Source of the DNA: Clostridia bacterium
GTDB taxonomy: Bacteria > Bacillota > Clostridia > Christensenellales > Aristaeellaceae
Direction of reading: 5' to 3'
NCBI GenBank assembly: GCA_030529995.1
Contig: JAUMVT010000007.1
Coordinates: 4,170-68,169 of the forward strand
DNA: 64,000 nt
Part shown: positions 1-64,000 of the stretch, piece after piece
How positions within the stretch are numbered: position 1 is the stretch's first letter
How the letters are laid out: every line of letters starts with the position of its first letter
Notes under the pieces: model-generated
Seen by the model: the letters and a program-made list of their open reading frames with translations, nothing else
Database searches by the model: none
Told to the model about the DNA's origin: nothing
Translations under genes and position numbers: made by a program

Positions 1-1
1 C

Positions 2-919
2 ATGACCATGAACAACATGAGTCAGGCCATGTTTACGGAAGACACCATTTTGATGCTGAACCCTAATGGCACGGCGCCGGGCGCCATTGTGCCCATGGGT
101 GAGGGCAAGGTGGTGATCCACCTGCCCGGGCCGCCCTATGAGCTGCAGCCTATGTTTATTGATCAGGTAGAGCCTTGGCTTCAGAAGCGGTCGGGACAGG
201 TACTGGTGAGCCGGTACATCCGCATCTTCGGCATGGGGGAAAGCGAAGTGGATCAGCGTCTGCAGGAGCTGGAAATGCAGAGCAATCCCAGCCTGAGCCC
301 CTATTGTTCTCTTGGTGAAGTGCAGCTGCGTGCAACAGCCTGTGCTGCCACCAAAGAGGAAGCCCTTGCGCTGGTGCTGCCCTTGGTGGACAAGGTCAAG
401 AGCATCCTGGGGGATGTGGTCTATGCCGTGAATGAGGATGACCGGGGTTCCCTTGCTATTTCAGCCGTGGAAGCCTTGAAGAAGGCAGGGAAGACGGTGG
501 CCACTGCAGAGAGCCTTACCGGCGGACTGATTTCTTCCACCATGGTGGAGGTACCCGGTGCGTCCCAAGTAGTGCGTGGCGGCTTCGTTACCTATCAAAC
601 CGATACCAAGACGATTCTGCTGGGTGTGCCGGCGGAGACTATTGAGCGCTGCAATGTGGTCAGCGCAGAGGTGGCCATGGCCATGGCTAAGGGTGCCCGG
701 GAAAAGCTGGGGACGGATATTGCTGTCAGCGCAACAGGCCTTGCAGGCCCTGACGGCGGCACACCGGAAATTCCTGTGGGCACGGTGTATCTGGGTCTGG
801 CTACTCAGAAGGGTGTGCAGGCCATTCGGCTGGACTTGGCAGGGAATCGGGATCGTATCCGTACCCTGACGGTAAAGCATGCGCTGGATGCTGTCCGCAA
901 GGCTTGCCTCGACAACTGA
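2..919 (+). CDS. cinA: CinA-family protein, C-terminal nicotinamide-nucleotide amidohydrolase (PncC-like) part. The 5' end lies outside the window.
   Basis: The ORF is open to the left edge. CinA C-terminal pattern is present: TAESLTGGL, VVRGGFVTY, ATGLAGPDGG, GTVYLG. Confidence 0.85.
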   Translation: MTMNNMSQAMFTEDTILMLNPNGTAPGAIVPMGEGKVVIHLPGPPYELQPMFIDQVEPWLQKRSGQVLVSRYIRIFGMGESEVDQRLQELEMQSNPSLSPYCSLGEVQLRATACAATKEEALALVLPLVDKVKSILGDVVYAVNEDDRGSLAISAVEALKKAGKTVATAESLTGGLISSTMVEVPGASQVVRGGFVTYQTDTKTILLGVPAETIERCNVVSAEVAMAMAKGAREKLGTDIAVSATGLAGPDGGTPEIPVGTVYLGLATQKGVQAIRLDLAGNRDRIRTLTVKHALDAVRKACLDN

Positions 920-927
920 AAATGATG

Positions 928-964
928 AAAAGGTCGGCGTATCGAAAGGATGCGCTGACCTTTT
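928..964 (+). terminator. Stem-loop after cinA, a weak intrinsic terminator candidate
   Basis: AAAAGGTCGGCG / CGCTGACCTTTT arms with one G-T wobble and a 13-nt loop. The T run is short and lies partly inside the stem. Confidence 0.4.
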
Positions 965-1068
965 GCTAAGCAGGAAAATCCATTTACAAAGCTCATGGAC
1001 TATGGTAAACTGTGGGGGATTTGGTTGACAGAACACAGTGCGTTCTTTCATGGAAGGTAGGGATTCGG

Positions 1069-2463
1069 GTGGTATTCAGTTCGGCTGTTTTTCTGTGGGT
1101 TTTTCTGCCGGTAGTGTTTTTGCTGAATTACTTCATACAGAAAAAATACTCCAATATTTTGCTGCTGGCGGCAAGCTTGATTTTCTATGCCTGGGGCGAG
1201 CCTTATTTGGTGCTGCTGATGATGGCCTCCGTGGTGCTCAACTGGTTGGTGGGCAGGGGAATCGCCAAATGCAGCGGAAACGGAAAAAAAGCGGTGCTGA
1301 CCCTTGGCGTGGTGTGCGATCTGGCTATGCTGGGGTACTACAAGTATGCCGGCTTCTTTGTATCCGTGCTGAACAGGGTCTGCGGCAGCGAGGTGCTGCC
1401 TGTGCCTCAAATTGCGCTGCCTATCGGCATTTCTTTCTTTACCTTTCAGGCGATCTCCTACATTGTGGATGTATACCGTGGGGATACGGACGCATCCCCG
1501 AAGCTGGTAAACGTAGCACTCTACATTTCCTTCTTTCCTCAGCTGATTGCAGGCCCCATTGTCAAGTATAAGGACATCAATCAGCAGATTGAAGATCGCA
1601 GCATTACGTGGGACGGAGTTACCATGGGGTTCCGCCGCTTCATCATCGGCCTTGCCAAGAAGGTGCTGATTTCCAACGTCATGGGTGCCTGCGTGGATAC
1701 CATCTTCAGCCATGATGTGTCTGTGGTGGGCGGCGGTGCGGCCTGGGTGGCGGCACTGACCTATACTTTCCAGATTTATTATGATTTCTCCGGTTACTCG
1801 GATATGGCCATAGGCCTTGGAAAAATGTTCGGCTTTGACATCATGGAGAACTTTCAGTACCCCTATCTGTCTTCCTCCATTACGGAATTCTGGCGCAGAT
1901 GGCACATTTCCCTGGGCTCCTGGTTTCGGGAATATGTGTACATTCCGCTGGGCGGCAACAGGAAAGGCACGGTAAGAACCTATGTGAATCTGTGCATCGT
2001 GTTCTTCCTGACGGGACTGTGGCACGGTGCGGATATGTCCTTCGTGCTGTGGGGGCTGTACCATGGATTCTTCTCCATCCTTGAGCGGCTGGGGTTGAAA
2101 AAATGGCTGGATCGGCACAAGGCCGTGGGCGTCGTGTATTGCATGCTGGTGGTGATCTTCGGCTGGATGCTGTTTCGAGCACCCGGTACCGGCGTTGCCG
2201 TTCGCTATATGCTGCATATGCTCCTGCCTTGGCGGTATTCGGAGGCCGCCCTGCCCTGGACGGAATACATGGATCTGAAAACCGTGGTCGTGGGCATTGC
2301 GGCGTTCTTGGGCATGGGCTTTTCCAAGTGGATTCCGGAGAAGTTCATGAACAAGTGGCGGTATTCCCTGCCGGAAGCCATCTGCTGCGTGTTGCTGCTG
2401 CTGCTTTGCATGGCTTCCATTGCAGGCAGCAACTACAATCCGTTTATCTATTTCCAGTTCTGA
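1069..2463 (+). CDS. MBOAT-family membrane O-acyltransferase (AlgI/DltB/PatA-like)
   Basis: Polytopic membrane protein with MBOAT hallmarks: FYDFSGYSDMAIG, FWRRWHISL and WHG. Start moved to GTG 1069 (VFSSAVFLWVFLP, the typical family N-terminus) behind AAGGTAGG. Confidence 0.85.
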   Translation: MVFSSAVFLWVFLPVVFLLNYFIQKKYSNILLLAASLIFYAWGEPYLVLLMMASVVLNWLVGRGIAKCSGNGKKAVLTLGVVCDLAMLGYYKYAGFFVSVLNRVCGSEVLPVPQIALPIGISFFTFQAISYIVDVYRGDTDASPKLVNVALYISFFPQLIAGPIVKYKDINQQIEDRSITWDGVTMGFRRFIIGLAKKVLISNVMGACVDTIFSHDVSVVGGGAAWVAALTYTFQIYYDFSGYSDMAIGLGKMFGFDIMENFQYPYLSSSITEFWRRWHISLGSWFREYVYIPLGGNRKGTVRTYVNLCIVFFLTGLWHGADMSFVLWGLYHGFFSILERLGLKKWLDRHKAVGVVYCMLVVIFGWMLFRAPGTGVAVRYMLHMLLPWRYSEAALPWTEYMDLKTVVVGIAAFLGMGFSKWIPEKFMNKWRYSLPEAICCVLLLLLCMASIAGSNYNPFIYFQF

Positions 2464-2475
2464 GGAGGAAAGACG

Positions 2476-3588
2476 ATGAAGAAGCGCATCGGTTCATGGA
2501 TACTCATGATTGCCTTTGTGGCCATTCTTTGCTTGTCCTGGGTGAGCTGGTTCATCTTGCAGCCCTGGGCGGATAATACCAACTACGAGAACCGGCAGAA
2601 GGCGGCTATGCCGGAGCTGAGCCAGGCAACCTACAGCAGCTTTCCCACCGCCTTTGCCGAGTATCTGGAGGATCGGCTTCCCTTCCGCAATGAGCTGATG
2701 ACGCTCAATTCAGCGGTGGAATACTATCTTTTCCACCGCTCCACCAGTGACAACGTGATCATTGGCAAAGAAGGCTGGCTCTTTTATGTGAACAAGGGTG
2801 ATGGGGATCCCATTGCTTGCTATCAGGGAACCAATCTGCTGTCCGACGATGAACTGGCAGTGCTGGCGGAAAACTTAGTTTTCTGGCGGGACTATCTGGA
2901 AGAAAGAGGCATGGAGTTTGTGCTCTTCATTGCGCCGAACAAGGAACGGGTGTACAGCGAGTACATGCCGGAGGAGTACGGCGATCCTGCCGAGGAATAT
3001 AAAGTCAAGCAAATTGTAGATTATCTTCGGGCAAACACGGACTTGCGGGTTGTCTATCCTTATGAAGAACTGATGCAGGCCAAGGAAGCTGTCGATGAAC
3101 CTATTTATTACAAGACGGATTCCCACTGGAATGAGATTGGCGCCTATGTGGGTGCTTCTGCCCTGCTGAAGGAACTGGGCATTGATATGCCCGATATTAC
3201 GGATGAATGCATCACCATCGAAGATCCGGGAAAGGCTGAGGGAGATTTGGCAAAGATGCTGTATCTGTCCCGGCCTATGAAAAACGTAGACAGCAATTAT
3301 CATGTGACCGGCTATGACGGGCATGGCGTAACCAATGACGCCTACGATTTCTATGGGATGATTTCCTTTTCAACCACCGATGCACCGGATGATCGGTCGC
3401 TCTACATGATTCGGGACTCCTTTACCAGTGCTATGGCATTAGTCCTGGGATCCCAGTTTGATACAGCCGACATGCGGCATTTGGATTACTATACCAATGA
3501 CGACCTTTGGCAGTGCGCCCCGGATGTGGTGGTACTGGAAGTTGTGGAACGCAATGTAGATAAGCTGATGTCATTCGAAATTGAATAA
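2476..3588 (+). CDS. DHHW / AlgX-AlgJ-like SGNH-type acyltransferase partner, N-terminal membrane anchor
   Basis: GAGGAGG SD upstream, one N-terminal TM helix and the YYKTDSHWN motif (DxHW signature). Sits 13 nt after the MBOAT gene. Confidence 0.7.
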   Translation: MKKRIGSWILMIAFVAILCLSWVSWFILQPWADNTNYENRQKAAMPELSQATYSSFPTAFAEYLEDRLPFRNELMTLNSAVEYYLFHRSTSDNVIIGKEGWLFYVNKGDGDPIACYQGTNLLSDDELAVLAENLVFWRDYLEERGMEFVLFIAPNKERVYSEYMPEEYGDPAEEYKVKQIVDYLRANTDLRVVYPYEELMQAKEAVDEPIYYKTDSHWNEIGAYVGASALLKELGIDMPDITDECITIEDPGKAEGDLAKMLYLSRPMKNVDSNYHVTGYDGHGVTNDAYDFYGMISFSTTDAPDDRSLYMIRDSFTSAMALVLGSQFDTADMRHLDYYTNDDLWQCAPDVVVLEVVERNVDKLMSFEIE

Positions 3589-3595
3589 ACAAAGA

Positions 3596-3626
3596 CGGAC
3601 AGCAAAAAAATGCTGTCCGCTTTTTT
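3596..3626. terminator. Bidirectional intrinsic terminator between convergent genes
   Basis: CGGACAGCA-aaaaaa-TGCTGTCCG perfect 9-bp stem, flanked by an A run and a T run. The T run overlaps the stop codon of the minus-strand kinase gene. Confidence 0.75.
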
Positions 3627-4206
3627 ACGCCTCCAGGAACTGAAGAATCTTCTCCAAATCTACGCCTTCATCCTCGTCTACAATGAGCATCTGATCCTTG
3701 GGAAGGGTCTCTGCCCAGGCGTCGTAGAGTGCCTTTTGCTTGGTGGCGTAGGCTAGCCCCAAGTCGCTTTCATAGCTGCGATCCCGCTCCCGCAGTCGCT
3801 TCACCAGCAGATCAGCAGAACAGCGGAGATAAACATATTTCTCAATCGGGGGCATAAGCTTCTCAATGCCTTTGGCCATTTTTTCAATAATATCGTATTC
3901 GGCCTGGGTTAAGTCACCTTCCTCCAGCCGATACCGGGCAATGACCAGATTCTCAATCAGGCAGCGGTCGTAGAAGTAGAAGTCCTTCGCTTCCTTCGGC
4001 CGATCATCGTCGAAGTACAGGGAAAGGAAAGCAATTTGGCTGTGGAAGGACCAGCGAGGCGGATCTTCGTAATAGGGGAGAATAAAGGGATTATTCTCCG
4101 GGCATTCCTTGTGAGCGGCAGCACGGTCACCCAGACAGGCCATCAGCCTTGCCAACAACGTACTCTTTCCTGCCGCTACGGCACCGCTGATCGAAACATA
4201 CTTCAT
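3625..4206 (-). CDS. Deoxynucleoside kinase (dAK/dGK/dCK family)
   Basis: N-terminal P-loop ISGAVAAGKST. Length and ERS/DR motifs fit the dNK family. Confidence 0.8.
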   Translation of the reverse strand: MKYVSISGAVAAGKSTLLARLMACLGDRAAAHKECPENNPFILPYYEDPPRWSFHSQIAFLSLYFDDDRPKEAKDFYFYDRCLIENLVIARYRLEEGDLTQAEYDIIEKMAKGIEKLMPPIEKYVYLRCSADLLVKRLRERDRSYESDLGLAYATKQKALYDAWAETLPKDQMLIVDEDEGVDLEKILQFLEA

Positions 4207-4306
4207 CAGATCGCTCCCTCTGCTTCAAACGAATAAGCTCCTGCTCATTATAGCGACTTCCGCCCTGATGTCAAGGCGAACAAGGAACCTAATATTTGGC
4301 ATAGCA

Positions 4307-4342
4307 AAGGGCACTGCCTTCATGGAATCAGGCAGTGCCCTT
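4307..4342 (-). terminator. Perfect 12-bp GC-rich hairpin downstream of the isomerase-family gene, with no clear U tract
   Basis: AAGGGCACTGCC ... GGCAGTGCCCTT. It lies 20 nt past the stop at 4362. Confidence 0.45.
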
Positions 4343-4361
4343 GATGGACGAGGTTATGTCC

Positions 4362-5849
4362 TTATGCCCAAGGGTTTTCCGTGGGATAGGGCAGAGACTT
4401 GGGCTGATTGTAGGCGATGTCCTTCACGCCGAGGAACTTGAACACCTCAAACAGCTGCTTGGCACAATGAGCAAAGGCCACGGCACCGTGATGGGGATAC
4501 CGCTTCTGTACCAGAACATGGCGGTAGAAACGTCCCATCTCGGGGATGGCGAACACGCCGATGCCGCCGAAGGAACGGGTAGGCACATCCAGCACCTCGC
4601 CCTGGGCAATGTAGCTGCGCAGGTCGCCGTTGGAGTCGCACTGCAGGCGGTAGAAGGTGATTTCACTGGGAGCAATGTCGCCTTCCAGCGTGCCGCGGGT
4701 GAAGTCAGGATCGCTTCCGGCAGGCTCCAGCAGACGATGCTGAATCAGCTGGTACTTTACGGAACGGCTGTCGCACATCTTGCAGGAAGGCGTATTGCCG
4801 CAGTGGAAGCCCATGAAGGTATCCGTCAGCTTGTAATCATACCGGCCGCGGATATCTTCATCATAGATGTACTGAGGAACAGAGTTGTTGATGTCCAGCA
4901 GGGTTACGGCATCACCGGTGACGCAGGCACCGATGTACTCGCTCAGGGCACCGTAAATATCCACTTCGCAGGATACGGGAATGCCCCGGGCGGCCAGGCG
5001 GCTGTTCACATAGCAGGGCTCAAAGCCAAACTGGCTGGGGAAGGCGGGCCAGCACTTATCGGCAAAGGCTACATACTTCCGTGCGCCCTTGTGATTCTCT
5101 GCCCAGTCCAGCAGGGTCAGCTCGAACTGCGCCATCCGCTCGCTCAGCTCCGGATAATAGCGACCTTCGCCCATTTCCTTGGCCATGTCGGCGCAAACAT
5201 CGGGAATGCGGGGATCATTGGCATGCTCCTTATAGCTGACCAGCAGATCCAGCTCGCTGTTTTCCTCGATTTCAACGCCCAGCTCATAGAGTCCCTTAAT
5301 GGGGGCGTTGCAGGCGAAGAAGTCCTGCGGACGGGGTCCGAAGGTGATAATCTTCAGATTCTTCACGCCGATGACGGCACGAGCCACAGGAATAAAGTCG
5401 GCAATCATCTCGGCAATGTCATCTGCCGTGCCCACGGGATATTCCGGAATGTAGCCGTTCAGGTGACGCATGCCCAGGTTATAGGAGCAGTTCAGCATGC
5501 CGCAGTAAGCATCGCCCCGGCCGTTGATCATGTCGCCGTCGCCCTCGGCAGCAGCAACAAACATGCAGGGACCGTCAAAATTCTTGGCAATCAGGGTTTC
5601 GGGGGTTTCAGGGCCGAAGTTGCCAAGGAAAACAACGGCAGCATTGCACTCGGCGGCCTTCAGCTCTGCTACAGCCTTCAGCATGTCCTTTTCGTTTTCC
5701 ACCGTGGTCTTGATTTCCACCACTTCGAGCTGCTTCTGGCCGCACTTTTCGGCAATGGCAGCACGGCGCTTTTCACTCAGCACAATGGGGAAGCAGTCCC
5801 GGGATACGGCTACCAAGCCGAGCTTTACAACAGGAATATTGGTCATCAT
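4362..5849 (-). CDS. L-fucose/L-arabinose isomerase family protein
   Basis: 495 aa. The N-terminal Rossmann-like VAVSRDCFP..VVFLGNFGPE, the central GPRPQDFF and the C-terminal CEVDIYGA..GFHCGN patterns are typical of the FucI/AraA-like family. Confidence 0.7.
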   Translation of the reverse strand: MMTNIPVVKLGLVAVSRDCFPIVLSEKRRAAIAEKCGQKQLEVVEIKTTVENEKDMLKAVAELKAAECNAAVVFLGNFGPETPETLIAKNFDGPCMFVAAAEGDGDMINGRGDAYCGMLNCSYNLGMRHLNGYIPEYPVGTADDIAEMIADFIPVARAVIGVKNLKIITFGPRPQDFFACNAPIKGLYELGVEIEENSELDLLVSYKEHANDPRIPDVCADMAKEMGEGRYYPELSERMAQFELTLLDWAENHKGARKYVAFADKCWPAFPSQFGFEPCYVNSRLAARGIPVSCEVDIYGALSEYIGACVTGDAVTLLDINNSVPQYIYDEDIRGRYDYKLTDTFMGFHCGNTPSCKMCDSRSVKYQLIQHRLLEPAGSDPDFTRGTLEGDIAPSEITFYRLQCDSNGDLRSYIAQGEVLDVPTRSFGGIGVFAIPEMGRFYRHVLVQKRYPHHGAVAFAHCAKQLFEVFKFLGVKDIAYNQPKSLPYPTENPWA

Positions 5850-6043
5850 GATAAGATCCTCCTAGCGCGTTTCAAAGGATGTTTTACCTATTGGGTAGCA
5901 TAGCACGAACGGCGGAAATCGTCAAGAGAATGGAAAAGATTTGTCATTTCTGACTGGAAATGAACATGGAAATTACATGCAAAAACGGCTGGAATACATG
6001 CCGATAAAGCAAAGGGGAGGCCATGCTGATTCGTCGTCGATGG

Positions 6044-6622
6044 TTAGGCCTGTGCTTCCTTTGTGTGCGCTAAAAAGCACCCGTGCTCATGAGTATAGAT
6101 CACACCTACAGCCTGCAAATAGGCATAGATAACCGTCGTTCCCACAAACTTCATGCCCCGCTTTTTCAAATCCTTGGAGATGCTATCGGACAGTTCCGAG
6201 CTTGTGCGTCCGATTTCATAAACCACCTTGCCGTCTGTCCAATGCCAAAGGTAATTGGAGAAGCTTCCGTATTGCTGCTGAATCTCTCGGAATACTTTTG
6301 CATTGGCAACAGCAGCCTGTATCTTCAGGCGGTTGCGGATGATACCGGGATTGTTCCGCAGTGCCTCCAGCTTGTCCTCATCATAGGCGCAGACCTTCTC
6401 CAAATCAAAGCCATCAAAGGCCTCTCGGAACGCTTCTCGTTTATTCAAAACACATTCCCAGGACAGTCCTGCCTGAAAGCACTCCAATATGAGCATCTCG
6501 AAGAGCTTCCGGTCATCGTATACTGGAACGCCCCATTCCTCATCGTGATAACGGATGTATCGCTCATTCTTCGGATTTGCCCAACGGCAGCGTATTTTCC
6601 CGTCTGCCCATTCCATCCGCAT
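6044..6622 (-). CDS. tag: DNA-3-methyladenine glycosylase I
   Basis: RCRWA..YHDEEWGVP..LFEMLILECFQAGLSW is the Tag signature. Confidence 0.9.
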   Translation of the reverse strand: MRMEWADGKIRCRWANPKNERYIRYHDEEWGVPVYDDRKLFEMLILECFQAGLSWECVLNKREAFREAFDGFDLEKVCAYDEDKLEALRNNPGIIRNRLKIQAAVANAKVFREIQQQYGSFSNYLWHWTDGKVVYEIGRTSSELSDSISKDLKKRGMKFVGTTVIYAYLQAVGVIYTHEHGCFLAHTKEAQA

Positions 6623-6636
6623 CCCGCCTTTCTATT

Positions 6637-6840
6637 TTAAGAGGTTGATCTCCGTATCAATCCTGCATAGTCCTGCTTCCTGCAAAAATCAAGCACATCA
6701 AACATGCTCAGACTTTCAATAGTCAGCTTTGGGAAAAAGCTGCGGCCAGACTTTTGCTGCACGCCGTATACAATGCCCTTGTAATACGCAATCGTGGATT
6801 TCGGACCAGTACCGCCGATTAACCCGATTTTGTCTCACAT
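6637..6840 (-). pseudogene. N-terminal remnant of an Asp/Glu-racemase-family gene
   Basis: The minus-strand frame reads ATG-TGA(stop)-DKIGLIGGTGPKSTIAYYKGIVYGVQQKSGRSFFPKLTIESLSMFDVLDF.. and ends after about 65 codons. IGLIGG(T/M)GP.ST..YY is the racemase N-terminal motif, and full-length members are about 230 aa. Confidence 0.5.
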
Positions 6841-6865
6841 TTATTGATCGTGATGATCATGGCTT

Positions 6866-7387
6866 TTAATCCTGTGTAAAATCAAGCACTTGCCGGCTGT
6901 CATACCCCTGCTTCTTGAAGTCGGAGAACAGTACGTCCATCCTTTCCGGCGCAACGCAGATGAGGTGCATGGGATGCCCTTGATCTGCCAGCTTCTGCAG
7001 TGCCGCAACCGGAATCTTCTTGTATTCCGCATGGGCAACATAGGATGCCGACATAGGCTCAATGAGCACTGCCGTGCCCATTACCTGCACGCTTTTCAGT
7101 GCGCCGAAGCTGGGGTTCTTTTCAAAAACGGCCAAGCTGACGTGCTTGTTCTTTTCAAGACCGATGAACTTCTCACCGCCCTCGGTGAAAATCCAGAACT
7201 TGCCGTCATGGTAGCTGTACTCCAGCGGCGTGCAGCGCACGTAATCGCCGGTTCCGGTGGCCAGTGCGCAGACAGTACTGCTGCGCAGGAACTCCTCCAC
7301 AACCGGCGTCAACTGTTCAGCCGGCATTTCCTTGCCGACTTTCTCTTTCCAGAAATTTGCTGCTTTCCTGTACGCTTCTGTTGTCAT
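6866..7387 (-). CDS. Pyridoxamine 5'-phosphate oxidase-family (split-barrel flavin-binding) protein
   Basis: Start trimmed to ATG 7387 (MTTEAYRK) behind GGAAGG. The core VCALATGTGDYVRCTPLEYSYHDGKFWIFTEGG fits the PNPOx-like fold. Confidence 0.7.
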   Translation of the reverse strand: MTTEAYRKAANFWKEKVGKEMPAEQLTPVVEEFLRSSTVCALATGTGDYVRCTPLEYSYHDGKFWIFTEGGEKFIGLEKNKHVSLAVFEKNPSFGALKSVQVMGTAVLIEPMSASYVAHAEYKKIPVAALQKLADQGHPMHLICVAPERMDVLFSDFKKQGYDSRQVLDFTQD

Positions 7388-7561
7388 CTTTCTGCCTTCC
7401 TTTACGTTTCGCTCATCATGTTCATGGGACGCTTCTATACACCCATGCTTGCTGCTTCCATTCAGTCGGATATGCATTTGCTCCGGTTGGATTCACTGGC
7501 ATGATACAACGATTTTGCTTTTCCGGCAAGACGAATAAGTCCGAAAAGAATCGGCGGTACC

Positions 7562-7603
7562 GAAAAACTCCCCTCTCAAGCGATGCTTCGCCTGAAAGGG
7601 GAG
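7562..7603 (-). terminator. Intrinsic terminator ending the metQNI-M20 operon
   Basis: On the minus strand: CTCCCCT..(inner GCGA/TCGC stem)..AGGGGAG followed by TTTTTC. It lies 13 nt after the stop at 7616. Confidence 0.7.
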
Positions 7604-7615
7604 ACTGCAATCCGG

Positions 7616-8806
7616 TTACTGTGCCTTCACAGCTTCAGCATGTTCCTTTTTGATCTTCGCCAGTAGCTCCGGGTCTTCCAGCAGATCCAGCGCTGTCAGT
7701 GCCATGACCTTTGCGCCAAGGCCGATGGAAGCAAGCCCCAGAGGAGACTTGGCTGCCGCCTTGAACTCCTCACTGTGGGCAGGCACCACCTGCTCGGAAA
7801 TGGTAATATGGGGCTGAATGGTAGGCACCACCTGAGAAATGTTGCCCACGTCGCTGGAGCCCATTTCATCCTGGGGCTCGATGGGACGCACATGCTCCCC
7901 AAACTCCTCCAGATGCTTCTGATACACCGCATCAAAGGAGGGGGTGACCACCGTGTTTTCCACAATGTTCTGGTAGGGCTGCATCCGTCCCTTTGCTCCG
8001 GTCATCAGAGCCGCGCCTTCCACAATGTGCTCAACCTGCTCGTAAATCTTTTTCATCATGGGCGCTGTGGCCGCACGGAGGTAGAACTTTCCCTTGGCGT
8101 ACTCGGGCACAATGTTCGGTGCCGTGCCGCCATTGACGATAATACCATGGATACGCACATCATCCGTGCAGTGCTGCCGCAGGGCATCAATACCACGATA
8201 GGTCATGAGCAGGGCATTCAGTGCGTTGATGCCGTTTTCCGGGCAGCTGGCCGCATGGGCTGCCTTGCCCCAGAACTCAATGTCCACCGGAGCGCAGCCC
8301 AGGGTCTTGGTGGTCAGCGTGTGCACACCGGCACCGGGATGAACGCACAGCGCCGCATCCACGTCCTTCAGGAAACCTTCCCGAACAAAGCTGCCCTTGG
8401 CGCTGCCGTTTTCGCCGCCCTCTTCGCCGGGAGTGCCGTAGACACGAACCTCGCCGCCTACCTGGTCAATCACCTGCTTCAGGCAGGCCGCTGCCAGGGA
8501 AGAGGTTGCGCCGAACAGGTTGTGGCCGCATCCGTGACCCAAGCCTGCCAGCGCGTCAAACTCTGCCAGGAACACAATCACCGGGCCGGGTTTGCCGGAA
8601 GCATAGCGGGCGTCGAAGCCTGTCCGATGCCCCGCCACGTCCGTCTTCACGTCAAAGCCTTCCTTGCGGAGCATGTCGCTCAGGTGCTCGCAGGCAAAGA
8701 ACTCGTAATTGCTCACCTCGGGATGTGCATGAATATCCAGCGCCAGCTGCTGATAGTCCTTCAGCCTTTCATCAGCATAGGCAACGATCGTATCACGACG
8801 ACTCAT
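7616..8806 (-). CDS. M20-family amidohydrolase/peptidase
   Basis: M20 metal-binding patterns are present: FLAEFDAL..GHGCGHNL and GTPGEEGG, plus a dimerisation insert. There is a 4-nt overlap with metI. Confidence 0.85.
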   Translation of the reverse strand: MSRRDTIVAYADERLKDYQQLALDIHAHPEVSNYEFFACEHLSDMLRKEGFDVKTDVAGHRTGFDARYASGKPGPVIVFLAEFDALAGLGHGCGHNLFGATSSLAAACLKQVIDQVGGEVRVYGTPGEEGGENGSAKGSFVREGFLKDVDAALCVHPGAGVHTLTTKTLGCAPVDIEFWGKAAHAASCPENGINALNALLMTYRGIDALRQHCTDDVRIHGIIVNGGTAPNIVPEYAKGKFYLRAATAPMMKKIYEQVEHIVEGAALMTGAKGRMQPYQNIVENTVVTPSFDAVYQKHLEEFGEHVRPIEPQDEMGSSDVGNISQVVPTIQPHITISEQVVPAHSEEFKAAAKSPLGLASIGLGAKVMALTALDLLEDPELLAKIKKEHAEAVKAQ

Positions 8807-9528
8807 AGGGTTTCCTTCTCTCCTTTATCATGACGATGGGCGAACAGCGACCGATTGGTGGTGCGCCGTGCCAGCAGGTTGCCAAGGCTCTGCAGGGCGA
8901 ATACCACCAGCAGCAGCACCACTACGCACACATTCACAATGTCCGGGTGATTCTGGTTCTGGCCATAGTTGATGGCAAAGCTGCCGATGCCGCCTGCGCC
9001 TACTGCGCCGGCCATGGTGGTCAGACCGATCAGACTGATGGCCGTCACCGTGGTAACACGAATCAGCTCCGGCACCGCCTCATGGAGATACACCCGGAAG
9101 ATCAGCCCCAGCACGCTGCTGCCCATGCTCCGGGCAGCCTCCACCTTGCCGGCATCCACCCCGGACAGGGCAACCTCCACCTGACGGGTGTAGAAAGGCA
9201 CTGCGCCGAACACCAGCGGAAGGATGGCACCCTTGACGCCGATGGCCGTGCCTACGACAGCTCTGGTCAGGGGAATGAGGAAGATCAGCAGGATCAGGAA
9301 GGGGATGGAGCGGAAAATGTTCACGATGATGTTGGTCAGCTGGTAGACCAGCGCATTCGGTGCAATACCGCCCTTCTTGGTTACCACCAGCAGAATGCCC
9401 AGCAGAAGACCTACCGCAAAGGCGATGACGCCGGCCTTCAGGAACATTTCCACCGTGGCCTGGCAGCTGCTGACAAACTTATCGAAGTAATTATACAGGT
9501 TTGGGGCAAACTGTTCAATGAGTTCCAT
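8803..9528 (-). CDS. metI: Methionine ABC transporter permease
   Basis: Start trimmed to MELIEQFAPNLY. Carries the MetI-type EAA loop region (EAARSMGSS) and five TM segments. Overlaps metN by 14 nt. Confidence 0.9.
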   Translation of the reverse strand: MELIEQFAPNLYNYFDKFVSSCQATVEMFLKAGVIAFAVGLLLGILLVVTKKGGIAPNALVYQLTNIIVNIFRSIPFLILLIFLIPLTRAVVGTAIGVKGAILPLVFGAVPFYTRQVEVALSGVDAGKVEAARSMGSSVLGLIFRVYLHEAVPELIRVTTVTAISLIGLTTMAGAVGAGGIGSFAINYGQNQNHPDIVNVCVVVLLLVVFALQSLGNLLARRTTNRSLFAHRHDKGEKETL

Positions 9529-10591
9529 CAGCCAGCACCTCCATCTGAATATGATTCTCTGCCAGGTAGGCCATGCCCTTGGCAATGCCATCGGCATCGC
9601 CGCCCAGCACCACAATCATGCTGCCAAGGGGATTGCCCTGCAGCAGATCCACATTGGCCAGCACAATGTTCACATCCATGCCGAACTGCTTGGTGGCGGA
9701 AGAAATAATGTGCTCGCCCACGCAGTCCTTCTGGAAGGTCAGCTTCACCAGCTTTTCTCCCTGCTTCAGCCGCACCAGAGGATCATTGCCCCCCATGAGC
9801 CGGTCAATCTTGCTCAGGGGCGTGGAGGAGGCCACAAACCGGCGGGTAATTTCCGCCTGAGGATGAGCGAATACGTCGTACACGCTGCCTTCCTCCACTA
9901 CCCGGCCATTTTCCATCACTGCCAGGCGGCCGCACACGGCCTTGATCACGGCCATTTCATGGGTGATCAGCACAATGGTCAGGCCAAGCTTCCGGTTCAG
10001 GTCTTGCAGCAAGTTCAGGATCGATTCCGTGGCATCCGGGTCAAGGGCACTGGTGGCCTCATCGGAAAGCAGCACCTTAGGGTTGTTGGCCAGGGCGCGG
10101 GCAATGGCAACACGCTGCTTTTGTCCGCCGGAAAGCTGGGAGGGATACACGTCAATCTTGTCCCTTAAGCCCACCATGTCCAGCAGTTCGCATACCCGAT
10201 GATGAATGTCCTTCTCCTTCATGCCGGTATAGCGGAGGGGATAGGCGATGTTTTCAAACACCGTGGAACGATCCAGCAGGTTGAAGTGCTGAAAAATCAT
10301 GCCGATGCCCCGGCGCATGGTATTCAGCTCCTTGGCGGTCATGGCCTTGCTGCCCCGGTAGATCTTCCCGTTCCGTGGGGTCAGCACGCCGGAGTCGCCC
10401 ACTTCCAGGGTGCCTTCATCCGGAGTTTCCAGCAGGTTGAGGCAGCGCACCAGGGTGGACTTGCCGCCGCCGGAGTAGCCGATGATGCCGTAAATTTCGC
10501 CGTCATGAATGGTCAGGGACACGTCCTGCACAGCGTGCACGTCTCCGGTCTTTAAGTGGAAGGTTTTGCTTAAATGCTTGATCTCGATCAT
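9515..10591 (-). CDS. metN: Methionine ABC transporter ATP-binding protein with C-terminal NIL domain
   Basis: Start at MIEIKHL behind AAGGAAAGG. Walker A GYSGGGKST, signature LSGGQKQR and Walker B LLSDEATSALD are present, with a NIL-like C-terminus. Confidence 0.9.
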   Translation of the reverse strand: MIEIKHLSKTFHLKTGDVHAVQDVSLTIHDGEIYGIIGYSGGGKSTLVRCLNLLETPDEGTLEVGDSGVLTPRNGKIYRGSKAMTAKELNTMRRGIGMIFQHFNLLDRSTVFENIAYPLRYTGMKEKDIHHRVCELLDMVGLRDKIDVYPSQLSGGQKQRVAIARALANNPKVLLSDEATSALDPDATESILNLLQDLNRKLGLTIVLITHEMAVIKAVCGRLAVMENGRVVEEGSVYDVFAHPQAEITRRFVASSTPLSKIDRLMGGNDPLVRLKQGEKLVKLTFQKDCVGEHIISSATKQFGMDVNIVLANVDLLQGNPLGSMIVVLGGDADGIAKGMAYLAENHIQMEVLADGTH

Positions 10592-10696
10592 GCCATTGAT
10601 CCTTTCCTTGCGAATAACTAGGAAAACCGCACGTGGCGGCAGGGCAACCATTGTACGTCGCCATGCCGCCGAAGACGTGCGGTGCAGGGTATGAAA

Positions 10697-11611
10697 TTAC
10701 TTGACTTCGCCGGCAGCTGCCTTCAGCTCGTCCAGAGAAGCATACTTCAGGGAGTACAGGGTCAGGGGAGCAATCAAGGTGTCAGCGATGGCGGTCAGGT
10801 CATAACCGTTGGCAGCAGCATCGTTGTTCAGGTAAGCCTTGTGCTGGAAAGCGTTCAGGTCGATTTCACCGGAGTTCAGTGCTTCGTTGGGCAGGTTGTA
10901 AGCGTCGAACTCTACCAGCTCGATGTAGATGTTGGCGCCTTCGTCGTCCAGCACCTTCTGCACAACCTTCCAGTGGTCGTTGTTGGCACCGCACACGCCA
11001 ACCTTCACAACGGTCTTGCCTTCCTTGTCGGAGGTGTAGCGGATGTAGTCGGTCACATTGTCCTCGGTGATGGTGAAGTCAGCAGAGGCATCATAGTCGA
11101 AGGCAGGGAAGAAAGCTTCCTTATAATTCACCAGCAGGAATTCGGCTACCAGCTGGGTGTGGAAAGCATCCACGATGGTCTTGTAGGTCTCGTTCTCGGC
11201 ATCAGCAGTACGGGCAACGATGATGTTCACATAAGGGTTGTCGCCCTCTTCGCTCTGCTGCTCAATGATCAGGCCGTCCTTGGAAGGAACCAGGCCGAAG
11301 GGAATAGCATAAGTGCCGTTGATGGTGGAAGCGGCGAAGTCGCCCAGGGTGGAGGGCAGGGTGTTGGCCTGTACCGGCACTACTTCTACATTATATAGGT
11401 AACCGGTGATGTCAGCGATTTCGGGAGTATAACCAGCTTCGGGATCCACGGTCAGCAGGCCGGCAGCCTCCAGCAGCTTAATGCCGCGGGAAAGGTTGGT
11501 GCCGTCGTCCGGGATGCCGATCTGAAGGGTTTCAGCGGAAGCAAATGCCGTGCAGGAGAAAACAATCAACAGGCTGAGAATCAGGGATACAATCTTCTTC
11601 GTAGCTTTCAT
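10697..11611 (-). CDS. metQ: Methionine-binding protein, MetQ/NlpA family (secreted, possibly a lipoprotein)
   Basis: Signal peptide with a Cys (LLIVFSCTAFASA), NlpA-family body, AAGGAG SD. Confidence 0.9.
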   Translation of the reverse strand: MKATKKIVSLILSLLIVFSCTAFASAETLQIGIPDDGTNLSRGIKLLEAAGLLTVDPEAGYTPEIADITGYLYNVEVVPVQANTLPSTLGDFAASTINGTYAIPFGLVPSKDGLIIEQQSEEGDNPYVNIIVARTADAENETYKTIVDAFHTQLVAEFLLVNYKEAFFPAFDYDASADFTITEDNVTDYIRYTSDKEGKTVVKVGVCGANNDHWKVVQKVLDDEGANIYIELVEFDAYNLPNEALNSGEIDLNAFQHKAYLNNDAAANGYDLTAIADTLIAPLTLYSLKYASLDELKAAAGEVK

Positions 11612-11728
11612 GGTAACAATCTCCTTATCCGTTTTTCTTTTTCGTTGGTGGGATTAACGTGCATCACAGGATCTGGCATTCGATCCCTCACGCCGCCGAA
11701 ATGGTTCATCGGATCCATCCTCCTGACA

Positions 11729-11761
11729 TAAAAAATGAAGGGCAGCCATGCGCTGTCCTTC
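11729..11761 (-). terminator. Intrinsic terminator inside the met operon leader (attenuator)
   Basis: Minus strand: GAAGGACAGC-gcatg-GCTGCCCTTC (9 of 10 bp) followed by ATTTTTTAT. It lies between the promoter and metQ. Confidence 0.75.
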
Positions 11762-11785
11762 ACGGTACATCATGAAAGATCCGAA

Positions 11786-11866
11786 TTACATTCGGCAAGC
11801 GGCGCATGGGAAAACAAAGCACATGCCCATACGCATCATCATGGTGTTCATAGCGGTGCGTTCCAT
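11786..11866 (-). CDS. Candidate regulatory leader peptide MERTAMNTMMMRMGMCFVFPCAACRM (26 aa, 8 Met and 3 Cys)
   Basis: Hand-translated. AAGGAGG lies 8 nt upstream of the ATG. The stop lies in a small CCGAAT-gta-ATTCGG hairpin, and the terminator starts about 25 nt downstream. Confidence 0.55.
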   Translation of the reverse strand: MERTAMNTMMMRMGMCFVFPCAACRM

Positions 11867-11898
11867 GCGTCCTTCCTCCTTCGAATCGGAATGGTGCA

Positions 11899-11927
11899 AT
11901 CATAGCACAGGGCAAGGGGATTGTCAA
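11899..11927 (-). promoter_or_regulatory. Sigma70-type promoter of the met leader and operon
   Basis: Minus strand: TTGACA, 17 nt, TATGAT. Confidence 0.65.
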
Positions 11928-12001
11928 CAGGGAATCCTTGTTTTTCTGTTGTTTTTCATGAACGATTTTTGCTTTCTTTTGTTTTTCGTTTGCCTTTTTC
12001 A

Positions 12002-12030
12002 TTGCTTTCCGATAGAAAAAGTGATATAGT
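12002..12030 (+). promoter_or_regulatory. Candidate promoter of the BMP-family gene
   Basis: TTGCTT, 17 nt, TATAGT. It lies 43 nt upstream of the start. Confidence 0.4.
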
Positions 12031-12072
12031 CATATCAGTTACAAACCCCATTTGAAAGGAGTCTTCTCTCCC

Positions 12073-13194
12073 ATGAAAAAGCTGATGTCCCTGCTTCTTG
12101 TCCTTGCCATGGCTCTGTGCTCCCTGACCTTCGCCTCCGCTGAAGACGGACTGAACGTGCTGCTGCTGGTTCCCAGCACGGAGGGTAGCTACTTCTCTGC
12201 CTCCGTTCTTGCCGTGAAGGATTTGGAGACCAAGTACCCCGGCACTACCACGGAAACCATCGCCATGGGTGCCATCCCCATGGATAAGGCAAGCGCAGAA
12301 TACGAGCTGGAAACCTACATGCCCTTCTTAGAAGATGCCTGCGCCTCCGGCAAGTATGATCTGATCATCACCATGGGCGCCGAGTGCAACGCGGCACTCA
12401 TTGCCGCCGCCCAGAAGTATCCTGAGCAGAAGTTCTTCAGCGCTGACTTGCAGGGCATTGAAGGCTCCGCACTGGAGACCGATCCCCTGAGCAACGTGTA
12501 CGGCCTGATGTACAAGAGCCAGGACATCGGCTATCTGGCCGGTTATGTAGCTTGCCTGGTCACCACCAGCGACATGCCCAAGGCCAATGCGGATAAGAAG
12601 GTCGGCGTTATCGTCGGCATCGACGCTCCCGGCCTGAACGAGTACATCGGCAGCTTCTGCCAGGTGTGCGAGGAGCAGGGCGTCACGGTGTACATTGACT
12701 ACGCCGGCGACTTCATTGCGGATATTGCTCCCCAGGTGGCCGAAAAGGCAGCCGCCATGTATGCCGAAGGTGTTGACGTGATCTGGCAGGTGGCAGGCAG
12801 TGCCGGCTCCGGCGTATTCACCGCCGCAAAGGAAGCAGGCCGCTATGCCTTTGGTGTGGACTGCGACCAGACCCTGACCGTTTCCGATCCGGATGAAGCG
12901 GCCACCATTGTGACTTCCTTCTATGCGGACTACGGCGCTGCCATTGATTCCGTGTTTGCCTCTGTGCTGGACGGCACCTTCGTCGGCGGCACTTATCCGC
13001 TGGTCGGCCTGAACGAGGGCTTCATCGGCTATGCTCACAACGATCAGTTCATGGCCATGACCACTCAGGACATTCAGGACAAGATCGCTGCCCTGTATGA
13101 CAGCGTGAAGACCAATCCTGTGGAAATCTTCAGCGTCACCGCCGATCCCGAAGGTTGGGAAACCCTGAAGCTGGCTGTTTCTCCCAAGGACTGA
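12073..13194 (+). CDS. BMP-family (Med/PnrA-like) ABC-transporter substrate-binding protein, secreted or lipoprotein
   Basis: Start at MKKLMSLLLVLAMALCS behind GAAAGGA. The periplasmic-binding fold pattern resembles basic membrane protein family members. Confidence 0.8.
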   Translation: MKKLMSLLLVLAMALCSLTFASAEDGLNVLLLVPSTEGSYFSASVLAVKDLETKYPGTTTETIAMGAIPMDKASAEYELETYMPFLEDACASGKYDLIITMGAECNAALIAAAQKYPEQKFFSADLQGIEGSALETDPLSNVYGLMYKSQDIGYLAGYVACLVTTSDMPKANADKKVGVIVGIDAPGLNEYIGSFCQVCEEQGVTVYIDYAGDFIADIAPQVAEKAAAMYAEGVDVIWQVAGSAGSGVFTAAKEAGRYAFGVDCDQTLTVSDPDEAATIVTSFYADYGAAIDSVFASVLDGTFVGGTYPLVGLNEGFIGYAHNDQFMAMTTQDIQDKIAALYDSVKTNPVEIFSVTADPEGWETLKLAVSPKD

Positions 13195-13221
13195 TCAGCG
13201 ATAAACGTTGGTACATCAAGG

Positions 13222-13259
13222 CTTCGAAGGAGCGGATTTCGCTCTTTCGAAGTTTTTTT
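13222..13259 (+). terminator. Intrinsic terminator
   Basis: CTTCGAAGGAGCG-gattt-CGCTCTTTCGAAG followed by TTTTTTT. Confidence 0.85.
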
Positions 13260-13300
13260 CTTGTGGAACTACTTTCTTTTGGAAGATGGGGAAGAAAACG

Positions 13301-13328
13301 TTGCGTGCTTACGTTTTCATGGTATACT
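13301..13328 (+). promoter_or_regulatory. Candidate promoter with extended -10
   Basis: TTGCGT, 16 nt, (TGg)TATACT. Confidence 0.45.
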
Positions 13329-13347
13329 ACCTAGTGAGGTGATTGAC

Positions 13348-14301
13348 ATGACCATGAAACGCATTCTTTCCCTGTTACTTCTCCTGACGCTTTGCTTCAC
13401 CTGCTGCGGGTCTGCGTTTGCTTCTACCGTCACGCCATCGTTTACGGTAGATAACGGCACCACCTACACAGCCAAGGCAGAAGAGTGGCCGGACGGCAAG
13501 GTTTACCCTGTCTACTCCGCCCCCAGCACGTCTGCCCTCCGTGGTGCCAACGGCAAGGCCGTGGTATCCACCAACGATACCATCAAGGTCTTCGGCAAGG
13601 TTGGCAACTGGGTGCTGATTCAGTACAACATCAGCAGCGGCCGGAACCGGATCGGCTATATCCAGCTGCCCAGCTACACCAAGCGTTCCTCCTGCCGAGA
13701 GCTGCTCTTCGACATGAAGCAGGCAGTGACCACCTGCGCAGTCTCTGTAACGGATGACCCCTATGCTTCCCAGTCCGCCTTGGCCACCCTGCCTGCCGGC
13801 TGCACCGTGTATGTGCTGGCGACCGACAGCCTGTGGAGCTACATTGCAAGCAATAACTTCTGCGGCTTTGTGCCCAGCAGCACCCTGTCCATCTCTGGCA
13901 CGGCAACCCACCACTTTGCTTCCTTCACCGCCAGCAACGGTCAGGTGTACGATCAGTTCTGCATCCACCGCCTGGAGTATGATGCCAGCCAGCACGTCTA
14001 CGCTGTCACCGGCACCTATGAGCGCACCAATGCCAGCGGCGTGCAGGAAGCCGCTCCCGATGTTGGAGAAATCACCTACTCCCTGTCTGAGGACTTCCTG
14101 GCCTCCATGCCGGAGAGCATGGGCAGCAACACCACCCTGCATCCCACCTGGGATCTGTATCAGTGGTACGTGCAGGCTTCCCTCAACGGCTTTGCTTCCT
14201 CCAACATCAACCTGAACTTTGCGTCCGTCACCGTTCAGTATGAGCTGAACGAAGCAAACGAAATCTGCTACATGGAGTATGCGGCTGTACCTTGGGGCTG
14301 A
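13348..14301 (+). CDS. Secreted protein with two bacterial SH3-like domains
   Basis: Start at MTMKRILSLLLLL behind GAGGTG, with a signal peptide. Two SH3b-like segments are present (VYSAPSTSA..KVFGKVGNWVLIQY and DDPYASQSA..VYVLATDSLWSYI). Confidence 0.6.
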   Translation: MTMKRILSLLLLLTLCFTCCGSAFASTVTPSFTVDNGTTYTAKAEEWPDGKVYPVYSAPSTSALRGANGKAVVSTNDTIKVFGKVGNWVLIQYNISSGRNRIGYIQLPSYTKRSSCRELLFDMKQAVTTCAVSVTDDPYASQSALATLPAGCTVYVLATDSLWSYIASNNFCGFVPSSTLSISGTATHHFASFTASNGQVYDQFCIHRLEYDASQHVYAVTGTYERTNASGVQEAAPDVGEITYSLSEDFLASMPESMGSNTTLHPTWDLYQWYVQASLNGFASSNINLNFASVTVQYELNEANEICYMEYAAVPWG

Positions 14302-14334
14302 TTTCAAACCCATGCATAAAGCGAGGCTTTCCCC

Positions 14335-15669
14335 ATGATTCAGCTGCCCCCTAACGTGGAGCGCATCCTGACCCTGCTGAACCGGGCCGGTTACAAGGCC
14401 TATGTGGTAGGCGGATGCGTACGGGATGCGCTCCTTTCCAAAGCCCCCAAGGATTGGGATATTTGCACCTCTGCCCTGCCGGATGAGATGGAGCGTGTGT
14501 TTCAGGACTTCCGTGTTGTTGAAACTGGACTGAAGCACGGCACCCTGACGGTGGTGTTGGACGGTGTTCCCTACGAAATTACCACCTTCCGGGTGGATGG
14601 TGCCTATACGGATCACCGCCACCCGGATGGGGTCACCTTTGTGACAGACGTCCGGGAGGATCTGGCTCGGCGTGACTTCACCGTTAACGCCATGGCCTAT
14701 CATCCGGCAGAAGGCCTCATTGATGCCTTTGGCGGACGAGAGGATCTGCGGCGCAAGGTGATTCGCTGCGTGGGACAGCCGGAGGAACGCTTCCGGGAGG
14801 ATGCCCTGCGTATCTTGCGTGCCCTGCGCTTTGCCTCTGTTTACGGCTTCACCATTGATGAGGAAACCGCCGAGGCTGCTCATGCATTGAAAGAAACTTT
14901 GAGCCTGGTAGCGGCGGAGCGTATTCGGGCAGAGCTTGGCAAGATGCTGTGCGGCCAAGGCTGCGGTGATATACTGCGTACTGATCGGGACATTCTTGGG
15001 CAGATTCTTCCCCAGCTGACCCCCATGTTTGACTTTCCTCAATGCTCTCCGTATCATCGCTTTGATGTGTGGGAGCACACTGTCCGCAGCGTGGAGAACG
15101 TTCCGGCCACCGAGGTGCTGCGCTTTACCATGCTGCTCCATGATGCAGGGAAGCCGGCCACTTTCACCTGGGACGAAACCGGTGTCGGCCACTTCTATGG
15201 CCATGCTGCCTGCTCCGAAAAGATAGCGGAAGCGGTGATGACCCGGCTGCGGATGGATAAAGCCACTGCCCAGCGGGTGATGCTGCTGGTGAAGCACCAT
15301 GATATCAACTTAACGACTGACAGTCGTTTGCTGAAACGCCGCCTGAACCAGTTCGGTGAGGAAGCTCTTCGACAGCTGATCGATGTGCAGGAGGCTGATC
15401 AGCTTGCCAAAGGCACCTGCGATCCGGCGGAAATTCGTGCTTCCGCCGCTGCCCTTCGTCAGGCACTGGATGAGCTTCTGGCATCCGCTCCCTGCTTCAC
15501 CCTGAAGGATCTGGCTGTCAATGGCCGGGACATTGCTGCTCTCGGGGCGAAAGGTTCCGCTATTGGCGACGTTCTTCAGCACCTGCTTTCCTGCGTGATG
15601 GATGATATCCTGCCTAACGAAAAAGACCCGCTGCTGCAGGAAGCAAAGAGAATGGTTGACCGGTTGTAA
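14335..15669 (+). CDS. cca: CCA-adding tRNA nucleotidyltransferase with HD domain
   Basis: GGCVRDALL, RDFTVNAMA and ED.LR.LRA.RF motifs, followed by the HD motif LLHDAGKP. Confidence 0.85.
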   Translation: MIQLPPNVERILTLLNRAGYKAYVVGGCVRDALLSKAPKDWDICTSALPDEMERVFQDFRVVETGLKHGTLTVVLDGVPYEITTFRVDGAYTDHRHPDGVTFVTDVREDLARRDFTVNAMAYHPAEGLIDAFGGREDLRRKVIRCVGQPEERFREDALRILRALRFASVYGFTIDEETAEAAHALKETLSLVAAERIRAELGKMLCGQGCGDILRTDRDILGQILPQLTPMFDFPQCSPYHRFDVWEHTVRSVENVPATEVLRFTMLLHDAGKPATFTWDETGVGHFYGHAACSEKIAEAVMTRLRMDKATAQRVMLLVKHHDINLTTDSRLLKRRLNQFGEEALRQLIDVQEADQLAKGTCDPAEIRASAAALRQALDELLASAPCFTLKDLAVNGRDIAALGAKGSAIGDVLQHLLSCVMDDILPNEKDPLLQEAKRMVDRL

Positions 15670-15908
15670 TTGTTCATCATTTCGGATCACGTTCTGAAAA
15701 GAATGTGGTCTGTTTTTTTATGCCTGCAAATTGTATGCGATGGTAGACAGCGACCGGATGTTCCGTTCTGTATAATCGCATGGGCTGTTTCTATAAAGAG
15801 CTGAGCATAGTCATGCATCTCCGCTCTTTGTTTGCTTTCTATTTTTGCACATTCGCAACTTCATTTAGATAAAGTGCCTTCAAGATTGCATCCTGCTTTC
15901 GCGAAATA

Positions 15909-15957
15909 AACAAGCCCTTCTCTGAAAGCGATCAACTGCATCAGAAAGGGGCTTGTT
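15909..15957 (+). promoter_or_regulatory. Imperfect 17-nt inverted repeat overlapping the SD of the XRE gene
   Basis: AACAAGCCCTTCTCTGA, 15 nt, TCAGAAAGGGGCTTGTT, with 15 of 17 positions complementary. The 3' arm contains AAAGGGG, and the ATG is at 15960. Confidence 0.4.
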
Positions 15958-15959
15958 GC

Positions 15960-16193
15960 ATGAATTACGACAGCAAAATTACGGGACGGATCATCAGCCA
16001 AATGCGAATGGAGCGGAATCTTTCTCAGGAAGTGCTCTCCGGCTTGGCCGGCATTGCACGCAGCCATCTGGCCATGATTGAAACCGGCAGGAAGAACGCC
16101 AATGTGGACACCCTTTGGCGCATCGCCAATGCCTTGGGCGTTCCCCTTAGTCAGCTTATTCGTCAGGTCGAGGACGCTATGGAAAACAAGTGA
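15960..16193 (+). CDS. XRE-family helix-turn-helix transcriptional regulator (77 aa)
   Basis: LSQEVLSGLAGIARSHLAMIETGRKNANVDTLWRIANALGV is a typical HTH_3 domain. Confidence 0.8.
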   Translation: MNYDSKITGRIISQMRMERNLSQEVLSGLAGIARSHLAMIETGRKNANVDTLWRIANALGVPLSQLIRQVEDAMENK

Positions 16194-16238
16194 AAAAGAG
16201 GAGGGAGTCCCTTATACAGGGATGTTCCCTCCTCTTTT
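16194..16238. terminator. Bidirectional terminator hairpin between convergent genes
   Basis: Perfect 13-bp stem AAAAGAGGAGGGA / TCCCTCCTCTTTT with A and T runs at both ends. Confidence 0.8.
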
Positions 16239-16248
16239 TGTTCATGTG

Positions 16249-16896
16249 TCACGCAGCCAGCAGTATGCCCGTGCCCAGGCACAGCTGGGCGGTGTAATAC
16301 AGCACCATGGCCGTCCAGTCAAAGGCAGCGGAGGTGGAACGCAGGGTTTCCCAGCAAACCATCATGTCGCTGATGACAAACAGCACGACGCCAACCGTCG
16401 TAAAGATGCCTGCCGTGCCGCCGGTTACGCAGCCTACGCCGCAGGCGCACATGGTAATCAGCACCCCTGCATAGGCGGAATAGGGCGCCAGCTTCCCTTT
16501 CAGCAAGGGACGCAGCCTCAGAATTAAGCAGACCGCTGCCGCAAGCAGTACCACAAAGACGATACATTGGATGCTGCCTAATTTCTGCCGCTGTAGGAAC
16601 CAGGCAATGTAGCACAAGTGGCCGCCCATGAAGAAGCCCATGCCTACATGGAACTTTCGTTCCAGCATAACGTCTGCGATGGTGCACAGTGCCAATGCCC
16701 CTGCACCCAGCCACCGACTGCCCCCAAGCGGTATGGCGCCGCCTAAGGCCAGTGCCAAGGCGCAAAGGGTGCCCAGGGCTTTCCAACACTGACTCTGCAC
16801 GGCCAGTTTCCTTGCCTTGCACCGCATAAACATGGGCAGACACAATCCCAGCGAAAGGATTGCTGCCGGTACCATCCACCAAGCCTTCATGGTCAT
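16249..16896 (-). CDS. YhhN-family (lysoplasmalogenase-like) integral membrane protein
   Basis: About 7 TM segments. YhhN-like motifs are present: LCTIADVML, GFFMGGHLCYIAWF and VLFVISDMMV. Confidence 0.6.
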   Translation of the reverse strand: MTMKAWWMVPAAILSLGLCLPMFMRCKARKLAVQSQCWKALGTLCALALALGGAIPLGGSRWLGAGALALCTIADVMLERKFHVGMGFFMGGHLCYIAWFLQRQKLGSIQCIVFVVLLAAAVCLILRLRPLLKGKLAPYSAYAGVLITMCACGVGCVTGGTAGIFTTVGVVLFVISDMMVCWETLRSTSAAFDWTAMVLYYTAQLCLGTGILLAA

Positions 16897-16923
16897 CCTC
16901 TCCTCCCTTGTCTTCCTGCCCTG

Positions 16924-18384
16924 TCAGGGCAAATCCGTTGACGTTGCAGCGTTTGCCGTCTGCATGGTTTTGATGTAGCGGAAAATATCCCCTGCGATGG
17001 GTGCCGCCGTGCTGCCGCCGCCGTCGCCGTCGTTGACGGACTCCACCAAGACCGCCACCGCATAGGGCATGTCCTCGCTGTCGATAAAGCCGATGAACCA
17101 GCCGTGGGTAACGCTTTCCCCATTCATGGAAGATTCTGCAGAGCCGGTTTTGCCGCAGATGGTCAGCCCCTCCACTGCCGCTCTGCTGCCTGTGCCGGAG
17201 GTGACCACGGCTCGCATAAAGCCCTTGATGATGTCCGCATCTTCGCTGCTCAGCGCATTGCGGTACACCTTGGAGGAGAACTTCATGCGATTGATGCCGC
17301 CGTAGCTGTCCACGGATTGCAAAAGCCGGGGCTCCATCATGACACCGCCGTTGGCAATGGATGCCGCCACCATGCACATATGCATGGGCGATGCCACAAT
17401 GGCGGACTGGCCTGCGCCGGACCAGGCAATTTCGAAATTGCTTCGATTGGTGGTGGGGTACACACTGTTTTCCACCACCAGGTCACGGAAAAGGAAATTA
17501 TCGTTGAAGCCGAAGCTTTCCGCCGTTTGCCGCAGCTTTTCATCCCCCATGTCCAGTGCCATCAGGGCGAAAGCATTGTTGCAGGATTTGGTGAATGCCT
17601 GCTTCAGTGTCAGATTACCGTGGATGGCGTTGCCCCAGTCCCGTATGGCATGACCGTCCACATCCAGGCCGCCGGTGCAGAGAATGTCCAGGTTCAGGAT
17701 GTCGTCAATCCCCGTCAGCGCCGCTTCCGTGGTGATCACCTTGAAGGAGCTGCCCGGGGCGTACACGGATTGAGTCACCCGATTCCAGAAGGGCTGACCG
17801 GCATCGTTCAGGGTGTCTTCCGTAATGTTCTGCGGATCAAAGCTGGGCAGGCTGGTCAGGGCGAGCACGGCGCCGGACTTGTAGTTCATCACCACGGCAG
17901 CGCCGTTTTTGCCTGCCGTTTTTTCGTAGCTGTTGAAGGAGTCCACAATGGCTGCACACAGCTTGCTGTCTACCGTCAGGGTTACGTTATCTCCACGACG
18001 GGTTTCTCCCTTAAACAGGGAAGCGATCATTTCCGGCAGAGAGGTTTGGAAGCCATACAGGTAGCTGGTCTGGAAAGTTTCCACGCCGTTGGAGACCTGC
18101 CCCTGATTGTCTCCCACTAAATGCACCACTGCCCGGCGAATGGCCTCGTTCTCCTGATAAACACGCTCCCCGTCCACCGTGGTGGCCAAGGTGACACCAT
18201 TGACATCCAGAATGTCCCCGGCGATCACCGTCTCTTTCTGCGATCTCACCCGGGGATTCCACTTGGAGGAAAACCATCGGTTGCCGTAGGTCAGCACACT
18301 GTATCCGCCGTAGGCCGCCAGAAGGAAGAACATGCCGAAGAGAATCAGAGCCAGTATTTTGAACCTGTGTCGCTGCTGCTTCAT
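16924..18384 (-). CDS. Class B penicillin-binding protein (PbpA/FtsI-type transpeptidase)
   Basis: N-terminal TM anchor. Transpeptidase motifs are APGSSFK (SxxK), a candidate SxN at KSCN, and KTGS (KTG). Overlaps the upstream RodA-like gene by 4 nt. Confidence 0.85.
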   Translation of the reverse strand: MKQQRHRFKILALILFGMFFLLAAYGGYSVLTYGNRWFSSKWNPRVRSQKETVIAGDILDVNGVTLATTVDGERVYQENEAIRRAVVHLVGDNQGQVSNGVETFQTSYLYGFQTSLPEMIASLFKGETRRGDNVTLTVDSKLCAAIVDSFNSYEKTAGKNGAAVVMNYKSGAVLALTSLPSFDPQNITEDTLNDAGQPFWNRVTQSVYAPGSSFKVITTEAALTGIDDILNLDILCTGGLDVDGHAIRDWGNAIHGNLTLKQAFTKSCNNAFALMALDMGDEKLRQTAESFGFNDNFLFRDLVVENSVYPTTNRSNFEIAWSGAGQSAIVASPMHMCMVAASIANGGVMMEPRLLQSVDSYGGINRMKFSSKVYRNALSSEDADIIKGFMRAVVTSGTGSRAAVEGLTICGKTGSAESSMNGESVTHGWFIGFIDSEDMPYAVAVLVESVNDGDGGGSTAAPIAGDIFRYIKTMQTANAATSTDLP

Positions 18385-19634
18385 GGCATGTCCTCCGTGT
18401 CGCCCATCATGGCCAGCTCCGTATCCTCATCCAGATCATCATCGTTTAGGCTGGCTACCCCCTGCAGCAGACCGATCAGGCACATGCTGGATACAAGGGA
18501 AGTGCCGCCGTAGCTGACAAAAGGCATGGTAACGCCGGTGAGGGGGATCAGCTTGATCACACCGCCGATAATGGTGAAGGTCTGCAGGGCGATCAGCACG
18601 GTGCAGCCCATGGCCAGCAGACCGTGAAAGCTCCGCCGAGCTGCCATGGCAATGGTAGCTCCCCGCCAAATCAGCGCCACATACATGGCCAGCACGCACA
18701 AGCCGAAGATCAGGCCGAACTGCTCGCAGATGACCGCAAAGATGAAGTCCGTGTGATACACCGGAATGGTGGTGGGGGTACCCAGCCCCAGGCCGCAGCC
18801 CAGCATGCCGCCGCTGGCCAGAGCCATCAAGCCCTGCACAATCTGGTAGCCGGCATTTTCGTAGTCGCTCCAGGGATTCAGCCAAATGGCTACCCGCTTT
18901 TTCACATGGGCAAACATTTTGTAGCCCATCACTGCCGCACCGCCGCCGCCGGCAAGACCCAGACCTGTCAGTGCCAGGTTGCCGGAAGATGCGTAGAACA
19001 GCATAAGGGTGGTGCCGTAGTACATGAGTGCCGTGCCCAAGTCCTTCTGCAGCATCAGCAGACCCAGACAGCATACGGCGAAAAACAGCCAGGGGATCAT
19101 TTTGTGCCGGCTCATGTAGAAGCTGATAATCACCAGCAGGCTCAGCTTCACAATCTCGCTGGGCTGCACGGACAGGCTGCCGATGTAGAACCAGTTCTTT
19201 GCACCGTTGGTTTCCTTGCCGATGACAAGGGGAAGCGCCAGCATGGCCAGGGATACGGGAATCATCAGCAGCACGGGAATGTGCCAGTTCCGGATGATCC
19301 GCACCAGATAGATGCACACCACCATCGTGCCCAGCCCCACGCCATAGTACATGGTCTGCTGATAAGCGTAGTTGGGATTGGTGGCATAGAGCACCAGCAC
19401 GCCCAATGCGCAAAGGAAATTCGTCAGAGAAAGCAGCAGCTTATCCGTTGGGAACAAGCGGCTCAGCAGGTTCGTCCCCACGGAAATCATGGCCGGTACA
19501 CCAAGGGCAAGGGCAAAGGCCTGCCAGGCAAAGTCCTTCAGCCCCAGCAGAATAAAGGCGCTGAAGAAGAAAAGCATGACCACCTGCGCCAGCCGCTGCC
19601 CCGGGTCACGATGAAGAGAGATACGGTTACGCAT
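18381..19634 (-). CDS. FtsW/RodA/SpoVE-family peptidoglycan polymerase
   Basis: 10-TM SEDS pattern with QPSEIVKL, LQKDLGTAL and TDFIFAVICEQFG motifs. Confidence 0.9.
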   Translation of the reverse strand: MRNRISLHRDPGQRLAQVVMLFFFSAFILLGLKDFAWQAFALALGVPAMISVGTNLLSRLFPTDKLLLSLTNFLCALGVLVLYATNPNYAYQQTMYYGVGLGTMVVCIYLVRIIRNWHIPVLLMIPVSLAMLALPLVIGKETNGAKNWFYIGSLSVQPSEIVKLSLLVIISFYMSRHKMIPWLFFAVCCLGLLMLQKDLGTALMYYGTTLMLFYASSGNLALTGLGLAGGGGAAVMGYKMFAHVKKRVAIWLNPWSDYENAGYQIVQGLMALASGGMLGCGLGLGTPTTIPVYHTDFIFAVICEQFGLIFGLCVLAMYVALIWRGATIAMAARRSFHGLLAMGCTVLIALQTFTIIGGVIKLIPLTGVTMPFVSYGGTSLVSSMCLIGLLQGVASLNDDDLDEDTELAMMGDTEDMP

Positions 19635-20397
19635 GCCGATCCCTCCTTCTGATCCAATGACGTTTGCCGGTTTCAGGCCCCTCCGGCACAGAAGAGATTA
19701 CCTGCTCTTGAGGCTGCATGTTTTCAGAATAAGGATAGGGCGGATACGCAGGCATCTGGGTTTCAACGGGATCCGGCTGCTGCATCGGCTGCCAATTGGC
19801 GTTCCCGTCATATGGCTGCTCCCAGGAGGCAGGCACCTGATGATAAATCACGTTCGTTGGCTGAGCATCTGCCTGCTGCGGCAGCTCATCATCGTCCGCC
19901 TGCATGGTGGCTGGACGATCCGTTTCCAAGCCCATAAAGACCCGCAGACGCAGGGTTGCCTCCCCGATTTTCAGGATGGAGCCATGATGCATGGGATGCT
20001 CCGTGCCGCTTCGGCGGTTTGTCACAAGTTCCCCGTCCACTTCTGCCGTGCATCCCCGATAGGGGAAGATCATCAAGCCCACACCATTCTTGAAGGATAC
20101 GTCGCAATGCTTCGGGGCAACGCCGTTCACCGGCACAATCAAGTCACAGCCCCGGACAAACCCCATGACGCCTTCCCAAGGCACGGGAATGGCTTCTCCC
20201 TCCGGCAGCTCTTCGCTGCCCTCCAGCACCACCATTTCACCAATGGTGCCTGCATCCGGCAATTGGCGGAGCCGCCGATGCTTCTCCCGCCTGTCCTTGT
20301 GCAGCCACAGAAAGGCACGCAGGACAATCATCACGCCCAGCAGCACAAACCAATACCGTGCGCCCAGGGCAAGGATTTCATAATATGCTTCGGGCAT
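19627..20397 (-). CDS. Membrane-anchored FHA-domain protein with Q/P-rich tail
   Basis: N-terminal TM helix, then an FHA-like core (GFVRGCDLIVP..APKHCDV..GSILKIGEATLRL). Overlaps the RodA-like gene by 8 nt. Confidence 0.7.
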   Translation of the reverse strand: MPEAYYEILALGARYWFVLLGVMIVLRAFLWLHKDRREKHRRLRQLPDAGTIGEMVVLEGSEELPEGEAIPVPWEGVMGFVRGCDLIVPVNGVAPKHCDVSFKNGVGLMIFPYRGCTAEVDGELVTNRRSGTEHPMHHGSILKIGEATLRLRVFMGLETDRPATMQADDDELPQQADAQPTNVIYHQVPASWEQPYDGNANWQPMQQPDPVETQMPAYPPYPYSENMQPQEQVISSVPEGPETGKRHWIRRRDRHA

Positions 20398-20417
20398 TTC
20401 CTGTTCCTTTCAAAATA

Positions 20418-21704
20418 TTACGCCAGCATGCCGCGCAGTTCCGCCAGCAGCGGCTTCAGGTTCCGGGGCGTTAGCTCCGGGTCACGCTGGATGGAAATCA
20501 CCAGATTTTCCGGCCGGAACACGGACTGAGCCGCATCCAGCAAATCTTCACAGGTCAGGTCATCGTACATTTTGGCGGACGCATCCAGATCACAGCGGGA
20601 CAAATCCTCTGCCAGGCAGCTCCATCCCATCAGGTCGTTCATGCCTTCCACTTCATCTTGATAGAAGACAAGGTTCTGGGTAAACTGCATCCTTGTCTCA
20701 TCCAGCCGGGCAGGCTTCACGTACATGCGCAGCCGCTTCAGGAGGGTAAACACCTTCCGAAGACTTTCTGCCAGCAGCTCCTGCCGCACATCATAGCGAA
20801 TCACCAGCCGCCGGAACATGCCCAGTTCCTCAATGGAAGAATCAATCTCCGCCACCAGCGCTTCTTCTTCCCGCAGGGTTTGGAAGAGGAGAGAATCATT
20901 GTCCGCCCCGGTGATGGCATTCAGCACTTCACCGGCCAAGGGGAAAACACGATCATCATCCAGGTCAAAAGCCAAATGTACCTTGGCCTGACCGCCGACT
21001 TCGTCCATCACCAGGTCAGAGGTGGAATCCCGCATGCACATGTTCAGGGGCGTAGGCTGGCAGAAAGGATCCTCTTCCGTCAGGTTCTTCAGTTCTTCAA
21101 AGGACTGAACCACAGCATCCTCCATGGCGGGAGAAAAATTTCCCGTCAGGCAGAGGCACGCATTCCGAGGCTGAAATACCATCCGCTGCCAGCGACGAAT
21201 GGTGGCTTCGCTCATGCCGTCGATGCCTTCCGCCGTGCCCATCAGGGGATAAACCCCGGAAGAGGTTCTACGCCAGCGGCGGTTAACCTCCTCCTCAAAG
21301 TCGCAGTCCTCCTGCTCAATCTGCCGAATGACCACCTGCTTTTCCCGGCTGATCTGCTCCGCTGTCCACGGCACATCCGCAAAAAAACGGAGGAACATAT
21401 CCAGCCCATCGTCAAAAAAACGTGGCAGGGTCTTCATACGGAAGACAATCGCCTCCGGATAGGTGGCGCCGTCCATTTCCGTGCCCATCCGATCCCACAG
21501 GCTGTTCATGGCAGAGGCCTCCATACCGCCCAAAGAGCGGAAGCACAAATGCTCCAACAGGTGGCTGATGCCCTGATTCTGCCTGTTTTCATACAAGGCA
21601 CCGCCCCGCAGGTACAGCCCGAACTCCATGGCATGCAGGTGGCTCTGGGGGCAGCAAAGGACATTCATCCCGTTGGTCAGCAAATGTTCATGGACGGCAG
21701 ACAT
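20418..21704 (-). CDS. M16 (pitrilysin/insulinase) family peptidase
   Basis: Inverted zinc motif HLLEH (HxxEH) in GISHLLEHLCF. Start trimmed to MSAVHEHLL behind GAGGAGG. Confidence 0.8.
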   Translation of the reverse strand: MSAVHEHLLTNGMNVLCCPQSHLHAMEFGLYLRGGALYENRQNQGISHLLEHLCFRSLGGMEASAMNSLWDRMGTEMDGATYPEAIVFRMKTLPRFFDDGLDMFLRFFADVPWTAEQISREKQVVIRQIEQEDCDFEEEVNRRWRRTSSGVYPLMGTAEGIDGMSEATIRRWQRMVFQPRNACLCLTGNFSPAMEDAVVQSFEELKNLTEEDPFCQPTPLNMCMRDSTSDLVMDEVGGQAKVHLAFDLDDDRVFPLAGEVLNAITGADNDSLLFQTLREEEALVAEIDSSIEELGMFRRLVIRYDVRQELLAESLRKVFTLLKRLRMYVKPARLDETRMQFTQNLVFYQDEVEGMNDLMGWSCLAEDLSRCDLDASAKMYDDLTCEDLLDAAQSVFRPENLVISIQRDPELTPRNLKPLLAELRGMLA

Positions 21705-21828
21705 AGGTCGTTCCTCCTCGGTTGTTGTCATGCCAACATTATAGAGGAAAAAGCAGCAGAACGCAACCTGGGGGAGAAAAGCAGCAGGAAAAAATTTAAT
21801 TTTCGCTGTTTGAACCCTTGCTTTCCGC

Positions 21829-21857
21829 TTGACAACGGTCTCTTTTTCTCGTATACT
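21829..21857 (+). promoter_or_regulatory. Sigma70-type promoter of rplM-rpsI
   Basis: TTGACA, 17 nt, TATACT. Confidence 0.6.
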
Positions 21858-21971
21858 AGCAGATGGCTTCAATAGCTCCGCTAGCCCCGGAAACTATTGA
21901 CTCGCGGAAAATGTGCGACCATCACATCAGTACGCATTCTCTTTTTGACCACCATCCGAGGAGGAATACCT

Positions 21972-22403
21972 TTGAAGACGTTTATGCCGAAAGCAGCGGA
22001 CATCACCCGCAAGTGGTATGTTGTTGACGCTGAGGGTCAGGTATTTGGCCGCGTGGCAAGCCAGGTTGCTTCCATCCTGCGCGGTAAGAATAAGCCCATC
22101 TACACCCCTAATGTAGATACCGGTGACTATGTCATCATTATCAATGCAGATAAGATCGTTATGACCGGCAAGAAGCTGGATCAGAAGATCTACTATCATC
22201 ACAGCGGCTATACCGGCGGTCTGAAGGAGACCAAGTACCGCAAGCTGCTGGCTGAAAAGCCCGAGTTTGCTATCCGCCGTGCGGTTGTGGGCATGCTGCC
22301 CAAGGGACCTCTGGGCCGTCAGATGGCCAAGAAGCTCAAGGTGTACAGCGGTGCTGAGCACGAGCATGCCGCACAGAACCCCGAAAAGTACGAACTGATC
22401 TAA
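21972..22403 (+). CDS. rplM: 50S ribosomal protein L13
   Basis: TTG start behind GGAGGA gives (M)[19 protein letters not shown], the canonical L13 N-terminus. Confidence 0.9.
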
Positions 22404-22426
22404 GGCGGAAAGGAGACGTTTGAATC

Positions 22427-22816
22427 ATGGCAAAGGTAGATTACAGCGCTGTTGGCCGCCGGAAGAAGGCAGTTGCCCGCGTTCGTCTGGTTCCCGGTGA
22501 CGGCAAGATCGTCATCAACAAGCGTGACATTGACGCTTACTTTGGTCTGGAGACCCTGAAGATGACCGTTCGTCAGCCCCTGACCCTCACCAACGTCGGC
22601 AACTTCGACGTGATGGTGAATGTGAACGGCGGCGGCTTGACCGGTCAGGCCGGTGCCATCCGTCACGGCATCAGCCGTGCTCTGTGCAAGGCTGATCCTG
22701 AGCTGCGCGGTGCCCTGAAGAAGGCTGGTTTCCTCACTCGCGATCCTCGTATGAAGGAACGTAAGAAGTACGGCCTCAAGGCTGCCCGTCGTGCTCCTCA
22801 GTTCAGCAAGCGCTGA
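22427..22816 (+). CDS. rpsI: 30S ribosomal protein S9
   Basis: [10 protein letters not shown]...[19 protein letters not shown]...[17 protein letters not shown]. Confidence 0.95.
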
Positions 22817-22846
22817 TCAGGCACGATTCTCAATCGAAGCATCAAA

Positions 22847-22882
22847 GTCTCGGAAGGGAAATTCCTTTCCGGGACTTTTTTA
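22847..22882 (+). terminator. Intrinsic terminator after rpsI
   Basis: GTCTCGGAAGGGAA / TTCCTTTCCGGGAC stem followed by TTTTTT. Confidence 0.8.
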
Positions 22883-22958
22883 TATCCGAATGGAAGTGAG
22901 AAAGTGCCCGCACCAAAATATTTTCATCCTCGATTGCCATGCTTTTTTCCCCATGCGA

Positions 22959-22987
22959 TTGATTTTATCTTCTCCCTTCACTATAAT
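22959..22987 (+). promoter_or_regulatory. Candidate purB promoter
   Basis: TTGATT, 17 nt, TATAAT. Confidence 0.5.
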
Positions 22988-23060
22988 GGATAGTGAAGAG
23001 GACTCTTCCGGCGACGGGTCTCCTGCGCCGATTACGCAAGATAAATCGGAGGAACGCTTT

Positions 23061-24494
23061 ATGCCTCATGACAGCTACATCAGCCCTTTTTCCACCCGCT
23101 ATGCAAGCCGTGAAATGCAGTACGTCTTCTCGGAGGACAACAAGTTCCGCACTTGGCGGAAGCTGTGGATCGCTCTGGCACGGGCGGAGAAGAATCAGGG
23201 ACTGGACATTACCGACGACCAGATCGCCGAGCTGGAAGCCCACCGGGAGGACATCAACTATGAAGATGCCCAGCGCCGGGAGAAGGAATGCCGCCATGAC
23301 GTGATGAGCCACGTGTATGCCTACGGGCTTCAGTGCCCCGGGGCGGCAGGCATTATCCACCTGGGAGCGACCTCCTGCTACGTGGGAGATAACACGGACA
23401 TTATCATCATGCGGGAAGGCATGAACATCCTGCGGCGGAAGCTGCTGAATGTGATGAGCCTGCTGGCAGACTTTGCGGAAAAGTACAAGGCTCTGCCCTG
23501 CCTGGCCTATACCCATCTGCAGCCGGCTCAGCTGACCACGGTTGGCAAGCGTGCCTCTTTGTGGCTGAATGAATTGACCATGGACTATCAGGAGCTGGAG
23601 CACCGCCTGTCTACCCTAGCCATGCTGGGCAGCAAGGGAACCACCGGCACCCAGGCTTCCTTTATGGAGCTGTTCAACGGGGACACCGCAAAGATTGATG
23701 CGGTGGAGCAGGACATTGCCAAGGCCATGGGCTTTGATAAAATTGTGCCGGTATCCGGTCAGACCTATTCACGGAAGGTGGACTATCAGGTGCTGTCCGT
23801 GCTCAGCGGCATCGCCCAGTCTGCCAGCAAGTTCGCCTACGATATGCGGCTGCTGGCCAGCTTCAAGGAAATGGAGGAGCCCTTCGAGAAGCATCAAATC
23901 GGTTCCTCTGCCATGCCCTACAAGCGGAACCCCATGCGGTGCGAGCGGATTGACGCCCTTGCCCGGTACGTCATGGTGGACGTGCTGAATCCGGCCATTA
24001 CCACCAGTGTACAGTTCTTTGAGCGCACCCTGGACGACTCTGCCAACAAGCGGATCGCCGTGGCGGAAGCCTTCCTGGGGGTGGATGCCATCCTGAACAT
24101 TATGATGAACGTGTGCGACGGCCTTGTGGTGTATGACAAAGTGATCCGTGCACGGGTGATGAATGAGCTGCCTTTCATGGCCACGGAAAACATCATGATG
24201 GATGCGGTGAAGAAGGGGGGCAACCGGCAGGAACTGCATGAGAAGCTGCGGGTGCATTCTCAGGCCGCCGCACGGGTAGTAAAGGAAGAAGGCGGTACCA
24301 ATGACTTGGTGGATCGTATTGCCGCAGACCATGCCTTCATGATCACCAAGGAGGAGATTCAGGCCATCCTGAAGCCGGAGGAATTTACCGGCAGGAGCAG
24401 CCAGCAGGTGGACGCCTTCCTGCAGGAAGTGGTTCGCCCCATTCTGGATGCCAACAAGGAAGTCCTGGGCGAAAAGCAGGAACTGAGCGTCTGA
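23061..24494 (+). CDS. purB: Adenylosuccinate lyase
   Basis: Start at MPHDSYISPFSTRYAS behind GGAGGA. The fumarate-lyase signature GSSAMPYKRNP is present. Confidence 0.9.
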   Translation: MPHDSYISPFSTRYASREMQYVFSEDNKFRTWRKLWIALARAEKNQGLDITDDQIAELEAHREDINYEDAQRREKECRHDVMSHVYAYGLQCPGAAGIIHLGATSCYVGDNTDIIIMREGMNILRRKLLNVMSLLADFAEKYKALPCLAYTHLQPAQLTTVGKRASLWLNELTMDYQELEHRLSTLAMLGSKGTTGTQASFMELFNGDTAKIDAVEQDIAKAMGFDKIVPVSGQTYSRKVDYQVLSVLSGIAQSASKFAYDMRLLASFKEMEEPFEKHQIGSSAMPYKRNPMRCERIDALARYVMVDVLNPAITTSVQFFERTLDDSANKRIAVAEAFLGVDAILNIMMNVCDGLVVYDKVIRARVMNELPFMATENIMMDAVKKGGNRQELHEKLRVHSQAAARVVKEEGGTNDLVDRIAADHAFMITKEEIQAILKPEEFTGRSSQQVDAFLQEVVRPILDANKEVLGEKQELSV

Positions 24495-24644
24495 TCTGCA
24501 ACGTATGAATTTTTTGTAACCTTGGAATTTTTTCTGCCGCTGGATCGTTAAATAGCGGTATGATAGAGACAGACCCTGGCGTTGATCTCCGCCGGCAACA
24601 GCGGTTCACCGGGCGTGCGTAGTTAGAAAGTGGGGAGAGGCTCC

Positions 24645-25502
24645 GTGACATCACTATGGAATACGATCCAGACCACCCTGTGGAACGTGTTTCACCGACC
24701 CAGCTTGACGGACATTGTGGACATTTTGGTGGTTGCCGTCATCATTTACGAGCTGCTGATGCTCACCAGGCAGACCAGGGGCAGCGCCGTATTAAAGGGA
24801 TTGGTGCTGCTTCTCCTTGCTACCTGGTGCAGCCAGCTGCTTGGGCTTACAGCCCTGAACTGGATGCTGATGAGCGTCATCAACAATGGTGCACTGGTGC
24901 TGGTGATTCTGTTCCAGCCGGAATTGCGAAAGGCACTGGAGCAAATCGGCCGCGGTGCTCTCATTGAGCATCGGGATGAAGACGGGGATGATCGGCGGCG
25001 AATTGTGGACGAAATCATTCAGTGCATGCTGGATCTGAGCCGCCGCCGGGTAGGTGCCCTGATCGTCTTCGAGCAGAAGACCGGCCTGAAGGATGTGAGC
25101 GAAACCGGCACCGCCGTGGATGCTCTCATTTCTGCTCCTTTGCTGGAGAATATTTTTGAGCCCAACACCCCCCTGCATGACGGGGCTGTGGTGATTCGGG
25201 GAACACGGGTTATGGCGGCTGCCTGCATCCTGACCCTGACGGAAGGCCGAGGGGTCAGCCGGGATCTGGGCACGCGGCACCGGGCGGCACTGGGCATCAG
25301 CGAAACCACGGATGCTACGGTGCTCATCGTTTCCGAGGAAACGGGTATCATCTCCATGGCTAAGGGTGGCAAGCTGACCCGGCATCTGGACGCCAACTCT
25401 CTTCGGGATATTCTGGAAGGCATGTATACCCAGCCCAAGCACGACCTTCGCAGCATGCTGAGCCGCCTGAAGCAGGCCAAGAAAAAGGAGGCCGCAAAAT
25501 GA
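24645..25502 (+). CDS. cdaA: Diadenylate cyclase CdaA (DAC domain, 3 N-terminal TM helices)
   Basis: DAC motifs are present: GALIV, PLHDGAVVIRG and TRHRAALGISE.TDA. GTG start at 24645 behind GGGGAGAGG, with GTG 24630 as an alternative. Confidence 0.88.
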   Translation: MTSLWNTIQTTLWNVFHRPSLTDIVDILVVAVIIYELLMLTRQTRGSAVLKGLVLLLLATWCSQLLGLTALNWMLMSVINNGALVLVILFQPELRKALEQIGRGALIEHRDEDGDDRRRIVDEIIQCMLDLSRRRVGALIVFEQKTGLKDVSETGTAVDALISAPLLENIFEPNTPLHDGAVVIRGTRVMAAACILTLTEGRGVSRDLGTRHRAALGISETTDATVLIVSEETGIISMAKGGKLTRHLDANSLRDILEGMYTQPKHDLRSMLSRLKQAKKKEAAK

Positions 25503-26836
25503 GCCAGCAATCTCCTTCCGAAAAAAAGCAGGATCGGGTCACGGTGGGGGAGATCCTGAACCACCTGTGGCATGTGACGAAAAAGAACTGGGGCTTTAAG
25601 CTGCTGGCACTGCTGATTGCCATTGGGCTGTGGGCAGGACTGATTACCCAAGACCCTACGCTGACAAGAGAAAAAATCTTCACCGGCGTGTCCGTTACCG
25701 TATCCGGGGCGGATACCCTGAAGCGGAACGGCTATATTGTTACTTCTGACTTGGAGGATGTGCTTTCCGGCGTGCAGATGAAGGCAGACGTGCCTCAGAT
25801 GCAGTATCAGGATGCATCCGCCACCAACTATAATGTGCGTATCGACCTGAGCCGCATCCGGGAAACCGGTACCCAGCGGCTGCGGCTGACGGCCACCAAC
25901 TCCAGCACCTATGGCACGGTGACGGAAATCGTACCCGAAAGTGTGGAAGTTACGGTGGAGGAGTACGTGACACGGTACCGCATTCCCGTGGCACTGCAGG
26001 TGATCGGTGAAGCTCCGGAAGGCTACTATGCCGCTACCCCTAATCTGGATCCGCCCCTGGTGGCGGTCTCCGGCCCCAAGTCTCTGGTGGATCAAATCGC
26101 CCGTGCGGAGGCGGTGCTTGACCTTTCTACCCTGCCTGCACGGGAAGGGCTGATCCGCACCACGGTGCCCTTTACCCTGCTGGATAGCGAGGGCAATGTG
26201 GTGGAGAGCAGCCTGCTGGAGGTAACCAGCGAGTCTGTGCTGCTGGACTCCGTGGTAGTGGAGCAGCAGCTGTATCCCAAGCGTACCCTGAGCCTTTCCG
26301 GTACGGGAATTATCACCGGTACCCCGGCGGATGGGTATGAAGTGAAGTCTGTGACCATTACGCCTTCGGTGATTACCGTGGCCGGGTCTTCCGCCAGTTT
26401 GGATCTGGTAGATACCATCTACCCGGATGGCTCGGTAAGCGTGGCAGGTGCATCGGCCTCCTTTACCCAGCAGGTGAAAGTACGGAAGACTTCCGAAATG
26501 TCCTACATCAGCAATGACTCGGTGACGGTGGAGGTGGAAATCGGCCCTGCCATTACCAGCCGAACACTGAAGAACGTTCGTGTGTCCCTGACCAACGTAG
26601 GCAGCGGGCTGAATGCCGTGCTCTCTACGGCGCAGGCCAATGTAACCATTACCGGCCCTCAGCTGGTGGTAGAAAATTTGTGGAACAGCAGCGTTACCTT
26701 GACCTGTGATGTTTCCGGCCTGACTGCCGGAGCGTATGAGCTGCCTGTCAGCTATACCCTTTCCGGGGATGAGGAGGGGGCGTGCACCGTGGAAACAGAT
26801 CCGGCAAAGATTACGGTGACGCTGACCCAGCGGTAA
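25499..26836 (+). CDS. cdaR: CdaR (YbbR-repeat) regulator of CdaA
   Basis: 4-nt overlap with cdaA. One N-terminal TM helix, then repeated beta-rich YbbR-like modules. Confidence 0.8.
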   Translation: MSQQSPSEKKQDRVTVGEILNHLWHVTKKNWGFKLLALLIAIGLWAGLITQDPTLTREKIFTGVSVTVSGADTLKRNGYIVTSDLEDVLSGVQMKADVPQMQYQDASATNYNVRIDLSRIRETGTQRLRLTATNSSTYGTVTEIVPESVEVTVEEYVTRYRIPVALQVIGEAPEGYYAATPNLDPPLVAVSGPKSLVDQIARAEAVLDLSTLPAREGLIRTTVPFTLLDSEGNVVESSLLEVTSESVLLDSVVVEQQLYPKRTLSLSGTGIITGTPADGYEVKSVTITPSVITVAGSSASLDLVDTIYPDGSVSVAGASASFTQQVKVRKTSEMSYISNDSVTVEVEIGPAITSRTLKNVRVSLTNVGSGLNAVLSTAQANVTITGPQLVVENLWNSSVTLTCDVSGLTAGAYELPVSYTLSGDEEGACTVETDPAKITVTLTQR

Positions 26837-26896
26837 GCGGGCATTTTATTACCAAGCAAACCTAAAGAATACGATTTTCATGAAAGGAGGCTTGGC

Positions 26897-27640
26897 ATGG
26901 GCAACTTTGCCAATACCGTTTTCAGCATGATGCTGGGGTGGTTTCGCACCGCTGTATCTGATCTATGGAATCTTTTCACTGCATCCGACGGCAACAGCCT
27001 CCTTGCATGGATCGGAAACCACTGGATTCATCTGGTGATCATCCTGTGCGTTGCAGGCACGGCGATTGATATTGTGGTGCATCTGTTTCGCTGGCGTCCG
27101 CTTACCGTGTGGGCAAGCTTTTTCCGCCGCCTTCGCCGCCATGGCCGGGATGAAGAAGAGCCGGAACATCCTCACCGTCGCAAACAGCAGCAATGGATTT
27201 ATGCTGACGGCAGCACGGCGCCGACACCTGATCAGGACTGGCAGGATGACATGCCGGAGGATGAGGATTTCGCCCAGGACTATGATCAGCCGGCACCTAT
27301 GGTGGCCAGTATGTCCCACACCCAGTATCGGCGGAATACCTACGCCAATCAGGTGCCCCCGGGCATGGAGGATTATCCTCATCCCACTCCTGTGCAGGAG
27401 GAAACCCTGCCTCCTGAGCCCATTAGCCGGGAGGCAGCTGTACCTCAGCAGGACAGCGAAAGCCGCTCCCGCCGGGTACTGCGTCGGGTAGCGGAAATTC
27501 CCAAGTCTATTTGGCAAGACGAGGACAACGATGAGCTGCAGCTCCGCTATCAGCCTGCCAAGCCTGCGGTGGATAAAGAGGACGCCTACCATGCGCCGGT
27601 GTATCCGCCTACGTGGAGGAAACCTACACAGCAATCTTAA
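26897..27640 (+). CDS. Hypothetical membrane protein with a disordered acidic/Pro-rich C-terminal half
   Basis: AAAGGAGG SD and two N-terminal TM segments. No family recognised. Confidence 0.55.
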   Translation: MGNFANTVFSMMLGWFRTAVSDLWNLFTASDGNSLLAWIGNHWIHLVIILCVAGTAIDIVVHLFRWRPLTVWASFFRRLRRHGRDEEEPEHPHRRKQQQWIYADGSTAPTPDQDWQDDMPEDEDFAQDYDQPAPMVASMSHTQYRRNTYANQVPPGMEDYPHPTPVQEETLPPEPISREAAVPQQDSESRSRRVLRRVAEIPKSIWQDEDNDELQLRYQPAKPAVDKEDAYHAPVYPPTWRKPTQQS

Positions 27641-27711
27641 TTTTTCGGCAAGGGGCATGAAACGATTTCCCCTTGCCCATTCTTTTAGGGAAAAACGGAG
27701 GAAACTTGACC

Positions 27712-28341
27712 ATGAGTAAGTGCGTGATCATTGCGCCCCTGTACGCCGGGGAGGAACCGGCATGGACGGAAAGACAGGAAGGAGATTGCATCCTCTGCGC
27801 CGATGGGGGCTATGATGCCGCCAAACGCTTCGGCATCACCCCGGATCTGGTGATTGGGGACTTTGACTCCATGCCTGTGGATCACGTGCAGGGCGTTCCC
27901 ATCCGCCGCCTGCCCGTCCACAAAGATGACACGGATATGGAAGTTTGCCTGGCGGAAGGCAGAAGCCGGGGCTATCGGGAATTTTACCTGCTGGGCTGCA
28001 TCGGGGGCAGGCTGGATCACACCATCAGTAACCTGCAGTGCCTGTACGATTGCGCCCTTCGCGGGGAAACCGTATGGATGGCGGACGGCCAAAACCGGGT
28101 GACGATGCTGCTGCCCGGGGCGTATACTCTGACGCCCGTGCCCGGCAGGCATGTGTCCCTGCTGGCCTTTACCCCGGAGGTTACGGGGATTGACCTGACC
28201 GGCACGGAATGGGAGTTGCATCAGGCGACACTAACCCAGCGGGATCCCATCGGGGTGAGCAATGAGGCGCTGCAGGCACAGGTGCAGCTGAAATTTGAGC
28301 AGGGAGCACTGCTGGTGCTGTATACGGAGGATAAAAAGTAA
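27712..28341 (+). CDS. Thiamine pyrophosphokinase
   Basis: Start at MSKCVIIAP behind GGAGGA. The patterns CADGG..P.L.IGDFDS, KD.TD.E and GG.GGR.DH are typical of TPK. Confidence 0.8.
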   Translation: MSKCVIIAPLYAGEEPAWTERQEGDCILCADGGYDAAKRFGITPDLVIGDFDSMPVDHVQGVPIRRLPVHKDDTDMEVCLAEGRSRGYREFYLLGCIGGRLDHTISNLQCLYDCALRGETVWMADGQNRVTMLLPGAYTLTPVPGRHVSLLAFTPEVTGIDLTGTEWELHQATLTQRDPIGVSNEALQAQVQLKFEQGALLVLYTEDKK

Positions 28342-28544
28342 ATCTCGGCAGAATCTGAGCTTTTACAGGGACTTCAGAGCGAAACGATGAACATGGGCAC
28401 GAATGAACGGGCTGAACATTCATTATACAAAATTAACCTGTTTATGTACTTTCCATTCCCTTGCTCATCCGCTCCATCTGTGGTATCATGCCTGTCGATG
28501 CCAAAGGCATCCATCAAGTAAAGGTAAACCGGGAGGCGGAAGGT

Positions 28545-29027
28545 ATGGCCAAGGCCATCAAAACCAATGTGCTGCGTCATCTGGATGCGCTGCACATCCC
28601 CTATGAAACGAAAGAATATCCCGTGGATGATGAAAATTTCGACGGCAAGCTGGTTGCCGGAAAGACGGGACTGGATCCGCAAATGATTTATAAGACCCTT
28701 GTGCTTTGCGGCGATAAGCAAAGCCACCTGGTCTGCGTGCTGCCGGTGGAGAAGGAACTGGATCTGAAGGCTGTGGCACGAGCCTCCGGCAACAAAAGCG
28801 TGTCCATGCTGCCGCAGAAGGAACTGCTGCCCCTGACAGGCTACCTGCGGGGCGGATGCAGCCCCATCGGTATGAAGAAGGCTTTTCCTACCTATGTGGA
28901 CGAAAGCTGCCGCAACCAGCCGAAACTCAGCGTCAGTGCCGGCGTAAGAGGATGTCAGGTCATTTTGGCCACGGAAGCGCTGCTGGACTGCACCAAGGCA
29001 ACCGTGGCAGACCTGTGCCGTGGGTAA
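28545..29027 (+). CDS. ybaK: Cys-tRNA(Pro)/Cys-tRNA(Cys) deacylase YbaK
   Basis: MAKAIKTNVLRHLD.., KTLV and TGY.RGG.SP.G motifs. Confidence 0.85.
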   Translation: MAKAIKTNVLRHLDALHIPYETKEYPVDDENFDGKLVAGKTGLDPQMIYKTLVLCGDKQSHLVCVLPVEKELDLKAVARASGNKSVSMLPQKELLPLTGYLRGGCSPIGMKKAFPTYVDESCRNQPKLSVSAGVRGCQVILATEALLDCTKATVADLCRG

Positions 29028-29098
29028 AGTGTTGGCAGAATCATGAAAATGATGTATAATGAACGGGATTGTTTTTCCGGTGGCAGAAAGGAGCATGC

Positions 29099-30640
29099 AT
29101 GAAGGAAAAACTAACCCGTGAGGAAAGGCGGCATGCCCTGCTGATTGCCATCCTCATTGTGGCAGGCATGTTGGCGCTGGCCGGCCTCATTTGGTGGGCT
29201 TCCGGATGGGAAGTGTGGGAAGACAAGGGCTCCATGCCTGAGGAGAGTGCCACACTGCTGGATGCTGCCCAAGGCATGGACAGTATTTCCGTCCGTGCAA
29301 AGCTGAATGAGGACCAGCAGATGCTGTCTGCCTCTCAGGTGATGACCTTGACCAACCGAACGGGGGAGGAGCTGGATCGGATTGTGCTGCGGAGCTATTC
29401 CGGCGCATTTCTGACGGAAGATACGTCTCCTGCCGCCACGGACGAGCTGTACGACGCCTGCTATCCGGATGGGTTTTCAGCCGGGGGACTCATCATGGAA
29501 AAGACCTATGTGCAGGGTGAAAGCCTGACCTACATCTGGTCCGATGATGCGAAAACCGTGCTGACCCTTATGCTGGATACGGCGTGGAAGCCGGGCGAAA
29601 CCATCACGGTGGAGCTCCAATATCATGTGAATGTGCCCGCATGCGCCGGACGGTTCGGCGTGTATGACGGCATTTGGTCTCTGGGTAATGTATTCCCCAC
29701 TTTGGCTGTTCGGGAAGATGGAGAATGGCGCACCGACAGCTACTGTTCCATCGGTGATCCCTTCCTGAGCGAATGCACCAACTGGGACGTGACCCTGACC
29801 CTGCCGGAAGGCTATACGCTGGTCGGTACCGACTATGCCGAAGGCATTGCCGCCGGTCAGCAGAAGGAATACACCCTGACTGCCCATGCCGTGCGTGATT
29901 TCGCTCTTGTTTTCGGCAAGGGGCTGCAATGCGTCACCGGCATGGAAGGGGATACCTTGGTCATTGCCTGTGCCAAGGATCGCTCCCGTGCCAGGGAAAT
30001 GCTGAAGTACGCCAAGCAGGCACTTCGCTGCTATGAAAAGCGATACGGCGACTATGTCTATCCTTCCTTCACCGTAACGGAAAGCGCTTATGCCCTGAAC
30101 ACGGCGGAGTATCCCCGTATGGCGATGATTGGCCAAAGCAAGGCAGAAGCCGGAGGACAGTCGCTGGAGTTTGCCGTCGCTTATGCGGCGGCGCATCAGT
30201 GGTGGTATGCCATGGTGGGGTCGGACAGCATCAATCAGGCTTGGCAGGATGAAAGCCTGTGCGAATATGCCCTGATGGATTATATCGGTGATTACTACAG
30301 CGCCGATGATCGGGACAGCGCCATCTATCAGCAGATTGAAACGGCACTGCGCATTACCATTTCCCGGGATATTACCCCCGGCAGCCCCATTACCTACTTT
30401 AATGATGTAACGGAATATACCCAGGTGGTCTGCCGCCGAGGCGCAGCCCTGTGGATCGCGCTGGAAAATTATTTCGGCTGTGATGAACTGGATGATCTGC
30501 TCCGGGACTATGCGGAAACCTACCGCTTCGCCATTGCCTCCCGTGATGACCTGACGGAGGTCATCAGCAATCATGCAGGCGTGGATTTAAGCGAACTGAT
30601 GGCAGATTATCTGGATACCCATATTGACACACTCCCGTAA
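29099..30640 (+). CDS. Membrane-anchored M1-peptidase-like protein with a degenerate HExxH motif
   Basis: N-terminal TM helix. An M1-like catalytic region is present, but the motif reads YAAAH-QWWY..(18)..WQDESLCEY instead of HExxH..(18)..E. Confidence 0.65.
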   Translation: MKEKLTREERRHALLIAILIVAGMLALAGLIWWASGWEVWEDKGSMPEESATLLDAAQGMDSISVRAKLNEDQQMLSASQVMTLTNRTGEELDRIVLRSYSGAFLTEDTSPAATDELYDACYPDGFSAGGLIMEKTYVQGESLTYIWSDDAKTVLTLMLDTAWKPGETITVELQYHVNVPACAGRFGVYDGIWSLGNVFPTLAVREDGEWRTDSYCSIGDPFLSECTNWDVTLTLPEGYTLVGTDYAEGIAAGQQKEYTLTAHAVRDFALVFGKGLQCVTGMEGDTLVIACAKDRSRAREMLKYAKQALRCYEKRYGDYVYPSFTVTESAYALNTAEYPRMAMIGQSKAEAGGQSLEFAVAYAAAHQWWYAMVGSDSINQAWQDESLCEYALMDYIGDYYSADDRDSAIYQQIETALRITISRDITPGSPITYFNDVTEYTQVVCRRGAALWIALENYFGCDELDDLLRDYAETYRFAIASRDDLTEVISNHAGVDLSELMADYLDTHIDTLP

Positions 30641-30661
30641 TATACGGAAAGGATGAATGTG

Positions 30662-31756
30662 ATGGCAACCCTGACCCCTGAAGAGGCTGTGATTTTAATC
30701 CCATCGCTGGAACCGGATGATCGTCTGCCTGCCTATGTGGGCAAGCTGCTGGAAAAAGGGTTTCGGCAAGTGGTGGTGGTGGATGACGGCTCCTCTCAAG
30801 CAACGCAGCCCATCTTCGACCATTTGTCCGGCATACCCGGCTGTCAGGTGCTTCACCACGATGTGAACCATGGCAAGGGTGTGGCACTGAAAACGGGATA
30901 CCGCTGGATTCAGGACAATTGTCCGGACTGCTGCGGCGTGATTACCGCCGACTCGGATGGTCAGCACACGGTGGATGACTGCTGGAAGCTGGCTGTGAAG
31001 CTGTGCGAAGGAGATCGCCGGGCACTGTATCTGGGCAGCCGGGATTTTTCCTTGCCCAATGTGCCGCCCCGTTCCCGGTACGGCAACCGCACCACCAGCG
31101 TGATTTTCCGCCTGCTGTACGGTCAGTGGCTGCCGGATACCCAAACCGGGCTCCGTGCCTTCCCTCGGGAAGATCTTCCCTTCATGCTGAATGTGGAAGG
31201 GGAGCGGTATGAGTACGAGATGAAGGTGCTCATCGCCTGTGCCCGGGAAGGCATTCCCATGATTCCCGTCACCATTGAAACCATTTATGAAAACGACAAT
31301 GCCGGCTCCCATTTTCATCCCATTCGGGACAGTTATCGGATCTACAAGGTGATTCTGGGCAGCTTTGTCAAGTTCATGGGCACCAGCCTGCTGTGCGTGC
31401 TGATTGATCAGGGGCTGGCATGGCTGTTCCGGGATGTGATTCTGCAGGGCATCGCCGGCATCGACCATGACGGCATTATCTGGGGAAGCGGCCTGATTGC
31501 CCGGCTGATTTCCTCGGTGGTGAATTTTTCCCTGAACCGTTCCTTTGTTTTCAAGTTGAAGGGCAGCACCAAAACCGCCGTGTGGCGGTATGCGCTGCTG
31601 TGTGTGGCAGTGATCTGCGTCAGCAACCTGTGCGTTATCCTGCTGGAAAAGATCGGCTGGAACGCCGGCATTGCCAAGGTGGTCTGCGATACGCTGCTGT
31701 ACTTTGTGAATTATCAGATTCAGAATCGCTGGGTTTTCAAGGAGGAAGAAGCATGA
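30662..31756 (+). CDS. Glycosyltransferase family 2 fused to a GtrA-like membrane domain
   Basis: GT2 pattern (ILIPSLEPDD, VVVDDGS, ADSDGQH), then 4 TM helices with a GtrA-like end (FVNYQIQNRWVF). ATG 30653 is an alternative start. Confidence 0.85.
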   Translation: MATLTPEEAVILIPSLEPDDRLPAYVGKLLEKGFRQVVVVDDGSSQATQPIFDHLSGIPGCQVLHHDVNHGKGVALKTGYRWIQDNCPDCCGVITADSDGQHTVDDCWKLAVKLCEGDRRALYLGSRDFSLPNVPPRSRYGNRTTSVIFRLLYGQWLPDTQTGLRAFPREDLPFMLNVEGERYEYEMKVLIACAREGIPMIPVTIETIYENDNAGSHFHPIRDSYRIYKVILGSFVKFMGTSLLCVLIDQGLAWLFRDVILQGIAGIDHDGIIWGSGLIARLISSVVNFSLNRSFVFKLKGSTKTAVWRYALLCVAVICVSNLCVILLEKIGWNAGIAKVVCDTLLYFVNYQIQNRWVFKEEEA

Positions 31757-31923
31757 CCTGTTCGGTCAAGAATGTTCTGCTGACGCTGCTGGCCTTGATC
31801 CTGCTTGGAGCAATGACCTTGGCTGTGCCTCTGGGCAGCCTTACGGAGGATGCGCAGCGTGCCTATTTGAATGAAGCCCCTGCCAACGAGGAAGACGAGT
31901 ACGCCTTCCTCTTCGGCGACTGA
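31753..31923 (+). CDS. Small single-pass membrane protein (56 aa)
   Basis: ATGA start/stop overlap with the GT2 gene, behind GGAGGA. Sequence MTCSVKNVLLTLLALILLGAMTLAV.. with an acidic tail. Confidence 0.5.
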   Translation: MTCSVKNVLLTLLALILLGAMTLAVPLGSLTEDAQRAYLNEAPANEEDEYAFLFGD

Positions 31924-31942
31924 GAAACAGGAGGAATAATCA

Positions 31943-32833
31943 ATGCGTAAGTGGATTGCACTGCTGTGCGCCGCCATGATGATGGTTCCTGCCGCCCTGG
32001 CGGAGGAAACGGAAACCACCACCACCGCTTTGCCCATGGATTTTTCTGCCGGTCACGTAGCTGATTCGGCCAACTACACGGAAAGCGGCTATGAGGATGA
32101 GACTCTGAGCGTGACCATGGAGCATGTGTGGGTAGGGGATGCCCAGTATAACGTGGCACACGTGAAAATCTCCGACCCCAGCCAGCTGCGTATCGGCTTG
32201 GCAGCTCCCTTCGGAAAGAAGAAGACGAACAAGATCTCTACCATTGCCAGAGACAACAACGCCGTTGTGGCCATCGGCGGCGATTACTTCGCCAATGAAG
32301 AGGGCGGCTATGTGGTGCGCATGGGGGAAGTCTATCGCAAGAAGCCCCTGAAGAGCCGGGATATGCTGGTAACGGACAGCAAGGGAAATTTTCATATTCT
32401 GAAAAATTCCAATGCTGAAGAGCTGAAGGTGCTTACCGAGGCGGAGGACAGCATTGTCAACGTCTTCAACTTCGGCCCTGCTCTGGTCATTGACGGTGAA
32501 CTGCAGGAAATGCCGGAAAAGTACAACTACAACATTACCGGTCATGAGCCCCGCTGCGCCATCGGCCAGATTGGCGAATTGGAATACCTGCTGGTGGTGG
32601 TAGACGGACGGAATCAGGGCGGTTCCAAGGGCTGCACCTGTGCAGAACTGGCACAGTTCATGTACGACCGGGGCTGCACCCAGGCCTATAATTTGGATGG
32701 CGGCAACAGTGCCCTGATGTACTTCAACGGTGAAAACTATTCCACCAAGAGCGTGGCGGCAGAACGCTCCGTATCCGATATTATCTACTTCTCCACGGCC
32801 ATTGACTTTGGCCTGGACGGAGCGGAGGAGTAA
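31943..32833 (+). CDS. Phosphodiester glycosidase family (DUF2233/NAGPA-like) secreted protein
   Basis: Signal peptide, then AVVAIGGDYF, GPALV.DG and AYNLDGGNSA motifs. Confidence 0.8.
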   Translation: MRKWIALLCAAMMMVPAALAEETETTTTALPMDFSAGHVADSANYTESGYEDETLSVTMEHVWVGDAQYNVAHVKISDPSQLRIGLAAPFGKKKTNKISTIARDNNAVVAIGGDYFANEEGGYVVRMGEVYRKKPLKSRDMLVTDSKGNFHILKNSNAEELKVLTEAEDSIVNVFNFGPALVIDGELQEMPEKYNYNITGHEPRCAIGQIGELEYLLVVVDGRNQGGSKGCTCAELAQFMYDRGCTQAYNLDGGNSALMYFNGENYSTKSVAAERSVSDIIYFSTAIDFGLDGAEE

Positions 32834-32835
32834 GC

Positions 32836-33810
32836 ATGAGCGATACGCTGATTCTACTCGGTTCAGTGCCGCTGACCCGGTTTGGCTGCATGATGGGTCT
32901 TGCCCTGCTGGCGGTGCTGCTGTGCGCTGCGCCCATTGCCCGGCTGCGGCGCATGAGCTACGGTGCGTTCATCCGCTTGGTGGTGGTGTGCATTCCCATG
33001 GGGTGGCTCGTTTCCCGGCTTGTGTACGTGCTGGCCAACTGCACCTATTACCTGACGACCCTGTCCAATCCTGTGCTGGCCCTTCGCTTCTGGGACGGCG
33101 GGTATTCCATTGCCGGCGCCATGCTGGGTCTGTGGCTGGGTGCTGTCATCGCTGCCAAATGGGCGCATGTGGACACTGCCGGTATGCTGGACGCCATCAG
33201 CTACGGCATGCCCTTGGGGCTTGTTATTGAGCGGCTCAGCGAAAGCGGCACCGGCATGGGGCTGGGACGCGCCATCAGCTATGATTGGCTGACCTTCCTC
33301 GGCATTGATGACGGCATGGGCGATTTGGTGCACCCGGTGTACTGCTACGAGGCTGTCGTTGCGGCCGTTCTCTTTCTGGTGCTGACGGTGATGATTCTCC
33401 GCCGCCGTGATCGGCTGCCCAAGGGGGATCTTGCCCTTGTGTTCATGACCCTGTACGGAACGACTCAGGCGCTGCTGGAAAGCCTGCGGAACGATGGGCA
33501 CATGGTTGTCCACTTCGTGCGCATCCAGCAATGCCTGTTCCTGATTTTTGCGTTGGTTGCCTTTGGCGTGTACCTGCATCGAGCCGTGCAAAAAGGCTGC
33601 ATGCAAAAGAGCCAGCAGATTCTGTGCTGGCTGATTGCTGTCGCTTGCGTCGGCGTTTGCGCCGTGATGGAATTCCGGGTAGACCGGGGCACACTGAAGT
33701 GGCTGTATTATACAGTCATGCTCCTGTGCCTTGGCGTTATTGCCGGCATGACCTTTTACTTTCGGAGCCTGTCTCAGCAATGGCGGGGCGGCTCTGTCAA
33801 GCGTGCTTAA
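32836..33810 (+). CDS. lgt: Prolipoprotein diacylglyceryl transferase (Lgt) family membrane protein
   Basis: Polytopic. Shows WDGGYSIAGAMLG (compare W.GG.S.HGG.IG) and the HP..LYE-like VHPVYCYEA. Starts 3 nt after the upstream gene. Confidence 0.65.
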   Translation: MSDTLILLGSVPLTRFGCMMGLALLAVLLCAAPIARLRRMSYGAFIRLVVVCIPMGWLVSRLVYVLANCTYYLTTLSNPVLALRFWDGGYSIAGAMLGLWLGAVIAAKWAHVDTAGMLDAISYGMPLGLVIERLSESGTGMGLGRAISYDWLTFLGIDDGMGDLVHPVYCYEAVVAAVLFLVLTVMILRRRDRLPKGDLALVFMTLYGTTQALLESLRNDGHMVVHFVRIQQCLFLIFALVAFGVYLHRAVQKGCMQKSQQILCWLIAVACVGVCAVMEFRVDRGTLKWLYYTVMLLCLGVIAGMTFYFRSLSQQWRGGSVKRA

Positions 33811-34246
33811 GGGTTGAGCAACCGTCGCACCCTTGGCAGTGGTCAAGGCGGAGGGATTCTCCCCGAAGCAGCAATTGCTGCAGGCCTTGCGAGCTGGTGC
33901 CTTCCTTCTGAAAGCCGAGACGCATAAAGAAGCCTGCCGTTTCATCGGGTGCTTCCGTGCGGATGAGCCGCGCGGCGTGGGTCTCCGCCTTAAACAGGAT
34001 CAGTCGCAGGGTTAAATCTCCCAGCCCTTTTCCGCGAAGGGCGGGCAGCACGGCCACATCTCCCAGCCAGAAAGCCCCGTCCTGCCACCACAGCCGGCCG
34101 GTGGCCGCAGGCTGCTGCTCGTGCCACACCAGCACATTCCAACTGATTGCATCCAAGGCATCTGCGCCCCGGTGGAAAACCGCTTTGCGGATGGCCTCCG
34201 CCTCCGGAAAGGGGACGCCCGGAGGAAACCACTTACCTTCAACCAT
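33797..34246 (-). CDS. GNAT-family N-acetyltransferase
   Basis: Start trimmed to MVEGKWF. The acetyl-CoA motif is VAVLPALRGKGLGDLTL. Confidence 0.8.
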   Translation of the reverse strand: MVEGKWFPPGVPFPEAEAIRKAVFHRGADALDAISWNVLVWHEQQPAATGRLWWQDGAFWLGDVAVLPALRGKGLGDLTLRLILFKAETHAARLIRTEAPDETAGFFMRLGFQKEGTSSQGLQQLLLRGESLRLDHCQGCDGCSTLKHA

Positions 34247-34276
34247 TACGTACACCTCGCTGCAAAGGAGACTACC

Positions 34277-34501
34277 ATGGAACACGAAAAAATCTTGCGC
34301 ATTAACGAGCTTGCTGCAAAAAAGAAAACTCCGGAAGGATTGACGCCGGAAGAACTGGCCGAACAGGCACAGCTCCGGCAGGAATATCTGCAGGACTTCC
34401 GCAAAGGCATGGAAGCCATGCTGCAGGGCGTCAAGCTGAAGCGCCCCGACGGCACGCTGGAACCTCTGCACAAGAAGGACGAAACAAACCCCATTAACTA
34501 A
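34277..34501 (+). CDS. DUF896 (UPF0291/YnzC-like) small protein
   Basis: MEHEKILRINELAAKKKTPEGLTPEELAEQAQLRQEYLQDFR is the typical family sequence. AAAGGAG SD. Confidence 0.8.
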   Translation: MEHEKILRINELAAKKKTPEGLTPEELAEQAQLRQEYLQDFRKGMEAMLQGVKLKRPDGTLEPLHKKDETNPIN

Positions 34502-34554
34502 TAGTATACCTTGTCTTGCGGCGAAAGTCAAAGAAAAAACTTTGGCCAAAAACC

Positions 34555-34583
34555 TTGCCAAATTGGCTATCTTTATGTATAAT
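34555..34583 (+). promoter_or_regulatory. Sigma70-type promoter
   Basis: TTGCCA, 17 nt, (TG)TATAAT. Confidence 0.55.
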
Positions 34584-34762
34584 AAAGACGGGCAAAGGGA
34601 AGAAAAGAAACGAAGTAAGCGACAAAGGCAGCCACGACCCAGACCGGGATCCTTCCCCCTCGGATCGTAGGATCATTCCCTCGCCAGTGCACCGTCGGCT
34701 TTCAGGTCTGCGCCGTGCCAATAGGTCTGCCGGATGGATCGCGAAAAGAAAGGGTGATTCCG

Positions 34763-35146
34763 TTGTACGAAGATGAAGAGCAGGATGATCTGATCACCGG
34801 CGTTGATGAGGACGGTAATGAGGTCGCACTCCAGGTTCTGGATTATTTCTTCTACAATGGCGAAGAATATGCCGTATTGACGGACGTTATGGAAGATGAT
34901 TGCGACTGCGCCGAGTGTGAGGATGAACACGAACACGAGCATGGTTGTGCATGCGGCTGCGGATGCGACGACGAAGAGCAGGAAGGCATTGACTGCTACA
35001 TCGCCAAGGTTGTGACTTCCAAGGATGAAAACGGCGAAGAGTACGATGAGTTCCTGCCCGTCGAGGATGAGGCGCTGGCTGCCAAGCTGATTGAGGTCGC
35101 CACCACCAAGCTCAATGAGGATGAAGAAGCGGACGACGAGGAGTAA
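34763..35146 (+). CDS. DUF1292 family protein with a Cys/His-rich acidic insert
   Basis: TTG start 8 nt after GAAAGGG, with GTG 34715 in the track as an alternative. DUF1292 pattern: DEDGNEVALQVLDYFFYNGEEYAVL ... EEYDEFLPVEDE. Confidence 0.7.
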   Translation: MYEDEEQDDLITGVDEDGNEVALQVLDYFFYNGEEYAVLTDVMEDDCDCAECEDEHEHEHGCACGCGCDDEEQEGIDCYIAKVVTSKDENGEEYDEFLPVEDEALAAKLIEVATTKLNEDEEADDEE

Positions 35147-35182
35147 TTGACTCCCTGACCTTATCTCACAAGTGAATACCCG

Positions 35183-35214
35183 CCGTGGCTGTGGATTGCA
35201 GCCACGGTTTTTTA
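35183..35214 (+). terminator. Intrinsic terminator
   Basis: CCGTGGCTG / CAGCCACGG perfect stem followed by TTTTTT. Confidence 0.85.
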
Positions 35215-35271
35215 TGGCCGGCAGGAATGGCAGCGGTTCGCAGCAGATTCACCTGCCTGCTTCCGAAAACC

Positions 35272-35301
35272 TTGACAATACCCGGCAAAGCAAGGTATAA
35301 T
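35272..35301 (+). promoter_or_regulatory. Sigma70-type promoter of the metG leader
   Basis: TTGACA, 18 nt, TATAAT. Confidence 0.6.
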
Positions 35302-35304
35302 GCC

Positions 35305-35527
35305 ATGTACAGGCAATGAAGGAATGAGTACCGGGCAGGATGCGCCAAGAGAGCTGCAGCAGGTGGAAAGCAGCCGCAGAGTGTTTGGGAACATGGCTCC
35401 GGAGCTTTGAGGCTGAAGACAGTAGGCTGCAACGGGTCGCGCCGTTATCCGCAGGAAAAGTGATAAATCAGGGTGGCAACGCGGATTCAGTCCGCCCCTC
35501 GGAACAACCGATGGGGTGGACTTTTTA
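35305..35527 (+). promoter_or_regulatory. T-box leader (tRNA-sensing riboswitch), probable Met specifier, with terminator
   Basis: AAGAGAG bulge motif at about 35347. Candidate specifier GGAAC-AUG-G at 35393-35395. Conserved T-box sequence AATCAGGGTGGCAACGCGG at 35466-35484. Terminator GTCCGCCCC..TGGGGTGGAC plus TTTTT at 35489-35526. Confidence 0.8.
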
Positions 35528-35550
35528 CATGCAAGGAGGAGACAAACATC

Positions 35551-37539
35551 ATGTGTGAACATTGCGGTGAAAAGAAGACCTTTTACATCACCACACCCAT
35601 CTATTACCCCAGCGACAATCTGCATATCGGTCATGCGTACTGCTCCACGGCAGCTGACTCCATGGCTCGCTTCAAGCGGATGACCGGCTATGATACGTAT
35701 TTCCTGACGGGCACGGACGAGCACGGCCAGAAGATTGAGCGCAAGGCCAAGGATAAGGGTGTTACCCCTCAGGCGTATGTGGATAACATCGTCTCCGGCA
35801 TCAAGGATTTGTGGAAGCTGATGGACATCAGCTATGACGACTTTATTCGTACCACGGATGAGCGCCATGTGAAGAGCGTGCAGAAGATCTTCAAGCAGCT
35901 GTACGATCAGGGGGACATTTACAAGGGCGAGTATGAAGGCTGGTACTGCACGCCCTGCGAATCCTTCTGGACGGAGCTGCAGCTCAAGGACGGAAAATGC
36001 CCGGACTGCGGCCGCCCTGTGGAGAAGACCCGGGAGGAAAGCTACTTCTTTAAGCTAAACAAGTATCAGGATTGGCTGATTCAGTATATCAATGACCATC
36101 CAGAGTTCATTCAGCCTGCCAGCCGCGCCAATGAAATGATCAACAACTTCCTGAAGCCTGGCCTGAATGACCTGTGCGTCAGCCGTACGTCCATCAAGTG
36201 GGGCATCCCGGTGGATTTTGACCCCAAGCATACGGTGTACGTGTGGCTGGACGCACTGACCAACTACATTACGGCGCTGGGCTACGGCAGCGGGGATCAG
36301 CATCTGTTTGATAAGTATTGGCCGGCAGACGTGCACCTGGTGGGCAAGGAGATTGTCCGCTTCCACACCATCATTTGGCCGATTATGCTTCACGCTCTGG
36401 GGCTGCCCCTGCCCAAGCAGGTATTCGGCCATGGCTGGCTTGTCATCGACGGCAAGAAGATGGGCAAGTCTGTGGGCAATGTGGTGGATCCCGTGGTGCT
36501 GTGCGATCGGTATTCCTCCGATGCGGTGCGGTATTTCCTCATGCGGGAAATGCCCTTCGGCTCTGACGGGGAATTCACCCTGAAGTCCATGCTCATGCGG
36601 ATCAACGCCGACCTGGCCAATGACCTGGGCAACCTGGTCAGCCGCACGGTGGCCATGATTGAAAAGTACTTCGATGGCAAGGTGCCTGCCTATACGACAC
36701 TGGAGGACGTGGATCGTGCCCTGTGGACGCTGGCGGAGGAAACCCCGGAAGCGGTGGAAAAGCAGGTGAACGCCTTCCAGTTCTCTAACGGGCTGCAGGA
36801 GATTTGGAAGCTGGTAGGGGAGTGCAACAAGTACATCGACACCACCCAACCTTGGGTGCTGGGACGCAGTGAGGAAACCAAGCCTCGCCTGCAGACGGTG
36901 CTGTATACCCTGGCGGAGTGCGTCCGCCGGGTGGCTGTGATGATCGGCTTCGTGATGCCCCGCACGCCGGAGAGAATCTTTGCTCAGCTGGGCGTAGAAG
37001 ATGAAGCACTGAAGACCTGGCAGTCTCTGATCGGCAAGTTTGCCGTGCTGCCTGCAGGCATTACTGTGCACAAGGGAGAAGCCCTCTTCCCTCGTCTGGA
37101 TGTACAGAAGGAACTGGAGCGGGACGCAAAGCAGGCTGAAGAAAAGAAGCCGGAAGCGCCCAAGCAGGAGAAGAAGGCGGAAAAGAAGCACGAGGAGCCG
37201 GAATTCCCGGAGGAGATCACCATTGATACCTTCTGTCAGAGCAAGATGCAGGTAGGTCGGGTGTTGGAGTGCTTCAAGGTGGAAAAGAGCAAGAAGCTGC
37301 TGCAGTTCCGCCTGTCCTTCGGCAAGGATGGAGAACGTACCATCCTCAGCGGCATTGCCCAGTGGTACAAGCCGGAAGACTTGGTGGGCAAGCAGATTGT
37401 GGCGGTGACCAACCTGAAGCCCCGCAGCATTGCCGGCGAGGAGAGCCACGGCATGATTCTTTCCGCCTTAGATGACAGCGGCAACCTACGCCTGATGAGC
37501 GTGGGCGAAGGTGTGGAGGACGGCGCAATCATAGGATGA
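35551..37539 (+). CDS. metG: Methionyl-tRNA synthetase with C-terminal tRNA-binding (Trbp111/EMAP-like) domain
   Basis: The HIGH motif reads HIGHAY and the KMSKS motif reads KMGKS. Zn knuckle CTPC..CPDC and a C-terminal OB-fold domain (VGRVLECFKVEKSKKLL) are present. Start at MCEHCGEKK behind AAGGAGGAG. Confidence 0.95.
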   Translation: MCEHCGEKKTFYITTPIYYPSDNLHIGHAYCSTAADSMARFKRMTGYDTYFLTGTDEHGQKIERKAKDKGVTPQAYVDNIVSGIKDLWKLMDISYDDFIRTTDERHVKSVQKIFKQLYDQGDIYKGEYEGWYCTPCESFWTELQLKDGKCPDCGRPVEKTREESYFFKLNKYQDWLIQYINDHPEFIQPASRANEMINNFLKPGLNDLCVSRTSIKWGIPVDFDPKHTVYVWLDALTNYITALGYGSGDQHLFDKYWPADVHLVGKEIVRFHTIIWPIMLHALGLPLPKQVFGHGWLVIDGKKMGKSVGNVVDPVVLCDRYSSDAVRYFLMREMPFGSDGEFTLKSMLMRINADLANDLGNLVSRTVAMIEKYFDGKVPAYTTLEDVDRALWTLAEETPEAVEKQVNAFQFSNGLQEIWKLVGECNKYIDTTQPWVLGRSEETKPRLQTVLYTLAECVRRVAVMIGFVMPRTPERIFAQLGVEDEALKTWQSLIGKFAVLPAGITVHKGEALFPRLDVQKELERDAKQAEEKKPEAPKQEKKAEKKHEEPEFPEEITIDTFCQSKMQVGRVLECFKVEKSKKLLQFRLSFGKDGERTILSGIAQWYKPEDLVGKQIVAVTNLKPRSIAGEESHGMILSALDDSGNLRLMSVGEGVEDGAIIG

Positions 37540-38312
37540 TGGAGCTGTTTGATTCCCACTGCCATGTGGATGAACCGAAGTTCGACGAGGATCGGGATGC
37601 GGTGCTCCTTCGCATGAAGGAGAAAGGCGTCACCCGGTATGCCGTCATCGGCTCGGACATGGCAACCTCCCGCCACAGTGCGGACTTTGCAGCTGCCCAT
37701 GAGGGATGCTATGCCGCTGTAGGCATTCATCCCCATGAGGCAAAAGGTTACCGGGACGGCGACCTGGAACAGCTGGCGGAATGGCTGAAGGAAGAAAAGG
37801 TCTGCGCCATTGGAGAAATCGGGCTGGACTACTATTATGATTTGTCTCCCAGAGATGTGCAGATGCAGGTTTGCCTGAAGCAGATGGAACTGGCGCATCA
37901 GCTGAACGTGCCCGTAGCGTACCACATCCGGGATGCTCATCAGGATATGCTGGAGCTGATGAAGGCCAACAAGAAGCTGTTGACAGGTGGTATCATTCAT
38001 TGCTTTTCCGGCAGCTGGGAAATTGCCAAGGAGTACCTGAAGCTGGGCTATTACATTTCCTTCGCTGGGCCGGTTACATTCAAGAAGGCGCCTAAGCTGG
38101 CGGAAGCGGCAGTACATGTGCCTCAAGATCGGCTGCTGATTGAGACGGATAGTCCCTATTTGGCACCGGAGCCTGTTCGAGGCCACCGGAACGAGCCTAC
38201 GAACGTGGCCTATGTGTGCGAGAAGATTGCGCTGCTCCGGGGCGAAAGCCCGGAAGAAGTGGCAGCCTACACCATGGAAAACGCCATGCGGGTGTACGGC
38301 ATTGATCACTAA
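37536..38312 (+). CDS. tatD: TatD-family metal-dependent hydrolase
   Basis: DSHCH, GEIGLDY, HIRDA, HCFSG and ETDSPYL motifs. 4-nt overlap with metG. Confidence 0.9.
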   Translation: MMELFDSHCHVDEPKFDEDRDAVLLRMKEKGVTRYAVIGSDMATSRHSADFAAAHEGCYAAVGIHPHEAKGYRDGDLEQLAEWLKEEKVCAIGEIGLDYYYDLSPRDVQMQVCLKQMELAHQLNVPVAYHIRDAHQDMLELMKANKKLLTGGIIHCFSGSWEIAKEYLKLGYYISFAGPVTFKKAPKLAEAAVHVPQDRLLIETDSPYLAPEPVRGHRNEPTNVAYVCEKIALLRGESPEEVAAYTMENAMRVYGIDH

Positions 38313-38324
38313 GGGGTGAGGCAG

Positions 38325-38927
38325 ATGCAGGAAGGATTTGTGGATGTTCAGGAGCTGATTCCTGATGCGGAGACGGAAATCCGCTACGCAACGGCACATA
38401 ACCTGACGGGACATCCACTGGCAGGCTATAAGGCCGGCAGGGCACTGATGACTGTGGAGGCTGCTAAGGCGCTGGCTAAGGCAGCGGAAAAGCTGCGCAC
38501 CATGGGCTACGGTATTCGCATTTATGATGCCTACCGTCCCCAAAAGGCCGTAACGGATTTTGTCACCTGGAGCAGCGAGGCTGAAAACGGGGAAACGAAA
38601 GCGGAGTTTTATCCGGAGCTTGAAAAGGCCGACCTGTTTCCCATGGGCTACATTGCGAGAAAATCCGGACACTCCCGGGGCTCCACGGTGGATCTGACCC
38701 TGACGAAAAACGGCTGTCCTGTTGATATGGGCACCACCTTCGACCGAATGAGCGACTTGTCTCACCACGGTGCAGCTGGCTTGACGGAAGCACAGGAGGC
38801 CAACCGTGCCCTGCTTCGGGGCGTCATGGCTTGGGCAGGCTTTGCACCTTATGAAAATGAGTGGTGGCATTACCGACTGATGAACGAACCCTATCCGGAA
38901 ACCTATTTTGATTTTGACATCGAGTAA
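38325..38927 (+). CDS. D-alanyl-D-alanine dipeptidase (M15D, VanX/DdpX-like)
   Basis: YDAYRP, SGHSRGSTVDLTL and EWWHY motifs. GTG 38316 is an alternative start. Confidence 0.85.
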   Translation: MQEGFVDVQELIPDAETEIRYATAHNLTGHPLAGYKAGRALMTVEAAKALAKAAEKLRTMGYGIRIYDAYRPQKAVTDFVTWSSEAENGETKAEFYPELEKADLFPMGYIARKSGHSRGSTVDLTLTKNGCPVDMGTTFDRMSDLSHHGAAGLTEAQEANRALLRGVMAWAGFAPYENEWWHYRLMNEPYPETYFDFDIE

Positions 38928-38932
38928 CAGAG

Positions 38933-38966
38933 AACCGTCGTGTGCAAATGCATGCGGCGGTTTTTA
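38933..38966 (+). terminator. Intrinsic terminator candidate
   Basis: AACCGTCG / CGGCGGTT stem (one wobble) followed by TTTTT. Confidence 0.55.
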
Positions 38967-39077
38967 TGCCTTCGGTTACCGATGACACCTGCATTTCTGC
39001 CGAATACCGATTTTCTGTGACAGAACTTTAATCGGGATGTATGATGGGATTGTCCGATGGGGGAGGAGGTGAGGAAA

Positions 39078-39518
39078 GTGATTTTCAGGTTGATCATTGA
39101 CAGGGATAAGCCGGAGGAAATCACGGCAACTGTCCATGAACGGACGGCACTGATTGATGAAATTGAAGGGCTTGTCCTTCGTGACAGCGTGGCTGACCAG
39201 GTGCCCGGCTATGCCGAGGATGAAATTCTGATGCTGAACATAGCGCAGGTGGAATGCTTTCTGGTGGAGGGAGAAAAAACCTACGCCGTTTACAGCGACG
39301 GAAAACGGTACCTTGTCCGAAGAAGACTGTACGAATTGGAAAAGACGCTGCCGGGAAACTTCGAGCGAATCGGCAAGTCGGCACTGGCTAATTGGAAGAT
39401 GATTACCAAATTCAAGGTGCAGCTTTCCGGGGCGGTGGATGCGGTTTTCCGAAGCGGCCATGTGGAGTGCATATCCAGACGATGCTTTGCGGAATTGAAA
39501 CGGAGGTACGGATTATGA
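39078..39518 (+). CDS. LytTR-family DNA-binding protein
   Basis: GTG start behind GGAGGAGGTGAGG, with ATG 39057 as an alternative. LytTR pattern: I.YFE-like QVECFLVEGEKTYAVYSDGKRYLVRRRLYELEKTLP..FERIGKSALAN. Confidence 0.8.
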   Translation: MIFRLIIDRDKPEEITATVHERTALIDEIEGLVLRDSVADQVPGYAEDEILMLNIAQVECFLVEGEKTYAVYSDGKRYLVRRRLYELEKTLPGNFERIGKSALANWKMITKFKVQLSGAVDAVFRSGHVECISRRCFAELKRRYGL

Positions 39519-39931
39519 GGAAATTTTTGAAAGGGTTCTGTGATCGGGGCGTAAAGTTTGCCTGGGGCGGGCCAGTGGTGATGGCGATTGTGCTGTTGTG
39601 CATACAGGCTGCCGGAACGGATGTGGATCTGACGGTTGATCAGGCGGCGCTGGGTATCATGACCACCACGGTCATGGCCTTTATTGCAGCAGGAATCTCG
39701 GTTGTGTATCAGATGGAGAATCTGCCCAAGGCTTTTGCGGGGCTGATTCAGGCAGCGGTGCTGTACATCGATTACCTGGGCTTTTACCTGCTGAACGGCT
39801 GGATTTCCGTGAGCAAGGTCGGCGTGTTTACCCTAATCTTTGTAGCTGGGTTTGCGATTATTTGGTTCAGCATTTACATTCCGACCAAGAGGAAAGTGGA
39901 AAAAATGAATCGGCTGCTGAAGCAGCAATGA
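39515..39931 (+). CDS. DUF3021-like small membrane protein, the usual LytTR partner
   Basis: 4-nt overlap with the LytTR gene behind GGAGG, and four TM segments. Confidence 0.65.
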   Translation: MRKFLKGFCDRGVKFAWGGPVVMAIVLLCIQAAGTDVDLTVDQAALGIMTTTVMAFIAAGISVVYQMENLPKAFAGLIQAAVLYIDYLGFYLLNGWISVSKVGVFTLIFVAGFAIIWFSIYIPTKRKVEKMNRLLKQQ

Positions 39932-39936
39932 AGAAG

Positions 39937-39975
39937 GCCGGGGCGGAACATGGATCCGCCTCGGCTTTTGTTTTA
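39937..39975 (+). terminator. Intrinsic terminator
   Basis: GCCGGGGCGGA / TCCGCCTCGGC stem followed by TTTTGTTTT. Confidence 0.85.
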
Positions 39976-40012
39976 TCTGGCAAAAAAACAACAGAAAAAT
40001 ACCAAAATACTA

Positions 40013-40041
40013 TTGACAAGCCCTATTGACCGTGGTATCCT
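40013..40041 (+). promoter_or_regulatory. Sigma70-type promoter of the LacI-family regulator and mal operon
   Basis: TTGACA, 17 nt, (TGg)TATCCT. Confidence 0.55.
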
Positions 40042-40051
40042 GTACTTGTGA

Positions 40052-40078
40052 TGAAATCGTTACCGAAAACGTTACCGA
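40052..40078 (+). promoter_or_regulatory. Tandem cre/LacI-type operator half-repeats just downstream of the promoter
   Basis: TGAAATCGTTACCGA followed by AAACGTTACCGA. The same unit recurs at 46375-46402. Confidence 0.5.
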
Positions 40079-40101
40079 CACTGGCGCATAGGGAGGCGGC
40101 C

Positions 40102-41121
40102 ATGAAGATATACACCATCAGGGATATTGCGGAGAAGGCAGGCGTGAGTGTCACGACGGTCTCACGTGTGCTGAACCATCGGCCTGATGTGAATCCTGCC
40201 ACCCGTGCGAAAGTGGAAAAAATCATTGCAGAGTGTCATTTCGTAGGTAACGCCAATGCACGAAGCCTGAAGCAGACAGATTCCGACTTGGCTGCGGTCA
40301 TTCTGAGGGGACATCAGAATCCCTTTTTGAACGCACTGGCAGAGGAAATGCTTCAGCAAGCGGCGGACAGCAAGACGTCCTTCATGCTGGAGTTCATTGA
40401 TGAGAAGGAAGATGAGTTTCGCACGGCACTCCGGCTGAGCCATGAAAAGCATGACAAAGGATTCATCTTTGTAGGCGGACGACCGGATGAGCGGATTAAG
40501 GTGCTCAGCGGCATGAACGTGCCCATGGTATTTTCTACCGTGACGGTGGAAAAGCTGCCCATTGAACGGGCTTCTTCCGTGGCTGTGGATGACCGGGCAC
40601 TGGGCTATCAGGCGGTGAAAACTCTGCTGGATCAGGGGCATCGGAACATTGCCATTTTCGGCGCCGCACGGAGCGAAGGCGATAATCTTTCCATGCGCTA
40701 CCTGGGTGCACTGGATGCTTTCCATGATGCAGGGCTGGTGTTCGATGAAAGCCGATACATGGAGAGCCGCTTCTCCCTGAAGGGCGGCTATGACAGTGCA
40801 CGGGCGTTCTTCCCGGTGAAGAGCGATACTACAGCCGTTTTCGCCATGAGCGATGTGATGGCCATGGGTGTGATTCGGGCACTGAAGGACATGGGCAAGC
40901 GAGTGCCGGAGGACGTTAGTGTCTTCGGCTTTGACGGGATTGAAATGGGCAAGTACTTTGCACCTCGGCTGACCACCATTGAACAGCCGGTGGAAAACCT
41001 TGCCCGGGAAAGCGTGGCGGTGCTGCTGGACATGCTGGAAAACGGCAGTCAGCCCCGCCATGTAACGGTGGATGCGGTACTCCGTATGCGGGAGTCTGTG
41101 GCATCTGCCCCTGAAAGTTGA
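40102..41121 (+). CDS. LacI-family transcriptional regulator (MalR-like)
   Basis: Start at MKIYTIRDIAEKAGVSVTTVSRVLN behind GGGAGG, with a periplasmic-binding-type effector domain. Confidence 0.9.
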   Translation: MKIYTIRDIAEKAGVSVTTVSRVLNHRPDVNPATRAKVEKIIAECHFVGNANARSLKQTDSDLAAVILRGHQNPFLNALAEEMLQQAADSKTSFMLEFIDEKEDEFRTALRLSHEKHDKGFIFVGGRPDERIKVLSGMNVPMVFSTVTVEKLPIERASSVAVDDRALGYQAVKTLLDQGHRNIAIFGAARSEGDNLSMRYLGALDAFHDAGLVFDESRYMESRFSLKGGYDSARAFFPVKSDTTAVFAMSDVMAMGVIRALKDMGKRVPEDVSVFGFDGIEMGKYFAPRLTTIEQPVENLARESVAVLLDMLENGSQPRHVTVDAVLRMRESVASAPES

Positions 41122-41172
41122 TCATCCGCACAGGGCGAAACCTGTGGGAGAGATAAAAAGGAGGAAACCAGA

Positions 41173-42393
41173 ATGAAAAAGGTCGTTTCTGTAGTGTTGG
41201 CACTGTGCATGGCACTGTCACTGTGCTCCTTCGCACTGGCAGAGGATGTGACCCTCACCGTGTGGGTGGGCGACAATCAGGACATAGAATGGATCAATGG
41301 CGTGATTGACAACTTCAAGGCTGCTCATCCTGAAAATAACTACACCATCAACGTGGGTGTGCAGACCGAGGGCGACTGCTCCAAGGTCGTGCTGAATGAC
41401 CCCACTGCCGCAGCTGACGTGTTCACCTTTGCTGATGACCAGTTCAACAGCCTGATGAACGGCGGTGCTCTGCAGCAGGTGGTTGACGGTGCTGATGATA
41501 TCATCGCTGCCAACGGCGGTGCTGATGCTCCCGTGGTGAAGGCTGCCAGCCAGGATGGCGTGCTGTATGCCTATCCTGCTACCGCTTCCAACGGCTACTT
41601 CATGTTCTACAACAAGGAGTACTTCACCGAGGAAGACGTGCAGACCCTGGACGGCATGATGGCCAAGGCTGCCGCTGCCGGCAAGTATGTGGGCTTCCCC
41701 ATGAGCGACGGCTGGTATTTCTACAGCTGGTTCAAGGGCGCAGGCCTGACCATGACCGTGAATGAAGACAGCGTGACCAATTCCTGCAACTGGAACGCTA
41801 CCGATACCCCTATCACCGGCGTGCAGGTGCTGGAAGCACTGCTGGAGATCGCTAAGAACCCCGGCTTCAAGGAAGCTAACTCCGATCCCTTCGTGGCTGG
41901 CGTGAAGGACGGCTCCATCATCGCTGGTGTGTCCGGTACCTGGAATGCCAACACTGCTCAGGAAGCATGGGGCGACAACTATGCTGCCACCAAGCTGCCC
42001 ACCTACACCGTAAACGGTGAACAGGTGCAGATGTCTTCCTTCGCCGGCTTCAAGCTGGTGGGCGTGAACCCCTACTCCGAGAACGTGGGCGCAGCCATGG
42101 ACTTCGCCGCTTACATGACCAACGAAGAGAGCCAGATGAGCCGGTTTGAAATCCGCTCCGAGGGTCCCTCCAATGTGAACGCCGCTTCTTCCGAAGCCGT
42201 GCAGTCCAACCCCGCCATCGCCGCTCTGGCCGCTCAGGCTGCCTATGCTGATGTGCAGCGTGTGGGCAACAAGTACTGGGATCCCGCTGCCGCTCTGGGC
42301 AAGATCATCATGAACGGCAATCCCGACGGCACCGATCTGCAGACCCTGCTGGACAACTGCGTTGCCGGCATCACCGCTCCTGCGGATCAATAA
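41173..42393 (+). CDS. Extracellular solute-binding protein, maltodextrin/oligosaccharide type (MalE-like)
   Basis: Signal peptide and family-1 SBP pattern, upstream of MalF/MalG-like permeases and alpha-glucan enzymes. Confidence 0.85.
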   Translation: MKKVVSVVLALCMALSLCSFALAEDVTLTVWVGDNQDIEWINGVIDNFKAAHPENNYTINVGVQTEGDCSKVVLNDPTAAADVFTFADDQFNSLMNGGALQQVVDGADDIIAANGGADAPVVKAASQDGVLYAYPATASNGYFMFYNKEYFTEEDVQTLDGMMAKAAAAGKYVGFPMSDGWYFYSWFKGAGLTMTVNEDSVTNSCNWNATDTPITGVQVLEALLEIAKNPGFKEANSDPFVAGVKDGSIIAGVSGTWNANTAQEAWGDNYAATKLPTYTVNGEQVQMSSFAGFKLVGVNPYSENVGAAMDFAAYMTNEESQMSRFEIRSEGPSNVNAASSEAVQSNPAIAALAAQAAYADVQRVGNKYWDPAAALGKIIMNGNPDGTDLQTLLDNCVAGITAPADQ

Positions 42394-42415
42394 TGAAACC
42401 TCAGTAAAACCTTCC

Positions 42416-42453
42416 GCCGCCCTGCCTGCCGGACTAACCAGCGGCAGGGCGGC
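42416..42453 (+). other. GC-rich intercistronic stem-loop after the binding-protein gene
   Basis: GCCGCCCTGCC / GGCAGGGCGGC perfect 11-bp stem followed by TTCTCTT. May act as a partial terminator or mRNA stabiliser. Confidence 0.5.
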
Positions 42454-42495
42454 TTCTCTTGCAGGGAAAACCAACCACGAGGGAGCGGGTATACA

Positions 42496-43965
42496 ATGGA
42501 GAAAAGCAAAACGATGAAAAAGGCTCCGAAGCAGTCGGGGCTGGGCAAAGGTCTTGCGTCCATTGGCGGCTATTTTGCCGGCTTTGCAAGGGACTTTGCA
42601 AAAGGGGACATTTGGGTCAAGCTGTCGGCACTGGTGTGGGGCGCAGGAAGCTTTGCACGGAAGCAGTATATCAAGGGCATCTTGCTGACGGTACTGGAAG
42701 CACTGTTCGCATACCTGCTGCCGGTTACCTTCTGGCCCTACATGAGCAAACTGGGAACCCTTGGCACGGTGCAGCAGCAGCGTGTGTATAATCCTGAAAC
42801 TAGAAAAAATGAATTCAACGACTACGATAATTCCTTCCTGATTCTCCTGTTTGGTGTCATCGGCTGCATTCTGCTGCTGGTGGCTGTGATCCTGCTGATT
42901 CAGGCTGTGCGGAATGCACGGCGTGTGCAGGAGCTTTCCGAAAGCGGCAAGCACGTAAATTCCTTCAAGGAAGACCTTGCGGATCTTCTTGGGGTCAAGT
43001 TCCACCGGACGCTGCTGAGCCTGCCGGTGCTGGGGGTGGTGTGCTTTACCATCATTCCCCTGATTGTGATGATTCTCATCGCCTTTACCAATTACGACCG
43101 AAATCACCTTGTGCCGGCTAAGCTGTTCACCTGGGTGGGCATGTCAAACTTCAATACGCTGTTTAACATGACCGCAGACAGTACCTTTGCCTATGCCTTC
43201 GGCAGGGTACTGGTGTGGACGCTGGTGTGGGCCGTTGTGGCTACCTTTACCTGCTACATCGGCGGCATTTTGCTGGCCATGTTCATCAACAATAAAAATA
43301 CCAAGGGAAAGAAGTTCTGGCGAACCTGCTTCATGATCACCATTGCGGTGCCCCAGTTCGTCAGCCTGCTGCTGGTGCGCAACTTCTTCGCGGATGCGGG
43401 CATCGTGAATACCATCTGCAAGAATGTGGGCCTGACCGATTGGCTGTACAACATCGGCGCCATTCCGACGGCCAACTTCATTCCCTTCCTGACCCATCCC
43501 ACTTGGGCACGGATTACGATCATCATGATCAACATCTGGGTCGGCGTGCCGTATCAGATGCTGATTGCCACCGGCATTCTGATGAACATTCCCAACGAGC
43601 TGCTGGAGAGCGCAAAGATTGACGGTGCCAACGCCTGGCAGTCCTTCCGCTCCATCACCATGCCGTATATCCTGTTCGTGACCGGACCTTCGCTGGTCAA
43701 CTCCGTGGTGGCGAACATCAACAACTTCAACGTGATTTACCTGCTGAGCAAGGACGTGTACACCACTTCTGACCAGCTCATGGCCAATGCCAACGCCAAC
43801 GAGGTTGACCTGCTGGTAACCTGGCTGTACCGCCTGACCCAGGATCAGAGCAACTACAAGATGGCTTCCGTCATCGGCATTCTGGTGTTCATTGTCTGCG
43901 CTGTGCTGACGATTCTGGCCTTCAATCGCATGATTGCCGGCGATAAGGAGGAGAATTTCCAATGA
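42496..43965 (+). CDS. Sugar ABC transporter permease (MalF-like, with extended N-terminal region)
   Basis: Multiple TM segments and the EAA-type loop ESAKIDGANAWQSFRSITMP. Confidence 0.85.
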   Translation: MEKSKTMKKAPKQSGLGKGLASIGGYFAGFARDFAKGDIWVKLSALVWGAGSFARKQYIKGILLTVLEALFAYLLPVTFWPYMSKLGTLGTVQQQRVYNPETRKNEFNDYDNSFLILLFGVIGCILLLVAVILLIQAVRNARRVQELSESGKHVNSFKEDLADLLGVKFHRTLLSLPVLGVVCFTIIPLIVMILIAFTNYDRNHLVPAKLFTWVGMSNFNTLFNMTADSTFAYAFGRVLVWTLVWAVVATFTCYIGGILLAMFINNKNTKGKKFWRTCFMITIAVPQFVSLLLVRNFFADAGIVNTICKNVGLTDWLYNIGAIPTANFIPFLTHPTWARITIIMINIWVGVPYQMLIATGILMNIPNELLESAKIDGANAWQSFRSITMPYILFVTGPSLVNSVVANINNFNVIYLLSKDVYTTSDQLMANANANEVDLLVTWLYRLTQDQSNYKMASVIGILVFIVCAVLTILAFNRMIAGDKEENFQ

Positions 43966-44807
43966 AGAAAGCATTGAGGCAAACGGGACGGCATCTGGTA
44001 TTGACGCTGCTGGCTGTTTTCTGGCTGATTCCCATTGTGTGGCTGGTTGTTACCTCCTTCGGCACGGACAAGGGGCCCAACCTGTCCACCTTCTTTCCCA
44101 AGGCCTATACGCTGGATAACTACAAGGCAATTCTTTTCCCCGGCAGTGACACGGTGAACCAGTTCCCGCAATGGTTCATGAATACCTTTACCATTGCCAT
44201 TTTCACCTGCATCATTTCCAGTCTGTTTGTGCTGATGGTGGCCTACGCCATGAGCTGCATGCGCTTTAAGGCACGGAAAGGCCTGATGCGGGCATCTGTC
44301 ATCATGAACCTGTTCCCCGGTTTCCTGTCCATGATCGCTGTGTACTTCATTATGAAGAACCTGAACCTGACCAACTCCATGACCGGCATGGTGATTGTGT
44401 ACTCGGCAGGCAGCGGCTTGGGCTACCTGATTGCCAAGGGATTCTTTGACACCATCTCCAAGTCCCTCCGTGAGGCGGCCTATTTGGAGGGAGCCAATGA
44501 ATTCACTGTGTTCTGGAAGATCATCATTCCTCTGTCCAAGCCCATCATTGTGTACACGGTGATCAATTCCTTCCTGGCACCCTGGATGGACTTCATCTTC
44601 GCTTCCATCATGCTGAACTCCGGCATCAGCAGCCAGAAGACCGTGGCATTGGGCTTGTTCGCCATGGTGGACAAGGTGAACAGAAACAACTACTTCGCCC
44701 AGTTCTGCGCAGGCGGCGTGGTGGTTTCCATTCCGATTTCCGTGCTGTTTATCATCATGCAGAAGTTCTATGTGGAAGGTATTACCGGAGGTTCCGTCAA
44801 GGGCTGA
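43962..44807 (+). CDS. Sugar ABC transporter permease (MalG-like)
   Basis: 4-nt overlap with the upstream permease. EAA loop EAAYLEGANEFTVFWKIIIP. Confidence 0.9.
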   Translation: MKKALRQTGRHLVLTLLAVFWLIPIVWLVVTSFGTDKGPNLSTFFPKAYTLDNYKAILFPGSDTVNQFPQWFMNTFTIAIFTCIISSLFVLMVAYAMSCMRFKARKGLMRASVIMNLFPGFLSMIAVYFIMKNLNLTNSMTGMVIVYSAGSGLGYLIAKGFFDTISKSLREAAYLEGANEFTVFWKIIIPLSKPIIVYTVINSFLAPWMDFIFASIMLNSGISSQKTVALGLFAMVDKVNRNNYFAQFCAGGVVVSIPISVLFIIMQKFYVEGITGGSVKG

Positions 44808-44839
44808 TCGGTTGACGCAACAAGAAGGAGGCGGGTGCT

Positions 44840-46345
44840 GTGCAATGGCTGAAGAAAATGGCTGCGCTGGTGTGCGCTCTGCTGCTGGTGGCTGCTTCGG
44901 CTTCGGCAGCGCCTGCCTCCCTAGGCGTGACCTACGAAATCTTTGTAGCTTCCTTTCAGGACAGCAACGGGGATGGAGTAGGAGATTTGCAGGGCATCAT
45001 CAGCCGGATGGACTATCTAGCCAGCCTAGGCGTCAAGCAGCTGTGGCTCATGCCCATTCATCCGTCTCCCAGCTATCACAAGTATGATGTAACGGACTAT
45101 GAAGGAATCGACCCGGCTTACGGCACCTTGGAGGACTTTGAGCAGCTGGTTGCATCATGCGATGCCCATGGCATGAAGGTGATGCTGGATCTTGTGGTGA
45201 ACCATACCAGCAGTCAGCATCCTTGGTTCACGGAGGCGTGTCAGGCATTGGCGGCAGGGACGGACAGCCCCTATCTTCAGTGGTACAACTTTGCCCAAAG
45301 CAGCGGAGACGGCTATCACGCCGTGCCGGGTGCGGACGGCTGGTGGTACGAAGGACGCTTCGGCGACCATATGCCGGATTTGAATCTGGACAATGAGGAC
45401 GTTCGGGCGGAGATTGCCCGCATCATCACCCTGTGGCAAAACCGTGGGGTGAAGGGCTTTCGGCTGGATGCAGTCACCAGCTATTACACGGGAGCAACGG
45501 GGAAGAATGCAGATTTTCTGCGCTTCGTGAATGAAACAGCCAAGGCGAACGACCCGGAGTGCTACATAGTCGCTGAAGCATGGACGGATGAAACCACCAT
45601 GCTGAACCTGTATGCCAGCGGCATTGACAGCCTGTTTAATTTCCCGGCGGCGGACAGTACCGGCACCCTCTTGAAGGCTGCTCTGAAGGGGAATGGTGCG
45701 GTGGCAGCAAAGCGGCTTGCGGCGTGGAATGAGCAGCTCCGTGCAGCCAACCCTGACGGGCTTGATGCGCCTTTCCTGACCAACCATGATATGGGACGTG
45801 CGGCAGGTGTGCTGCGCCTGGGCAAGGATCAGGAGAAGGCAGCGGCCATGCTGTATCTGCTGCTGCCCGGCGTGCCTACGGTGTACTATGGGGAGGAACT
45901 GGGCATGACCGGCTCCGGCAGGGACGAAAACAAGCGCCTGCCCATGCTGTGGAGTGCTGCAGATGAGGCTTTGCTTTGCAATCCGCCGGCGGATGCGGAT
46001 CAGCATCAGCGGCTGAAGGAAGGTGCGGATGTTCAGGACGACGATCCTGACAGCCTGCTGAACTGCTATCGTCAGCTGATTGCCATGCGGAATCAGGCAC
46101 CGGAGCTGCTCCGGGGCGTCATGACCTGCCTGGATGCAGGCAGCGACAGCGTTGCTTTCTTTACCGTTCAGGATGGGGAAAGCAGCGTGGCCGTGCTGGT
46201 GAACGCTTCCGCAGAGGAAGAAATTACGGTAGACATTCCTCAGCTGATGGGTTATACTGTGCTGGGCAGCTACGGCAAGGTGCAGTGCGGAGACAAGGCC
46301 GTCACCCTTGCCCCGATCAGCTGCGCACTTTTGCGGGTGGAGTAA
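44840..46345 (+). CDS. Secreted GH13 alpha-amylase-family glycosidase
   Basis: GTG start behind AAGGAGG, with a signal peptide. GH13 regions are present: DLVVNHTS, GFRLDAV, VAEAW and FLTNHD. Confidence 0.85.
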   Translation: MQWLKKMAALVCALLLVAASASAAPASLGVTYEIFVASFQDSNGDGVGDLQGIISRMDYLASLGVKQLWLMPIHPSPSYHKYDVTDYEGIDPAYGTLEDFEQLVASCDAHGMKVMLDLVVNHTSSQHPWFTEACQALAAGTDSPYLQWYNFAQSSGDGYHAVPGADGWWYEGRFGDHMPDLNLDNEDVRAEIARIITLWQNRGVKGFRLDAVTSYYTGATGKNADFLRFVNETAKANDPECYIVAEAWTDETTMLNLYASGIDSLFNFPAADSTGTLLKAALKGNGAVAAKRLAAWNEQLRAANPDGLDAPFLTNHDMGRAAGVLRLGKDQEKAAAMLYLLLPGVPTVYYGEELGMTGSGRDENKRLPMLWSAADEALLCNPPADADQHQRLKEGADVQDDDPDSLLNCYRQLIAMRNQAPELLRGVMTCLDAGSDSVAFFTVQDGESSVAVLVNASAEEEITVDIPQLMGYTVLGSYGKVQCGDKAVTLAPISCALLRVE

Positions 46346-46374
46346 CATCCCCCCGCCATTCTTTGAGACATGAA

Positions 46375-46402
46375 TGAAAACGTTACCGATAACGATACCG
46401 AT
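46375..46402 (+). promoter_or_regulatory. Second copy of the tandem operator-like repeat, upstream of malQ-glgP
   Basis: TGAAAACGTTACCGA followed by TAACGATACCGAT. Confidence 0.5.
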
Positions 46403-46434
46403 TAAGGAAAGTCATGATGAAAGGAGAAATGCTT

Positions 46435-47913
46435 ATGCGACAGAGCGGCATTCTGATGCACATTACCTCCCTGCCCGGGAAGGACGGCATCGGCAGCCTT
46501 GGGCAGGAAGCCCGGGACTTTGCGGATTTCCTGCATGCGTCCGGGATGAAGCTGTGGCAGGTACTGCCGGTAGGACCGGTAGGTTACGGGGAGTCGCCCT
46601 ATCAATCCTCCAGCTTCTTTGCAGGAAATCCGCTGATGATTTCTCTGGAGGAGCTGCGGCGGGAAGGACTGCTGGATGACAGCGGTCTGCCGGCCTACGT
46701 GGATGAAGATCCGGCGCATGTGGACTATGACAAGGTGCGCATGCATAAGGAAGGACGGCTTCGGCTGTGCTTCCGGCAGTCCGGGAAGAAAATGCAGGGC
46801 AAGGTGGAGGAGTTTGCCCGCAGTCATCCCTGGGCGGAAGATGTGGCGCTGTTCACGGCGGTGAAGCATTACTTCGGGGATGCCATGTGGACAAAGTGGC
46901 CGGAAAAGGACATTCGCCTGCATAAAGAAGAAGCGGTGCTTCGCTATAAGAGCAAGCTGTCGGAGGATGTGCAGTATCATCTTTTTGTGCAGATGCTCTT
47001 CTTCCGCCAGTGGATGGCATTAAAGAAGTACTGCAACGATTTGGGTCTGCTGCTGTTTGGCGATATGCCCATTTATGTGGCGGAGGACAGTGCGGACACA
47101 TGGACGCACCCTGAGGTTTTCCAGCTGGATCGCAACCGAATCCCCAAGCGTGTGGCAGGCGTTCCACCGGACTATTTTTCCGAGGATGGCCAGCTGTGGG
47201 GCAATCCCCTGTATCGGTGGCATTATCTTCGCCTGACCGGCTACCGCTGGTGGGTGGAGCGGATGAAAGCCATGAGTACCATGTATGATATGATCCGCAT
47301 TGACCATTTCATCGGCTTTGCTAATTACTATTCCATCCCTTACGGTGCCCCGAATGCCCGGAACGGCAAGTGGGTTATCGGCCCTGGGAAAAGCCTGTTC
47401 AAGACTTTCCGAAAGAAGCTGCCGGGCATCCGCATTGTGGCGGAGGATCTGGGCTGCGTCAATGACCGGGTACGGGCTTTGCTGAAGTTCGTGGGCTATC
47501 CGGGCATGCGGGTACTGTGCTTCGGCTTCGGCGGCGGGGATGATAACATGCATCTGCCCCAGCACTATGCGGAAAATTCCGTGGTGTATACCGGCACCCA
47601 CGATAACGATACTGTCCGGGGCTGGGTGGATGCTGCAGACGAAAAGTCTCTGATGCAGGCGCAGCAAATGCTGGGCTTTGAAAAGAAAGAAGACGCACCG
47701 GAAGCCTTCATCCGCTGCCTGCTGGCATCTCGGGCAGATACGGCGGTGATTCCCATGCAGGATGTGCTGGGGCTGGATACCAGTGCCAGAATGAATCTTC
47801 CGGGCACCATCGGCGGCAACTGGCGGTGGCGTATGCTGCCCGGCGCTGCAACGGATGAGGTTGCAAAGCACTTGAAGGAACTGAACCAACAGACGAACAG
47901 GGAGGCTAAATGA
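46435..47913 (+). CDS. malQ: 4-alpha-glucanotransferase (amylomaltase, GH77)
   Basis: Start at MRQSGILMHITSLPG behind AAAGGAGAA. IRIDHF, GDMPIYV and YTGTHDN motifs. Confidence 0.9.
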   Translation: MRQSGILMHITSLPGKDGIGSLGQEARDFADFLHASGMKLWQVLPVGPVGYGESPYQSSSFFAGNPLMISLEELRREGLLDDSGLPAYVDEDPAHVDYDKVRMHKEGRLRLCFRQSGKKMQGKVEEFARSHPWAEDVALFTAVKHYFGDAMWTKWPEKDIRLHKEEAVLRYKSKLSEDVQYHLFVQMLFFRQWMALKKYCNDLGLLLFGDMPIYVAEDSADTWTHPEVFQLDRNRIPKRVAGVPPDYFSEDGQLWGNPLYRWHYLRLTGYRWWVERMKAMSTMYDMIRIDHFIGFANYYSIPYGAPNARNGKWVIGPGKSLFKTFRKKLPGIRIVAEDLGCVNDRVRALLKFVGYPGMRVLCFGFGGGDDNMHLPQHYAENSVVYTGTHDNDTVRGWVDAADEKSLMQAQQMLGFEKKEDAPEAFIRCLLASRADTAVIPMQDVLGLDTSARMNLPGTIGGNWRWRMLPGAATDEVAKHLKELNQQTNREAK

Positions 47914-50276
47914 TGATGAACGCCAAGGAACTGATCCGCCGGGGAGAAACCCTGCTGATGACCCGTGACCATGTGATGCTGGAGCAGGCAACGGCCGTGC
48001 AGCTTCATGACGCTCTGGCTTCTGCTGCCATGGAGGCATTAACGCCTACTTGGGTGAAGTGTGAGCAGAAGCGGCAGGGAAAGCGGCAGGCCTATTATCT
48101 GTCTGCCGAATATCTGGTGGGTCGCATGGTGTACAACAATCTGTTCTGCCTGGGTCTGCTGGAGGATACGAAAAAGCTGCTGGCAGAGCGGCATGTGGAT
48201 CTTGCCTGCCTTGAGGATATAGAGGACGACGCTTTCGGCAACGGCGGCCTGGGACGGCTGGCAGCCTGCTTCCTGGACAGTGCGGTAACCCATCAGGTGC
48301 CCCTGACCGGCTACGGCCTTCGATATCGTTACGGCCTGTTTAAGCAAAGCTTTGTGAACGGCAGGCAGCATGAAGAACCGGATGACTGGGCCAAGTGGGG
48401 AGATCCGTGGAGCATTCGCCGAGACGATCTTGCCGTAACGGTGGAAATGAAGACAGGCAATGTGCTGGCTGTGCCCTATGATATGCCCATCATCGGCTAT
48501 GGCGCAAAGAACATCGGCACCCTGCGCCTGTGGCAGTGCGAAAGCCTTCACGAAATTGATTTCCCTCTGTTTAATCAGCAGGAGTATGCCAAAGCTGCCG
48601 GGGACAAGAACAGGGCTGAGGACATTACCAAGTTCCTGTACCCCAATGATTCGAAGAAGGAAGGCAAGCAGCTGCGGGTGAAGCAGCAGTATGTGCTGGT
48701 GTCTGCCTCTCTGCAGGACTTGCTGCGCAGCTACAAGGCACGCCACGGCAGTGACTACGCTTTCTTCGCCAAGGAGCATGCGGCACAGCTGAACGATACC
48801 CATCCCGTGATGGCGATTCCCGAGCTGATTCGCCTGCTGGGGAAAGACGGCGTGGACTTTGAGACTGCCTTCGCCATTGCCCGGGAAACCTTTGCCTACA
48901 CCAATCATACGGTGATGCAGGAAGCACTGGAAAAGTGGGACTTGCCCCTGCTGGCCTCCGTTTGCCCGGAATTGGTGAAGGTCATCCGGCAGATTGATGT
49001 CCGCTTCCGCAAGGAAATGAAGGCAGGCGGTCATGAAGTGAAGGCGACCCGCTGTATCCTGTGGCCGAACCCGTGGAATACCAAGGTGACCCAGGTACAT
49101 ATGGCGCAGCTGGCCGTGTATGCCACCCATGCAACCAACGGTGTGGCGGCGATTCATTCCAAAATTCTGAAGAAGGACGTATTTGCGGACTGGTATGCCC
49201 TGTATCCGGAACGGTTCCAAAACAAGACCAACGGCATTACCCAGCGCCGCTGGCTGGGACTGTGCAATCCTGAACTGACCGCTCTGCTGAAGGAGAAGCT
49301 GGGCAACGAGGAATTCCTGACGGATCTGGACGAGCTGGCCAAGCTGAAGCCCATGATCGATGATGACCTGTGCAAAGCCTTTATGCAGGTGAAGCAGGAG
49401 AAGAAGCGTCAGCTGGCGGAGGAGATTCAGCGGAAAGAGGGCGTGACCCTGGATCCTGGCATGATCTTTGACGTGCAGGTGAAGCGGCTCCATGAATACA
49501 AGCGGCAGCTGATGAACGCTTTGTCCATTCTGGCAATCTACTACCAGCTGAAGGATGGCACGCTGAAGGATTTTACGCCCACCGCCTTCATCTTCGGTGC
49601 AAAGGCAGCCCCCGGATATGACCGGGCGAAGGCCATCATTCACCTGATCAACATGATTGCGGACAAGGTGAATGCCGATCCGGAAACCAATCAGAAGCTT
49701 CGTGCCGTGTTTGTGCAGAATTACAACTGCTCCTATGCGGAGAAGATCATCCCTGCTGCGGACATCAGCGAACAGATTTCTCCCGCCGGCACGGAGGCCA
49801 GCGGCACCGGCAACATGAAGCTGATGCTGAACGGTGCTGTGACCCTGGGCACCTTTGACGGCGCCAACATTGAAATTGTTGAGCAGGCAGGGGAAGAGAA
49901 TAACTACATCTTCGGCGCAACGGTGGACGAAATCAACGCCATGAAGGCAACCTATGACCCGAAGAAGCTCTATCAAGCGGATCCTCTGCTGCGCAAGGCG
50001 GTGGACAGCCTGATTGACGGCACCTTCCCCGATGACGACGGTATGCTGAAGGAACTGCACACCGCTCTGCTGGAAGGCGCAAGCTGGCACAAGCCGGATC
50101 ATTACTTCCTGCTGAAGGATTTCCGCAGTTATCTGGATGCGAAGCTGCGGGCTAACCGGGATTACCGTGACCACATGGCCTTTGCAAGAAAGTGCCTGAT
50201 GAACGTGGCCGGTGCAGGAAAGTTCTCTTCCGACAGAACCATCAAGGAATATGCAAAGGAGATTTGGAAGGTCTGA
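47910..50276 (+). CDS. glgP: Alpha-glucan (glycogen/maltodextrin) phosphorylase
   Basis: 4-nt overlap with malQ. PLP-lysine motif EASGTGNMKLMLNGA and the GNGGLGRLAACFLDS motif. Confidence 0.95.
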   Translation: MMMNAKELIRRGETLLMTRDHVMLEQATAVQLHDALASAAMEALTPTWVKCEQKRQGKRQAYYLSAEYLVGRMVYNNLFCLGLLEDTKKLLAERHVDLACLEDIEDDAFGNGGLGRLAACFLDSAVTHQVPLTGYGLRYRYGLFKQSFVNGRQHEEPDDWAKWGDPWSIRRDDLAVTVEMKTGNVLAVPYDMPIIGYGAKNIGTLRLWQCESLHEIDFPLFNQQEYAKAAGDKNRAEDITKFLYPNDSKKEGKQLRVKQQYVLVSASLQDLLRSYKARHGSDYAFFAKEHAAQLNDTHPVMAIPELIRLLGKDGVDFETAFAIARETFAYTNHTVMQEALEKWDLPLLASVCPELVKVIRQIDVRFRKEMKAGGHEVKATRCILWPNPWNTKVTQVHMAQLAVYATHATNGVAAIHSKILKKDVFADWYALYPERFQNKTNGITQRRWLGLCNPELTALLKEKLGNEEFLTDLDELAKLKPMIDDDLCKAFMQVKQEKKRQLAEEIQRKEGVTLDPGMIFDVQVKRLHEYKRQLMNALSILAIYYQLKDGTLKDFTPTAFIFGAKAAPGYDRAKAIIHLINMIADKVNADPETNQKLRAVFVQNYNCSYAEKIIPAADISEQISPAGTEASGTGNMKLMLNGAVTLGTFDGANIEIVEQAGEENNYIFGATVDEINAMKATYDPKKLYQADPLLRKAVDSLIDGTFPDDDGMLKELHTALLEGASWHKPDHYFLLKDFRSYLDAKLRANRDYRDHMAFARKCLMNVAGAGKFSSDRTIKEYAKEIWKV

Positions 50277-50328
50277 ACCTTACGCGGCTCGGAACCTTTA
50301 TCCAATCCTATCTTTACATGAAATGCAA

Positions 50329-50380
50329 GACCCGGCGGTTGAACGTGCTTGTATGCCGTTCCATCGCCGGGTCGTTTTCT
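50329..50380. terminator. Stem-loop between convergent glgP and ogt
   Basis: GACCCGGCG ... CGCCGGGTC 9-bp stem with a 27-nt structured loop, followed by GTTTTCT. Confidence 0.45.
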
Positions 50381-50391
50381 GTGAATGAGGG

Positions 50392-50928
50392 TCATGGTTC
50401 ACGCTTCTGCTTGGGCAAGCGCAGCCTACTGACATCGATGCCTTCCAGCTTCAGCAAGGCTATTTTTCGCTCAATACCGCCTGCATAGCCGGTGAGATTG
50501 CCTCCTGCACCCATGACACGGTGGCAGGGAATGATCAGGGAAATGGGATTATGCCCAACGGCGCCGCCAACTGCCTGCGCAGACATGGGGGAGCTGCTCA
50601 TTCGCCTGGACACTTCCACGGCAATCGCCCCATAGGTCATGGTTTGCCCGTAAGGAATGGCCGACATGATATCACATACCATCCGGCGAAAAGGAGAACC
50701 CGTAACCTGCAGCGGGGGAGTAAAGTCGGGCACGCTACCGGAAAAGTAGCCATCCAACCAACGCTTGGTTTCGGAGAAAATAGGAGTGTCAGCCGTCCGG
50801 CATGTGCCCGTAAATCCTTCCATGAAATGCGTTTGGCCGGAGAACCAAAGCCCCAGCAGTGCATGCTCGTTGCAGATCATGGTGATGAGGCCGAGAGGGG
50901 ATTCGTAAGAAGCGGTGAAGCAGGGCAT
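50392..50928 (-). CDS. ogt: Methylated-DNA--protein-cysteine methyltransferase
   Basis: Active site IPCHRV. Start trimmed to MPCFTASYESPLG behind GAAAGGAG. Confidence 0.9.
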   Translation of the reverse strand: MPCFTASYESPLGLITMICNEHALLGLWFSGQTHFMEGFTGTCRTADTPIFSETKRWLDGYFSGSVPDFTPPLQVTGSPFRRMVCDIMSAIPYGQTMTYGAIAVEVSRRMSSSPMSAQAVGGAVGHNPISLIIPCHRVMGAGGNLTGYAGGIERKIALLKLEGIDVSRLRLPKQKREP

Positions 50929-51028
50929 GGAAGCACTCCTTTCAGGGGGATAAGGGGAGTATAGCACAAAAAAGAGAAGCAGAAGAGGCATTCTGCAAGC
51001 AAATGTTGTAAAAGGTTACGTGTATGTG

Positions 51029-51168
51029 ACATGAACGACGAGCAAACGCATCAAGCTAAGTTATTGTCGAAAACTGATTTTGCGAGTGTTCGTATTCGTA
51101 ACAATGGCGAAAAAACAAGCAAAATGCTAGATTTATCGATGCAGATGAGAGGATTACATGAACGATGA
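51029..51168 (+). repeat. Two copies of the 13-mer ACATGAACGAYGA, 127 nt apart, in an AT-rich intergenic region
   Basis: Copies lie at 51029-51041 and 51156-51168. Each contains an ATG opening a short ORF that begins MNDE (45 and 35 codons). Confidence 0.8.
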
Positions 51169-51223
51169 AGGAAGGACATGTTCCCATAACGAAAACAGAA
51201 GTGTGACATTTTCGTTACTTTTC

Positions 51224-51237
51224 AAAAAAAAAAAAAA
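51224..51237 (+). repeat. Homopolymeric A14 tract
   Basis: Fourteen consecutive A residues, 20 nt upstream of the predicted -35 of the vWA/tubulin-like cluster. Confidence 0.95.
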
Positions 51238-51256
51238 GATTCATGTAATTTTTCTA

Positions 51257-51285
51257 TTGAACTGACAGCGGTTCTCTGCTATAAT
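51257..51285 (+). promoter_or_regulatory. Candidate sigma70-type promoter of the five-gene cluster
   Basis: TTGAAC, 17 nt, TATAAT. It lies 111 nt upstream of ATG 51396. Confidence 0.5.
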
Positions 51286-51395
51286 CAAAAGGAATGATTT
51301 CCTTTTCTAGTCCAATGTTCTACGGCACGCAAAATGCAGGAGAAACTCCTCAGACGGCAGCGCCGCAAGAAGCACTTGAAGGAGGCAGCCCTGTC

Positions 51396-54300
51396 ATGAA
51401 GAGAATCCTGTCTGCTATGTTGATGCTATGCGTCTTTCTTGCCTGCCTGACGGGAACCGTTGAGGCGGACACCATGGCTGATACATCTGCCACATCCGGC
51501 ATTGATGTTGTGATTGTGCTGGATATGACGGCATCCATGGATGGCAGCAACAACCCGGATGCAAGGACGAAAAATGATGAGTACAATTATCGTCTGGATG
51601 CGGCAGCCATGCTGATCAGCATGCTGGACATGGATTCTTCCCGTGTGGCAGTGGTGCCTTTTGCATGGGAACCTTTTGAAGATCAGATTATTGACCTGAC
51701 GCCTGTGCCGGACAGCACCTCCCGCAACGAGCTTGTGCAGCAGGTGTATGCCCTGAAGGACTACGGCACGAAGCCGAACACCAATATCGGTGCTGCGCTG
51801 ATGCGGGCTAACCAGATCCTTCAGCAGCGGGATGATGTGGGGAATGAGCCCATGATCATGCTGCTGACGGACGGCAACAATGATATGTCCGGCTCAAAAC
51901 AGACAGTGACCAATTCTCTCCGGTGGGATAGCGCTAACCAAACCATCTACAGCGAAGGAACGCAGAAATATACCACGGATACTGCCAATGCTGTGACCAA
52001 AGAGGCCGTGAACTGCGCCTACACTTTGCAGTACCCGATTTATGCCATTGCTTTGAATGAAGATCCTGATACGGCAGCGGCAGGCGGTCTCTCCTTGCGT
52101 GCTATTTCCGAAGGCAGCGGACTGAGAGACGGCTGCCGGATGGTATCGAAAAACGATGCATCCAGCTTGCCTGAGTATTTCGCAGACTTCTTGGCAGCAC
52201 GGATTGGCTCCAGCGTGCAGCTCTCTGCTTCTCCCGAAAAGGTAGAGGGAATGGAGAACACTTATGAGGTTACCATCCCTGTGCTGAATCAGTCGGTGAT
52301 GGAAATCAATATCATCCTTCCTGTTCACTTGGCAAATGCGAAGGAAACCAGCAAGTGGGGTAAGGGCATTGACGCGTCCAGCATCAAAATGTATGATTCC
52401 GATGGTACACTGCTGTCCAACGCATCGGACATTCAGATTCTGCGCAATGACAACGCTCACTTTGCCATGGTGAAGGTACGCAATCCTCAGCCTAACGGAC
52501 TGTGGACCCTTCGATTCACCAGCAATACGGATCCTAATAACATCTCTTTCAACATTCTCTACAACTACAACATCAAGCTTCAGTCTTCCGTGGAGTCCAC
52601 AACCACTCGGGTGGATGGCTTGTATAAGTCTGACAAGCTGGAGATCACTTCCTGGTTTACCAATGCGGACGGATCCAAGGCATCTGACAGCAACCTTTAT
52701 GCGGATCACCGGGGAGAAGCAGGCTTCGAAGATTGGATGACCATTCAGGGCAGCTGGCAGCTGTATCAGGAACTGGATGGAAAGCGTACGCTTCAGCGAG
52801 AAGGCACCTTGCTTTCCGATGAGACGCTTCGCTGCTTCCATGCGGATGTGGATCTGAGCGAAACGATTCTGCAGGATGGCAATTATGTACTGGTGGTAAG
52901 CGCACAGGGCGCTGGCTTGAACCGCAGCGTGGAACAGAACTTTGTTCTTCTGAACCATGCACCGGAGGCCAAGGACTATGATATAACGCTTAACGTGAAT
53001 TCCACAGATGACACGGAAGACGCCGCGGCTACCTGGACGGTGGAAGGCACCTCCGGCGTGCTGCCTGTGAAGGTTCAGGATTTGGTGAAGGATGCTGACG
53101 GGGATCAGCTGAGCTATACCCTGAAGGCGCTGAACAATGCGGGCAGCATTGTTACCCTGGAAATGGATGAGAGCACCGGCACTTTCACATACCATACAGC
53201 CCAGGACGGCGATAAGCTGGCCAGCGGCGATGCAGTGTATACTTTGTACTATGATGACGGCTGCACAAACGGTGCAGGCAGCATGAACATAACGTTCCAT
53301 GTAGTGTCCGGCGTGGATGAAATGCAGAAGGCTTACACTCCTGTTGTGACAGTAAACGGTACGCCCGGCAATACGCCTGATACTTGGCTAAAGAATACGG
53401 ATCTCACCTTGTCTGTTCAGTTGAAGGACGTCAACGGCGGCTACGCTGATGCGGAGGTTCTGAACCGTTTGTCCGTCCGGGTGGATGCGGTGAATACCAC
53501 GGCGGATGAGAAGGTTTCCTTCACGGAAAATTCTCAGCAGGAAGACAGCCGAGACTTTACCATCAATACTGGCAACAAGGCTGCGACCATTGATGTGACG
53601 GTTACGATTGGCCTTTTCGATCCCATGAAGCTGACGGTGAACATCCCCAACCAAGAAGCACCGGTGGCAGCTGCATCCGGGGCGGCAACCATCTATTGCA
53701 ACGGCACTGATGTACCGTCCTTCCTGAAGGGACTCATTGGCGAAGAAACGTCTCAGGATGCGGCTGAGCTCAATGTGGATATCGAAGCGGAAAAGCTGTT
53801 TACGGACGCCGACAATGATGTTTTGACCTATGCGGCACCGACCTTTGCCCTGCCCGAAAGCGGTGCGGCGGCAGATGCGGCCATGATCACGGCTGAGAAG
53901 ACGGGGGAGAATGCCTACCACATCCTTGTGGACAGCAGTTCGACAGGCATATTCCATGACACCTTTACCGTCACCATGAACATTGTGGCCACGGATGGCG
54001 ACGGCGTGACTTCCGCCGTGCCTTATACCAAGACCTTGACCGTGGTGGATCTGCATAACAAGTTCCTGACCCTTGCGGTGATTGTTGGTATTGCACTGGC
54101 GGTACTGATTGTACTGATCCTGATCATCCATCAGCTGCGGAAGCCTCGCTTTGCAAGACTTGCTGTTTCGGTCACGGAAGCACCCAGTATGTATGAAACT
54201 TCTCGTCTGGAATTGCCCAACAGCAAGGCACCTGTGAATGCAATGAGGCTCGGCGTGAGCGGGGAGAATTGCGGCGTAAGCAACACACAGCTCCTGAATG

Positions 54301-54698
54301 TGCTGCTGAAGCCTAACCGTGCTTCGAAGACGATTGATGTGGTTTGCAAGAAGATTGAGCTGGATTACGAAATCACCATGAGTGAGAAAGCTTTGAAGGC
54401 AGGGAAAAAGGTACAGTGGCACTTGGATGGTGAATTGAAGATTCGCCGGATGAACGAGGAAAGTGCCCTTGTCTTGAAACTTTGCGAGAAGCAGGAAGAT
54501 AGTGGCATGACGGCCTTCATGGATAATGCAGGCGGAGCAGATGATTGGACAAGTGATGATCAAGGCTTCGAAAATGCAGCACCGAAGAAGAGCAAGCGTG
54601 TGAGCCGCTCCACGAGGAAGAATGCTAAGCAGGATACGCACGAGAATAATGTTGATGACTGGAACAATGGAGACGACAATGGCGGTTATGCGTTCTAA
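51396..54698 (+). CDS. Single-pass surface protein: signal peptide, vWA domain, Ig/cadherin-like repeats, TM helix and a roughly 190-aa cytoplasmic tail
   Basis: Start at MKRILSAMLMLCVFLACL behind GAAGGAGG. The MIDAS-type motif DMTAS in VVIVLDMTASMDG (51522-51536) and MIMLLTDGNN are present. DADGDQLSY and DADNDVLTY are cadherin-like motifs. TM helix FLTLAVIVGIALAVLIVLILII at about 54063-54131. Confidence 0.8.
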   Translation: MKRILSAMLMLCVFLACLTGTVEADTMADTSATSGIDVVIVLDMTASMDGSNNPDARTKNDEYNYRLDAAAMLISMLDMDSSRVAVVPFAWEPFEDQIIDLTPVPDSTSRNELVQQVYALKDYGTKPNTNIGAALMRANQILQQRDDVGNEPMIMLLTDGNNDMSGSKQTVTNSLRWDSANQTIYSEGTQKYTTDTANAVTKEAVNCAYTLQYPIYAIALNEDPDTAAAGGLSLRAISEGSGLRDGCRMVSKNDASSLPEYFADFLAARIGSSVQLSASPEKVEGMENTYEVTIPVLNQSVMEINIILPVHLANAKETSKWGKGIDASSIKMYDSDGTLLSNASDIQILRNDNAHFAMVKVRNPQPNGLWTLRFTSNTDPNNISFNILYNYNIKLQSSVESTTTRVDGLYKSDKLEITSWFTNADGSKASDSNLYADHRGEAGFEDWMTIQGSWQLYQELDGKRTLQREGTLLSDETLRCFHADVDLSETILQDGNYVLVVSAQGAGLNRSVEQNFVLLNHAPEAKDYDITLNVNSTDDTEDAAATWTVEGTSGVLPVKVQDLVKDADGDQLSYTLKALNNAGSIVTLEMDESTGTFTYHTAQDGDKLASGDAVYTLYYDDGCTNGAGSMNITFHVVSGVDEMQKAYTPVVTVNGTPGNTPDTWLKNTDLTLSVQLKDVNGGYADAEVLNRLSVRVDAVNTTADEKVSFTENSQQEDSRDFTINTGNKAATIDVTVTIGLFDPMKLTVNIPNQEAPVAAASGAATIYCNGTDVPSFLKGLIGEETSQDAAELNVDIEAEKLFTDADNDVLTYAAPTFALPESGAAADAAMITAEKTGENAYHILVDSSSTGIFHDTFTVTMNIVATDGDGVTSAVPYTKTLTVVDLHNKFLTLAVIVGIALAVLIVLILIIHQLRKPRFARLAVSVTEAPSMYETSRLELPNSKAPVNAMRLGVSGENCGVSNTQLLNVLLKPNRASKTIDVVCKKIELDYEITMSEKALKAGKKVQWHLDGELKIRRMNEESALVLKLCEKQEDSGMTAFMDNAGGADDWTSDDQGFENAAPKKSKRVSRSTRKNAKQDTHENNVDDWNNGDDNGGYAF

Positions 54699-54728
54699 AT
54701 AATCTTGAATTGAAAAGGGGATCGTGTC

Positions 54729-57700
54729 ATGGCTGAGCAGAAGTTCGATATTTCCATTGAGCGGGTTGAAAAGATTCCTGTTCCGTTGCTGGTGATTGGA
54801 TTGGGCGGCACAGGCTGCGATGCGCTGAAGGCAGTGAAGCGTACCTTTGCCGAGCGGTATGTGCTGCCGGTGAATGCGGATGGTCAGACCCAGGCAGCAC
54901 CGCCGAAAACGGCCTATCTGGGTTTTGACAGCCTGAGTGAACGACCGGACGGCTTGGAAATCAACGAGTATGTGGATATTTCCATTGCCGGCATGGATAA
55001 GATCCTGACCAATCAGGATACGCTGCTCCAGCCCTATGAGCGGTCATGGGTCAACCGTGACCTTCGCCATGAGGCTGCCGGCCTTGGCATGGGCACTGTC
55101 CGTCAGGCTGCCCGACTGGCTCTGTGCCGAAATTACGACAAGGTAACCAATGCACTGAGAGGCGCATTGAACAATATTGTCTCCGTTGCCGCGGGTGCTC
55201 CCGGCAGCCCGGTGAATCGTATTGAGATCGTGATCCTGACAGGCATCAGCGGCGGTACGGGTTCCGGCACCTTCTTGGACATGGCACAGATTGTGCGCTA
55301 CGTTGGTTCGCAGGTGTCCCAGTTGCCGGTGCGTATTACAGGCTATCTTGTCATGCCTGATGTTTCGCTGGAGAGAGTCAAGGGTGCTTCCGGCATGGAG
55401 GATCCCATCAAGCACAATGCGTATGCTGCCCTGAAGGAACTGGATTTCTGGATGCGCGTGAAGGACCATGAAGTTCCTTACACCATGCAGTACAATGCGA
55501 CAACCAGCATTACCTGGAGCGAGAAGCCTTTTGACAGCTGCCTGCTGATGAGCTCTACCAACACGAAGGGCCTTCCTTATAAGGATGGCTATGAAGCCGT
55601 CATGAATACCATCGCCGAAAACCTGATGCACTACATGGCGCATGAGGATGGCGTTACCACCCAGTATTCCTATCGTCAGTATGAGGACAACCTGGGTGCC
55701 ATCCAAATCAGTAAGCGGTATCCGGCGTTCTATGGCTACCGGGCAATCGGTGCCTTCACCAAGCGGATTCCGAAGAAAGCTTTGCTGTACTACGAAGGAA
55801 AACGCCTGCTGTCTACCTTTATTCCCCTGCGGGACAGCAAGGGCGTTTTACAGCCTGACCGCCGCATGTTCACGGATGGACAGGGAGAACATCGGGCACA
55901 GCAGATTATCGGCTCCGGCGGACAGATGATGCAGGATTTCCGCACTCGCATTTGCCGGTTGCCTTCGTATTGCTCTACCGACTTGTCTGATAAGATTAAG
56001 GTCTCTGAAGTTCAGAATATGAATCCGCCAGCCCATAACCGCTGGCACCAGCAGCGGAATACGGATTGCGCTCCTGCGGCTTTGAAAGCATCGGAAAAGT
56101 ATCTGAACGAGGCATGGAATCGGTTTGTTCAGTTTGCGAATACTGTTATTACGGATCCGGAACAGGGACCCTTTGCACTGCGGCTTTATCTGGATGATGT
56201 ATCCGGCCTGCTTTCCGAAATGAATAAAACCTTGGAAACGTGGACAAGCTATAGAAATAAGTTCCGTAAGGAAATTAGCCAGTGGGAGGAGACTTGCAAG
56301 AGCAGCTTCGGGAATTTCTGCCATCCGCCGCTTCTGGGCAGAAAGACCGCGCTGGAAACCTATGACCATGCTCTTCGTTCTCTTTACACGGCTGTGTGGA
56401 ACAGTGAATTCATGGAGTGCTATGTGCCTGCGCTGGAAAAGCTGATTCTTCGGGTGAAAGAATATCTGGCCGATGGCTTGAAGCCTATGTGCAACACCAT
56501 CGAGAAGCTGGAAGAAGAATTCAACACCATCGAATCCACGGATACTACCCTGGTGCAGGATATCTATCAGCTGGATGATGTGAAGGGAAAGATTGATGAA
56601 GTCTTTACTGATGCAAACGCTAATAACCGGCTGGCCGTTTCCTTCCTGCAGGAAGTAACGACCATCTCCATGCTGAATGCGCCCAATGTGGACAGTAAGT
56701 CCTCCGGCGTTATGTTCCTGTGTCGCAATGCAGGGCTTGAAAAGCTCTGCGGCATGCTGCAGCAAAAATTGACGGAAACCTACGGGGATGTGAACGATCA
56801 GTCTCTGGACTCCATCATGGTAAGCAATGTTGGAGAGGACATCGCCAAGCAGCAGCAGTGGATGAATCGCCTGGCCACCGAGGTACTGGACAGTGCAGTG
56901 CCTATGTTTATGCAGGATGCGGTCTTCCAAAGTGAGGACAAGGCACCCTACAGCTATATGTCCATTCCTTACAATGCGAAAAAGCACATGGAGTACATCA
57001 GCGAGGCGTTTAAGACCCATGATCCTGCGGTAGAGCCGAAGGAAAGCTCCCTGAAGGATCACATTTATTGCTTGAACACCTGGGATAAGCTGCCTCTGTA
57101 TCGCTATGGCAAAATGGAAGAACTGCGGACGACCTATGATGCCGACCTGAATAAAGACGGCGCATCGAAGGGCATGCACTTGGTGTGCAACGGTGATCCT
57201 AACGCCAGCTACCAGTCGGACTGGACAAAGCTTCCTTCGCCCAAGCCTTATTTCCTCTTCCCGGGAACCGGCACGCTCAGCGAGCAAGCCCAGTATGAGC
57301 ACGTGAAAGATCTGGTGCGGGATGGTATGGCATGCGGCATGGTAGAAGTTTCGACGGATAACCCCGTCGTTTCGGTAAAGGTTCACCTGCAGTATGCGCC
57401 GGGTACGAACGCTTTCAAGACCTCTGAAACCATGCGTCAGGATCGGGCGGTGATTGTGGCTGAGAAGAATCCTGCCACAGGGGCACCTTACACGAAGGCG
57501 GAAATCGGAGAAAAGCTGGCGGCTTACCTGAACTCCGGAAAAACAGTCTATTTGGAGGAGAAGGAAGTTCGGCCATCGCAGCTGGCCAATGTACTTGGCT
57601 TAACCAATGAGCCCTGCGATCCCTTTGATGTTACTGTTCAGGCGGATATTGCGGCAATGGCAAAGGCCAAGGAAAACCATGCAAAGCTGTGCGTGGCGAT

Positions 57701-58310
57701 GGCTGAGGCAATTATTTACCGCCGCCCGGACATGATGCGTGCGATTGAAATGCAGCTGCCCGCTGTGAAGGAGATCCGCAAGGAAGCGGAGGAAGCGGCA
57801 AGAATTGCGGCTGCATGGAAAAAACGCAAGGAGTTTGCTCCGGAGGCAGCAGAGCTGTTTATTTTCCTGAACGATGTAATTTCCTTGGGCGGTTCCGGCT
57901 ATCGCTACAAGTACAAGGGCGAAAAGTACGATATGGTGAGTGAAAACCTGCTTGCTGACGACCTGAAGGACGTTTCTGACTATGTGAAGGTCATTGCTTT
58001 CCTGGCCGAAGTTCCTGAAAGCAACAGCACGAAGGCAACCTTGACGCGGATGCTGAAGGATGCCAAGGATGCCTATGACACGGCGGTAGATGGGGAGACT
58101 GTAACGGCTGAAGAAATGCAGGATCTGCTGGATGCTGCCAATGATCTGAAGGACGAAGCGGATGAGGAAGCAGTGAGGTTGGAGCATGAAACGCACAGCA
58201 ACCCCAGCGAGGCAGATGCGCTGACGTATCAGATGGAACTGATGCAGGCATTCAGTAAAGCAATCGAAAAGAACATAAGAAGCTTTAAGAAAATTCAAAA
58301 GGGTCTGTAA
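54729..58310 (+). CDS. Giant tubulin/FtsZ-signature GTPase-like protein (Tubulin_2 / FtsZ-like family candidate), 1193 aa
   Basis: AAGGGG SD. PLLVIGLGGTGCDAL (T1-like, nt 54798-54815) and ILTGISGGTGSGTFLD (T4 tubulin signature, nt 55251-55271) lie about 150 residues apart. The C-terminal region is long and mostly helical. Confidence 0.7.
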   Translation: MAEQKFDISIERVEKIPVPLLVIGLGGTGCDALKAVKRTFAERYVLPVNADGQTQAAPPKTAYLGFDSLSERPDGLEINEYVDISIAGMDKILTNQDTLLQPYERSWVNRDLRHEAAGLGMGTVRQAARLALCRNYDKVTNALRGALNNIVSVAAGAPGSPVNRIEIVILTGISGGTGSGTFLDMAQIVRYVGSQVSQLPVRITGYLVMPDVSLERVKGASGMEDPIKHNAYAALKELDFWMRVKDHEVPYTMQYNATTSITWSEKPFDSCLLMSSTNTKGLPYKDGYEAVMNTIAENLMHYMAHEDGVTTQYSYRQYEDNLGAIQISKRYPAFYGYRAIGAFTKRIPKKALLYYEGKRLLSTFIPLRDSKGVLQPDRRMFTDGQGEHRAQQIIGSGGQMMQDFRTRICRLPSYCSTDLSDKIKVSEVQNMNPPAHNRWHQQRNTDCAPAALKASEKYLNEAWNRFVQFANTVITDPEQGPFALRLYLDDVSGLLSEMNKTLETWTSYRNKFRKEISQWEETCKSSFGNFCHPPLLGRKTALETYDHALRSLYTAVWNSEFMECYVPALEKLILRVKEYLADGLKPMCNTIEKLEEEFNTIESTDTTLVQDIYQLDDVKGKIDEVFTDANANNRLAVSFLQEVTTISMLNAPNVDSKSSGVMFLCRNAGLEKLCGMLQQKLTETYGDVNDQSLDSIMVSNVGEDIAKQQQWMNRLATEVLDSAVPMFMQDAVFQSEDKAPYSYMSIPYNAKKHMEYISEAFKTHDPAVEPKESSLKDHIYCLNTWDKLPLYRYGKMEELRTTYDADLNKDGASKGMHLVCNGDPNASYQSDWTKLPSPKPYFLFPGTGTLSEQAQYEHVKDLVRDGMACGMVEVSTDNPVVSVKVHLQYAPGTNAFKTSETMRQDRAVIVAEKNPATGAPYTKAEIGEKLAAYLNSGKTVYLEEKEVRPSQLANVLGLTNEPCDPFDVTVQADIAAMAKAKENHAKLCVAMAEAIIYRRPDMMRAIEMQLPAVKEIRKEAEEAARIAAAWKKRKEFAPEAAELFIFLNDVISLGGSGYRYKYKGEKYDMVSENLLADDLKDVSDYVKVIAFLAEVPESNSTKATLTRMLKDAKDAYDTAVDGETVTAEEMQDLLDAANDLKDEADEEAVRLEHETHSNPSEADALTYQMELMQAFSKAIEKNIRSFKKIQKGL

Positions 58311-58415
58311 GCCTGCGTAGATTTTTATAGAAAAGCGCAGGGTGGTGCCTTCAGGACAGGTCGCAGGTGCGGTCTGCCCTGAAGGTCTATCACCATATAG
58401 GAGGAACGAGGGACA

Positions 58416-60950
58416 ATGACGATCAGCACAACGGCTGCAAATATTGTTGTTCTTTATGGCGATGAAGCCGCAAAGCATTTTGTGGATTTGGTGAAGCAGT
58501 GGGATAAACTGCTCAATGCAGATGGATGGGCATCCCTGTATTTTTTGATTGTATCCAGCCATGACCAGGAGTACAATCAACTGACCCAAGAGGAATGGAA
58601 TCGTGTTAGTCCGATAACCACCTATCTTAACATTAATGAGCAGCCGCTATCAACAAATGAGTACGCTGAAATTGCGTGGAGGTTGCCGAATGCGGGCAGC
58701 CCTAAGCTCCATCTGATTTGCGCAGCCGGACGTGAGCACTGTACCTATGATTGGCTGGAAAGCTTCACGCAGAATGTGCTGAAGGACGATGTCCATTTCA
58801 CCCAGTTCTTGCTCTATTATGTGCTGGGGAGAGACAGCCTGCCGGATGAAAAGAATGGCATGCATCGTGTGCTGCAAACTATTCAGGGGCAGGGGCATCA
58901 TGACCATGTGTTCCTCATTGGTGATACGGATGACGGCGGACAGAAAGTGAACAGTGATGCCATGTGGAATGCACTGTATCTGTCTGCCGTAATGAACTGT
59001 GCCGATAAATTGCACCTGAGCACAGAAACCTATTCGGTGGGCTATTCCGTGCTGAATGCGAATGGCAGCGAATTGGAAAACCTTCGCTTAGCCGCTTCGT
59101 GCCTTGCCGTGCAGGAACGCTTGCAGGAGGGAGAACTGTCGTCAGCTGAAGCGGTACCTGCTTTGCTGCCATCGGGCGTGGCAAGCGTTTCGGCACTGGA
59201 AGAGTGGCTAAAGAAAACAGTGCGTGAGTCTGTTCGCATTGCGAAAAGCGATTTCGGTAATGCGTGGATCACCATTCGCATGGATGCAGACCTGGATGAA
59301 ACGGAAACGTGCAAGCGCCTGAAACGGTTCGTTGACATGAATTATTGTCAATCGGCAACGATGGCTGAACGGGCGGAAAGCTTTGCACAGCAGGTGAAAA
59401 ACGAAGTTGTGGACCGGTTGTGCCGCACACCGAAAGCGGCGATTATGCCTGCGTCTGCAGCCGGCGACATTGCGTCTGCATTGGAACGCATGAGCAAGGA
59501 CGATGTACCGGCTATTCGGTGCACCTTCGGAAAGAAGCCTTTCCTCAAAACAGCAGGCAGGATGTCTCAATACGTGGAGGAAAACAAAGAAGCGGCTTTT
59601 AAGGCAGCAGGAACGCATGCAATGCAGCTGAATATGCAGACATATGCAAATGCTCTTGCCCAGGCATATCGGTCAATTGAAGAGTGGCTCAACAGAATGC
59701 ATTCCGGGAAAGTACCTGAAATGGACATCGTTGCTTATTTGCAGCGCAGAATGAGAAAGCTTGAAAAACCGGAGTCGGGGAATACGGACTATCTTCGGAC
59801 AAAGAAATATCCCAAGTATTGGAAGGAGCTGACGAATCTCCACCCTGCATTGCAGGAAATTACAGAGAACATGGAAAGCGAAGCCCAATACTTTGATGAA
59901 AACGGAAATTATGTGGAAGCAGGATGGGAAAGCCTGCTTGCCAGCGCACAGCAGGTGCTGAGAGACCAACTGCCGGGACGTATGAGCCTAAGATTCTTCG
60001 ATGTGCTGCACGCGGAGTTTGACGATGAAAAGCTGACGGAGTTCTTTGCGGATTACCTGAAGCCTGGTCGGCGCATGTATTACAATATGAGGGCGATTGT
60101 AGGCAATGCGCAGTCTTTCTATCTGGTGGATGAAGATCTGGCGAGTGCCTGGAAAAATGCGCCGGAAGGCCTTTTTGAAGTGCAGACGGATAACGCTGAG
60201 AATCTGACCCTGTATCCGATTGAGGGAAGCGGGGAGCAATCCTGGATCCTCGACAGCGGAGAAGCCTATTTTCATGGCGCAAGCATGGGCAGACTTTCCA
60301 AGCTGGCAGACCGGGAACAGGGTCAGTCTCCCGTGACAAGCCAGAGGAAAATCAGTAACCTTGCTTCTTCTCAGAAAGCACACTCGGCTCCTGCGGAACG
60401 CCATGAAGAAACGGATACGCATGGACTAAAACTGCAGCCCAATGCTCAGAATCATTACATGCTTTCCTGGGATTGGCAAGGCAATGATCAGCTTGCAAAA
60501 ATTACAATTACCCAGCTTGGTGAGCAAGTGGGATTTGATGTTGTTGATGTGAAGACGTTCAAGAAAAACAACGGGCAATTTGACGTGACGGCAAAAATGA
60601 TGGGTGGGAAGCCGATTCCTTACGGAGAATTGACAGTTACCATTTACTCAGGAGAGGGGAAGACCCCCTACATTGACCGTGCAACAGTGATGGGAAGATG
60701 TGAACAGGTCAACTATAGCATAAAGGGTAGCAAATTAGAAATGAAACAAGCTGCGCCCGGTGTGCTGAATCGTGTTGCATTGCGGATTACCAATAAGGAA
60801 GGCAAGTGGCTGTACTATCCTTTGTATGCAGGCAATGAGGATCATCCGTATACCTTTGAAAGACTGAATTTGGATGATGCTAAAGTTGTTCAGGCACCGA
60901 CAGAGCAAACGGACAGCAAAAAGGTACCGATCTTTATTCAACAAGTTTAA
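58416..60950 (+). CDS. Hypothetical 844-aa protein, possibly a nucleotide-loop-degenerate paralogue of the upstream tubulin-like protein
   Basis: AGGAGG SD. NIVVLYGDEAAKHF and HVFLIGDTDDGGQKV sit at the same positions and spacing as the GGTG loops of the neighbouring gene. The C-terminal domain is beta-rich. Confidence 0.7.
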   Translation: MTISTTAANIVVLYGDEAAKHFVDLVKQWDKLLNADGWASLYFLIVSSHDQEYNQLTQEEWNRVSPITTYLNINEQPLSTNEYAEIAWRLPNAGSPKLHLICAAGREHCTYDWLESFTQNVLKDDVHFTQFLLYYVLGRDSLPDEKNGMHRVLQTIQGQGHHDHVFLIGDTDDGGQKVNSDAMWNALYLSAVMNCADKLHLSTETYSVGYSVLNANGSELENLRLAASCLAVQERLQEGELSSAEAVPALLPSGVASVSALEEWLKKTVRESVRIAKSDFGNAWITIRMDADLDETETCKRLKRFVDMNYCQSATMAERAESFAQQVKNEVVDRLCRTPKAAIMPASAAGDIASALERMSKDDVPAIRCTFGKKPFLKTAGRMSQYVEENKEAAFKAAGTHAMQLNMQTYANALAQAYRSIEEWLNRMHSGKVPEMDIVAYLQRRMRKLEKPESGNTDYLRTKKYPKYWKELTNLHPALQEITENMESEAQYFDENGNYVEAGWESLLASAQQVLRDQLPGRMSLRFFDVLHAEFDDEKLTEFFADYLKPGRRMYYNMRAIVGNAQSFYLVDEDLASAWKNAPEGLFEVQTDNAENLTLYPIEGSGEQSWILDSGEAYFHGASMGRLSKLADREQGQSPVTSQRKISNLASSQKAHSAPAERHEETDTHGLKLQPNAQNHYMLSWDWQGNDQLAKITITQLGEQVGFDVVDVKTFKKNNGQFDVTAKMMGGKPIPYGELTVTIYSGEGKTPYIDRATVMGRCEQVNYSIKGSKLEMKQAAPGVLNRVALRITNKEGKWLYYPLYAGNEDHPYTFERLNLDDAKVVQAPTEQTDSKKVPIFIQQV

Positions 60951-60977
60951 CGGATTGAGATAGGGAGGAATGAAATA

Positions 60978-62471
60978 ATGGAAGTAAGCCATGTATGCCC
61001 TTATTGCGGTAAAGAAATTGACGTTGAAGAGATTCTCTTTTGGACGAAGAGCAAGCAGCAGTTTGATGATCCGCTTCGTGCTGGTTTTTTGCGCAGTCAT
61101 GGTGTGACAACCGGTGAAAAATTTGCCCGAGTGTATTTTAAGCCCTGTTTTGACGGAGAACGTAAAAACGTCATTAAGGTGGACTGCAATGATTATTATC
61201 CCACCATGCTGGAGGATGCGCGCTCCAATGGCCTTTCTCCGAAGCAGCTTGAAGGTAAGGACGATGCCTTTGGCGATGGTGACGATGATACTTATGACGA
61301 TGAATACAGGACGCAGCGATCCAATAGTAAAAAGAAAACAACGGAAGAGAAGTGCAGAATTGTTCAAAGAGCGTGCCCCCATTGCCATTGCGAGCTTCCT
61401 CAGGGATTTGGCGTACTGCCGGTTCATCATGTGGCCATGTTTGGCATTCGTGCCGCAGGAAAGACGGCCTATTTGGTGAACCTGTTTCAGCAGGTGAACG
61501 CCCAATTGAGCAATAATAATTTAGGCTCCGTGATGCTGGCAGAGGACAGCAAGCTTTTTCTGCAGCCGCTGATTGAAACGTACGAGGACAGCGGTAATAC
61601 AAAGGCAACGACGGCGGATAACGGTCTGCTGCCTATTGTGTGTCAGTACAAAAATGGCGGAAAAGAATCTTTTATCGTTTTTTATGACATTGCAGGAGAA
61701 GCTGTAACACAGAGCGATTATATGGCAAACCATAAAGGTATTCAGAACTGTGAAGCGCTTTTGATGATGATTGATCCTAACATGCTTACTTCAGGCGCAT
61801 TTGCAGCTGCATGGGAGAATGCGCATGGAGCTGGCAGCGAAGATATGATATATCCTACGATTGATGCATTCCTGAATGAAGCAGGGGTGATTTGTCAAGA
61901 TTTTGCCGACCATCTGAAGTCCATTGTTTGCGTGATTACCAAAATGGATATGGTACTGGAAAAGGATTCTGACCTGTTTGGCGGAGCAAACAGCAAACTG
62001 GAAATTACGACGGATATCGGCAAAAAGCATCTGAACCATGTTAACCTTCGCGTCCTAGCAGAAGTACGGAATAATTTGAATACTTTCCTGCAAAAGCAGT
62101 ATAGTGTGAACCTGAGCAAGAAGATTCATGATACCTTCGGTCAGGATCGTCAGGTGTATCTGCTGGGTGTTTCTACCTCTACGCGGGTGCCATCAGCCCC
62201 CGGCAATTCGAAAATCTGCTTTGAGCCTAAGAATTCTGCTAACGATCCCAAGCATCGAATCATTGAACCTTTCCTGGTGATTGCAATGACCTTTGGCCTC
62301 GTCAGCGGTGTGGATGATAAAGGCGATGTGAAGTGGTTCACAGGCAATGTGAAGCTGCCTGAGCGTGAATCGACTGCTGAGACCCCGCAGAAGCAGGAAA
62401 AGAAGGAAGCCGGACAAGCAACGAAGAAAAAGAAAGGCTTTTTCAGCAGGCTCTTTGGAGGCAGAAAATGA
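60978..62471 (+). CDS. Zinc-ribbon-containing P-loop GTPase with a C-terminal amphipathic membrane-targeting helix
   Basis: GGGAGG SD. CPYC (C7/C10) and CPHCHC (C133/C136/C138). G1 GIRAAGKT (61443-61466), G3 DIAGE (61686-61700) and G4 TKMD (61938-61949). Tail KKKKGFFSRLFGGRK. Confidence 0.75.
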   Translation: MEVSHVCPYCGKEIDVEEILFWTKSKQQFDDPLRAGFLRSHGVTTGEKFARVYFKPCFDGERKNVIKVDCNDYYPTMLEDARSNGLSPKQLEGKDDAFGDGDDDTYDDEYRTQRSNSKKKTTEEKCRIVQRACPHCHCELPQGFGVLPVHHVAMFGIRAAGKTAYLVNLFQQVNAQLSNNNLGSVMLAEDSKLFLQPLIETYEDSGNTKATTADNGLLPIVCQYKNGGKESFIVFYDIAGEAVTQSDYMANHKGIQNCEALLMMIDPNMLTSGAFAAAWENAHGAGSEDMIYPTIDAFLNEAGVICQDFADHLKSIVCVITKMDMVLEKDSDLFGGANSKLEITTDIGKKHLNHVNLRVLAEVRNNLNTFLQKQYSVNLSKKIHDTFGQDRQVYLLGVSTSTRVPSAPGNSKICFEPKNSANDPKHRIIEPFLVIAMTFGLVSGVDDKGDVKWFTGNVKLPERESTAETPQKQEKKEAGQATKKKKGFFSRLFGGRK

Positions 62472-64000
62472 ATATCGATGTGCAGTATTACATTGGCGGC
62501 GATACGCCAAAGTCAGGCTTCGGTGTCATTGGCAGATCGGATAACTTTCATGAAGACGCTGATACGCTGTGGATCAACCATGGCAGTGAAGTGGAGGATC
62601 GTTCCCGTATTGAACCGACTGATTACAGACAGCCGGATAGCCTTAGCAGACTCTGTCATGTATGGGAGTATCAAACGGATTCCTTTGGCGCGCCTGCCTT
62701 CATCTCTTCTTATGTGGGAATCAGCAATCGAGGCCGATTTCATGGCTTTGCGGAATACATTATGCCGGAGCTGGATCAACCGGTTTCTCAAATTGCCGCG
62801 GCAGGGCAGATGATCGATGCAGCTGCCCGGCTGAATACGCTGGATTTTTACGAGTTCTGGGAAACGGAAAGCACGCCGATTCCGCCTCGGGATTATGTCC
62901 TTGCCATTCGGGATGTGTTGCCTGCTGCCTGGATGAAGAACGGGAAAATCGATGAGACGTGGCTGCTGACGCTGGTGAGCCGGTACTGGGAAAGCGCATC
63001 CCGGCGAGCGTTCTCCCAAGGATCCTTTCGGCCGGTGCTTGTATGCCTGGGAGAATTTGCGGAAGAAAAGCAGGAAGATATCGATTGTACAATTGAAAAG
63101 GCGAGAGCATTCTATGCAACTGAGATTGCGCCCAAACTGCCGGCGCAGGTGCAGAACATTACTTCTTTTGCTGCCGGTGTGGATTGCCGGGATGTAATTG
63201 ATCGCTTGAATTCTGCACTGCTTTTCTGCATTGATGAAAACCTGAACGTCGAAGATGCACTGCAGCTGGATGAACCGAAGGCGTTGGGGCAGTATAAGCT
63301 TTGCCCGGCAGAAATGAACTTCATCCAGGATGTGGCAAACGGGAAAACACCAACGCTGGTAGCTGAGGTGATGAAGCAGTATCAAGCATTGCACCCTGAT
63401 GCAAACTTGGATATGCATCAAATTCCGTTCATGTCGGATTATCGAGTCTGGTATCAATTATATTGTGTAGAACATCTGATCCAAGATGGCTCGGCGTTCT
63501 TGCAGCAAGCAAATCTGGATATAGAAGAAAATGAAGAGGATAAGATTCGCATTCGTCCGGCACGCTCCTACTTTCTGCTGATGAATGAGCTGCGGGACGT
63601 GTTCCTTGATCATAGCAAGGAGGTCAAGAAGGCAGAGGTTGACGTTCTGCTGAAGGGGTGCGAGGAAAAGCTTCTTCAAATGATGCTGGAAAGCATGCAG
63701 GCTCAAGATGCAAAGCCCTTTATTGTGCGCCCTTCGGAAATGCGCATGTGGCATGCGAAGATTCTTGCGACCCCTTATGAGGAATTGGCTTCGCTGATGA
63801 TGCAGCTGCTTACCATGGATCAGAAGCTGCGGGCGGAAATGCTGAGCTTCATTCGGGCTTTGCCAAGCACGAGAATGAGCGAAACCACGGATGAGCGCAA
63901 TGCGGCGCTGATGAGATCTCTGCTGGAAAATTGTATTCGTCCGCTGATTGAGCACGAACTCGGAAAAGAAAAAATTGCCGATGAATCTCCGCTGCGGAAC
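62468..64000 (+). CDS. Hypothetical protein, fifth gene of the cluster, with its 3' end outside the window (more than 511 codons)
   Basis: Not in the supplied ORF track. ATGA start/stop overlap with the GTPase gene, with GGAGG 6 nt upstream. I read the frame stop-free to 64000: MNIDVQYYIGGDTPKSGFGVIGRSDNFHEDADTLWINHG... The composition looks protein-like, unlike the antisense ORFs. Confidence 0.7.
   Translation, partial: MNIDVQYYIGGDTPKSGFGVIGRSDNFHEDADTLWINHGSEVEDRSRIEPTDYRQPDSLSRLCHVWEYQTDSFGAPAFISSYVGISNRGRFHGFAEYIMPELDQPVSQIAAAGQMIDAAARLNTLDFYEFWETESTPIPPRDYVLAIRDVLPAAWMKNGKIDETWLLTLVSRYWESASRRAFSQGSFRPVLVCLGEFAEEKQEDIDCTIEKARAFYATEIAPKLPAQVQNITSFAAGVDCRDVIDRLNSALLFCIDENLNVEDALQLDEPKALGQYKLCPAEMNFIQDVANGKTPTLVAEVMKQYQALHPDANLDMHQIPFMSDYRVWYQLYCVEHLIQDGSAFLQQANLDIEENEEDKIRIRPARSYFLLMNELRDVFLDHSKEVKKAEVDVLLKGCEEKLLQMMLESMQAQDAKPFIVRPSEMRMWHAKILATPYEELASLMMQLLTMDQKLRAEMLSFIRALPSTRMSETTDERNAALMRSLLENCIRPLIEHELGKEKIADESPLRN

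Follow-up and report, generated by a model that had tools for sequence, protein, structure and literature searches.

Leader-peptide attenuation is a textbook mechanism, and methionine is nearly absent from its known specificities. In Firmicutes, the S-box, the SMK-box, the T-box, and protein regulators are credited with methionine control. In the classical attenuators of Escherichia coli and Salmonella (trpL, hisL, leuL, thrL, pheL, and ilvL), an ORF that is preceded by a Shine–Dalgarno (SD) sequence and enriched in codons for the regulated amino acid is followed by an intrinsic terminator, the RNA can form mutually exclusive 1:2, 2:3, and 3:4 pairings, and the controlled genes belong to the cognate pathway. 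All of these features recur in the leader examined here, which lies upstream of metQ in a 64,000-nucleotide stretch of DNA from a Clostridia bacterium (the window). This leader differs from the classical set in that its amino acid is Met (plus Cys), its controlled genes are mainly those of a transporter, and its hosts are Clostridia and Spirochaetales. S-box (SAM-I) riboswitches and Met T-boxes are likewise terminator–antiterminator switches on the same kinds of genes, and the Met T-box reads tRNA-Met charging, as we propose for the metQ leader. However, both operate without an ORF or a ribosome, and their defining RNA motifs are missing from the metQ leader.

Three other groups of leaders bear comparison. 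Ribosome-dependent attenuation where T-boxes or riboswitches are the norm has been described for a Firmicutes his leader (PMC2965389) and for the ilv leaders of Staphylococcus aureus (PMC5794164) and Listeria (PMC5864092), which unlike the metQ leader respond specifically to His or to branched-chain amino acids. In Actinobacteria, Cys-rich leader ORFs control sulfur amino-acid genes via ribosome stalling (PMC1262725; bioRxiv 10.1101/834739). These share with the metQ leader a short upstream ORF carrying runs of sulfur amino-acid codons, but they belong to another phylum, contain Cys runs only, are often leaderless, and lack an intrinsic terminator, with Rho or translational mechanisms proposed in its place. 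Finally, a short ORF termed metL lies directly 5′ of metNIQ in Streptomyces lividans TK24 and was proposed to act in a methionine-dependent manner (PMC8079986). The metL tail (CMCRRMCAF) is reminiscent of the MCMC and RMC motifs of metQ leaders, although homology is not established. In contrast to the metQ leaders, metL is leaderless, has only two internal Met codons, has no terminator that could be found, and is an annotation without comparative or experimental support.

Sequence elements of the metQ leader

The operon and the leader elements of the window are all encoded on the minus strand:

10697–11611, minus strand: metQ, substrate-binding lipoprotein of the NlpA/MetQ family (PF03180, E = 5e-58; best NCBIfam match MetQ)
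7616–10591, minus strand: metN (ABC ATPase with NIL domain), metI (permease), and an M20-family amidohydrolase gene, co-oriented 3′ of metQ
11899–11927, minus strand: sigma-70-type promoter TTGACA-17-TATGAT with a TG extension (11 of 12 matches)
11927–11922, minus strand: −35 element TTGACA
11904–11899, minus strand: −10 element TATGAT
11881–11875, minus strand: leader SD AAGGAGG, 8 nt before the ATG
11786–11866, minus strand: leader ORF1, 26 codons plus TAA, encoding MERTAMNTMMMRMGMCFVFPCAACRM, with 8 Met and 3 Cys
11822–11851, minus strand: Met-codon cluster where the ribosome is proposed to stall (codons 6, 9, 10, 11, 13, and 15, next to Cys16)
11730–11763, minus strand: predicted intrinsic terminator, a hairpin of 7 + 4 pairs with a 1 × 1 mismatch, followed by U6
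11763–11735, minus strand: terminator hairpin GTGAAGGACAGCGCATGGCTGCCCTTCAT, with the T run at 11735–11730

A preliminary description of this DNA had reported the promoter, the SD, the 26-codon ORF with its 8 Met and 3 Cys codons, the terminator, and three complementary segments, and each of these is present on the minus strand where it had been placed. A scan of the leader region found three promoter-like sites against 0.8 expected. Among the 30 SD-preceded ORFs of 15 to 40 codons in the whole window, only ORF1 has seven internal Met codons; the runner-up has five, and the remainder have two or fewer. The Met richness of ORF1 is thus more than chance would give.

The terminator hairpin has a predicted stability of −15.6 to −16.1 kcal/mol (RNAfold), and its efficiency is inferred. 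Note that a simple terminator scanner did not list this hairpin, because only four upper-stem pairs lie above the 1 × 1 mismatch. RNAfold-based detection was used in its place.

Conservation and codon composition of the leader ORF

Of about 78 related loci, 41 have a short Met/Cys-rich ORF, equipped with an SD of its own, 5′ of metQ, and these loci span Clostridia and Spirochaetales. A cultivable candidate carrier is Bullifex porci NM-380-WT-3C1 (locus L070). Every one of the 41 leaders has an SD, a start codon, and 5 to 10 Met codons within a peptide of 20 to 35 codons, and in four loci the leader reading frame runs on to 73 to 75 codons. The preliminary description had put forward the comparison of orthologous leaders as a means to refute it; the Met-rich ORF, SD, promoter, and terminator all proved to be conserved. 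A TTGACA-17-TATNAT promoter is kept 28 to 45 nt 5′ of the leader ATG in nearly all relatives of groups A and B. A hairpin and U run follow the leader ORF (overlapping it in a few loci) in 40 of 42 leaders examined, and a stricter search for single hairpins retained a terminator in 39. In two loci (L037 and L048) the best-scoring hairpin fell inside the ORF, and the true terminators were left unassigned. The ORF1 stop codon is lost in four relatives (L009 and L012–L014), such that the frame reads through the terminator.

ATG triplets within the leaders are distributed among the three frames as 319 in frame versus 1 and 9 in the other two. Met accounts for 24.6% of leader residues compared with a proteome background of 2.55% (about 10-fold). 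The reading frame stays intact despite indels, and the spacing between SD and start is conserved in relatives. Peptide sequence drifts between the 41 leaders, with composition alone kept across groups, and leader length varies through slippage of ATGTGC repeats. In a metagenome scan, the same leader type was found before metQ, before metN-NIL, and before PLP enzymes of Cys/Met metabolism (MetY-like), and the genes downstream of the leader belong to Met uptake or metabolism (in the window, MetQ, MetN-NIL, and MetI).

These data also bear on whether ORF1 might simply encode a micropeptide, rich in Met and Cys, that has a function of its own (in metal binding, redox chemistry, or the membrane, for example) and whose position is operonic rather than regulatory. 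The strong SD, the conservation as an ORF, and a C-terminal C-x-C that is fairly conserved in group A would be in keeping with such a role. Nevertheless, we find this scarcely credible: the peptide sequence itself is not kept across groups, its length slips with the repeat, the ORF is always parted from the operon by a terminator, it occurs before three different classes of Met genes, and the codons for C-x-C fall on the RNA segment whose covariation with the terminator is described below.

Cys is also enriched, at 12.6% of leader residues versus a proteome background of 2.0% (about 6-fold), which together with the recurring MCMCMC motif, the MetY-like sulfhydrylases among the controlled genes, and the polycysteine leaders known from Actinobacteria (PMC1262725; bioRxiv 10.1101/834739) raises the question of whether the signal read by the leader is both sulfur amino acids together, or cysteine for the most part, with stalling at Cys codons as important as that at Met codons. 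We regard this as rather unlikely. Met codons outnumber Cys codons about 2:1, and spirochaete leaders usually have a single Cys. Group B leaders carry Trp or Tyr in place of Cys between the Met codons (MRMWMYMCMM), which points to a constraint on AUGUNN at the RNA level. Moreover, (AUGUGC)n repeats are self-complementary, folding into a hairpin, and the Cys codons may therefore serve RNA structure. Two MC units have been lost from the leader in the window, with its Met run kept.

Known RNA families and prior literature

The preliminary description had noted that neither S-box nor Met T-box motifs could be recognized in the leader, and this was borne out by Rfam searches. No match to the leader was obtained by scanning the window at the gathering score or the leader region (11400–12200) at E ≤ 10, and no Met-run leader was matched among 40 related loci. 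The covariance models of SAM-I and other SAM or SAH riboswitches do not match the leader. The SAM-I model did detect riboswitches in two orthologous loci (L063 and L069), and therefore the search method works. Likewise, the T-box model (RF00230) has no match in the leader; the only T-box in the window resides at 35307–35502, before metG, and carries an AUG specifier. Orthologous operons in other taxa have a SAM-I riboswitch or a T-box upstream instead.

An undescribed RNA that binds a metabolite (SAM or Met) or a protein, with in-frame ATGs that are incidental to its structure, must be considered in this context. Met operons of Firmicutes are usually under riboswitches or T-boxes, some orthologues of this operon have them, and conserved helices are present in the leader. 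We nevertheless judge this explanation to be very unlikely. Without translation, the 319:1:9 frame bias, the SD/start spacing, and the intact frame are hard to explain, no conserved unpaired core resembling a ligand pocket is found across groups, and an Rfam match is absent.

The preliminary description was also unaware of any described Met leader-peptide attenuator. A full-text literature search located none besides the untested metL annotation before metNIQ in S. lividans (PMC8079986), and the statement requires amendment on this point.

Alternative pairings of the leader RNA

The segments that could form competing structures are as follows:

11862–11881, minus strand: segment 1, the leader SD, start codon, and beginning of codon 2, including GGACGCATGG (11872–11863); its partner is segment 2
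11801–11810, minus strand: segment 2, CCCATGCGCC, codons 20 to 22, which pairs with segment 1 or segment 3
11781–11795, minus strand: P2 hairpin CCGAAT-GTA-ATTCGG, formed by the last sense codons and the stop and containing CGA ATG TAA
11772–11779, minus strand: UCUUUCAU, the 5′ strand of P3, whose partner is the lower 5′ arm of the terminator (GUGAAGGA)
11755–11746, minus strand: segment 3, the upper 5′ arm and loop of the terminator, CAGCGCATGG, with the stretch noted previously, GCGCATGG, at 11753–11746
Minus strand: segment 4, the 3′ arm of the terminator hairpin

Folding of the window leader yields an antiterminator that is a three-way junction, with a predicted energy of −27.5 kcal/mol versus −16.1 for the terminator alone. 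The 2:3 pairing proposed in the preliminary description is part of it, but the structure is larger than had been noted, since the junction also takes in UCUUUCAU and the stop-codon hairpin P2, which forms its middle arm. This junction further distinguishes the leader from classical attenuators. In one relative (L005), an insertion in P3 is compensated, with CUUUCCAU pairing with GUGGAGGG, as read from the sequences. The trp-type layout suggested earlier requires a similar adjustment. Alternative pairings are indeed available, but unlike in the classical systems segment 1 is the leader's own ribosome-binding site (RBS) and start together with codons 2 and 3, and the regulatory Met codons reside in the 1:2 loop.

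Both proposed pairings recur in relatives. RNAalifold recovered the 2:3 helix unaided, and two of its positions show GC/AU exchanges. Pairing in this helix amounts to 87.5%, and its covariation score of 0.313 (versus 0.199 in shuffles) was reached by none of 500 shuffles. Cognate 2:3 pairs are better than permuted ones (p ~ 0.001; independent families, p = 0.04). For the 1:2 duplex, the predicted energy is −19.0 kcal/mol in the window, compared with −19 to −33 among group A leaders, and this complementarity between the leader RBS/start and the 3′ end of the ORF is conserved across families. In the 1:2 helix, 75.6% of cells are paired versus 34 to 51% in slid controls, and cognate pairs are again better than permuted pairs (p ~ 0.001; independent families, p < 5e-5). 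Covariation of the 1:2 helix was not above that of column shuffles (80 of 500 shuffles), and column counting for this helix was hampered by indels and bulges in the MAFFT alignment.

Note that neither the shuffle nor the permutation controls remove phylogenetic relatedness. Duplex z-scores against mononucleotide shuffles are weak for GC-rich terminators and were replaced by the cognate-versus-permuted tests. The fold of the whole leader is only modestly better than shuffles (z = −1.9).

We then considered how a ribosome might affect these structures. In window folding, a ribosome stalled at Met15 brings the predicted probability of the terminator to 0.00, and one positioned at the stop codon brings it to 0.98. 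An equilibrium three-state model also predicts the switch for roughly half of the relatives in group A, versus none in group B. At equilibrium, the terminator is favored irrespective of ribosome state in all of group B and in roughly half of group A, and therefore a switch there would have to be kinetic. The equilibrium model was thus dropped as a general proof.

Proposed mechanism

On the basis of the elements, conservation, codon bias, association with Met genes, and complementarities (some with covariation) documented above, we consider it probable that the leader is a ribosome-mediated transcription attenuator through which the availability of charged tRNA-Met, and possibly of charged tRNA-Cys, is signaled to the metQ-metN-metI-amidohydrolase operon. 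This reading, advanced in the preliminary description, is supported in that it passed all of the computational tests that could have refuted it. The evidence is computational only, and ribosome stalling, the relative timing of ribosome and polymerase, the actual efficiency of termination, and the response to methionine are inferred.

Transcription would start about 25 nt 5′ of the 26-codon ORF. When Met is plentiful, the ribosome is expected to reach the end of the ORF and to cover segment 2 (codons 20–22) and the stop-codon hairpin, which would allow the GC-rich hairpin with U6 to form and RNA polymerase to terminate before metQ. Under a shortage of Met-tRNA, the ribosome would stall in the Met cluster (codons 6–15) and leave segment 2 free. 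Free segment 2 could then pair with segment 3 in the terminator (loop and upper 5′ arm) while UCUUUCAU pairs with the terminator's lower 5′ arm, and the stop-codon hairpin between these two helices would complete a three-way-junction antiterminator, such that the operon is transcribed. In the absence of a ribosome, segment 2 is predicted to tend to pair with segment 1 (the leader SD and start), which in most relatives would restore termination and shut the leader RBS.

Transcription and translation are reported to be uncoupled in Firmicutes such as B. subtilis, and therefore the model needs a polymerase pause, which is hypothetical. If correct, the proposed attenuator would provide a natural case of ribosome-dependent attenuation in lineages thought to lack tight transcription–translation coupling. 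It also poses a puzzle particular to methionine, in that the sensed amino acid is required for initiation as well, and Met starvation should also impair initiation. Taken as one conserved Met(-Cys) class that occurs in Spirochaetales and many gut Clostridia, before genes for Met uptake and biosynthesis, these leaders would represent a new attenuator specificity, and many 5′ terminators of gut metagenomes that lack an explanation could be annotated with their help.

The spirochaete metQ leaders have a different layout. Their Met codons form the 5′ arm of the hairpin and the stop codon lies in the 3′ arm. The same timing model does not fit this layout, and no coherent timing model could be derived for leaders whose Met codons form a hairpin arm.

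A second conserved upstream ORF

An additional ORF, absent from the preliminary description, is located between the terminator and metQ. It is conserved, with the core GG-x-x-D-R-M:

11608–11725, minus strand: uORF2, with its own SD CAGGAGGA (11725–11718) and ATG at 11709
Within it, minus strand: peptide beginning MNHFGGVRDRMPDPV, with the invariant CGA ATG at 11682–11677 and a TGA stop that overlaps the metQ ATG

CGAATG occurs within 260 nt 5′ of metQ in 44 of 77 loci versus 0.047 expected per locus, and uORF2 is commoner before metQ than ORF1, including loci without ORF1. These findings allow that uORF2 is the decisive control point for metQ, acting through codon-pair or nascent-peptide stalling on metQ translation or Rho access, with the attenuator as an accessory first tier. 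Although no Arg codon is rarer than CGA, CGA-AUG is essentially invariant (CGA in 35 of 36 motif cases, compared with only 4.5 to 6.4% of Arg codons), and the spacer after the motif is mildly richer in C than in G (0.26 versus 0.20). However, this rut-like bias is weak, no structure joining uORF2 to the metQ SD/RBS is consistent across loci, the tail after DRM varies from 0 to about 20 codons, and uORF2 was found before none of 10 metN-first operons and was not seen in spirochaete loci. We therefore view a decisive role for uORF2 as possible but doubtful. Such a role and the Met attenuator are compatible and not mutually exclusive.

A combined arrangement can be put forward only tentatively. 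It would be a two-tier Met sensor in which the Met-run attenuator is followed by the as yet undescribed uORF2, M-x(n)-G-G-x-x-D-R-M, gating metQ expression, the second tier relying on a P-site CGA that sensitizes decoding of the next AUG or on nascent-peptide arrest, with a single Met codon as the tuned sensor. If both tiers exist, ribosome-based Met sensing would be widespread in gut Clostridia and Spirochaetales, where textbooks place the S-box and T-box.

Like uORF2, tnaC/TnaC and other arrest-peptide uORFs encode a conserved short upstream peptide in which a critical codon adjoins the stop or lies close to it. A rut-like spacer may be a further common feature of tnaC and uORF2, but there is no evidence of ligand sensing or Rho for uORF2, and its invariant feature is the rare-codon pair CGA-AUG, which could reveal a codon-pair-based sensor. 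The Gly and Asp codons of the uORF2 core vary synonymously, and therefore selection acts on the uORF2 peptide.

A Met codon-rich ORF and a terminator precede metQNI

The preliminary description had reported a promoter, a Shine-Dalgarno (SD) sequence, a 26-codon ORF, a hairpin with a T run, and three mutually complementary segments upstream of metQNI, and all of these were found where it had placed them.

11927-11922 and 11904-11899, minus strand: promoter TTGACA-17 nt-TATGAT with TG extension (11/12 matches)
11881-11875, minus strand: SD AAGGAGG, ahead of ORF1
11866-11786, minus strand: ORF1, the leader ORF of 26 codons, MERTAMNTMMMRMGMCFVFPCAACRM*
11872-11863, 11810-11801 and 11753-11746, minus strand: three mutually complementary segments
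11763-11735, minus strand: hairpin GTGAAGGACAGCGCATGGCTGCCCTTCAT followed by six T (RNAfold, about -16 kcal/mol)

The 64-kb window contains 30 ORFs of 15-40 codons that follow an SD, and of these only ORF1 has seven internal Met codons; its last codons are CGA AUG UAA. The genes 3′ of the leader encode a MetQ/NlpA lipoprotein, a MetN ATPase with a NIL domain, a MetI permease, and an M20 amidohydrolase. A consensus terminator scanner did not report the hairpin because of its 1x1 mismatch. As had been proposed, no known riboswitch or T-box was detected in the leader, since an Rfam scan returned no matching family either at the gathering score or at E<=10.

The leader recurs in related genomes and metagenomes

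We collected 80 metQ loci from GTDB representative genomes, roughly 78 of which had usable upstream sequence. In 41 of these ~78 loci, metQ follows an SD-preceded short ORF containing 5-10 Met and 1-6 Cys codons.

Typical leader peptides in three groups of relatives (asterisk, stop codon)
Group A, Christensenellales-like Clostridia, including the window: ..MMM(M)R.GMCMCMC..[FP]C[AV]C..
Group B, Oscillospiraceae-like: ..MMMP.MRMWMYMCMM..LSAS*
Group C, Spirochaetales (Bullifex and relatives): ..M.YMCM.SMMMP..A*

Peptide sequence drifts between the groups, while composition, SD, and position remain constant. In 41 distinct leader ORFs, 319 ATG triplets are in frame versus 1 and 9 in the other frames; Met accounts for 24.6% of leader residues (2.55% in the long ORFs of the window) and Cys for 12.6% (2.0%). 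Leaders of groups A and B carry a near-consensus TTGACA-17-TATNAT promoter 28-45 nt 5′ of the leader ATG, and a hairpin and U run after the ORF.

The window has a single ATGTGC (Met-Cys) unit at 11816-11827 (minus strand; MGMCFVF), whereas four relatives with 90-99% MetQ identity (L001-L004) carry three (MGMCMCMCFVF). The difference resembles the outcome of repeat slippage, although an assembly collapse is also possible, and it alters the predicted no-ribosome state. The contig of L001 (CAVGBO010000060.1), with a MetQ 99% identical to that of the window, is labelled Phocaeicola dorei; since every other close relative is a Clostridia MAG, misbinning or mislabelling is the probable cause.

Metagenome contigs were scanned for ATGATGATG-N(3-12)-ATGTGCATGTG, and 84 leaders from many distinct families remained after filtering. 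The next gene encodes a Met ABC transporter component (metQ, or metN with a NIL domain) in 57 of the 84 and a Cys/Met-metabolism PLP enzyme of the O-acetylhomoserine sulfhydrylase type in 14, including a 14-codon leader, MMMSMCMCNRFRRV, located 87 nt ahead of its gene; the remainder are singletons resembling noise. In most families a terminator lies 11-35 nt past the leader stop codon. Met/Cys leaders with terminators before MetY-like genes include L081, L109, L113, L128, L133, L160, L163, and L199, among others.

Spirochaetales loci have two Met-rich leaders each, one ahead of metN with its own strong terminator and one ahead of metQ. In L064 and L070-L080 the metQ leader sits some 90-115 nt 5′ of its gene; its terminal MMM-Pro codons constitute the 5′ arm of a hairpin before a U run, and its stop codon is in the 3′ arm.

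Orthologous operons are preceded by a SAM-I riboswitch in Synergistota-like loci and by a T-box in Erysipelotrichales- and Anaeroplasma-like loci, which is the replacement pattern expected for interchangeable Met sensors. A T-box (101 bits) with AUG at the specifier position is present in the window at 35307-35502 (plus strand), immediately 5′ of metG (methionine-tRNA ligase, NF008900, 970 bits), and therefore the same genome also reads tRNA-Met charging via a T-box.

Alternative pairings of the leader RNA

With the RNA spanning codon 20 through the terminator loop unoccupied, folding predicts a three-way junction at minimum energy (-27.5 kcal/mol); the terminator by itself reaches -16.1 kcal/mol.

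Helices of the junction
P1: CCAUGCGC (codons 20-22) with GCGCAUGG (terminator loop and upper arm)
P2: CCGAAU-GUA-AUUCGG, containing the stop codon
P3: UCUUUCAU with GUGAAGGA (terminator lower 5′ arm)

Predicted terminator probability by ribosome position (12 nt masked 3′ of the A-site codon)
Stalled at Met15: 0.00
Stalled mid-cluster: 0.04
At the stop codon: 0.98
Absent: 0.44

Folding also predicts this stall-to-stop switch in roughly half of the relatives in group A. The remaining group A leaders and every group B leader gave no equilibrium switch, the terminator being dominant in each ribosome state; a switch in those loci would need to be kinetic, which is a genuine limitation of the folding model.

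Comparative tests favored pairing 2:3, between codons 20-22 (segment 2) and the terminator upper 5′ arm and loop (segment 3). RNAalifold, applied to 16 group A leaders that MAFFT had aligned without guidance, chose this helix (columns 127-133 with 187-193) with GC-to-AU exchanges at two positions, 87.5% of cells paired, and a covariation of 0.313 versus 0.199 in shuffles (0/500 reach 0.313). Slid controls were far lower except for the +2 slide, which is high because of an RY repeat. For most leaders of group A, the stretch that pairs best with the terminator 5′ arm and loop falls within the final ~25 nt of the ORF. Duplexes of cognate ORF ends and terminators exceed permuted ones in strength (-17.5 versus -15.3 kcal/mol, p~0.001), and in 14 independent metagenome families the values are -13.4 versus -12.1 kcal/mol (p=0.04).

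In pairing 1:2, the SD, start codon, and codons 2-3 of the leader bind a UUUG motif and segment 2. Cognate duplexes, as strong as -33 kcal/mol in relatives, exceed permuted ones (p~0.001; -17.1 versus -13.1 kcal/mol in independent metagenome families, p<5e-5), and 75.6% of the aligned helix is paired versus 34-51% when slid, but its covariation in the group A alignment does not rise above column shuffles. Note that no pairing control removes phylogenetic relatedness, and these tests are therefore supportive rather than conclusive.

A model for Met-responsive attenuation

On comparative and folding grounds, and without experimental support, we consider it likely that the leader is a Met-responsive, ribosome-mediated attenuator. 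Ribosome stalling, helix switching, and the termination and read-through steps are inferred from the demonstrated anatomy, conservation, codon bias, gene association, and complementarities. With ample Met-tRNA, a ribosome at the end of ORF1 would mask segment 2 and P2, permitting the terminator (3:4) to form and transcription to end at 11730-11735. With scarce Met-tRNA, a ribosome would stall in codons 6-15, queued ribosomes might cover segment 1, and pairing 2:3 would let polymerase continue into metQ. In an untranslated leader 1:2 would form, and most relatives would then terminate by default. A U-rich run follows the self-complementary (AUGUGC)n stretch; we speculate that this stretch could be a pause hairpin keeping ribosome and polymerase in step. 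The Cys codons may add Cys sensing or may serve chiefly RNA structure; group B has UGG or UAC at positions held by Cys codons elsewhere.

A second conserved upstream ORF

11608-11725, minus strand: uORF2, SD 11725-11718, ATG 11709, peptide MNHFGGVRDRMPDPV...

In the window, uORF2 is located between the terminator and metQ, and its TGA overlaps the metQ ATG (ATGA). Such an ORF, with the core [GR][GA]-x-x-[DS]-R-M often directly followed by UGA, accompanies almost every leader of groups A and B; in the window and related loci L001-L068 the core is GG-x-x-D-R-M with the invariant rare codon pair CGA-AUG. In 44/77 loci the 260 nt preceding metQ contain CGAATG (0.047 expected per locus), with the Met codon mostly 62-83 nt ahead of the metQ ATG. 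The Gly and Asp codons vary synonymously, and an unbiased scan found CGA as the Arg codon in 35/36 cases, whereas CGA makes up only 4.5-6.4% of Arg codons and 0/40 and 4/86 of those in R-M dipeptides of long ORFs.

This ORF also occurs where ORF1 is absent, for example as the almost invariant 13-codon MLFHPGGSNSRMC*. In L006, L008, L038, L053, L054, L058, and L059, this peptide and a nearly invariant promoter lie about 50-170 nt before metQ with no Met-run leader and no terminator, and judged from sequence this seems to be uORF2 standing alone. In L009, L012, L013, and L014, ORF1 has no stop before the terminator and continues in frame through it into uORF2, giving fused ORFs of 73-75 codons that end ..TDRM*. 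The MetY-type locus L199 additionally has a uORF2-like MKNIFEQLVRANFRFGRM* with CGA ATG TGA.

No structure joining uORF2 to the metQ RBS was consistent across loci, and the spacer between uORF2 and metQ has only a weak C>G bias. The mechanism remains unexplained; possibilities include CGA-sensitised AUG decoding, an arrest peptide, Rho access, and occlusion of the metQ RBS.

Relation to known attenuators

The metQ leader resembles the trp, his, leu, thr, and phe attenuators in its proposed working and satisfies every sequence-level defining feature of this class that could be tested. Its layout is distinctive in using the RBS as segment 1, sensor codons in the 1:2 loop, and a junction antiterminator. 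The preliminary description knew of no described Met leader-peptide attenuator, and full-text literature searches likewise returned none with one exception, a leaderless 'metL' (MSTTSDRTPATEATTTPGARCMCRRMCAF*) ahead of metNIQ in the S. lividans TK24 reannotation, which is an annotation only, with no terminator and no test (PMC8079986). Known leaders of related kinds include the Cys-rich ones of Actinobacteria (PMC1262725; bioRxiv 10.1101/834739) and, in Firmicutes, those specific for His or branched-chain amino acids (PMC2965389, PMC5794164, PMC5864092). The element, with its proposed Met(-Cys) specificity, occurs widely among gut bacteria and is coupled to an undescribed second uORF.

The window MetQ (10697-11611, minus strand) matches MetQ/NlpA profiles as two pieces in swapped order, residues 28-157 corresponding to profile positions 130-257 and residues 195-300 to positions 13-118. 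This suggests circular permutation of the domains, and a metagenomic MetQ (L085) has the swap as well.

Follow-up and report, generated by a model that had tools for sequence, protein, structure and literature searches.

The last part of the window, that is, of the whole 64,000-nucleotide stretch of Clostridia bacterium DNA that was analysed, is occupied by five large genes on the plus strand, designated g1 to g5, which lie behind a promoter-like site as follows:

51257..51285, plus strand: promoter-like site TTGAAC-17-TATAAT with a TG extension, approximately 110 nt 5′ of the g1 start
51396..54698, plus strand: g1, 1100-amino acid (aa) type-I surface protein with a vWA domain (Pfam, hydropathy, motif location)
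54729..58310, plus strand: g2, 1193-aa FtsZl1/Tubulin_2 protein (Pfam PF13809, loop conservation)
58416..60950, plus strand: g3, 844-aa cytoplasmic protein, always 3′ of g2 (AF2 model, conservation)
60978..62471, plus strand: g4, 497-aa DO-GTPase of the Double-GTPase 2 family (Pfam PF19993, motif conservation)
62468 to beyond 64000, plus strand: g5, 5′ part, 511 of approximately 1662 codons (translation, relatives)

A first-pass annotation had placed five open reading frames on one strand, separated by 30, 105, 27 and -4 nt, after the TTGAAC-17-TATAAT sequence, and all were recovered where it had located them. It had also given each gene a GGAGG-type Shine-Dalgarno sequence, which holds for g1, g3, g4 and g5, whereas g2 is preceded by a weaker AAGGGG. 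The TTGAAC-17-TATAAT sequence is the top sigma-70-like site of positions 50200-64000 (10 of 12 matches); as the region contains just as many such sites as expected from shuffles, its role as a promoter is suggested by its position only. Terminator-like sites were looked for in the intergenic gaps of g1 to g5 and none was found, and a single transcript for the operon is something that we infer from the spacing of the genes only. Purifying selection acts on every gene (dN/dS of 0.06-0.20, strongest for g1, g2 and g6), indicating that all are genuine, including the fifth that had been left unlisted. g5 is cut by the end of the window and the source contig stops approximately 140 nt further on; as both end inside g5, and as close relatives carry seven genes in the order g1 (vWA and transmembrane (TM) helix), g2 (Tubulin_2), g3, g4 (DO-GTPase), g5, g6 (four TM helices) and g7, the module is not the five-gene unit that it had been taken for. 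Its GC content is 0.47-0.53 as compared to approximately 0.56 upstream, the flanks in the window are of a housekeeping nature (maltodextrin utilisation, ogt and MetRS), and no integrase or other defence genes were found near the operon in the window.

Hydropathy analysis established a signal peptide/TM topology for g1, g6 and g7. The product of g1 measures 1100 aa from the ATG that is preceded by a Shine-Dalgarno sequence and would reach 1134 aa if counted from the first ATG, which lies at 51294; the gene calls of relatives begin at the methionine of the 1100-aa form. It comprises a signal peptide (aa 1-25), a vWA domain (aa 37-203; Pfam VWA 1.6e-9, VWA_2 1.5e-8), beta-rich cadherin/Ig-like repeats, a single TM helix (aa 886-917, by hydropathy) and a cytoplasmic tail of 183 aa, in agreement with its earlier description as an extracellular vWA anchor with a cytoplasmic tail. 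A MIDAS-like motif, DMTAS (a DxTxS variant), lies at 51522-51536, and the dN/dS of the gene is 0.08. In the relatives g7 encodes a second surface-anchored TM protein with Ig repeats, and the TM helix and tail region is common to g1 and g7 (hhalign probability 99.2%, E 2.5e-19). Orthologues of g7 match Big_9 (1.9e-7) and, weakly, Cadherin_4; Pfam searches for fn3 in g7 orthologues and for a YtkA domain in g1 returned no match, the ectodomains of both proteins consisting of beta-rich repeats. By identity g7 diverges fastest, yet its dN/dS is just 0.13-0.15.

The match of g2 to Pfam PF13809 (Tubulin_2; 1e-46, 160 bits) spans 352 of the 356 profile positions, and beyond its N-terminal tubulin-like GTP-binding domain (aa 21-362) the protein extends into a long C-terminal part that is helical for the most part; a crude heptad-periodicity scan of the protein yielded one segment above shuffles, at aa 578-625. 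The T1 loop GLGGTG (54798-54815, aa 24-29) and the T4 signature SGGTGSG (55248-55268, aa 174-180) are invariant across 24 g2 orthologues and paralogues, with at least 95% conservation at 126 positions, and the dN/dS of g2 is approximately 0.09. The Pfam match and the two loops bear out the earlier assignment of g2 to the tubulin/FtsZ superfamily. Against the canonical Tubulin model PF00091 g2 scores below the gathering score (13.6 vs 33 bits), the alignment being limited to aa 167-191 at the T4 loop, and a phmmer search of PDB sequences gave no match. The T1 and T4 nucleotide-binding loops, including SGGTGSG, are shared with canonical FtsZ, tubulin, TubZ and PhuZ; g2 is, however, three times longer than canonical FtsZ or tubulin and its polymerisation is only putative.

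For g3, the AF2 model (pLDDT 80-89 for the N-domain, 57 overall) presents a Rossmann-like alpha/beta N-domain (aa 1-200), a helical middle and a C-terminal beta-sandwich (aa ~670-760), and a motif, YS(L/V)GYSxLNA, is conserved at 59031-59060. Pfam gave no match to g3, and Foldseek returned generic Rossmann domains for its model, the best being the NAD-binding domains of G6PDH (E 2.9e-4). The first-pass annotation had taken g3 for a degenerate paralogue of g2, which none of three comparisons supports: BLASTP found no similarity between g3 and g2, hhalign of the 24- and 22-sequence profiles peaked at a probability of 4.6%, for an alignment that lies outside the tubulin domain, and no FtsZ or tubulin was present in the Foldseek top 50. 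A GDTDDGG sequence in g3 resembles a T4 loop, but it is not conserved across g3 orthologues.

The g4 product matches Pfam PF19993 (DO-GTPase2; 2e-7, 31.4 bits, cut-off 27) and has conserved CxxC knuckles, CPYC (60996-61007, aa 7-10) and CPHC (61374-61385, part of CPHC(H)C at aa 133-138), besides weak matches to Zn_Ribbon_1 and DUF7575. Walker A (GIRAAGKT, 61443-61466), Walker B with the conserved Glu of the family (DIAGE, 61686-61700, aa 237-241) and a TKMD motif (61938-61949) are present, with D237 unchanged throughout an alignment of 22 diverse homologues and E241 conserved to at least 90%, and the protein ends in a basic amphipathic C-terminus, KKKKGFFSRLFGGRK (62424-62468), which is conserved in the homologue alignment. 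The view of g4 as a P-loop GTPase with zinc motifs and a membrane-binding tail was thereby upheld. There are 141 homologues of g4, and PF19993 was found in most of the 120 that are among the matches listed.

The start of g5 overlaps the end of g4 by 4 nt (ATGA), through which g5 is predicted to be translationally coupled to g4. In close relatives the protein measures 1662 aa, with a conserved N-terminal module of approximately 345 aa that is beta-rich, alpha/beta and helical in that order, and an acidic helical extension of approximately 1150 aa with repeats of approximately 89 aa. The confident AF2 model of its N-module (~500 aa; pLDDT 89, pTM 0.91) matches no fold in PDB or BFVD and bears just a faint resemblance to the T6SS regulator TagF. 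At the level of HMMER no Pfam model, those of GAP1 included, matched any of 17 orthologues and 8 distant relatives. The gene occupies the GAP1 position directly 3′ of the GTPase gene, is present in every locus and has a dN/dS of 0.11-0.20.

The seven-gene order is kept in approximately 20 Clostridia MAG loci from several Clostridia families, down to approximately 30% g4 identity, so that the genes form one co-conserved unit, as the first-pass annotation had expected. Reduced forms occur as well: L020 lacks both g2 and g3 and retains the vWA-TM protein, the GTPase and g5 alone, and L028 retains GTPase and g5 alone, without a surface protein. A multi-TM vWA protein (three TM helices, a vWA domain with DKSGSM and two further TM helices) is encoded 3′ of g7 in six more distant relatives (L010-L014 and L022). 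In the close relatives no such gene follows g7. Three other relatives (L016, L024 and L025) carry two true Tubulin_2 genes.

Operons of FtsZl1, a vWA protein and a diverged GTPase were described by Makarova & Koonin (2010, Biol Direct; PMC2875224), and Kaur, Burroughs, Iyer & Aravind (eLife 2020; PMC7159879) described an operon of Firmicutes in which tubulin and vWA proteins are encoded together with a Zn-ribbon DO-GTPase and, downstream, GAP1. The first-pass annotation had not recognised the combination as a described system; as the set matches one that is described in both papers, and as both signature domains have matching Pfam models, that view must be given up, and what had been named as its nearest kin, the Tubulin_2/FtsZ-like families and the vWA-containing NTPase conflict systems, is what the operon belongs to. 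Judged by its sequence, the operon is probably a member of the tubulin-type GAP1-N2-class DO-GTPase systems, equivalent to the FtsZl1-vWA-GTPase operons, and the combination is not new. This identity is founded on the Tubulin_2, DO-GTPase2 and VWA matches together with the DO-GTPase hallmarks, namely the Walker B Glu, the N-terminal Cys knuckles and the downstream partner. Beyond these two papers, both computational, no literature, no experimental study of any component and no solved structure of one was found.

According to Kaur et al., the Firmicutes version has two genes whose tubulin-domain products have a coiled coil at the C-terminus, and two vWA proteins, one a YtkA fusion and one multi-TM with an extracellular vWA domain; the GAP1-N2 tubulin-type system includes a protein with rapidly evolving FNIII repeats, and GAP1, composed of GAP1-N2, GAP1-M and GAP1-C domains, is encoded directly 3′ of the GTPase. 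Shared with the present operon are the Zn-knuckle TRAFAC GTPase with its Walker B Glu (g4), the large partner encoded immediately 3′ of it, whose C-terminal extension is polar (g5 in relatives), the tubulin-domain protein with a helical or coiled C-terminal part, the extracellular vWA membrane protein, the TM-rich membrane-proximal layout with beta-sandwich repeat proteins and the Firmicutes host, and in relatives one also finds the multi-TM protein with an extracellular vWA domain, besides a second tubulin gene at some loci. Three differences argue against the GAP1-N2 placement: g5 has no Pfam GAP1-N/M/C match, just one tubulin (g2) is recognisable, g3 not being detectably one, and neither fn3 nor YtkA is detectable. 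The multi-TM vWA gene is moreover missing in close relatives, and neither the conserved 4-TM g6 nor the TM-plus-tail module common to g1 and g7 appears in the available text of that paper.

The FtsZl1 operons (PMC2875224) resemble the present one in the FtsZ-like domain at the N-terminus with a GGGTG(S/T)G-type loop followed by a long helical region (g2), the vWA protein with a MIDAS-type motif and signal peptide/TM (g1), the divergent P-loop GTPase that bears Walker A/B and TxKD motifs (g4) and the many lineage-specific membrane proteins; their OmpA and protein-kinase genes have no counterpart here, and the GTPase partner, g3, g6 and g7 are left undefined there. FtsZl1 itself was reported to continue into an extended coiled coil and an alpha-helical C-terminal domain, the T6-H7 elements and the C-terminal domain that make canonical protofilament contacts not being identifiable. 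The MoxR-vWA ternary systems (VMAP/iSTAND; PMC7159879) likewise join a vWA protein and a switch that is an NTPase to a large third component that is constant and includes a variable sensor region, and L020 has exactly this three-part form; those systems, however, employ a MoxR AAA+ ATPase where the switch here is a GTPase, the vWA domain here is extracellular, and their EAD/Death-like adaptor and enzymatic effector domains are absent here.

The reading that we consider probable is that the seven genes constitute a tubulin-type GAP1-N2-class DO-GTPase operon in which surface sensing leads through a GTPase switch and the assembly of a tubulin homologue to an output at the membrane. To judge by the domain architecture, g1, through its MIDAS-like vWA domain, and g7, with their homologous TM and juxtamembrane cytoplasmic domains, would sense an extracellular or envelope ligand, and their tails would signal to a membrane-tethered switch made up of the Zn-knuckle DO-GTPase g4, which its amphipathic C-terminus may hold at the membrane, and its obligate partner g5, this pair presumably being the constant core of the family. 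The switch would then gate the GTP-dependent assembly, at the membrane, of g2 together with g3, its companion, and the output may be membrane remodelling or damage, possibly by way of the small 4-TM g6. Biological conflict, in the sense of a response to phage or another invader, is the most probable setting. The two hypotheses of the first-pass annotation, outside-in signalling to a GTP-dependent polymer and defence or abortive infection, are the two published predictions: Makarova & Koonin predicted membrane remodelling or vesicle biogenesis, not immunity, and the conflict role and thresholded assembly of DO-GTPase systems are themselves a prediction by Kaur et al.

A housekeeping or cell-biological machine, as Makarova & Koonin would have it for the FtsZl1 operons, is a possible but rather unlikely alternative; here a GTPase-regulated FtsZl1 polymer would shape the membrane (vesicles, septa, surface-layer or adhesin placement), with g1 and g7 as cell-wall or cell-cell adhesion anchors. 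Gene order conserved over several Clostridia families and strong, uniform purifying selection would also fit such a role, and the operon encodes no enzymatic 'toxic' effector domain recognisable by Pfam. The housekeeping flanks, devoid of mobile or defence genes, count against the conflict reading, as do searches with PADLOC-DB v2 models, which gave no match for g1 to g4 and one insignificant hit for g5 (PDC-M07A, E 0.0045, 14 bits), and of viral contigs, in which no relatives of the operon were found. The conflict setting is nevertheless preferred because some g4 homologues among the matches listed are fused to TIR_2, with LRR fusions also known, and one homologue stands alone in a conjugative-element context; because an Allomeiothermus vWA-Tubulin_2 pair lies between IS copies beside brxL, WYL and helicase genes, a context resembling a defence island; and because the GC content is lower than upstream and the spread very sparse, with 21 loci in 185,579 species genomes. 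The narrow g5 family (39 representatives among 1.84 billion) and the modular loss or gain of cassettes, as in L020 and L028, also sit poorly with a housekeeping function.

That the operon is a genuinely new, unnamed system, tied to the published families solely by promiscuous vWA, tubulin and P-loop domains, is very unlikely. The absence of any Pfam, NCBIfam or PADLOC family for g3, g5, g6 and g7, and a tiny g5 family whose confident model lacks a fold match, would favour it, but the signature matches are specific (these systems are the sole source from which the DO-GTPase2 family was defined, and Tubulin_2 corresponds to FtsZl1), and gene order and domain architectures follow the Firmicutes description, down to the multi-TM vWA protein of relatives and a GTPase-partner pair that behaves like DO-GTPase and GAP1, so that the Pfam matches and both publications largely refute it already. 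Least probable of all is an apparatus for export and anchoring of surface proteins, in which g1 and g7 would be cargo or adhesins secreted or positioned by the cytoplasmic GTPases in analogy to FlhF/SRP. The presence of two surface proteins of very large size, built with vWA and Ig/cadherin-like repeats, of a predicted membrane-targeted GTPase (g4) and of the small polytopic g6 could suggest this; g1 and g7, however, possess ordinary signal peptides and stop-transfer TM anchors and therefore need no dedicated exporter, g4 belongs to DO-GTPase2 and is not SRP/FlhF-like (SIMIBI), and at the minimal loci the GTPase and g5 persist although g7 is gone and, in L028, although there is no surface protein at all.

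A bolder variant of outside-in signalling, for which we see just a small chance, concerns g5, which may not be a diverged GAP1 but a distinct, structurally new regulator, the seven-gene operon then being a genuine transmembrane device in which a GTPase bound to the membrane would be switched by a pair of surface receptors, homologous in their cytoplasmic tails, and would so drive the polymerisation of a non-canonical tubulin together with its Rossmann-fold co-factor g3. If this is true, the operon would represent a prokaryotic pathway leading from receptor to cytoskeleton, of which no counterpart has been characterised.

The five plus-strand genes that close the window appear, from their sequences, to belong to a kind of operon already known from two computational descriptions, and to represent a divergent Clostridial branch of it. 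All five were found where the first-pass annotation had placed them, with the same intergenic gaps (30, 105, 27 and -4 nt), and the features of the module are as follows:

51257-51285, + strand: promoter-like site TTGAAC-17-TATAAT with a TG extension, the top-scoring such site in 50200-64000
51396-54698, + strand: g1, vWA surface protein, 1100 aa counted from the ATG preceded by GGAGG
54729-58310, + strand: g2, Tubulin_2 protein, 1193 aa
58416-60950, + strand: g3, protein with a Rossmann-like N-domain, 844 aa
60978-62471, + strand: g4, DO-GTPase, 497 aa
62468 to beyond 64000, + strand: g5, GTPase partner, 5' part, more than 511 aa

An alternative in-frame ATG of g1 lies upstream at 51294, 9 nt past the -10 box, and would yield 1134 aa; the g1 calls of relatives begin at the same methionine as the 1100-aa form. 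The promoter originally proposed is indeed the best site of its region, but the number of such sites in 50200-64000 equals the shuffle expectation, and a Shine-Dalgarno sequence was found upstream of every start, of the proposed GGAGG type at g1, g3, g4 and g5 and weakest, as AAGGGG, at g2. None of the terminator-like sites of the region falls within the intergenic gaps of the module, and owing to this, the short gaps, the promoter-like site and the Shine-Dalgarno sequences we infer that a single transcript of g1-g5 is plausible. The dN/dS values, 0.06-0.20 for all genes as compared to three relatives, indicate purifying selection, so that all genes of the module, including the fifth, previously unlisted one, are considered real. 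Neither tandem DNA repeats nor Rfam elements were detected in the module. Between g1 and ogt (50392-50991, - strand), which is transcribed divergently, lies a gap of ~400 nt that holds a run of 14 A residues (51226-51239) just 5' of the -35 hexamer. The upstream region carries a maltodextrin utilisation cluster (40048-50276; LacI regulator, ABC transporter, alpha-amylase, 4-alpha-glucanotransferase and phosphorylase) and an ordinary T-box leader (Rfam RF00230, 101 bits; 35307-35502) directly 5' of a methionyl-tRNA synthetase gene (35473-37539).

Looking up the exact g4 sequence gave no record. Homologues of g4 with 76-90% identity sit on longer contigs, and in the close relatives (loci L001-L004, reached via 77%- and 81%-identical proteins, and L005 and L006, from a genome scan) the order wherever the contig continues is a vWA protein of 1100 aa, a Tubulin_2 protein of 1194 aa, g3 of 845 aa and the GTPase of 496 aa, followed by full-length g5 (1662-1668 aa), a 164-aa protein with four transmembrane (TM) helices (g6), a protein of 1007-1017 aa (g7) and then an unrelated flavoprotein gene. 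The module first taken to comprise five genes thus comprises seven in relatives. The only match in a word-indexed search with the g5 profile was the window's own protein, a 100% identical partial of 558 aa, which places the end of the source contig ~140 nt past the window and leaves g6 and g7 of the source organism out of view. Scanning 185,579 species genomes yielded 21 loci, all in Clostridia MAGs of gut or rumen origin (Christensenellales, Limiplasma, Aristaeellaceae and Oscillospiraceae), and BLASTP of all ORFs established that the order g1-g2-g3-g4-g5-g6-g7 is kept down to ~30% g4 identity, bearing out the gene-order conservation that the first-pass annotation had proposed to look for.

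The L005 contig (CAVGBO010000071.1) has 86-97% protein identity to the operon yet is binned as Phocaeicola dorei, which is probably a binning error. On it g2 is broken into two ORFs (3727-7328; 1052 and 145 aa), while in L006 g4 is broken into two overlapping ORFs (10001-11495; 179 and 452 aa); such breaks reflect either misassembly or frameshifts that inactivate the gene in some strains. Identity to the window varies by gene, being 97% for g2, 88% for g3 and 86% for g4 in L005, and 92% for g1 and 77% for g4, with a higher g4 dS, in L001; this unevenness, compared across L001, L003 and L005, suggests recombination between operon variants.

Several loci depart from the seven-gene layout. L016, L024 and L025 carry two true Tubulin_2 genes ahead of g3, and in L010-L014, L022 and others g7 is immediately followed by a gene whose 400-465-aa product has an extracellular vWA domain bearing DKSGSM, with three TM helices ahead of it and two behind. 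A ninth gene on the operon's strand comes after this multi-TM vWA gene (L014, 19621-21120; L012, 20064-21470; L022, 20038-21468) and specifies a protein with one TM helix and a length of at least ~470-500 aa; that of L014 has a transglutaminase-like core (7.8e-7) and could supply the extended operon with an enzyme. L020 is reduced to the vWA-TM protein, GTPase and g5, and L028 to an LRR-fused GTPase and g5. As these variants drop the other genes, the GTPase-g5 pair is the constant core, with tubulin-g3 and g6-g7 behaving as cassettes. In L027 a TIR-fused GTPase stands alone in a conjugative-element context: this solo gene (10001-11878; GCA_024712465.1, JAMQYI012401943.1), with an N-terminal TIR_2 domain and without a tubulin or g5-like neighbour, lies near genes for a TraG/TrwB-type coupling protein, IS605 OrfB/TnpB and a PP2C protein. 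TIR fusions were present in at least four entries of the g4 homologue list (P0066, P0074, P0075 and P0078).

The tubulin/FtsZ signature reported for g2 is well founded, as the protein matches Pfam Tubulin_2 at 1e-46 with almost the entire model aligned, and 24 orthologues and paralogues show no variation in its T1 loop GLGGTG or its tubulin signature SGGTGSG; against the canonical Pfam Tubulin model it scores under threshold. Positions conserved at 95% or more number 126 and are spread over the whole 1193 aa. The companion claim that g3 is a degenerate tubulin paralogue found no support. No family match was obtained for g3, BLASTP detected no similarity between g2 and g3, and hhalign of the g2 profile (24 sequences) against the g3 profile (22 sequences) gave a best probability of 4.6%, in a stretch outside the tubulin domain. 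Orthologues do not conserve 'GDTDDGG', the look-alike of a T4 loop, but share N9, G15, W29, W38, F43 and a YS(L/V)GYSxLNA motif. In the AF2 model of g3, a six-fold beta-alpha domain at the N-terminus leads through a helical region to a beta-sandwich at the C-terminus, and Foldseek against the PDB retrieved NAD-binding Rossmann domains (G6PDH, E 2.9e-4), with FtsZ and tubulin absent from the top 50. A very remote relationship to tubulin may still exist, since the model derives from an alignment of 7 sequences and its quality is poor except in the N-domain (pLDDT 80-89 over the first ~130 residues, 57 overall).

The description of g4 as a zinc-ribbon GTPase with a membrane-binding-type tail was upheld. 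It exceeds the gathering score of Pfam DO-GTPase2, but only just, which is why the Clostridial branch is regarded as divergent, and an alignment of 22 diverse homologues showed conservation of two Cys knuckles (CPYC and CPHC), Walker A (GxRAAGKT), Walker B (DIAGE, including the Glu), TKxD and the basic amphipathic C-terminus, KKKGFFSRLFGGRK. Its partner g5, full length in relatives, is acidic and helical, with ~89-aa repeats behind a conserved N-module. Only 39 relatives were found by phmmer among 1.84 billion representatives, mainly sharing residues 1-345. The N-module was modelled from a 30-sequence alignment with a pLDDT of 89 and a pTM of 0.91, as a beta-rich N-domain, an alpha/beta domain and a helical domain, and its invariant residues (G11, R47, E67, R90, W174, L224-P225, S233, A250 and D324) probably form a functional surface. 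The g5 fragment of the window matched no protein family, and no Pfam GAP1 model was matched in hmmscan by this fragment, 17 orthologues or 8 distant relatives; the simplest reading would be that g5 is a GAP1 diverged past the reach of HMMER. Searches of the model against the PDB and BFVD gave no significant fold match, the best PDB entry, TagF, being counted as non-significant (E 0.037, probability 0.6, TM 0.24-0.33). The notion of a DENN-like TagF found no confirmation in the literature searched. TAL-effector matches to the g5 profile were repeat artefacts with zero passing stretches, and sequence searches with g2 and with the profiles of g4 and g5 found no solved structure.

As had been recognised, g1 is a vWA surface anchor with a cytoplasmic tail: residues 37-203 match Pfam VWA (1.6e-9) and VWA_2 (1.5e-8) and bear a DMTAS MIDAS-type motif, and the protein has a signal peptide, one TM helix (aa 886-917) and a 183-aa tail. 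In relatives g7 likewise combines a signal peptide with a beta-rich ectodomain, a single TM helix and a cytoplasmic tail, and g1 and g7 are homologous in their last repeat, TM helix and juxtamembrane region (hhalign probability 99.2%, E 2.5e-19). The g7 orthologues match Big_9 and Cadherin_4; a reading of g7 as the second vWA protein gained no support, with a VWA match in none of 10 orthologues.

The module had been considered not to correspond to a named system, whereas it fits two published descriptions. FtsZl1, now Pfam Tubulin_2, was defined by Makarova and Koonin 2010 (PMC2875224), in whose operons it accompanies a vWA protein with an intact MIDAS, in many cases secreted or bound to the membrane, and a P-loop GTPase that has diverged but bears TxKD, the predicted role being membrane remodelling. 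Kaur et al. 2020 eLife (PMC7159879) defined DO-GTPases as members of the TRAFAC clade with a Walker B Glu and N-terminal Zn ribbons, with GAP1 as their obligate downstream partner, and described a Firmicutes GAP1-N2 theme with tubulin-plus-coiled-coil genes, FNIII-repeat proteins and a pair of vWA proteins, of which one is multi-TM and has its vWA domain outside the cell; the theme was predicted to be an NTP-gated conflict system with tubulins as multimeric effector assemblies. Part of the fit, namely the multi-TM vWA protein and the second Tubulin_2 gene, is seen only in relatives of the window locus; in contrast to the theme, g5 matches no Pfam GAP1 model, a second tubulin is unrecognisable at the window locus, and no fn3 or YtkA domain was detected. 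Nothing in the operon is surprising to a specialist, and the remaining novelty would lie in g5, if it is not a GAP1, and in the g1/g7 shared-tail receptor pair.

As literature and structure searches returned no experimental paper and no solved structure for any component, the mechanism is drawn from architecture, which suggests that surface sensors g1 and g7, through their common tail module, would signal to a GTPase-g5 switch tethered at the membrane, that this switch would control assembly of tubulin-like g2 together with g3, and that g6, a small polytopic membrane protein, would be a possible output. What such a chain would serve can be argued in two directions. A leaning towards a role in conflict comes from the fusion of homologous GTPases to TIR and LRR, one of them in a mobile-element context, from cassette modularity, from sparse distribution (21 loci in the species genomes; 39 g5 relatives) and from a GC content below that of the flanks, which falls from ~0.56 over the upstream 50 kb to 0.47-0.53 across 50001-64000, a drop compatible with horizontal acquisition; an Allomeiothermus plasmid, on which IS copies enclose a vWA-Tubulin_2 pair that neighbours brxL, WYL and helicase genes, points the same way. 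A leaning towards a cell-biological role comes from housekeeping flanks (MetRS with T-box, TatD, maltodextrin genes and ogt), stable synteny, uniform purifying selection, the absence of a PADLOC match and the absence of g4 relatives from IMG/VR viral contigs. The plasmid collection likewise contained no g4 relative. The Allomeiothermus silvanus plasmid pMESIL01 locus (L026, NC_014213.1, 7363-13764) is a triad of vWA, Tubulin_2 and hypothetical genes flanked by two IS701-family transposase copies and adjoining brxL, the gene of a BREX Lon-like protease, together with genes of the WYL-domain, RecQ-family and helicase-related kinds; it is a distant FtsZl1 operon without a DO-GTPase in a defence-island-like setting.

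FtsZl1/Tubulin_2 proteins, described sixteen years ago and with a putative capacity to polymerise, diverge more than any other branch of the tubulin-FtsZ superfamily, and DO-GTPase systems, known from prediction, rank among the larger predicted 'conflict' systems. To this the locus, together with its relatives, contributes a seven-gene version from Clostridia of gut and rumen that is clean, compact and strongly conserved, a clear division between the GTPase-g5 core and the accessory tubulin-g3 and g6-g7 cassettes, and a confident model of the g5 N-module. While specialist expectation is left unchanged, the compact operon represents a reasonable test object and starting material for experiments.

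Follow-up and report, generated by a model that had tools for sequence, protein, structure and literature searches.

The window analyzed here (64,000 nucleotides of clostridial DNA) contains a gene for a large bacterial protein with glycine-rich motifs reminiscent of tubulin, which raises the questions of whether this protein is a true tubulin/FtsZ relative and what it would do in an operon that also encodes membrane receptors and a Ras-like GTPase. Here, we report that the gene (gene 2) encodes a genuine, very divergent tubulin/FtsZ relative of the family FtsZl1 (Pfam Tubulin_2), and that the protein is probably active and GTP binding, as judged from its motifs and fold. The family and the operon type are already known from computational work and are not new; the operon context has been described computationally twice (PMC2875224, PMC7159879).

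Table 1. Features of the tubulin-like locus, with positions in the window
Feature	Residues or size	Position	Strand	Basis
Gene 1, single-pass transmembrane vWA receptor		51294..54698	+	Pfam, hydrophobic segments
Gene 2, tubulin-like (Tubulin_2/FtsZl1) protein	1193 aa	54729..58310	+	Open reading frame, start ATG
Tubulin_2 domain, tubulin/FtsZ GTPase fold	aa 21-362	54789..55814	+	PF13809, Foldseek, hhalign
T1 loop GLGGTG	aa 24-29	54798..54815	+	Conservation in homologs, alignment to FtsZ
T3-like loop GLGMGTVRQAAR	aa 118-129	55080..55115	+	Aligned to FtsZ GLGAGANPEVGR
T4 tubulin signature SGGTGSG	aa 174-180	55248..55268	+	Pattern match, conservation, FtsZ alignment
P210-D211 behind strand 201-208, T5 or T6 equivalent	aa 210-211	55356..55361	+	Conserved in 76/76 homologs
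KELDFW, first candidate T7-like catalytic acidic motif	aa 236-241	55434..55451	+	Conservation
YSYRQYEDNL, second candidate T7/H8 acidic motif	aa 313-322	55665..55694	+	Conservation, element order
C-terminal extension	aa 363-1193	55815..58307	+	AlphaFold2 secondary structure
Spacer between genes 2 and 3, two strong stem-loops		58311..58415	+	Folding energy
Gene 3, cytoplasmic partner	844 aa	58416..60950	+	AlphaFold2, Foldseek, position
Gene 4, DO-GTPase (P-loop GTPase of the TRAFAC class), Cys knuckles at the N terminus		60978..62471	+	Pfam, motifs
Gene 5, giant helical protein	N-terminal 511 aa only	62468..64000	+	Cut by window end

A Shine-Dalgarno-like AAGGGG lies close 5' of the gene 2 ATG. 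The first-pass annotation of this DNA had placed the T1 sequence GLGGTG at residues 24 to 29 behind a hydrophobic strand, which was borne out (the strand is PLLVI), and had recognized a T4 tubulin signature, for which the motif stood (SGGTGSG fits [SAG]GGTG[SA]G) but not the range, the full string ILTGISGGTGSGT spanning residues 169 to 181 instead of 170 to 181. The T4 signature occurred a single time in the six-frame translation of the entire 64-kb window; the chance expectation, based on the gene 2 protein's own composition, was 2e-5 matches. Conservation was scored in 76 homologs (29 to 89% identity to the query). In T1, residues G24, L25, G26, G27, and G29 were each found in 76/76 homologs and T28 in 72/76; in T4, G175, G178, and G180 were likewise each found in all 76, and T177 and S179 in 74.

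In tubulin, the T1 and T4 loops are approximately 130 residues apart. The distance in gene 2 was 150 residues, as had been estimated, and is tubulin-like; in E. coli FtsZ it is 89 residues. Compared with FtsZ, the gene 2 spacing thus calls for inserts totaling approximately 60 residues, and inserts between T1 and T4 were recorded for FtsZl1 by Makarova and Koonin (2010; PMC2875224).

PF13809 (Tubulin_2) matched gene 2 with an E value of 1e-46 (160.3 bits versus a cut-off of 27; model positions 1 to 352 of 356), in agreement with the Tubulin_2-type annotation proposed in the first pass, and homologs are named 'tubulin-like doman-containing protein' by NCBI. The canonical Tubulin/FtsZ GTPase domain (PF00091), the other profile put forward there, gave no match to gene 2 at E ≤ 0.01; in the paralog at locus L004 it reached the T4 region only, with a score below the cut-off. 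A structure comparison with FtsZ/TubZ, proposed at the same time, was made with the AlphaFold2 model of the gene 2 protein (pLDDT, 88.8; pTM, 0.72). The top 50 PDB matches of this predicted model all belonged to the tubulin superfamily (CetZ/CetZ2, TubZ, FtsZ, BtubA, and gamma-tubulin; Foldseek, best E value, 3.5e-5; probability, 1.00), and the best BFVD matches were phage FtsZ or tubulin. The gene 2 family was also aligned to an 11-sequence FtsZ profile (hhalign; probability, 84.7%; E = 6.7e-6), with T1, S2, T3, and T4 confident and in order; T1 aligned with FtsZ GVGGGG (posterior, 0.9), T4 was collinear with FtsZ GGGTGTG, and R125 and R129 of the T3-like loop were invariant among the 76 homologs. 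A chance glycine-rich motif in an unrelated protein is ruled out by the 2e-5 expected matches, the Pfam E value of 1e-46, the fold match, and the conservation. Literature searches found no experimental paper on the Tubulin_2/FtsZl1 family, and no solved structure of a gene 2 relative was found by sequence, in line with the earlier statement that such proteins lack experimental characterization.

Beyond the Tubulin_2 domain, the protein continues in an extension that is conserved over its full length among homologs and that gave nothing above noise against Pfam, the PDB, and BFVD. In the model it consists of long helices (residues 439 to 474, 494 to 531, and 538 to 598; 36 to 61 residues each), alpha/beta modules, helical C-terminal modules, and an acidic helical tail (residues 1100 to 1192). 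The acidic helical end described in the first pass was thus confirmed; the model shows helix for the C-terminal 98 residues, which have a pI of 4.5 and 22 D+E versus 12 K+R. The spacer that follows gene 2 had a minimum free energy of −42.2 kcal/mol (z = −3.9 versus shuffles) and no match in an Rfam search.

The first pass had not remarked on the operon context. Gene 2 belongs to an operon of seven genes (vWA receptor, tubulin-like protein, gene 3 partner, DO-GTPase, giant helical-repeat protein, small protein, and second receptor), which are joined by an ATGA overlap (translational coupling) and short spacers. Of these genes, those for the small protein and the second receptor, together with most of gene 5, lie beyond the window and are known from related contigs only; the source contig stops shortly beyond the window end. 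Gene order was identical in five related loci, where the tubulin-like proteins were 33 to 84% identical to the query where measured, and the hosts of the seven-gene operon are gut or rumen Clostridia. One Tubulin_2 gene is present in the operon studied and two at locus L004. Flanking genes vary among the related loci, with the exception of the close relative L001; upstream of the operon are glycogen metabolism genes and ogt, and in four loci the flanks are metabolic, not defense islands. PADLOC-DB v2 gave no match for the five window-encoded operon proteins or three adjacent open reading frames, and no obvious toxic effector domain was seen in the operon.

The gene 1 protein contains a vWA domain (Pfam VWA, E = 1.7e-9, and also VWA_2; residues 71 to 237) with the MIDAS-like motif DxTxS (residues 77 to 81; DxSxS in orthologs) and hydrophobic segments at residues 34 to 56 and 922 to 949, giving a layout of signal peptide, extracellular vWA domain, ∼650 residues that by eye look like beta-sandwich repeats, transmembrane helix, and cytoplasmic tail of ∼185 residues. 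Its true start is probably M35 (position 51396); orthologs begin at the methionine of MKRIL, with GGAGG upstream. The tail has conserved HQxRKPRF and GGxDDW motifs and a terminal D-W/F. The second receptor-like transmembrane protein was seen in the orthologous locus L007. Both operon membrane proteins are type I with large extracellular parts (vWA or Ig-like), the receptors carrying a signal peptide, a transmembrane helix, and conserved tail motifs, and no transmembrane segments were found in the four cytoplasmic operon proteins.

Gene 3 occupies the identical operon position in 5/5 related loci. Its model (AlphaFold2; pLDDT, 86.5) starts with a Rossmann-like domain that is devoid of motifs for nucleotide binding, continues with a helical middle region, and has two FNIII/Ig-like beta-sandwiches at the C terminus; Pfam gave no match, fn3 included. 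Foldseek matched the protein to the G6PDH Rossmann domain and weakly (E value of about 1e-2) to several TubZ and gamma-tubulin chains, and the beta-sandwiches to FNIII domains (E values, 5e-3 to 5e-2). Gene 4 matched DO-GTPase2 (PF19993; E = 2e-7; 31.4 bits versus a cut-off of 27), and Walker A GIRAAGKT, Walker B DIAGE (with Glu), TKMD, and the CPYC and CPHC of the zinc-ribbon-like Cys knuckles could be read from its sequence. Gene 5 takes the place at which GAP1 would be expected, and its start overlaps the gene 4 stop codon (ATGA). Gene 5 orthologs (1,070 to 1,668 aa) are built of helical repeats of ∼100 residues each; GAP1 Pfam models gave no match at E ≤ 1 to the window fragment or to four full-length orthologs, which could be GAP1 proteins too divergent for detection.

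Taken as a whole, the best explanation, and one that we consider reasonably probable, is that gene 2 encodes a genuine Tubulin_2 protein that, within a conserved operon, forms a GTP-driven scaffold self-assembling under the membrane. The N-terminal 362 residues would bind GTP via T1, T3, T4, and the P210-D211 loop; subunits would assemble head to tail, with the acidic motif of the next subunit (YEDNL or KELDFW) completing the GTPase site. The 830-residue extension would decorate the polymer and dock partners, including the conserved acidic-aromatic peptides of the receptor tail. The DO-GTPase would be the switch that licenses assembly once ligand is bound outside the cell by the vWA or Ig-like domains, and receptor tails would tether the product, a regulated sub-membrane scaffold. 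Published proposals for the output are that such systems respond to phage or biological conflict, or that they remodel membranes (PMC7159879, PMC2875224).

Remodeling could also be the whole function, with an FtsZl1 polymer, a vWA protein, and a GTPase acting as a membrane-remodeling or vesicle-forming machine that deforms or severs membrane and has no role in sensing or conflict. This was the first proposal for FtsZl1, made because the family is linked to vWA proteins, GTPases, OmpA, and membrane proteins (Makarova and Koonin 2010; PMC2875224), and it is in keeping with the membrane anchoring of two of the seven operon proteins and with the failure to find either a toxin-like effector or a defense-island context. 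We nevertheless regard it as unlikely: neither a membrane-binding amphipathic helix nor components of ESCRT-like, dynamin-like, or BAR-like type were detected, and the membrane proteins, with their large extracellular vWA and Ig-like parts, resemble receptors or adhesins and not remodeling factors. The assembly step is the same as that of the regulated scaffold; only the output differs.

Several observations speak against the regulated scaffold: gene 5 has no Pfam GAP1 match, a single Tubulin_2 gene is present, PADLOC-DB gave no match, the flanks in four loci are metabolic, no obvious toxic effector domain was seen, and neither a T7 loop nor a C-terminal activation domain could be assigned with confidence. 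Polymerization-coupled hydrolysis in FtsZ and tubulin depends on both of these elements. In the profile alignment of gene 2 with FtsZ, posterior values were low beyond T4, and T6-H7 was not identifiable in FtsZl1 by Makarova and Koonin (2010; PMC2875224) either. P210-D211 aligns with FtsZ IPND (T6; posterior, 0.3 to 0.7), whereas the order of secondary-structure elements makes it T5. Among gene 2 homologs, K236, E237, D239, F240, and W241 of KELDFW are invariant; this motif aligns weakly with FtsZ NVDFAD and sits within a helix in the AlphaFold2 model. YSYRQYEDNL comes after the conserved helix TIAENLxHY (residues 294 to 302); E319 is found in 75/76 homologs (the L004 paralog has Asp at this position), and at position 320, 51 homologs have D and 14 have N. 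In the model, the element order around it (S6-H7-loop-H8-S7-H9) agrees with FtsZ, which makes YEDNL (residues 318 to 322) a candidate T7/H8 acidic motif. By the same element order, putative S7 is residues 337 to 346 and putative H9 residues 349 to 361, with helices next. Equivalents of H7, H8, S7, and H9 thus appear to be present within the Tubulin_2 domain up to residue 362, so that the fold may retain some of its C-terminal half; speculatively, a beta-alpha-beta-beta unit at residues 739 to 788 could complete the activation-domain sheet. The earlier statement that there is no obvious FtsZ C-terminal domain holds in that a Pfam search found no FtsZ_C in the gene 2 protein but is too broad if this half is partly retained.

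These observations also allow a GTPase that does not polymerize, working instead as a nucleotide switch in monomeric or dimeric form or as a fixed scaffold, with the C-terminal region doing the work and no filament formed. T6-H7-T7 indeed lacks a confident alignment, the element order of the model shows no S8-H10-S9-S10, one half of the activation domain, in the contiguous stretch past H9, and the 830-residue appendage might impede protofilament packing. Two conserved acidic motifs nevertheless follow conserved helices at T7-like positions (E237 and D239 invariant; E319 in 75/76), and the nearest structural neighbors (CetZ, TubZ, and FtsZ) are all filament formers. To our knowledge, polymerization occurs in every characterized branch of the tubulin superfamily, and we think it distinctly improbable that gene 2 is the exception.

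A cell-division FtsZ paralog or a TubZ-like DNA-segregation motor would share the fold and have TubZ and CetZ as nearest structural neighbors but is very improbable, given the missing FtsZ_C domain and PF00091 match (E ≤ 0.01), a position outside any dcw cluster with glycogen metabolism genes and ogt as flanks, the lack of a small TubR-like DNA-binding gene next to gene 2 in a context that looks chromosomal and has no plasmid or phage signs, and the constant linkage of the tubulin-like protein to receptors and a DO-GTPase instead.

Compared with TubZ, CetZ, and FtsZ, the gene 2 model has the fold in common (Foldseek E values, 3.5e-5 to 1e-3; target-normalized TM-score, 0.41 to 0.53), as well as the T1, T3, and T4 loops. 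It differs in its low identity (12 to 17%, with no HMMER relationship), its size (three to four times larger), the lack of FtsZ_C, an apparent C-terminal peptide, a TubR/tubC partner, and a division context, and a T7 loop that is not clearly conserved. For the operon, conceptual analogs are the coupling of integrins to the cytoskeleton and, in the focal adhesions of Myxococcus, the vWA adhesin CglB. They have in common an extracellular vWA (I-domain-like) MIDAS on a stalk, a single transmembrane helix, and a short tail with docking motifs, and in the operon the receptor is co-encoded with a putative cytoskeletal NTPase and with a switch resembling small GTPases; homology is limited to the vWA fold, and the likeness is conceptual only.

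The FtsZl1 family, defined by Makarova and Koonin (2010; PMC2875224) and linked to vWA and GTPase genes, originally included Firmicutes members from Clostridium kluyveri and Brevibacillus. Gene 2 has the same N-terminal FtsZ-like GTP-binding domain with T1, T4, and family-specific inserts in between, the same long coiled-coil/helical region and mostly helical C terminus (∼1,000 to 1,200 aa), and the same operon with a vWA protein, a divergent P-loop GTPase (TxKD), and co-occurring membrane proteins. Nothing essential differs; gene 2 represents a sub-clade from gut/rumen Clostridia metagenome-assembled genomes with a fixed seven-gene operon. In contrast with the 2010 description, its operon lacks a protein kinase and an OmpA partner, and the AlphaFold2 model suggests equivalents of H7, H8, S7, and H9, which had eluded the sequence analysis of 2010.

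Tubulin-containing GAP1-N2 DO-GTPase 'conflict' systems of Firmicutes were described by Kaur, Burroughs, Iyer, and Aravind (2020; PMC7159879). Those systems have GAP1 (N2, M, and C domains) downstream of the GTPase, whereas the downstream protein here has no Pfam GAP1 match; their Firmicutes tubulin theme has two tubulin-domain and two vWA genes (PMC7159879). This operon has one recognizable Tubulin_2 gene (locus L004 has two), a gene 3 product that is only weakly tubulin-like, one Pfam-recognized vWA gene, and a second receptor-like transmembrane protein; a vWA domain fused to YtkA was not detected. The gene 3 product, with its putative FNIII-like domains, also differs from theirs at the N terminus, where its domain is Rossmann-like or perhaps a degenerate tubulin domain. 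Shared are a Firmicute host, a DO-GTPase2 that has Cys knuckles near its N terminus and a glutamate in Walker B, a tubulin-domain protein whose C terminus is helical, a transmembrane-anchored extracellular vWA protein, a component with putative FNIII-like domains, and a large protein encoded immediately after the GTPase. The operon probably represents the 'tubulin theme' among the DO-GTPase systems predicted by Kaur et al. (2020).

The tubulin-like gene, second in a co-directional operon (table), is preceded by an AAGGGG ribosome-binding site and encodes both motifs claimed for it by the first-pass annotation. GLGGTG (residues 24-29) directly follows the hydrophobic strand PLLVI, and the tubulin signature is present as SGGTGSG (residues 174-180), which fits [SAG]GGTG[SA]G and lies inside ILTGISGGTGSGT (169-181); this longer string had been quoted correctly, its range one residue off. 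The signature was found once in a six-frame translation of the 64-kb window (chance expectation from the protein's composition, 2e-5 matches). The motif feature is real and was correctly read.

Features of the operon, its surroundings and related loci (window nucleotides unless a locus is named), with elements of the tubulin-like protein in the AlphaFold2 model (aa)
Feature	Position	Strand	Details
Glycogen/maltodextrin phosphorylase gene	47910-50276	+	
ogt methyltransferase gene	50392-50991	opposite	
Sigma-70-like promoter match	51257-51285		TTGAAC, 17 nt, TATAAT; TG upstream; good match
Gene 1, type-I membrane protein	51294-54698 (probable start, 51396)	+	Signal peptide, vWA, TM helix, tail
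Gene 1 tail	54080-54695		
Gene 2, tubulin-like ORF	54729-58310	+	ATG start, 1193 aa
Spacer 3' of gene 2	58311-58415		105 nt
Gene 3	58416-60950		844 aa; no Pfam match
Gene 4, DO-GTPase2	60978-62471		PF19993 above cut-off; GIRAAGKT, DIAGE, TKMD, CPYC/CPHC knuckles
Gene 5	62468-64000		ATGA overlap with GTPase gene; extends past window end; source contig stops shortly after
L001, upstream genes	1-6200		
L004, shorter Tubulin_2 gene	7261-9873		870 aa
L004, longer Tubulin_2 gene	10001-14224		1407 aa
L007, DO-GTPase region	10001-11495		Overlapping ORFs 10001-10540 and 10137-11495
L007, gene 5	11492-16498		
S1	aa 20-25		
H1	aa 26-43		
S2	aa 61-67		
S3	aa 81-83		
H3	aa 125-151		
S4	aa 165-172		
H4	aa 177-196		
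S5	aa 201-208		
H5	aa 224-242		
Inserted hairpin between H5 and S6	aa 252-262		
S6	aa 270-274		
H7, then loop	aa 287-302		
H8	aa 314-324		
S7	aa 337-346		
H9	aa 349-361		

Of the two profile searches proposed by the first-pass annotation, that with Pfam Tubulin_2 (PF13809) matched residues 21-362 (E=1e-46; 160 bits versus a cut-off of 27), and that with PF00091, the canonical model, found nothing at E<=0.01. More than 260 homologues were recovered from 5.8 billion proteins, most of them about 1200 aa and aligned over the full length, from MAGs of Clostridia, Eubacteriales and Aristaeellaceae; those named by NCBI are called 'tubulin-like doman-containing protein', as anticipated. In an alignment of 76 sequences (29-89% identity to the query), T1 residues G24, L25, G26, G27 and G29, T4 residues G175, G178 and G180, R125 and R129 in the T3 region, and P210 and D211 were invariant or nearly so, and T177 and S179 were each present in 74 of 76.

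The full-length AlphaFold2 model, built from the same alignment, was confident (mean pLDDT, 88.8; pTM, 0.72), and all 50 of its top Foldseek matches in the PDB belonged to the tubulin superfamily. These comprised CetZ2 (4b45; E=3.5e-5), TubZ (2xka, 2xkb), many FtsZ structures (target-normalised TM-score of about 0.5), BtubA and gamma-tubulin, at a sequence identity of just 8-17%; in a comparison with viral models, the best matches were phage FtsZ or tubulin. Since a profile match and a structural match were both clearly found, the tubulin interpretation stands. Neither the single protein nor the 76-sequence profile brought up a tubulin or FtsZ when PDB sequences were searched by HMMER; because these searches tied the family to no PDB sequence, no family member has a solved structure. 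The superfamily is reached solely by profile-profile and structure comparison. With hhalign, a single Escherichia coli FtsZ gave three short collinear matches (T1, T3 and T4) at low probability, and a profile of 11 FtsZ sequences (E. coli plus ten plasmid or chromid records) gave a probability of 84.7% (E=6.7e-6), with T1, S2, T3 and T4 collinear at high posterior values and the alignment unreliable beyond T4. Within the tubulin superfamily, no branch diverges further than FtsZl1/Tubulin_2.

Beyond T4, the order of secondary-structure elements in the predicted model continues to match that of FtsZ, element for element. The strongly conserved helix TIAENLxHY (A296 and L299 invariant; E297 in 75/76) would, by element order, be the core helix H7; if so, the acidic T7/H8 residue would be E319 of YEDNL, present in 75 of 76 homologues. 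In the relative with two tubulin genes, the second paralogue keeps an acid (Asp) at position 319 and has lost E297 and N298. In an alternative, weak hhalign pairing, FtsZ NVDFAD (T7) faces the invariant KELDFW (aa 236-241) and FtsZ IPND (T6) faces MPD (posterior, 0.1-0.7). E319 and D239 compete as candidate T7 acid. Going by the order of elements in the AlphaFold2 model, H9 is not directly followed by the S8-H10-S9-S10 half of the activation domain; this half might, speculatively, be provided by a beta-alpha-beta-beta unit at aa 739-788, which is well conserved. The two competing T7 candidates and the tentative activation domain keep alive the main rival to an assembling protein, a non-polymerising switch, though we consider it unlikely. 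The remaining ~830 residues comprise long helices, alpha/beta modules and a helical tail (pI 4.5), which bears out the acidic helical C-terminal end described previously; nothing in Pfam, the PDB or BFVD matched this part above noise.

The tubulin-like protein has no TM segment, i.e., is cytoplasmic, and its gene follows that of a vWA receptor. The extracellular vWA domain of gene 1 carries a MIDAS-like DxTxS motif, some 650 aa resemble beta-sandwich repeats (judged by eye), and the TM helix spans aa 922-949. The first ATG adds 34 residues absent from the close orthologue in L001 (a related locus on another contig); the M35 start has a GGAGG Shine-Dalgarno sequence and runs directly into the signal peptide. 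Kept across orthologues, the cytoplasmic tail carries a juxtamembrane HQxRKPRF, a beta-rich module of ~110 aa, GGxDDW, a basic stretch and, at its end, an acidic-aromatic motif; these look like docking peptides for cytoplasmic partners. When folded, the spacer 3' of the tubulin-like gene gives two strong stem-loops (-42.2 kcal/mol; z=-3.9); no T-run follows them, and Rfam returned no match. The spacer may serve as an attenuator within the operon, or as an mRNA-stability element, that separates the dosage of genes 1-2 from that of genes 3-7.

The gene 3 family is small (67 representatives among 1.84 billion proteins). Its model (pLDDT, 86.5) has a Rossmann-like N-terminal domain, in which no nucleotide-binding motifs were found, a helical middle and two FNIII/Ig-like sandwiches. 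Among its Foldseek matches are FNIII domains as well as the G6PDH Rossmann domain (E=7.7e-4), which outscores several TubZ and gamma-tubulin chains (E of ~1e-2). To see whether gene 3 is a degenerate tubulin paralogue, its profile was also compared three times with that of the tubulin-like family, which yielded just one, non-significant, match, in the helical region. Queried with the DO-GTPase, the GTDB genome collection yielded two close relatives only, both from poorly classified MAGs. Gene 5 is translationally coupled to the GTPase gene. GAP1 was sought in its fragment and four orthologues, which matched no Pfam family, GAP1 included, and searching for homologues of the 511-aa fragment brought up nothing but gene 5 itself. 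In the orthologues, helical repeats of ~100 aa, about five in tandem, occupy roughly aa 700-1250, and variation in repeat number may explain the range in their length (1070-1668 aa). PADLOC and NCBIfam gave no match to the operon, and Rfam none in the region.

Five related loci share one gene order: vWA receptor, Tubulin_2 protein, a protein of ~840 aa, a ~490-aa GTPase, a protein of 1070-1668 aa, a protein of ~160 aa and a seventh (~900-1100 aa), which in locus L007 has a signal peptide and TM helix. Where measured, their tubulin-like proteins are 33-84% identical to the query. Flanking genes vary among the loci, the close relative L001 excepted, and G+C is 0.47-0.53 across the operon (window 50001-64000) versus 0.52-0.59 upstream (1-50000); the low G+C and varying flanks are compatible with the operon having been acquired horizontally, as one unit. 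In syntenic L001, an ABC permease, an alpha-amylase and a GH77 gene precede the phosphorylase, and the upstream setting is ordinary core metabolism, no defence island. The more distant L004 has two adjacent Tubulin_2 genes; the shorter product keeps T1, T4 and KELDFW, with K/T in place of E297/N298 and YDSTL in place of YEDNL. This pair suggests that some systems build a heteropolymer from unequal subunits. The DO-GTPase frame of L007, a close relative, is broken into two, through either an assembly frameshift or a pseudogene. In L006 (contig CAVGBO010000071.1), an operon copy whose GTPase shares 86% identity with the query lies in a Phocaeicola dorei-labelled bin; every other relative with a taxon name belongs to the Clostridia, and the label is probably a MAG binning error.

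The tubulin-like protein, with its predicted and conserved fold of nucleotide-binding tubulin type, is constantly accompanied by a P-loop GTPase switch, two membrane proteins of receptor-like type and three large cytoplasmic partners. We propose that it would bind GTP and self-assemble head to tail beneath the membrane, with E319 or D239, in a conserved acidic motif, completing the active site of the neighbouring subunit, and that its long appendage would dock partners, receptor tail peptides included. The DO-GTPase would gate assembly once the extracellular vWA or Ig-like domains bind a ligand, and candidate outputs are a conflict response of the threshold type, membrane remodelling and surface coupling. 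A more elaborate reading combines prokaryotic integrin-to-cytoskeleton coupling with a nucleotide-free gene 3 partner subunit and a split activation domain; taken jointly, we hold it to be improbable. Its parts are that two single-pass receptors, at least the first with an extracellular MIDAS-type vWA domain, could bind an external ligand (phage, host glycoprotein or neighbouring cell); that their acidic-aromatic tail motifs could recruit a GTP-driven tubulin-family polymer, with the Ras-like DO-GTPase as gate; that gene 3 could be tubulin derived, having lost nucleotide binding and pairing with the active subunit as alpha- with beta-tubulin; and that a helical insertion of ~375 residues could split the activation domain of the tubulin-like protein. 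The locus offers mutation targets in G27 and G178 (putative nucleotide binding) and in D239 and E319 (candidate catalytic acids). A receptor-coupled cytoskeletal polymer, if true, would be a new bacterial use of the tubulin fold and would bear on the proposed conflict-system role.

The FtsZl1 family was defined by Makarova and Koonin in 2010 (PMC2875224), who reported members with this architecture, inserts between T1 and T4 and trouble locating T6-H7, noted their linkage to vWA proteins and to a divergent, TxKD-bearing GTPase, and proposed a membrane-remodelling role. Kaur, Burroughs, Iyer and Aravind (2020; PMC7159879) reported 'conflict systems' that centre on GTPases and are built from DO-GTPases and GAP1. 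In their GAP1-N2 type, about half of the neighbourhoods, from Firmicutes and Actinobacteria only, hold tubulin-domain proteins; these neighbourhoods combine tubulin proteins with helical C termini, extracellular vWA proteins and FNIII-repeat proteins, and regulated assembly of cytoskeleton-like complexes was proposed. In a 2023 phylogenetic study, Tubulin_2 proteins serve solely as outgroup. Literature searches on FtsZl1, Tubulin_2 and DO-GTPase systems brought up these three works and no experimental study, in agreement with the first-pass annotation. Family and system have both already been described computationally, and the locus brings no new concept to them; it is an additional member, in which the system takes a compact and well-conserved form of seven genes in gut Clostridia, and two of the proteins have confident structure predictions.
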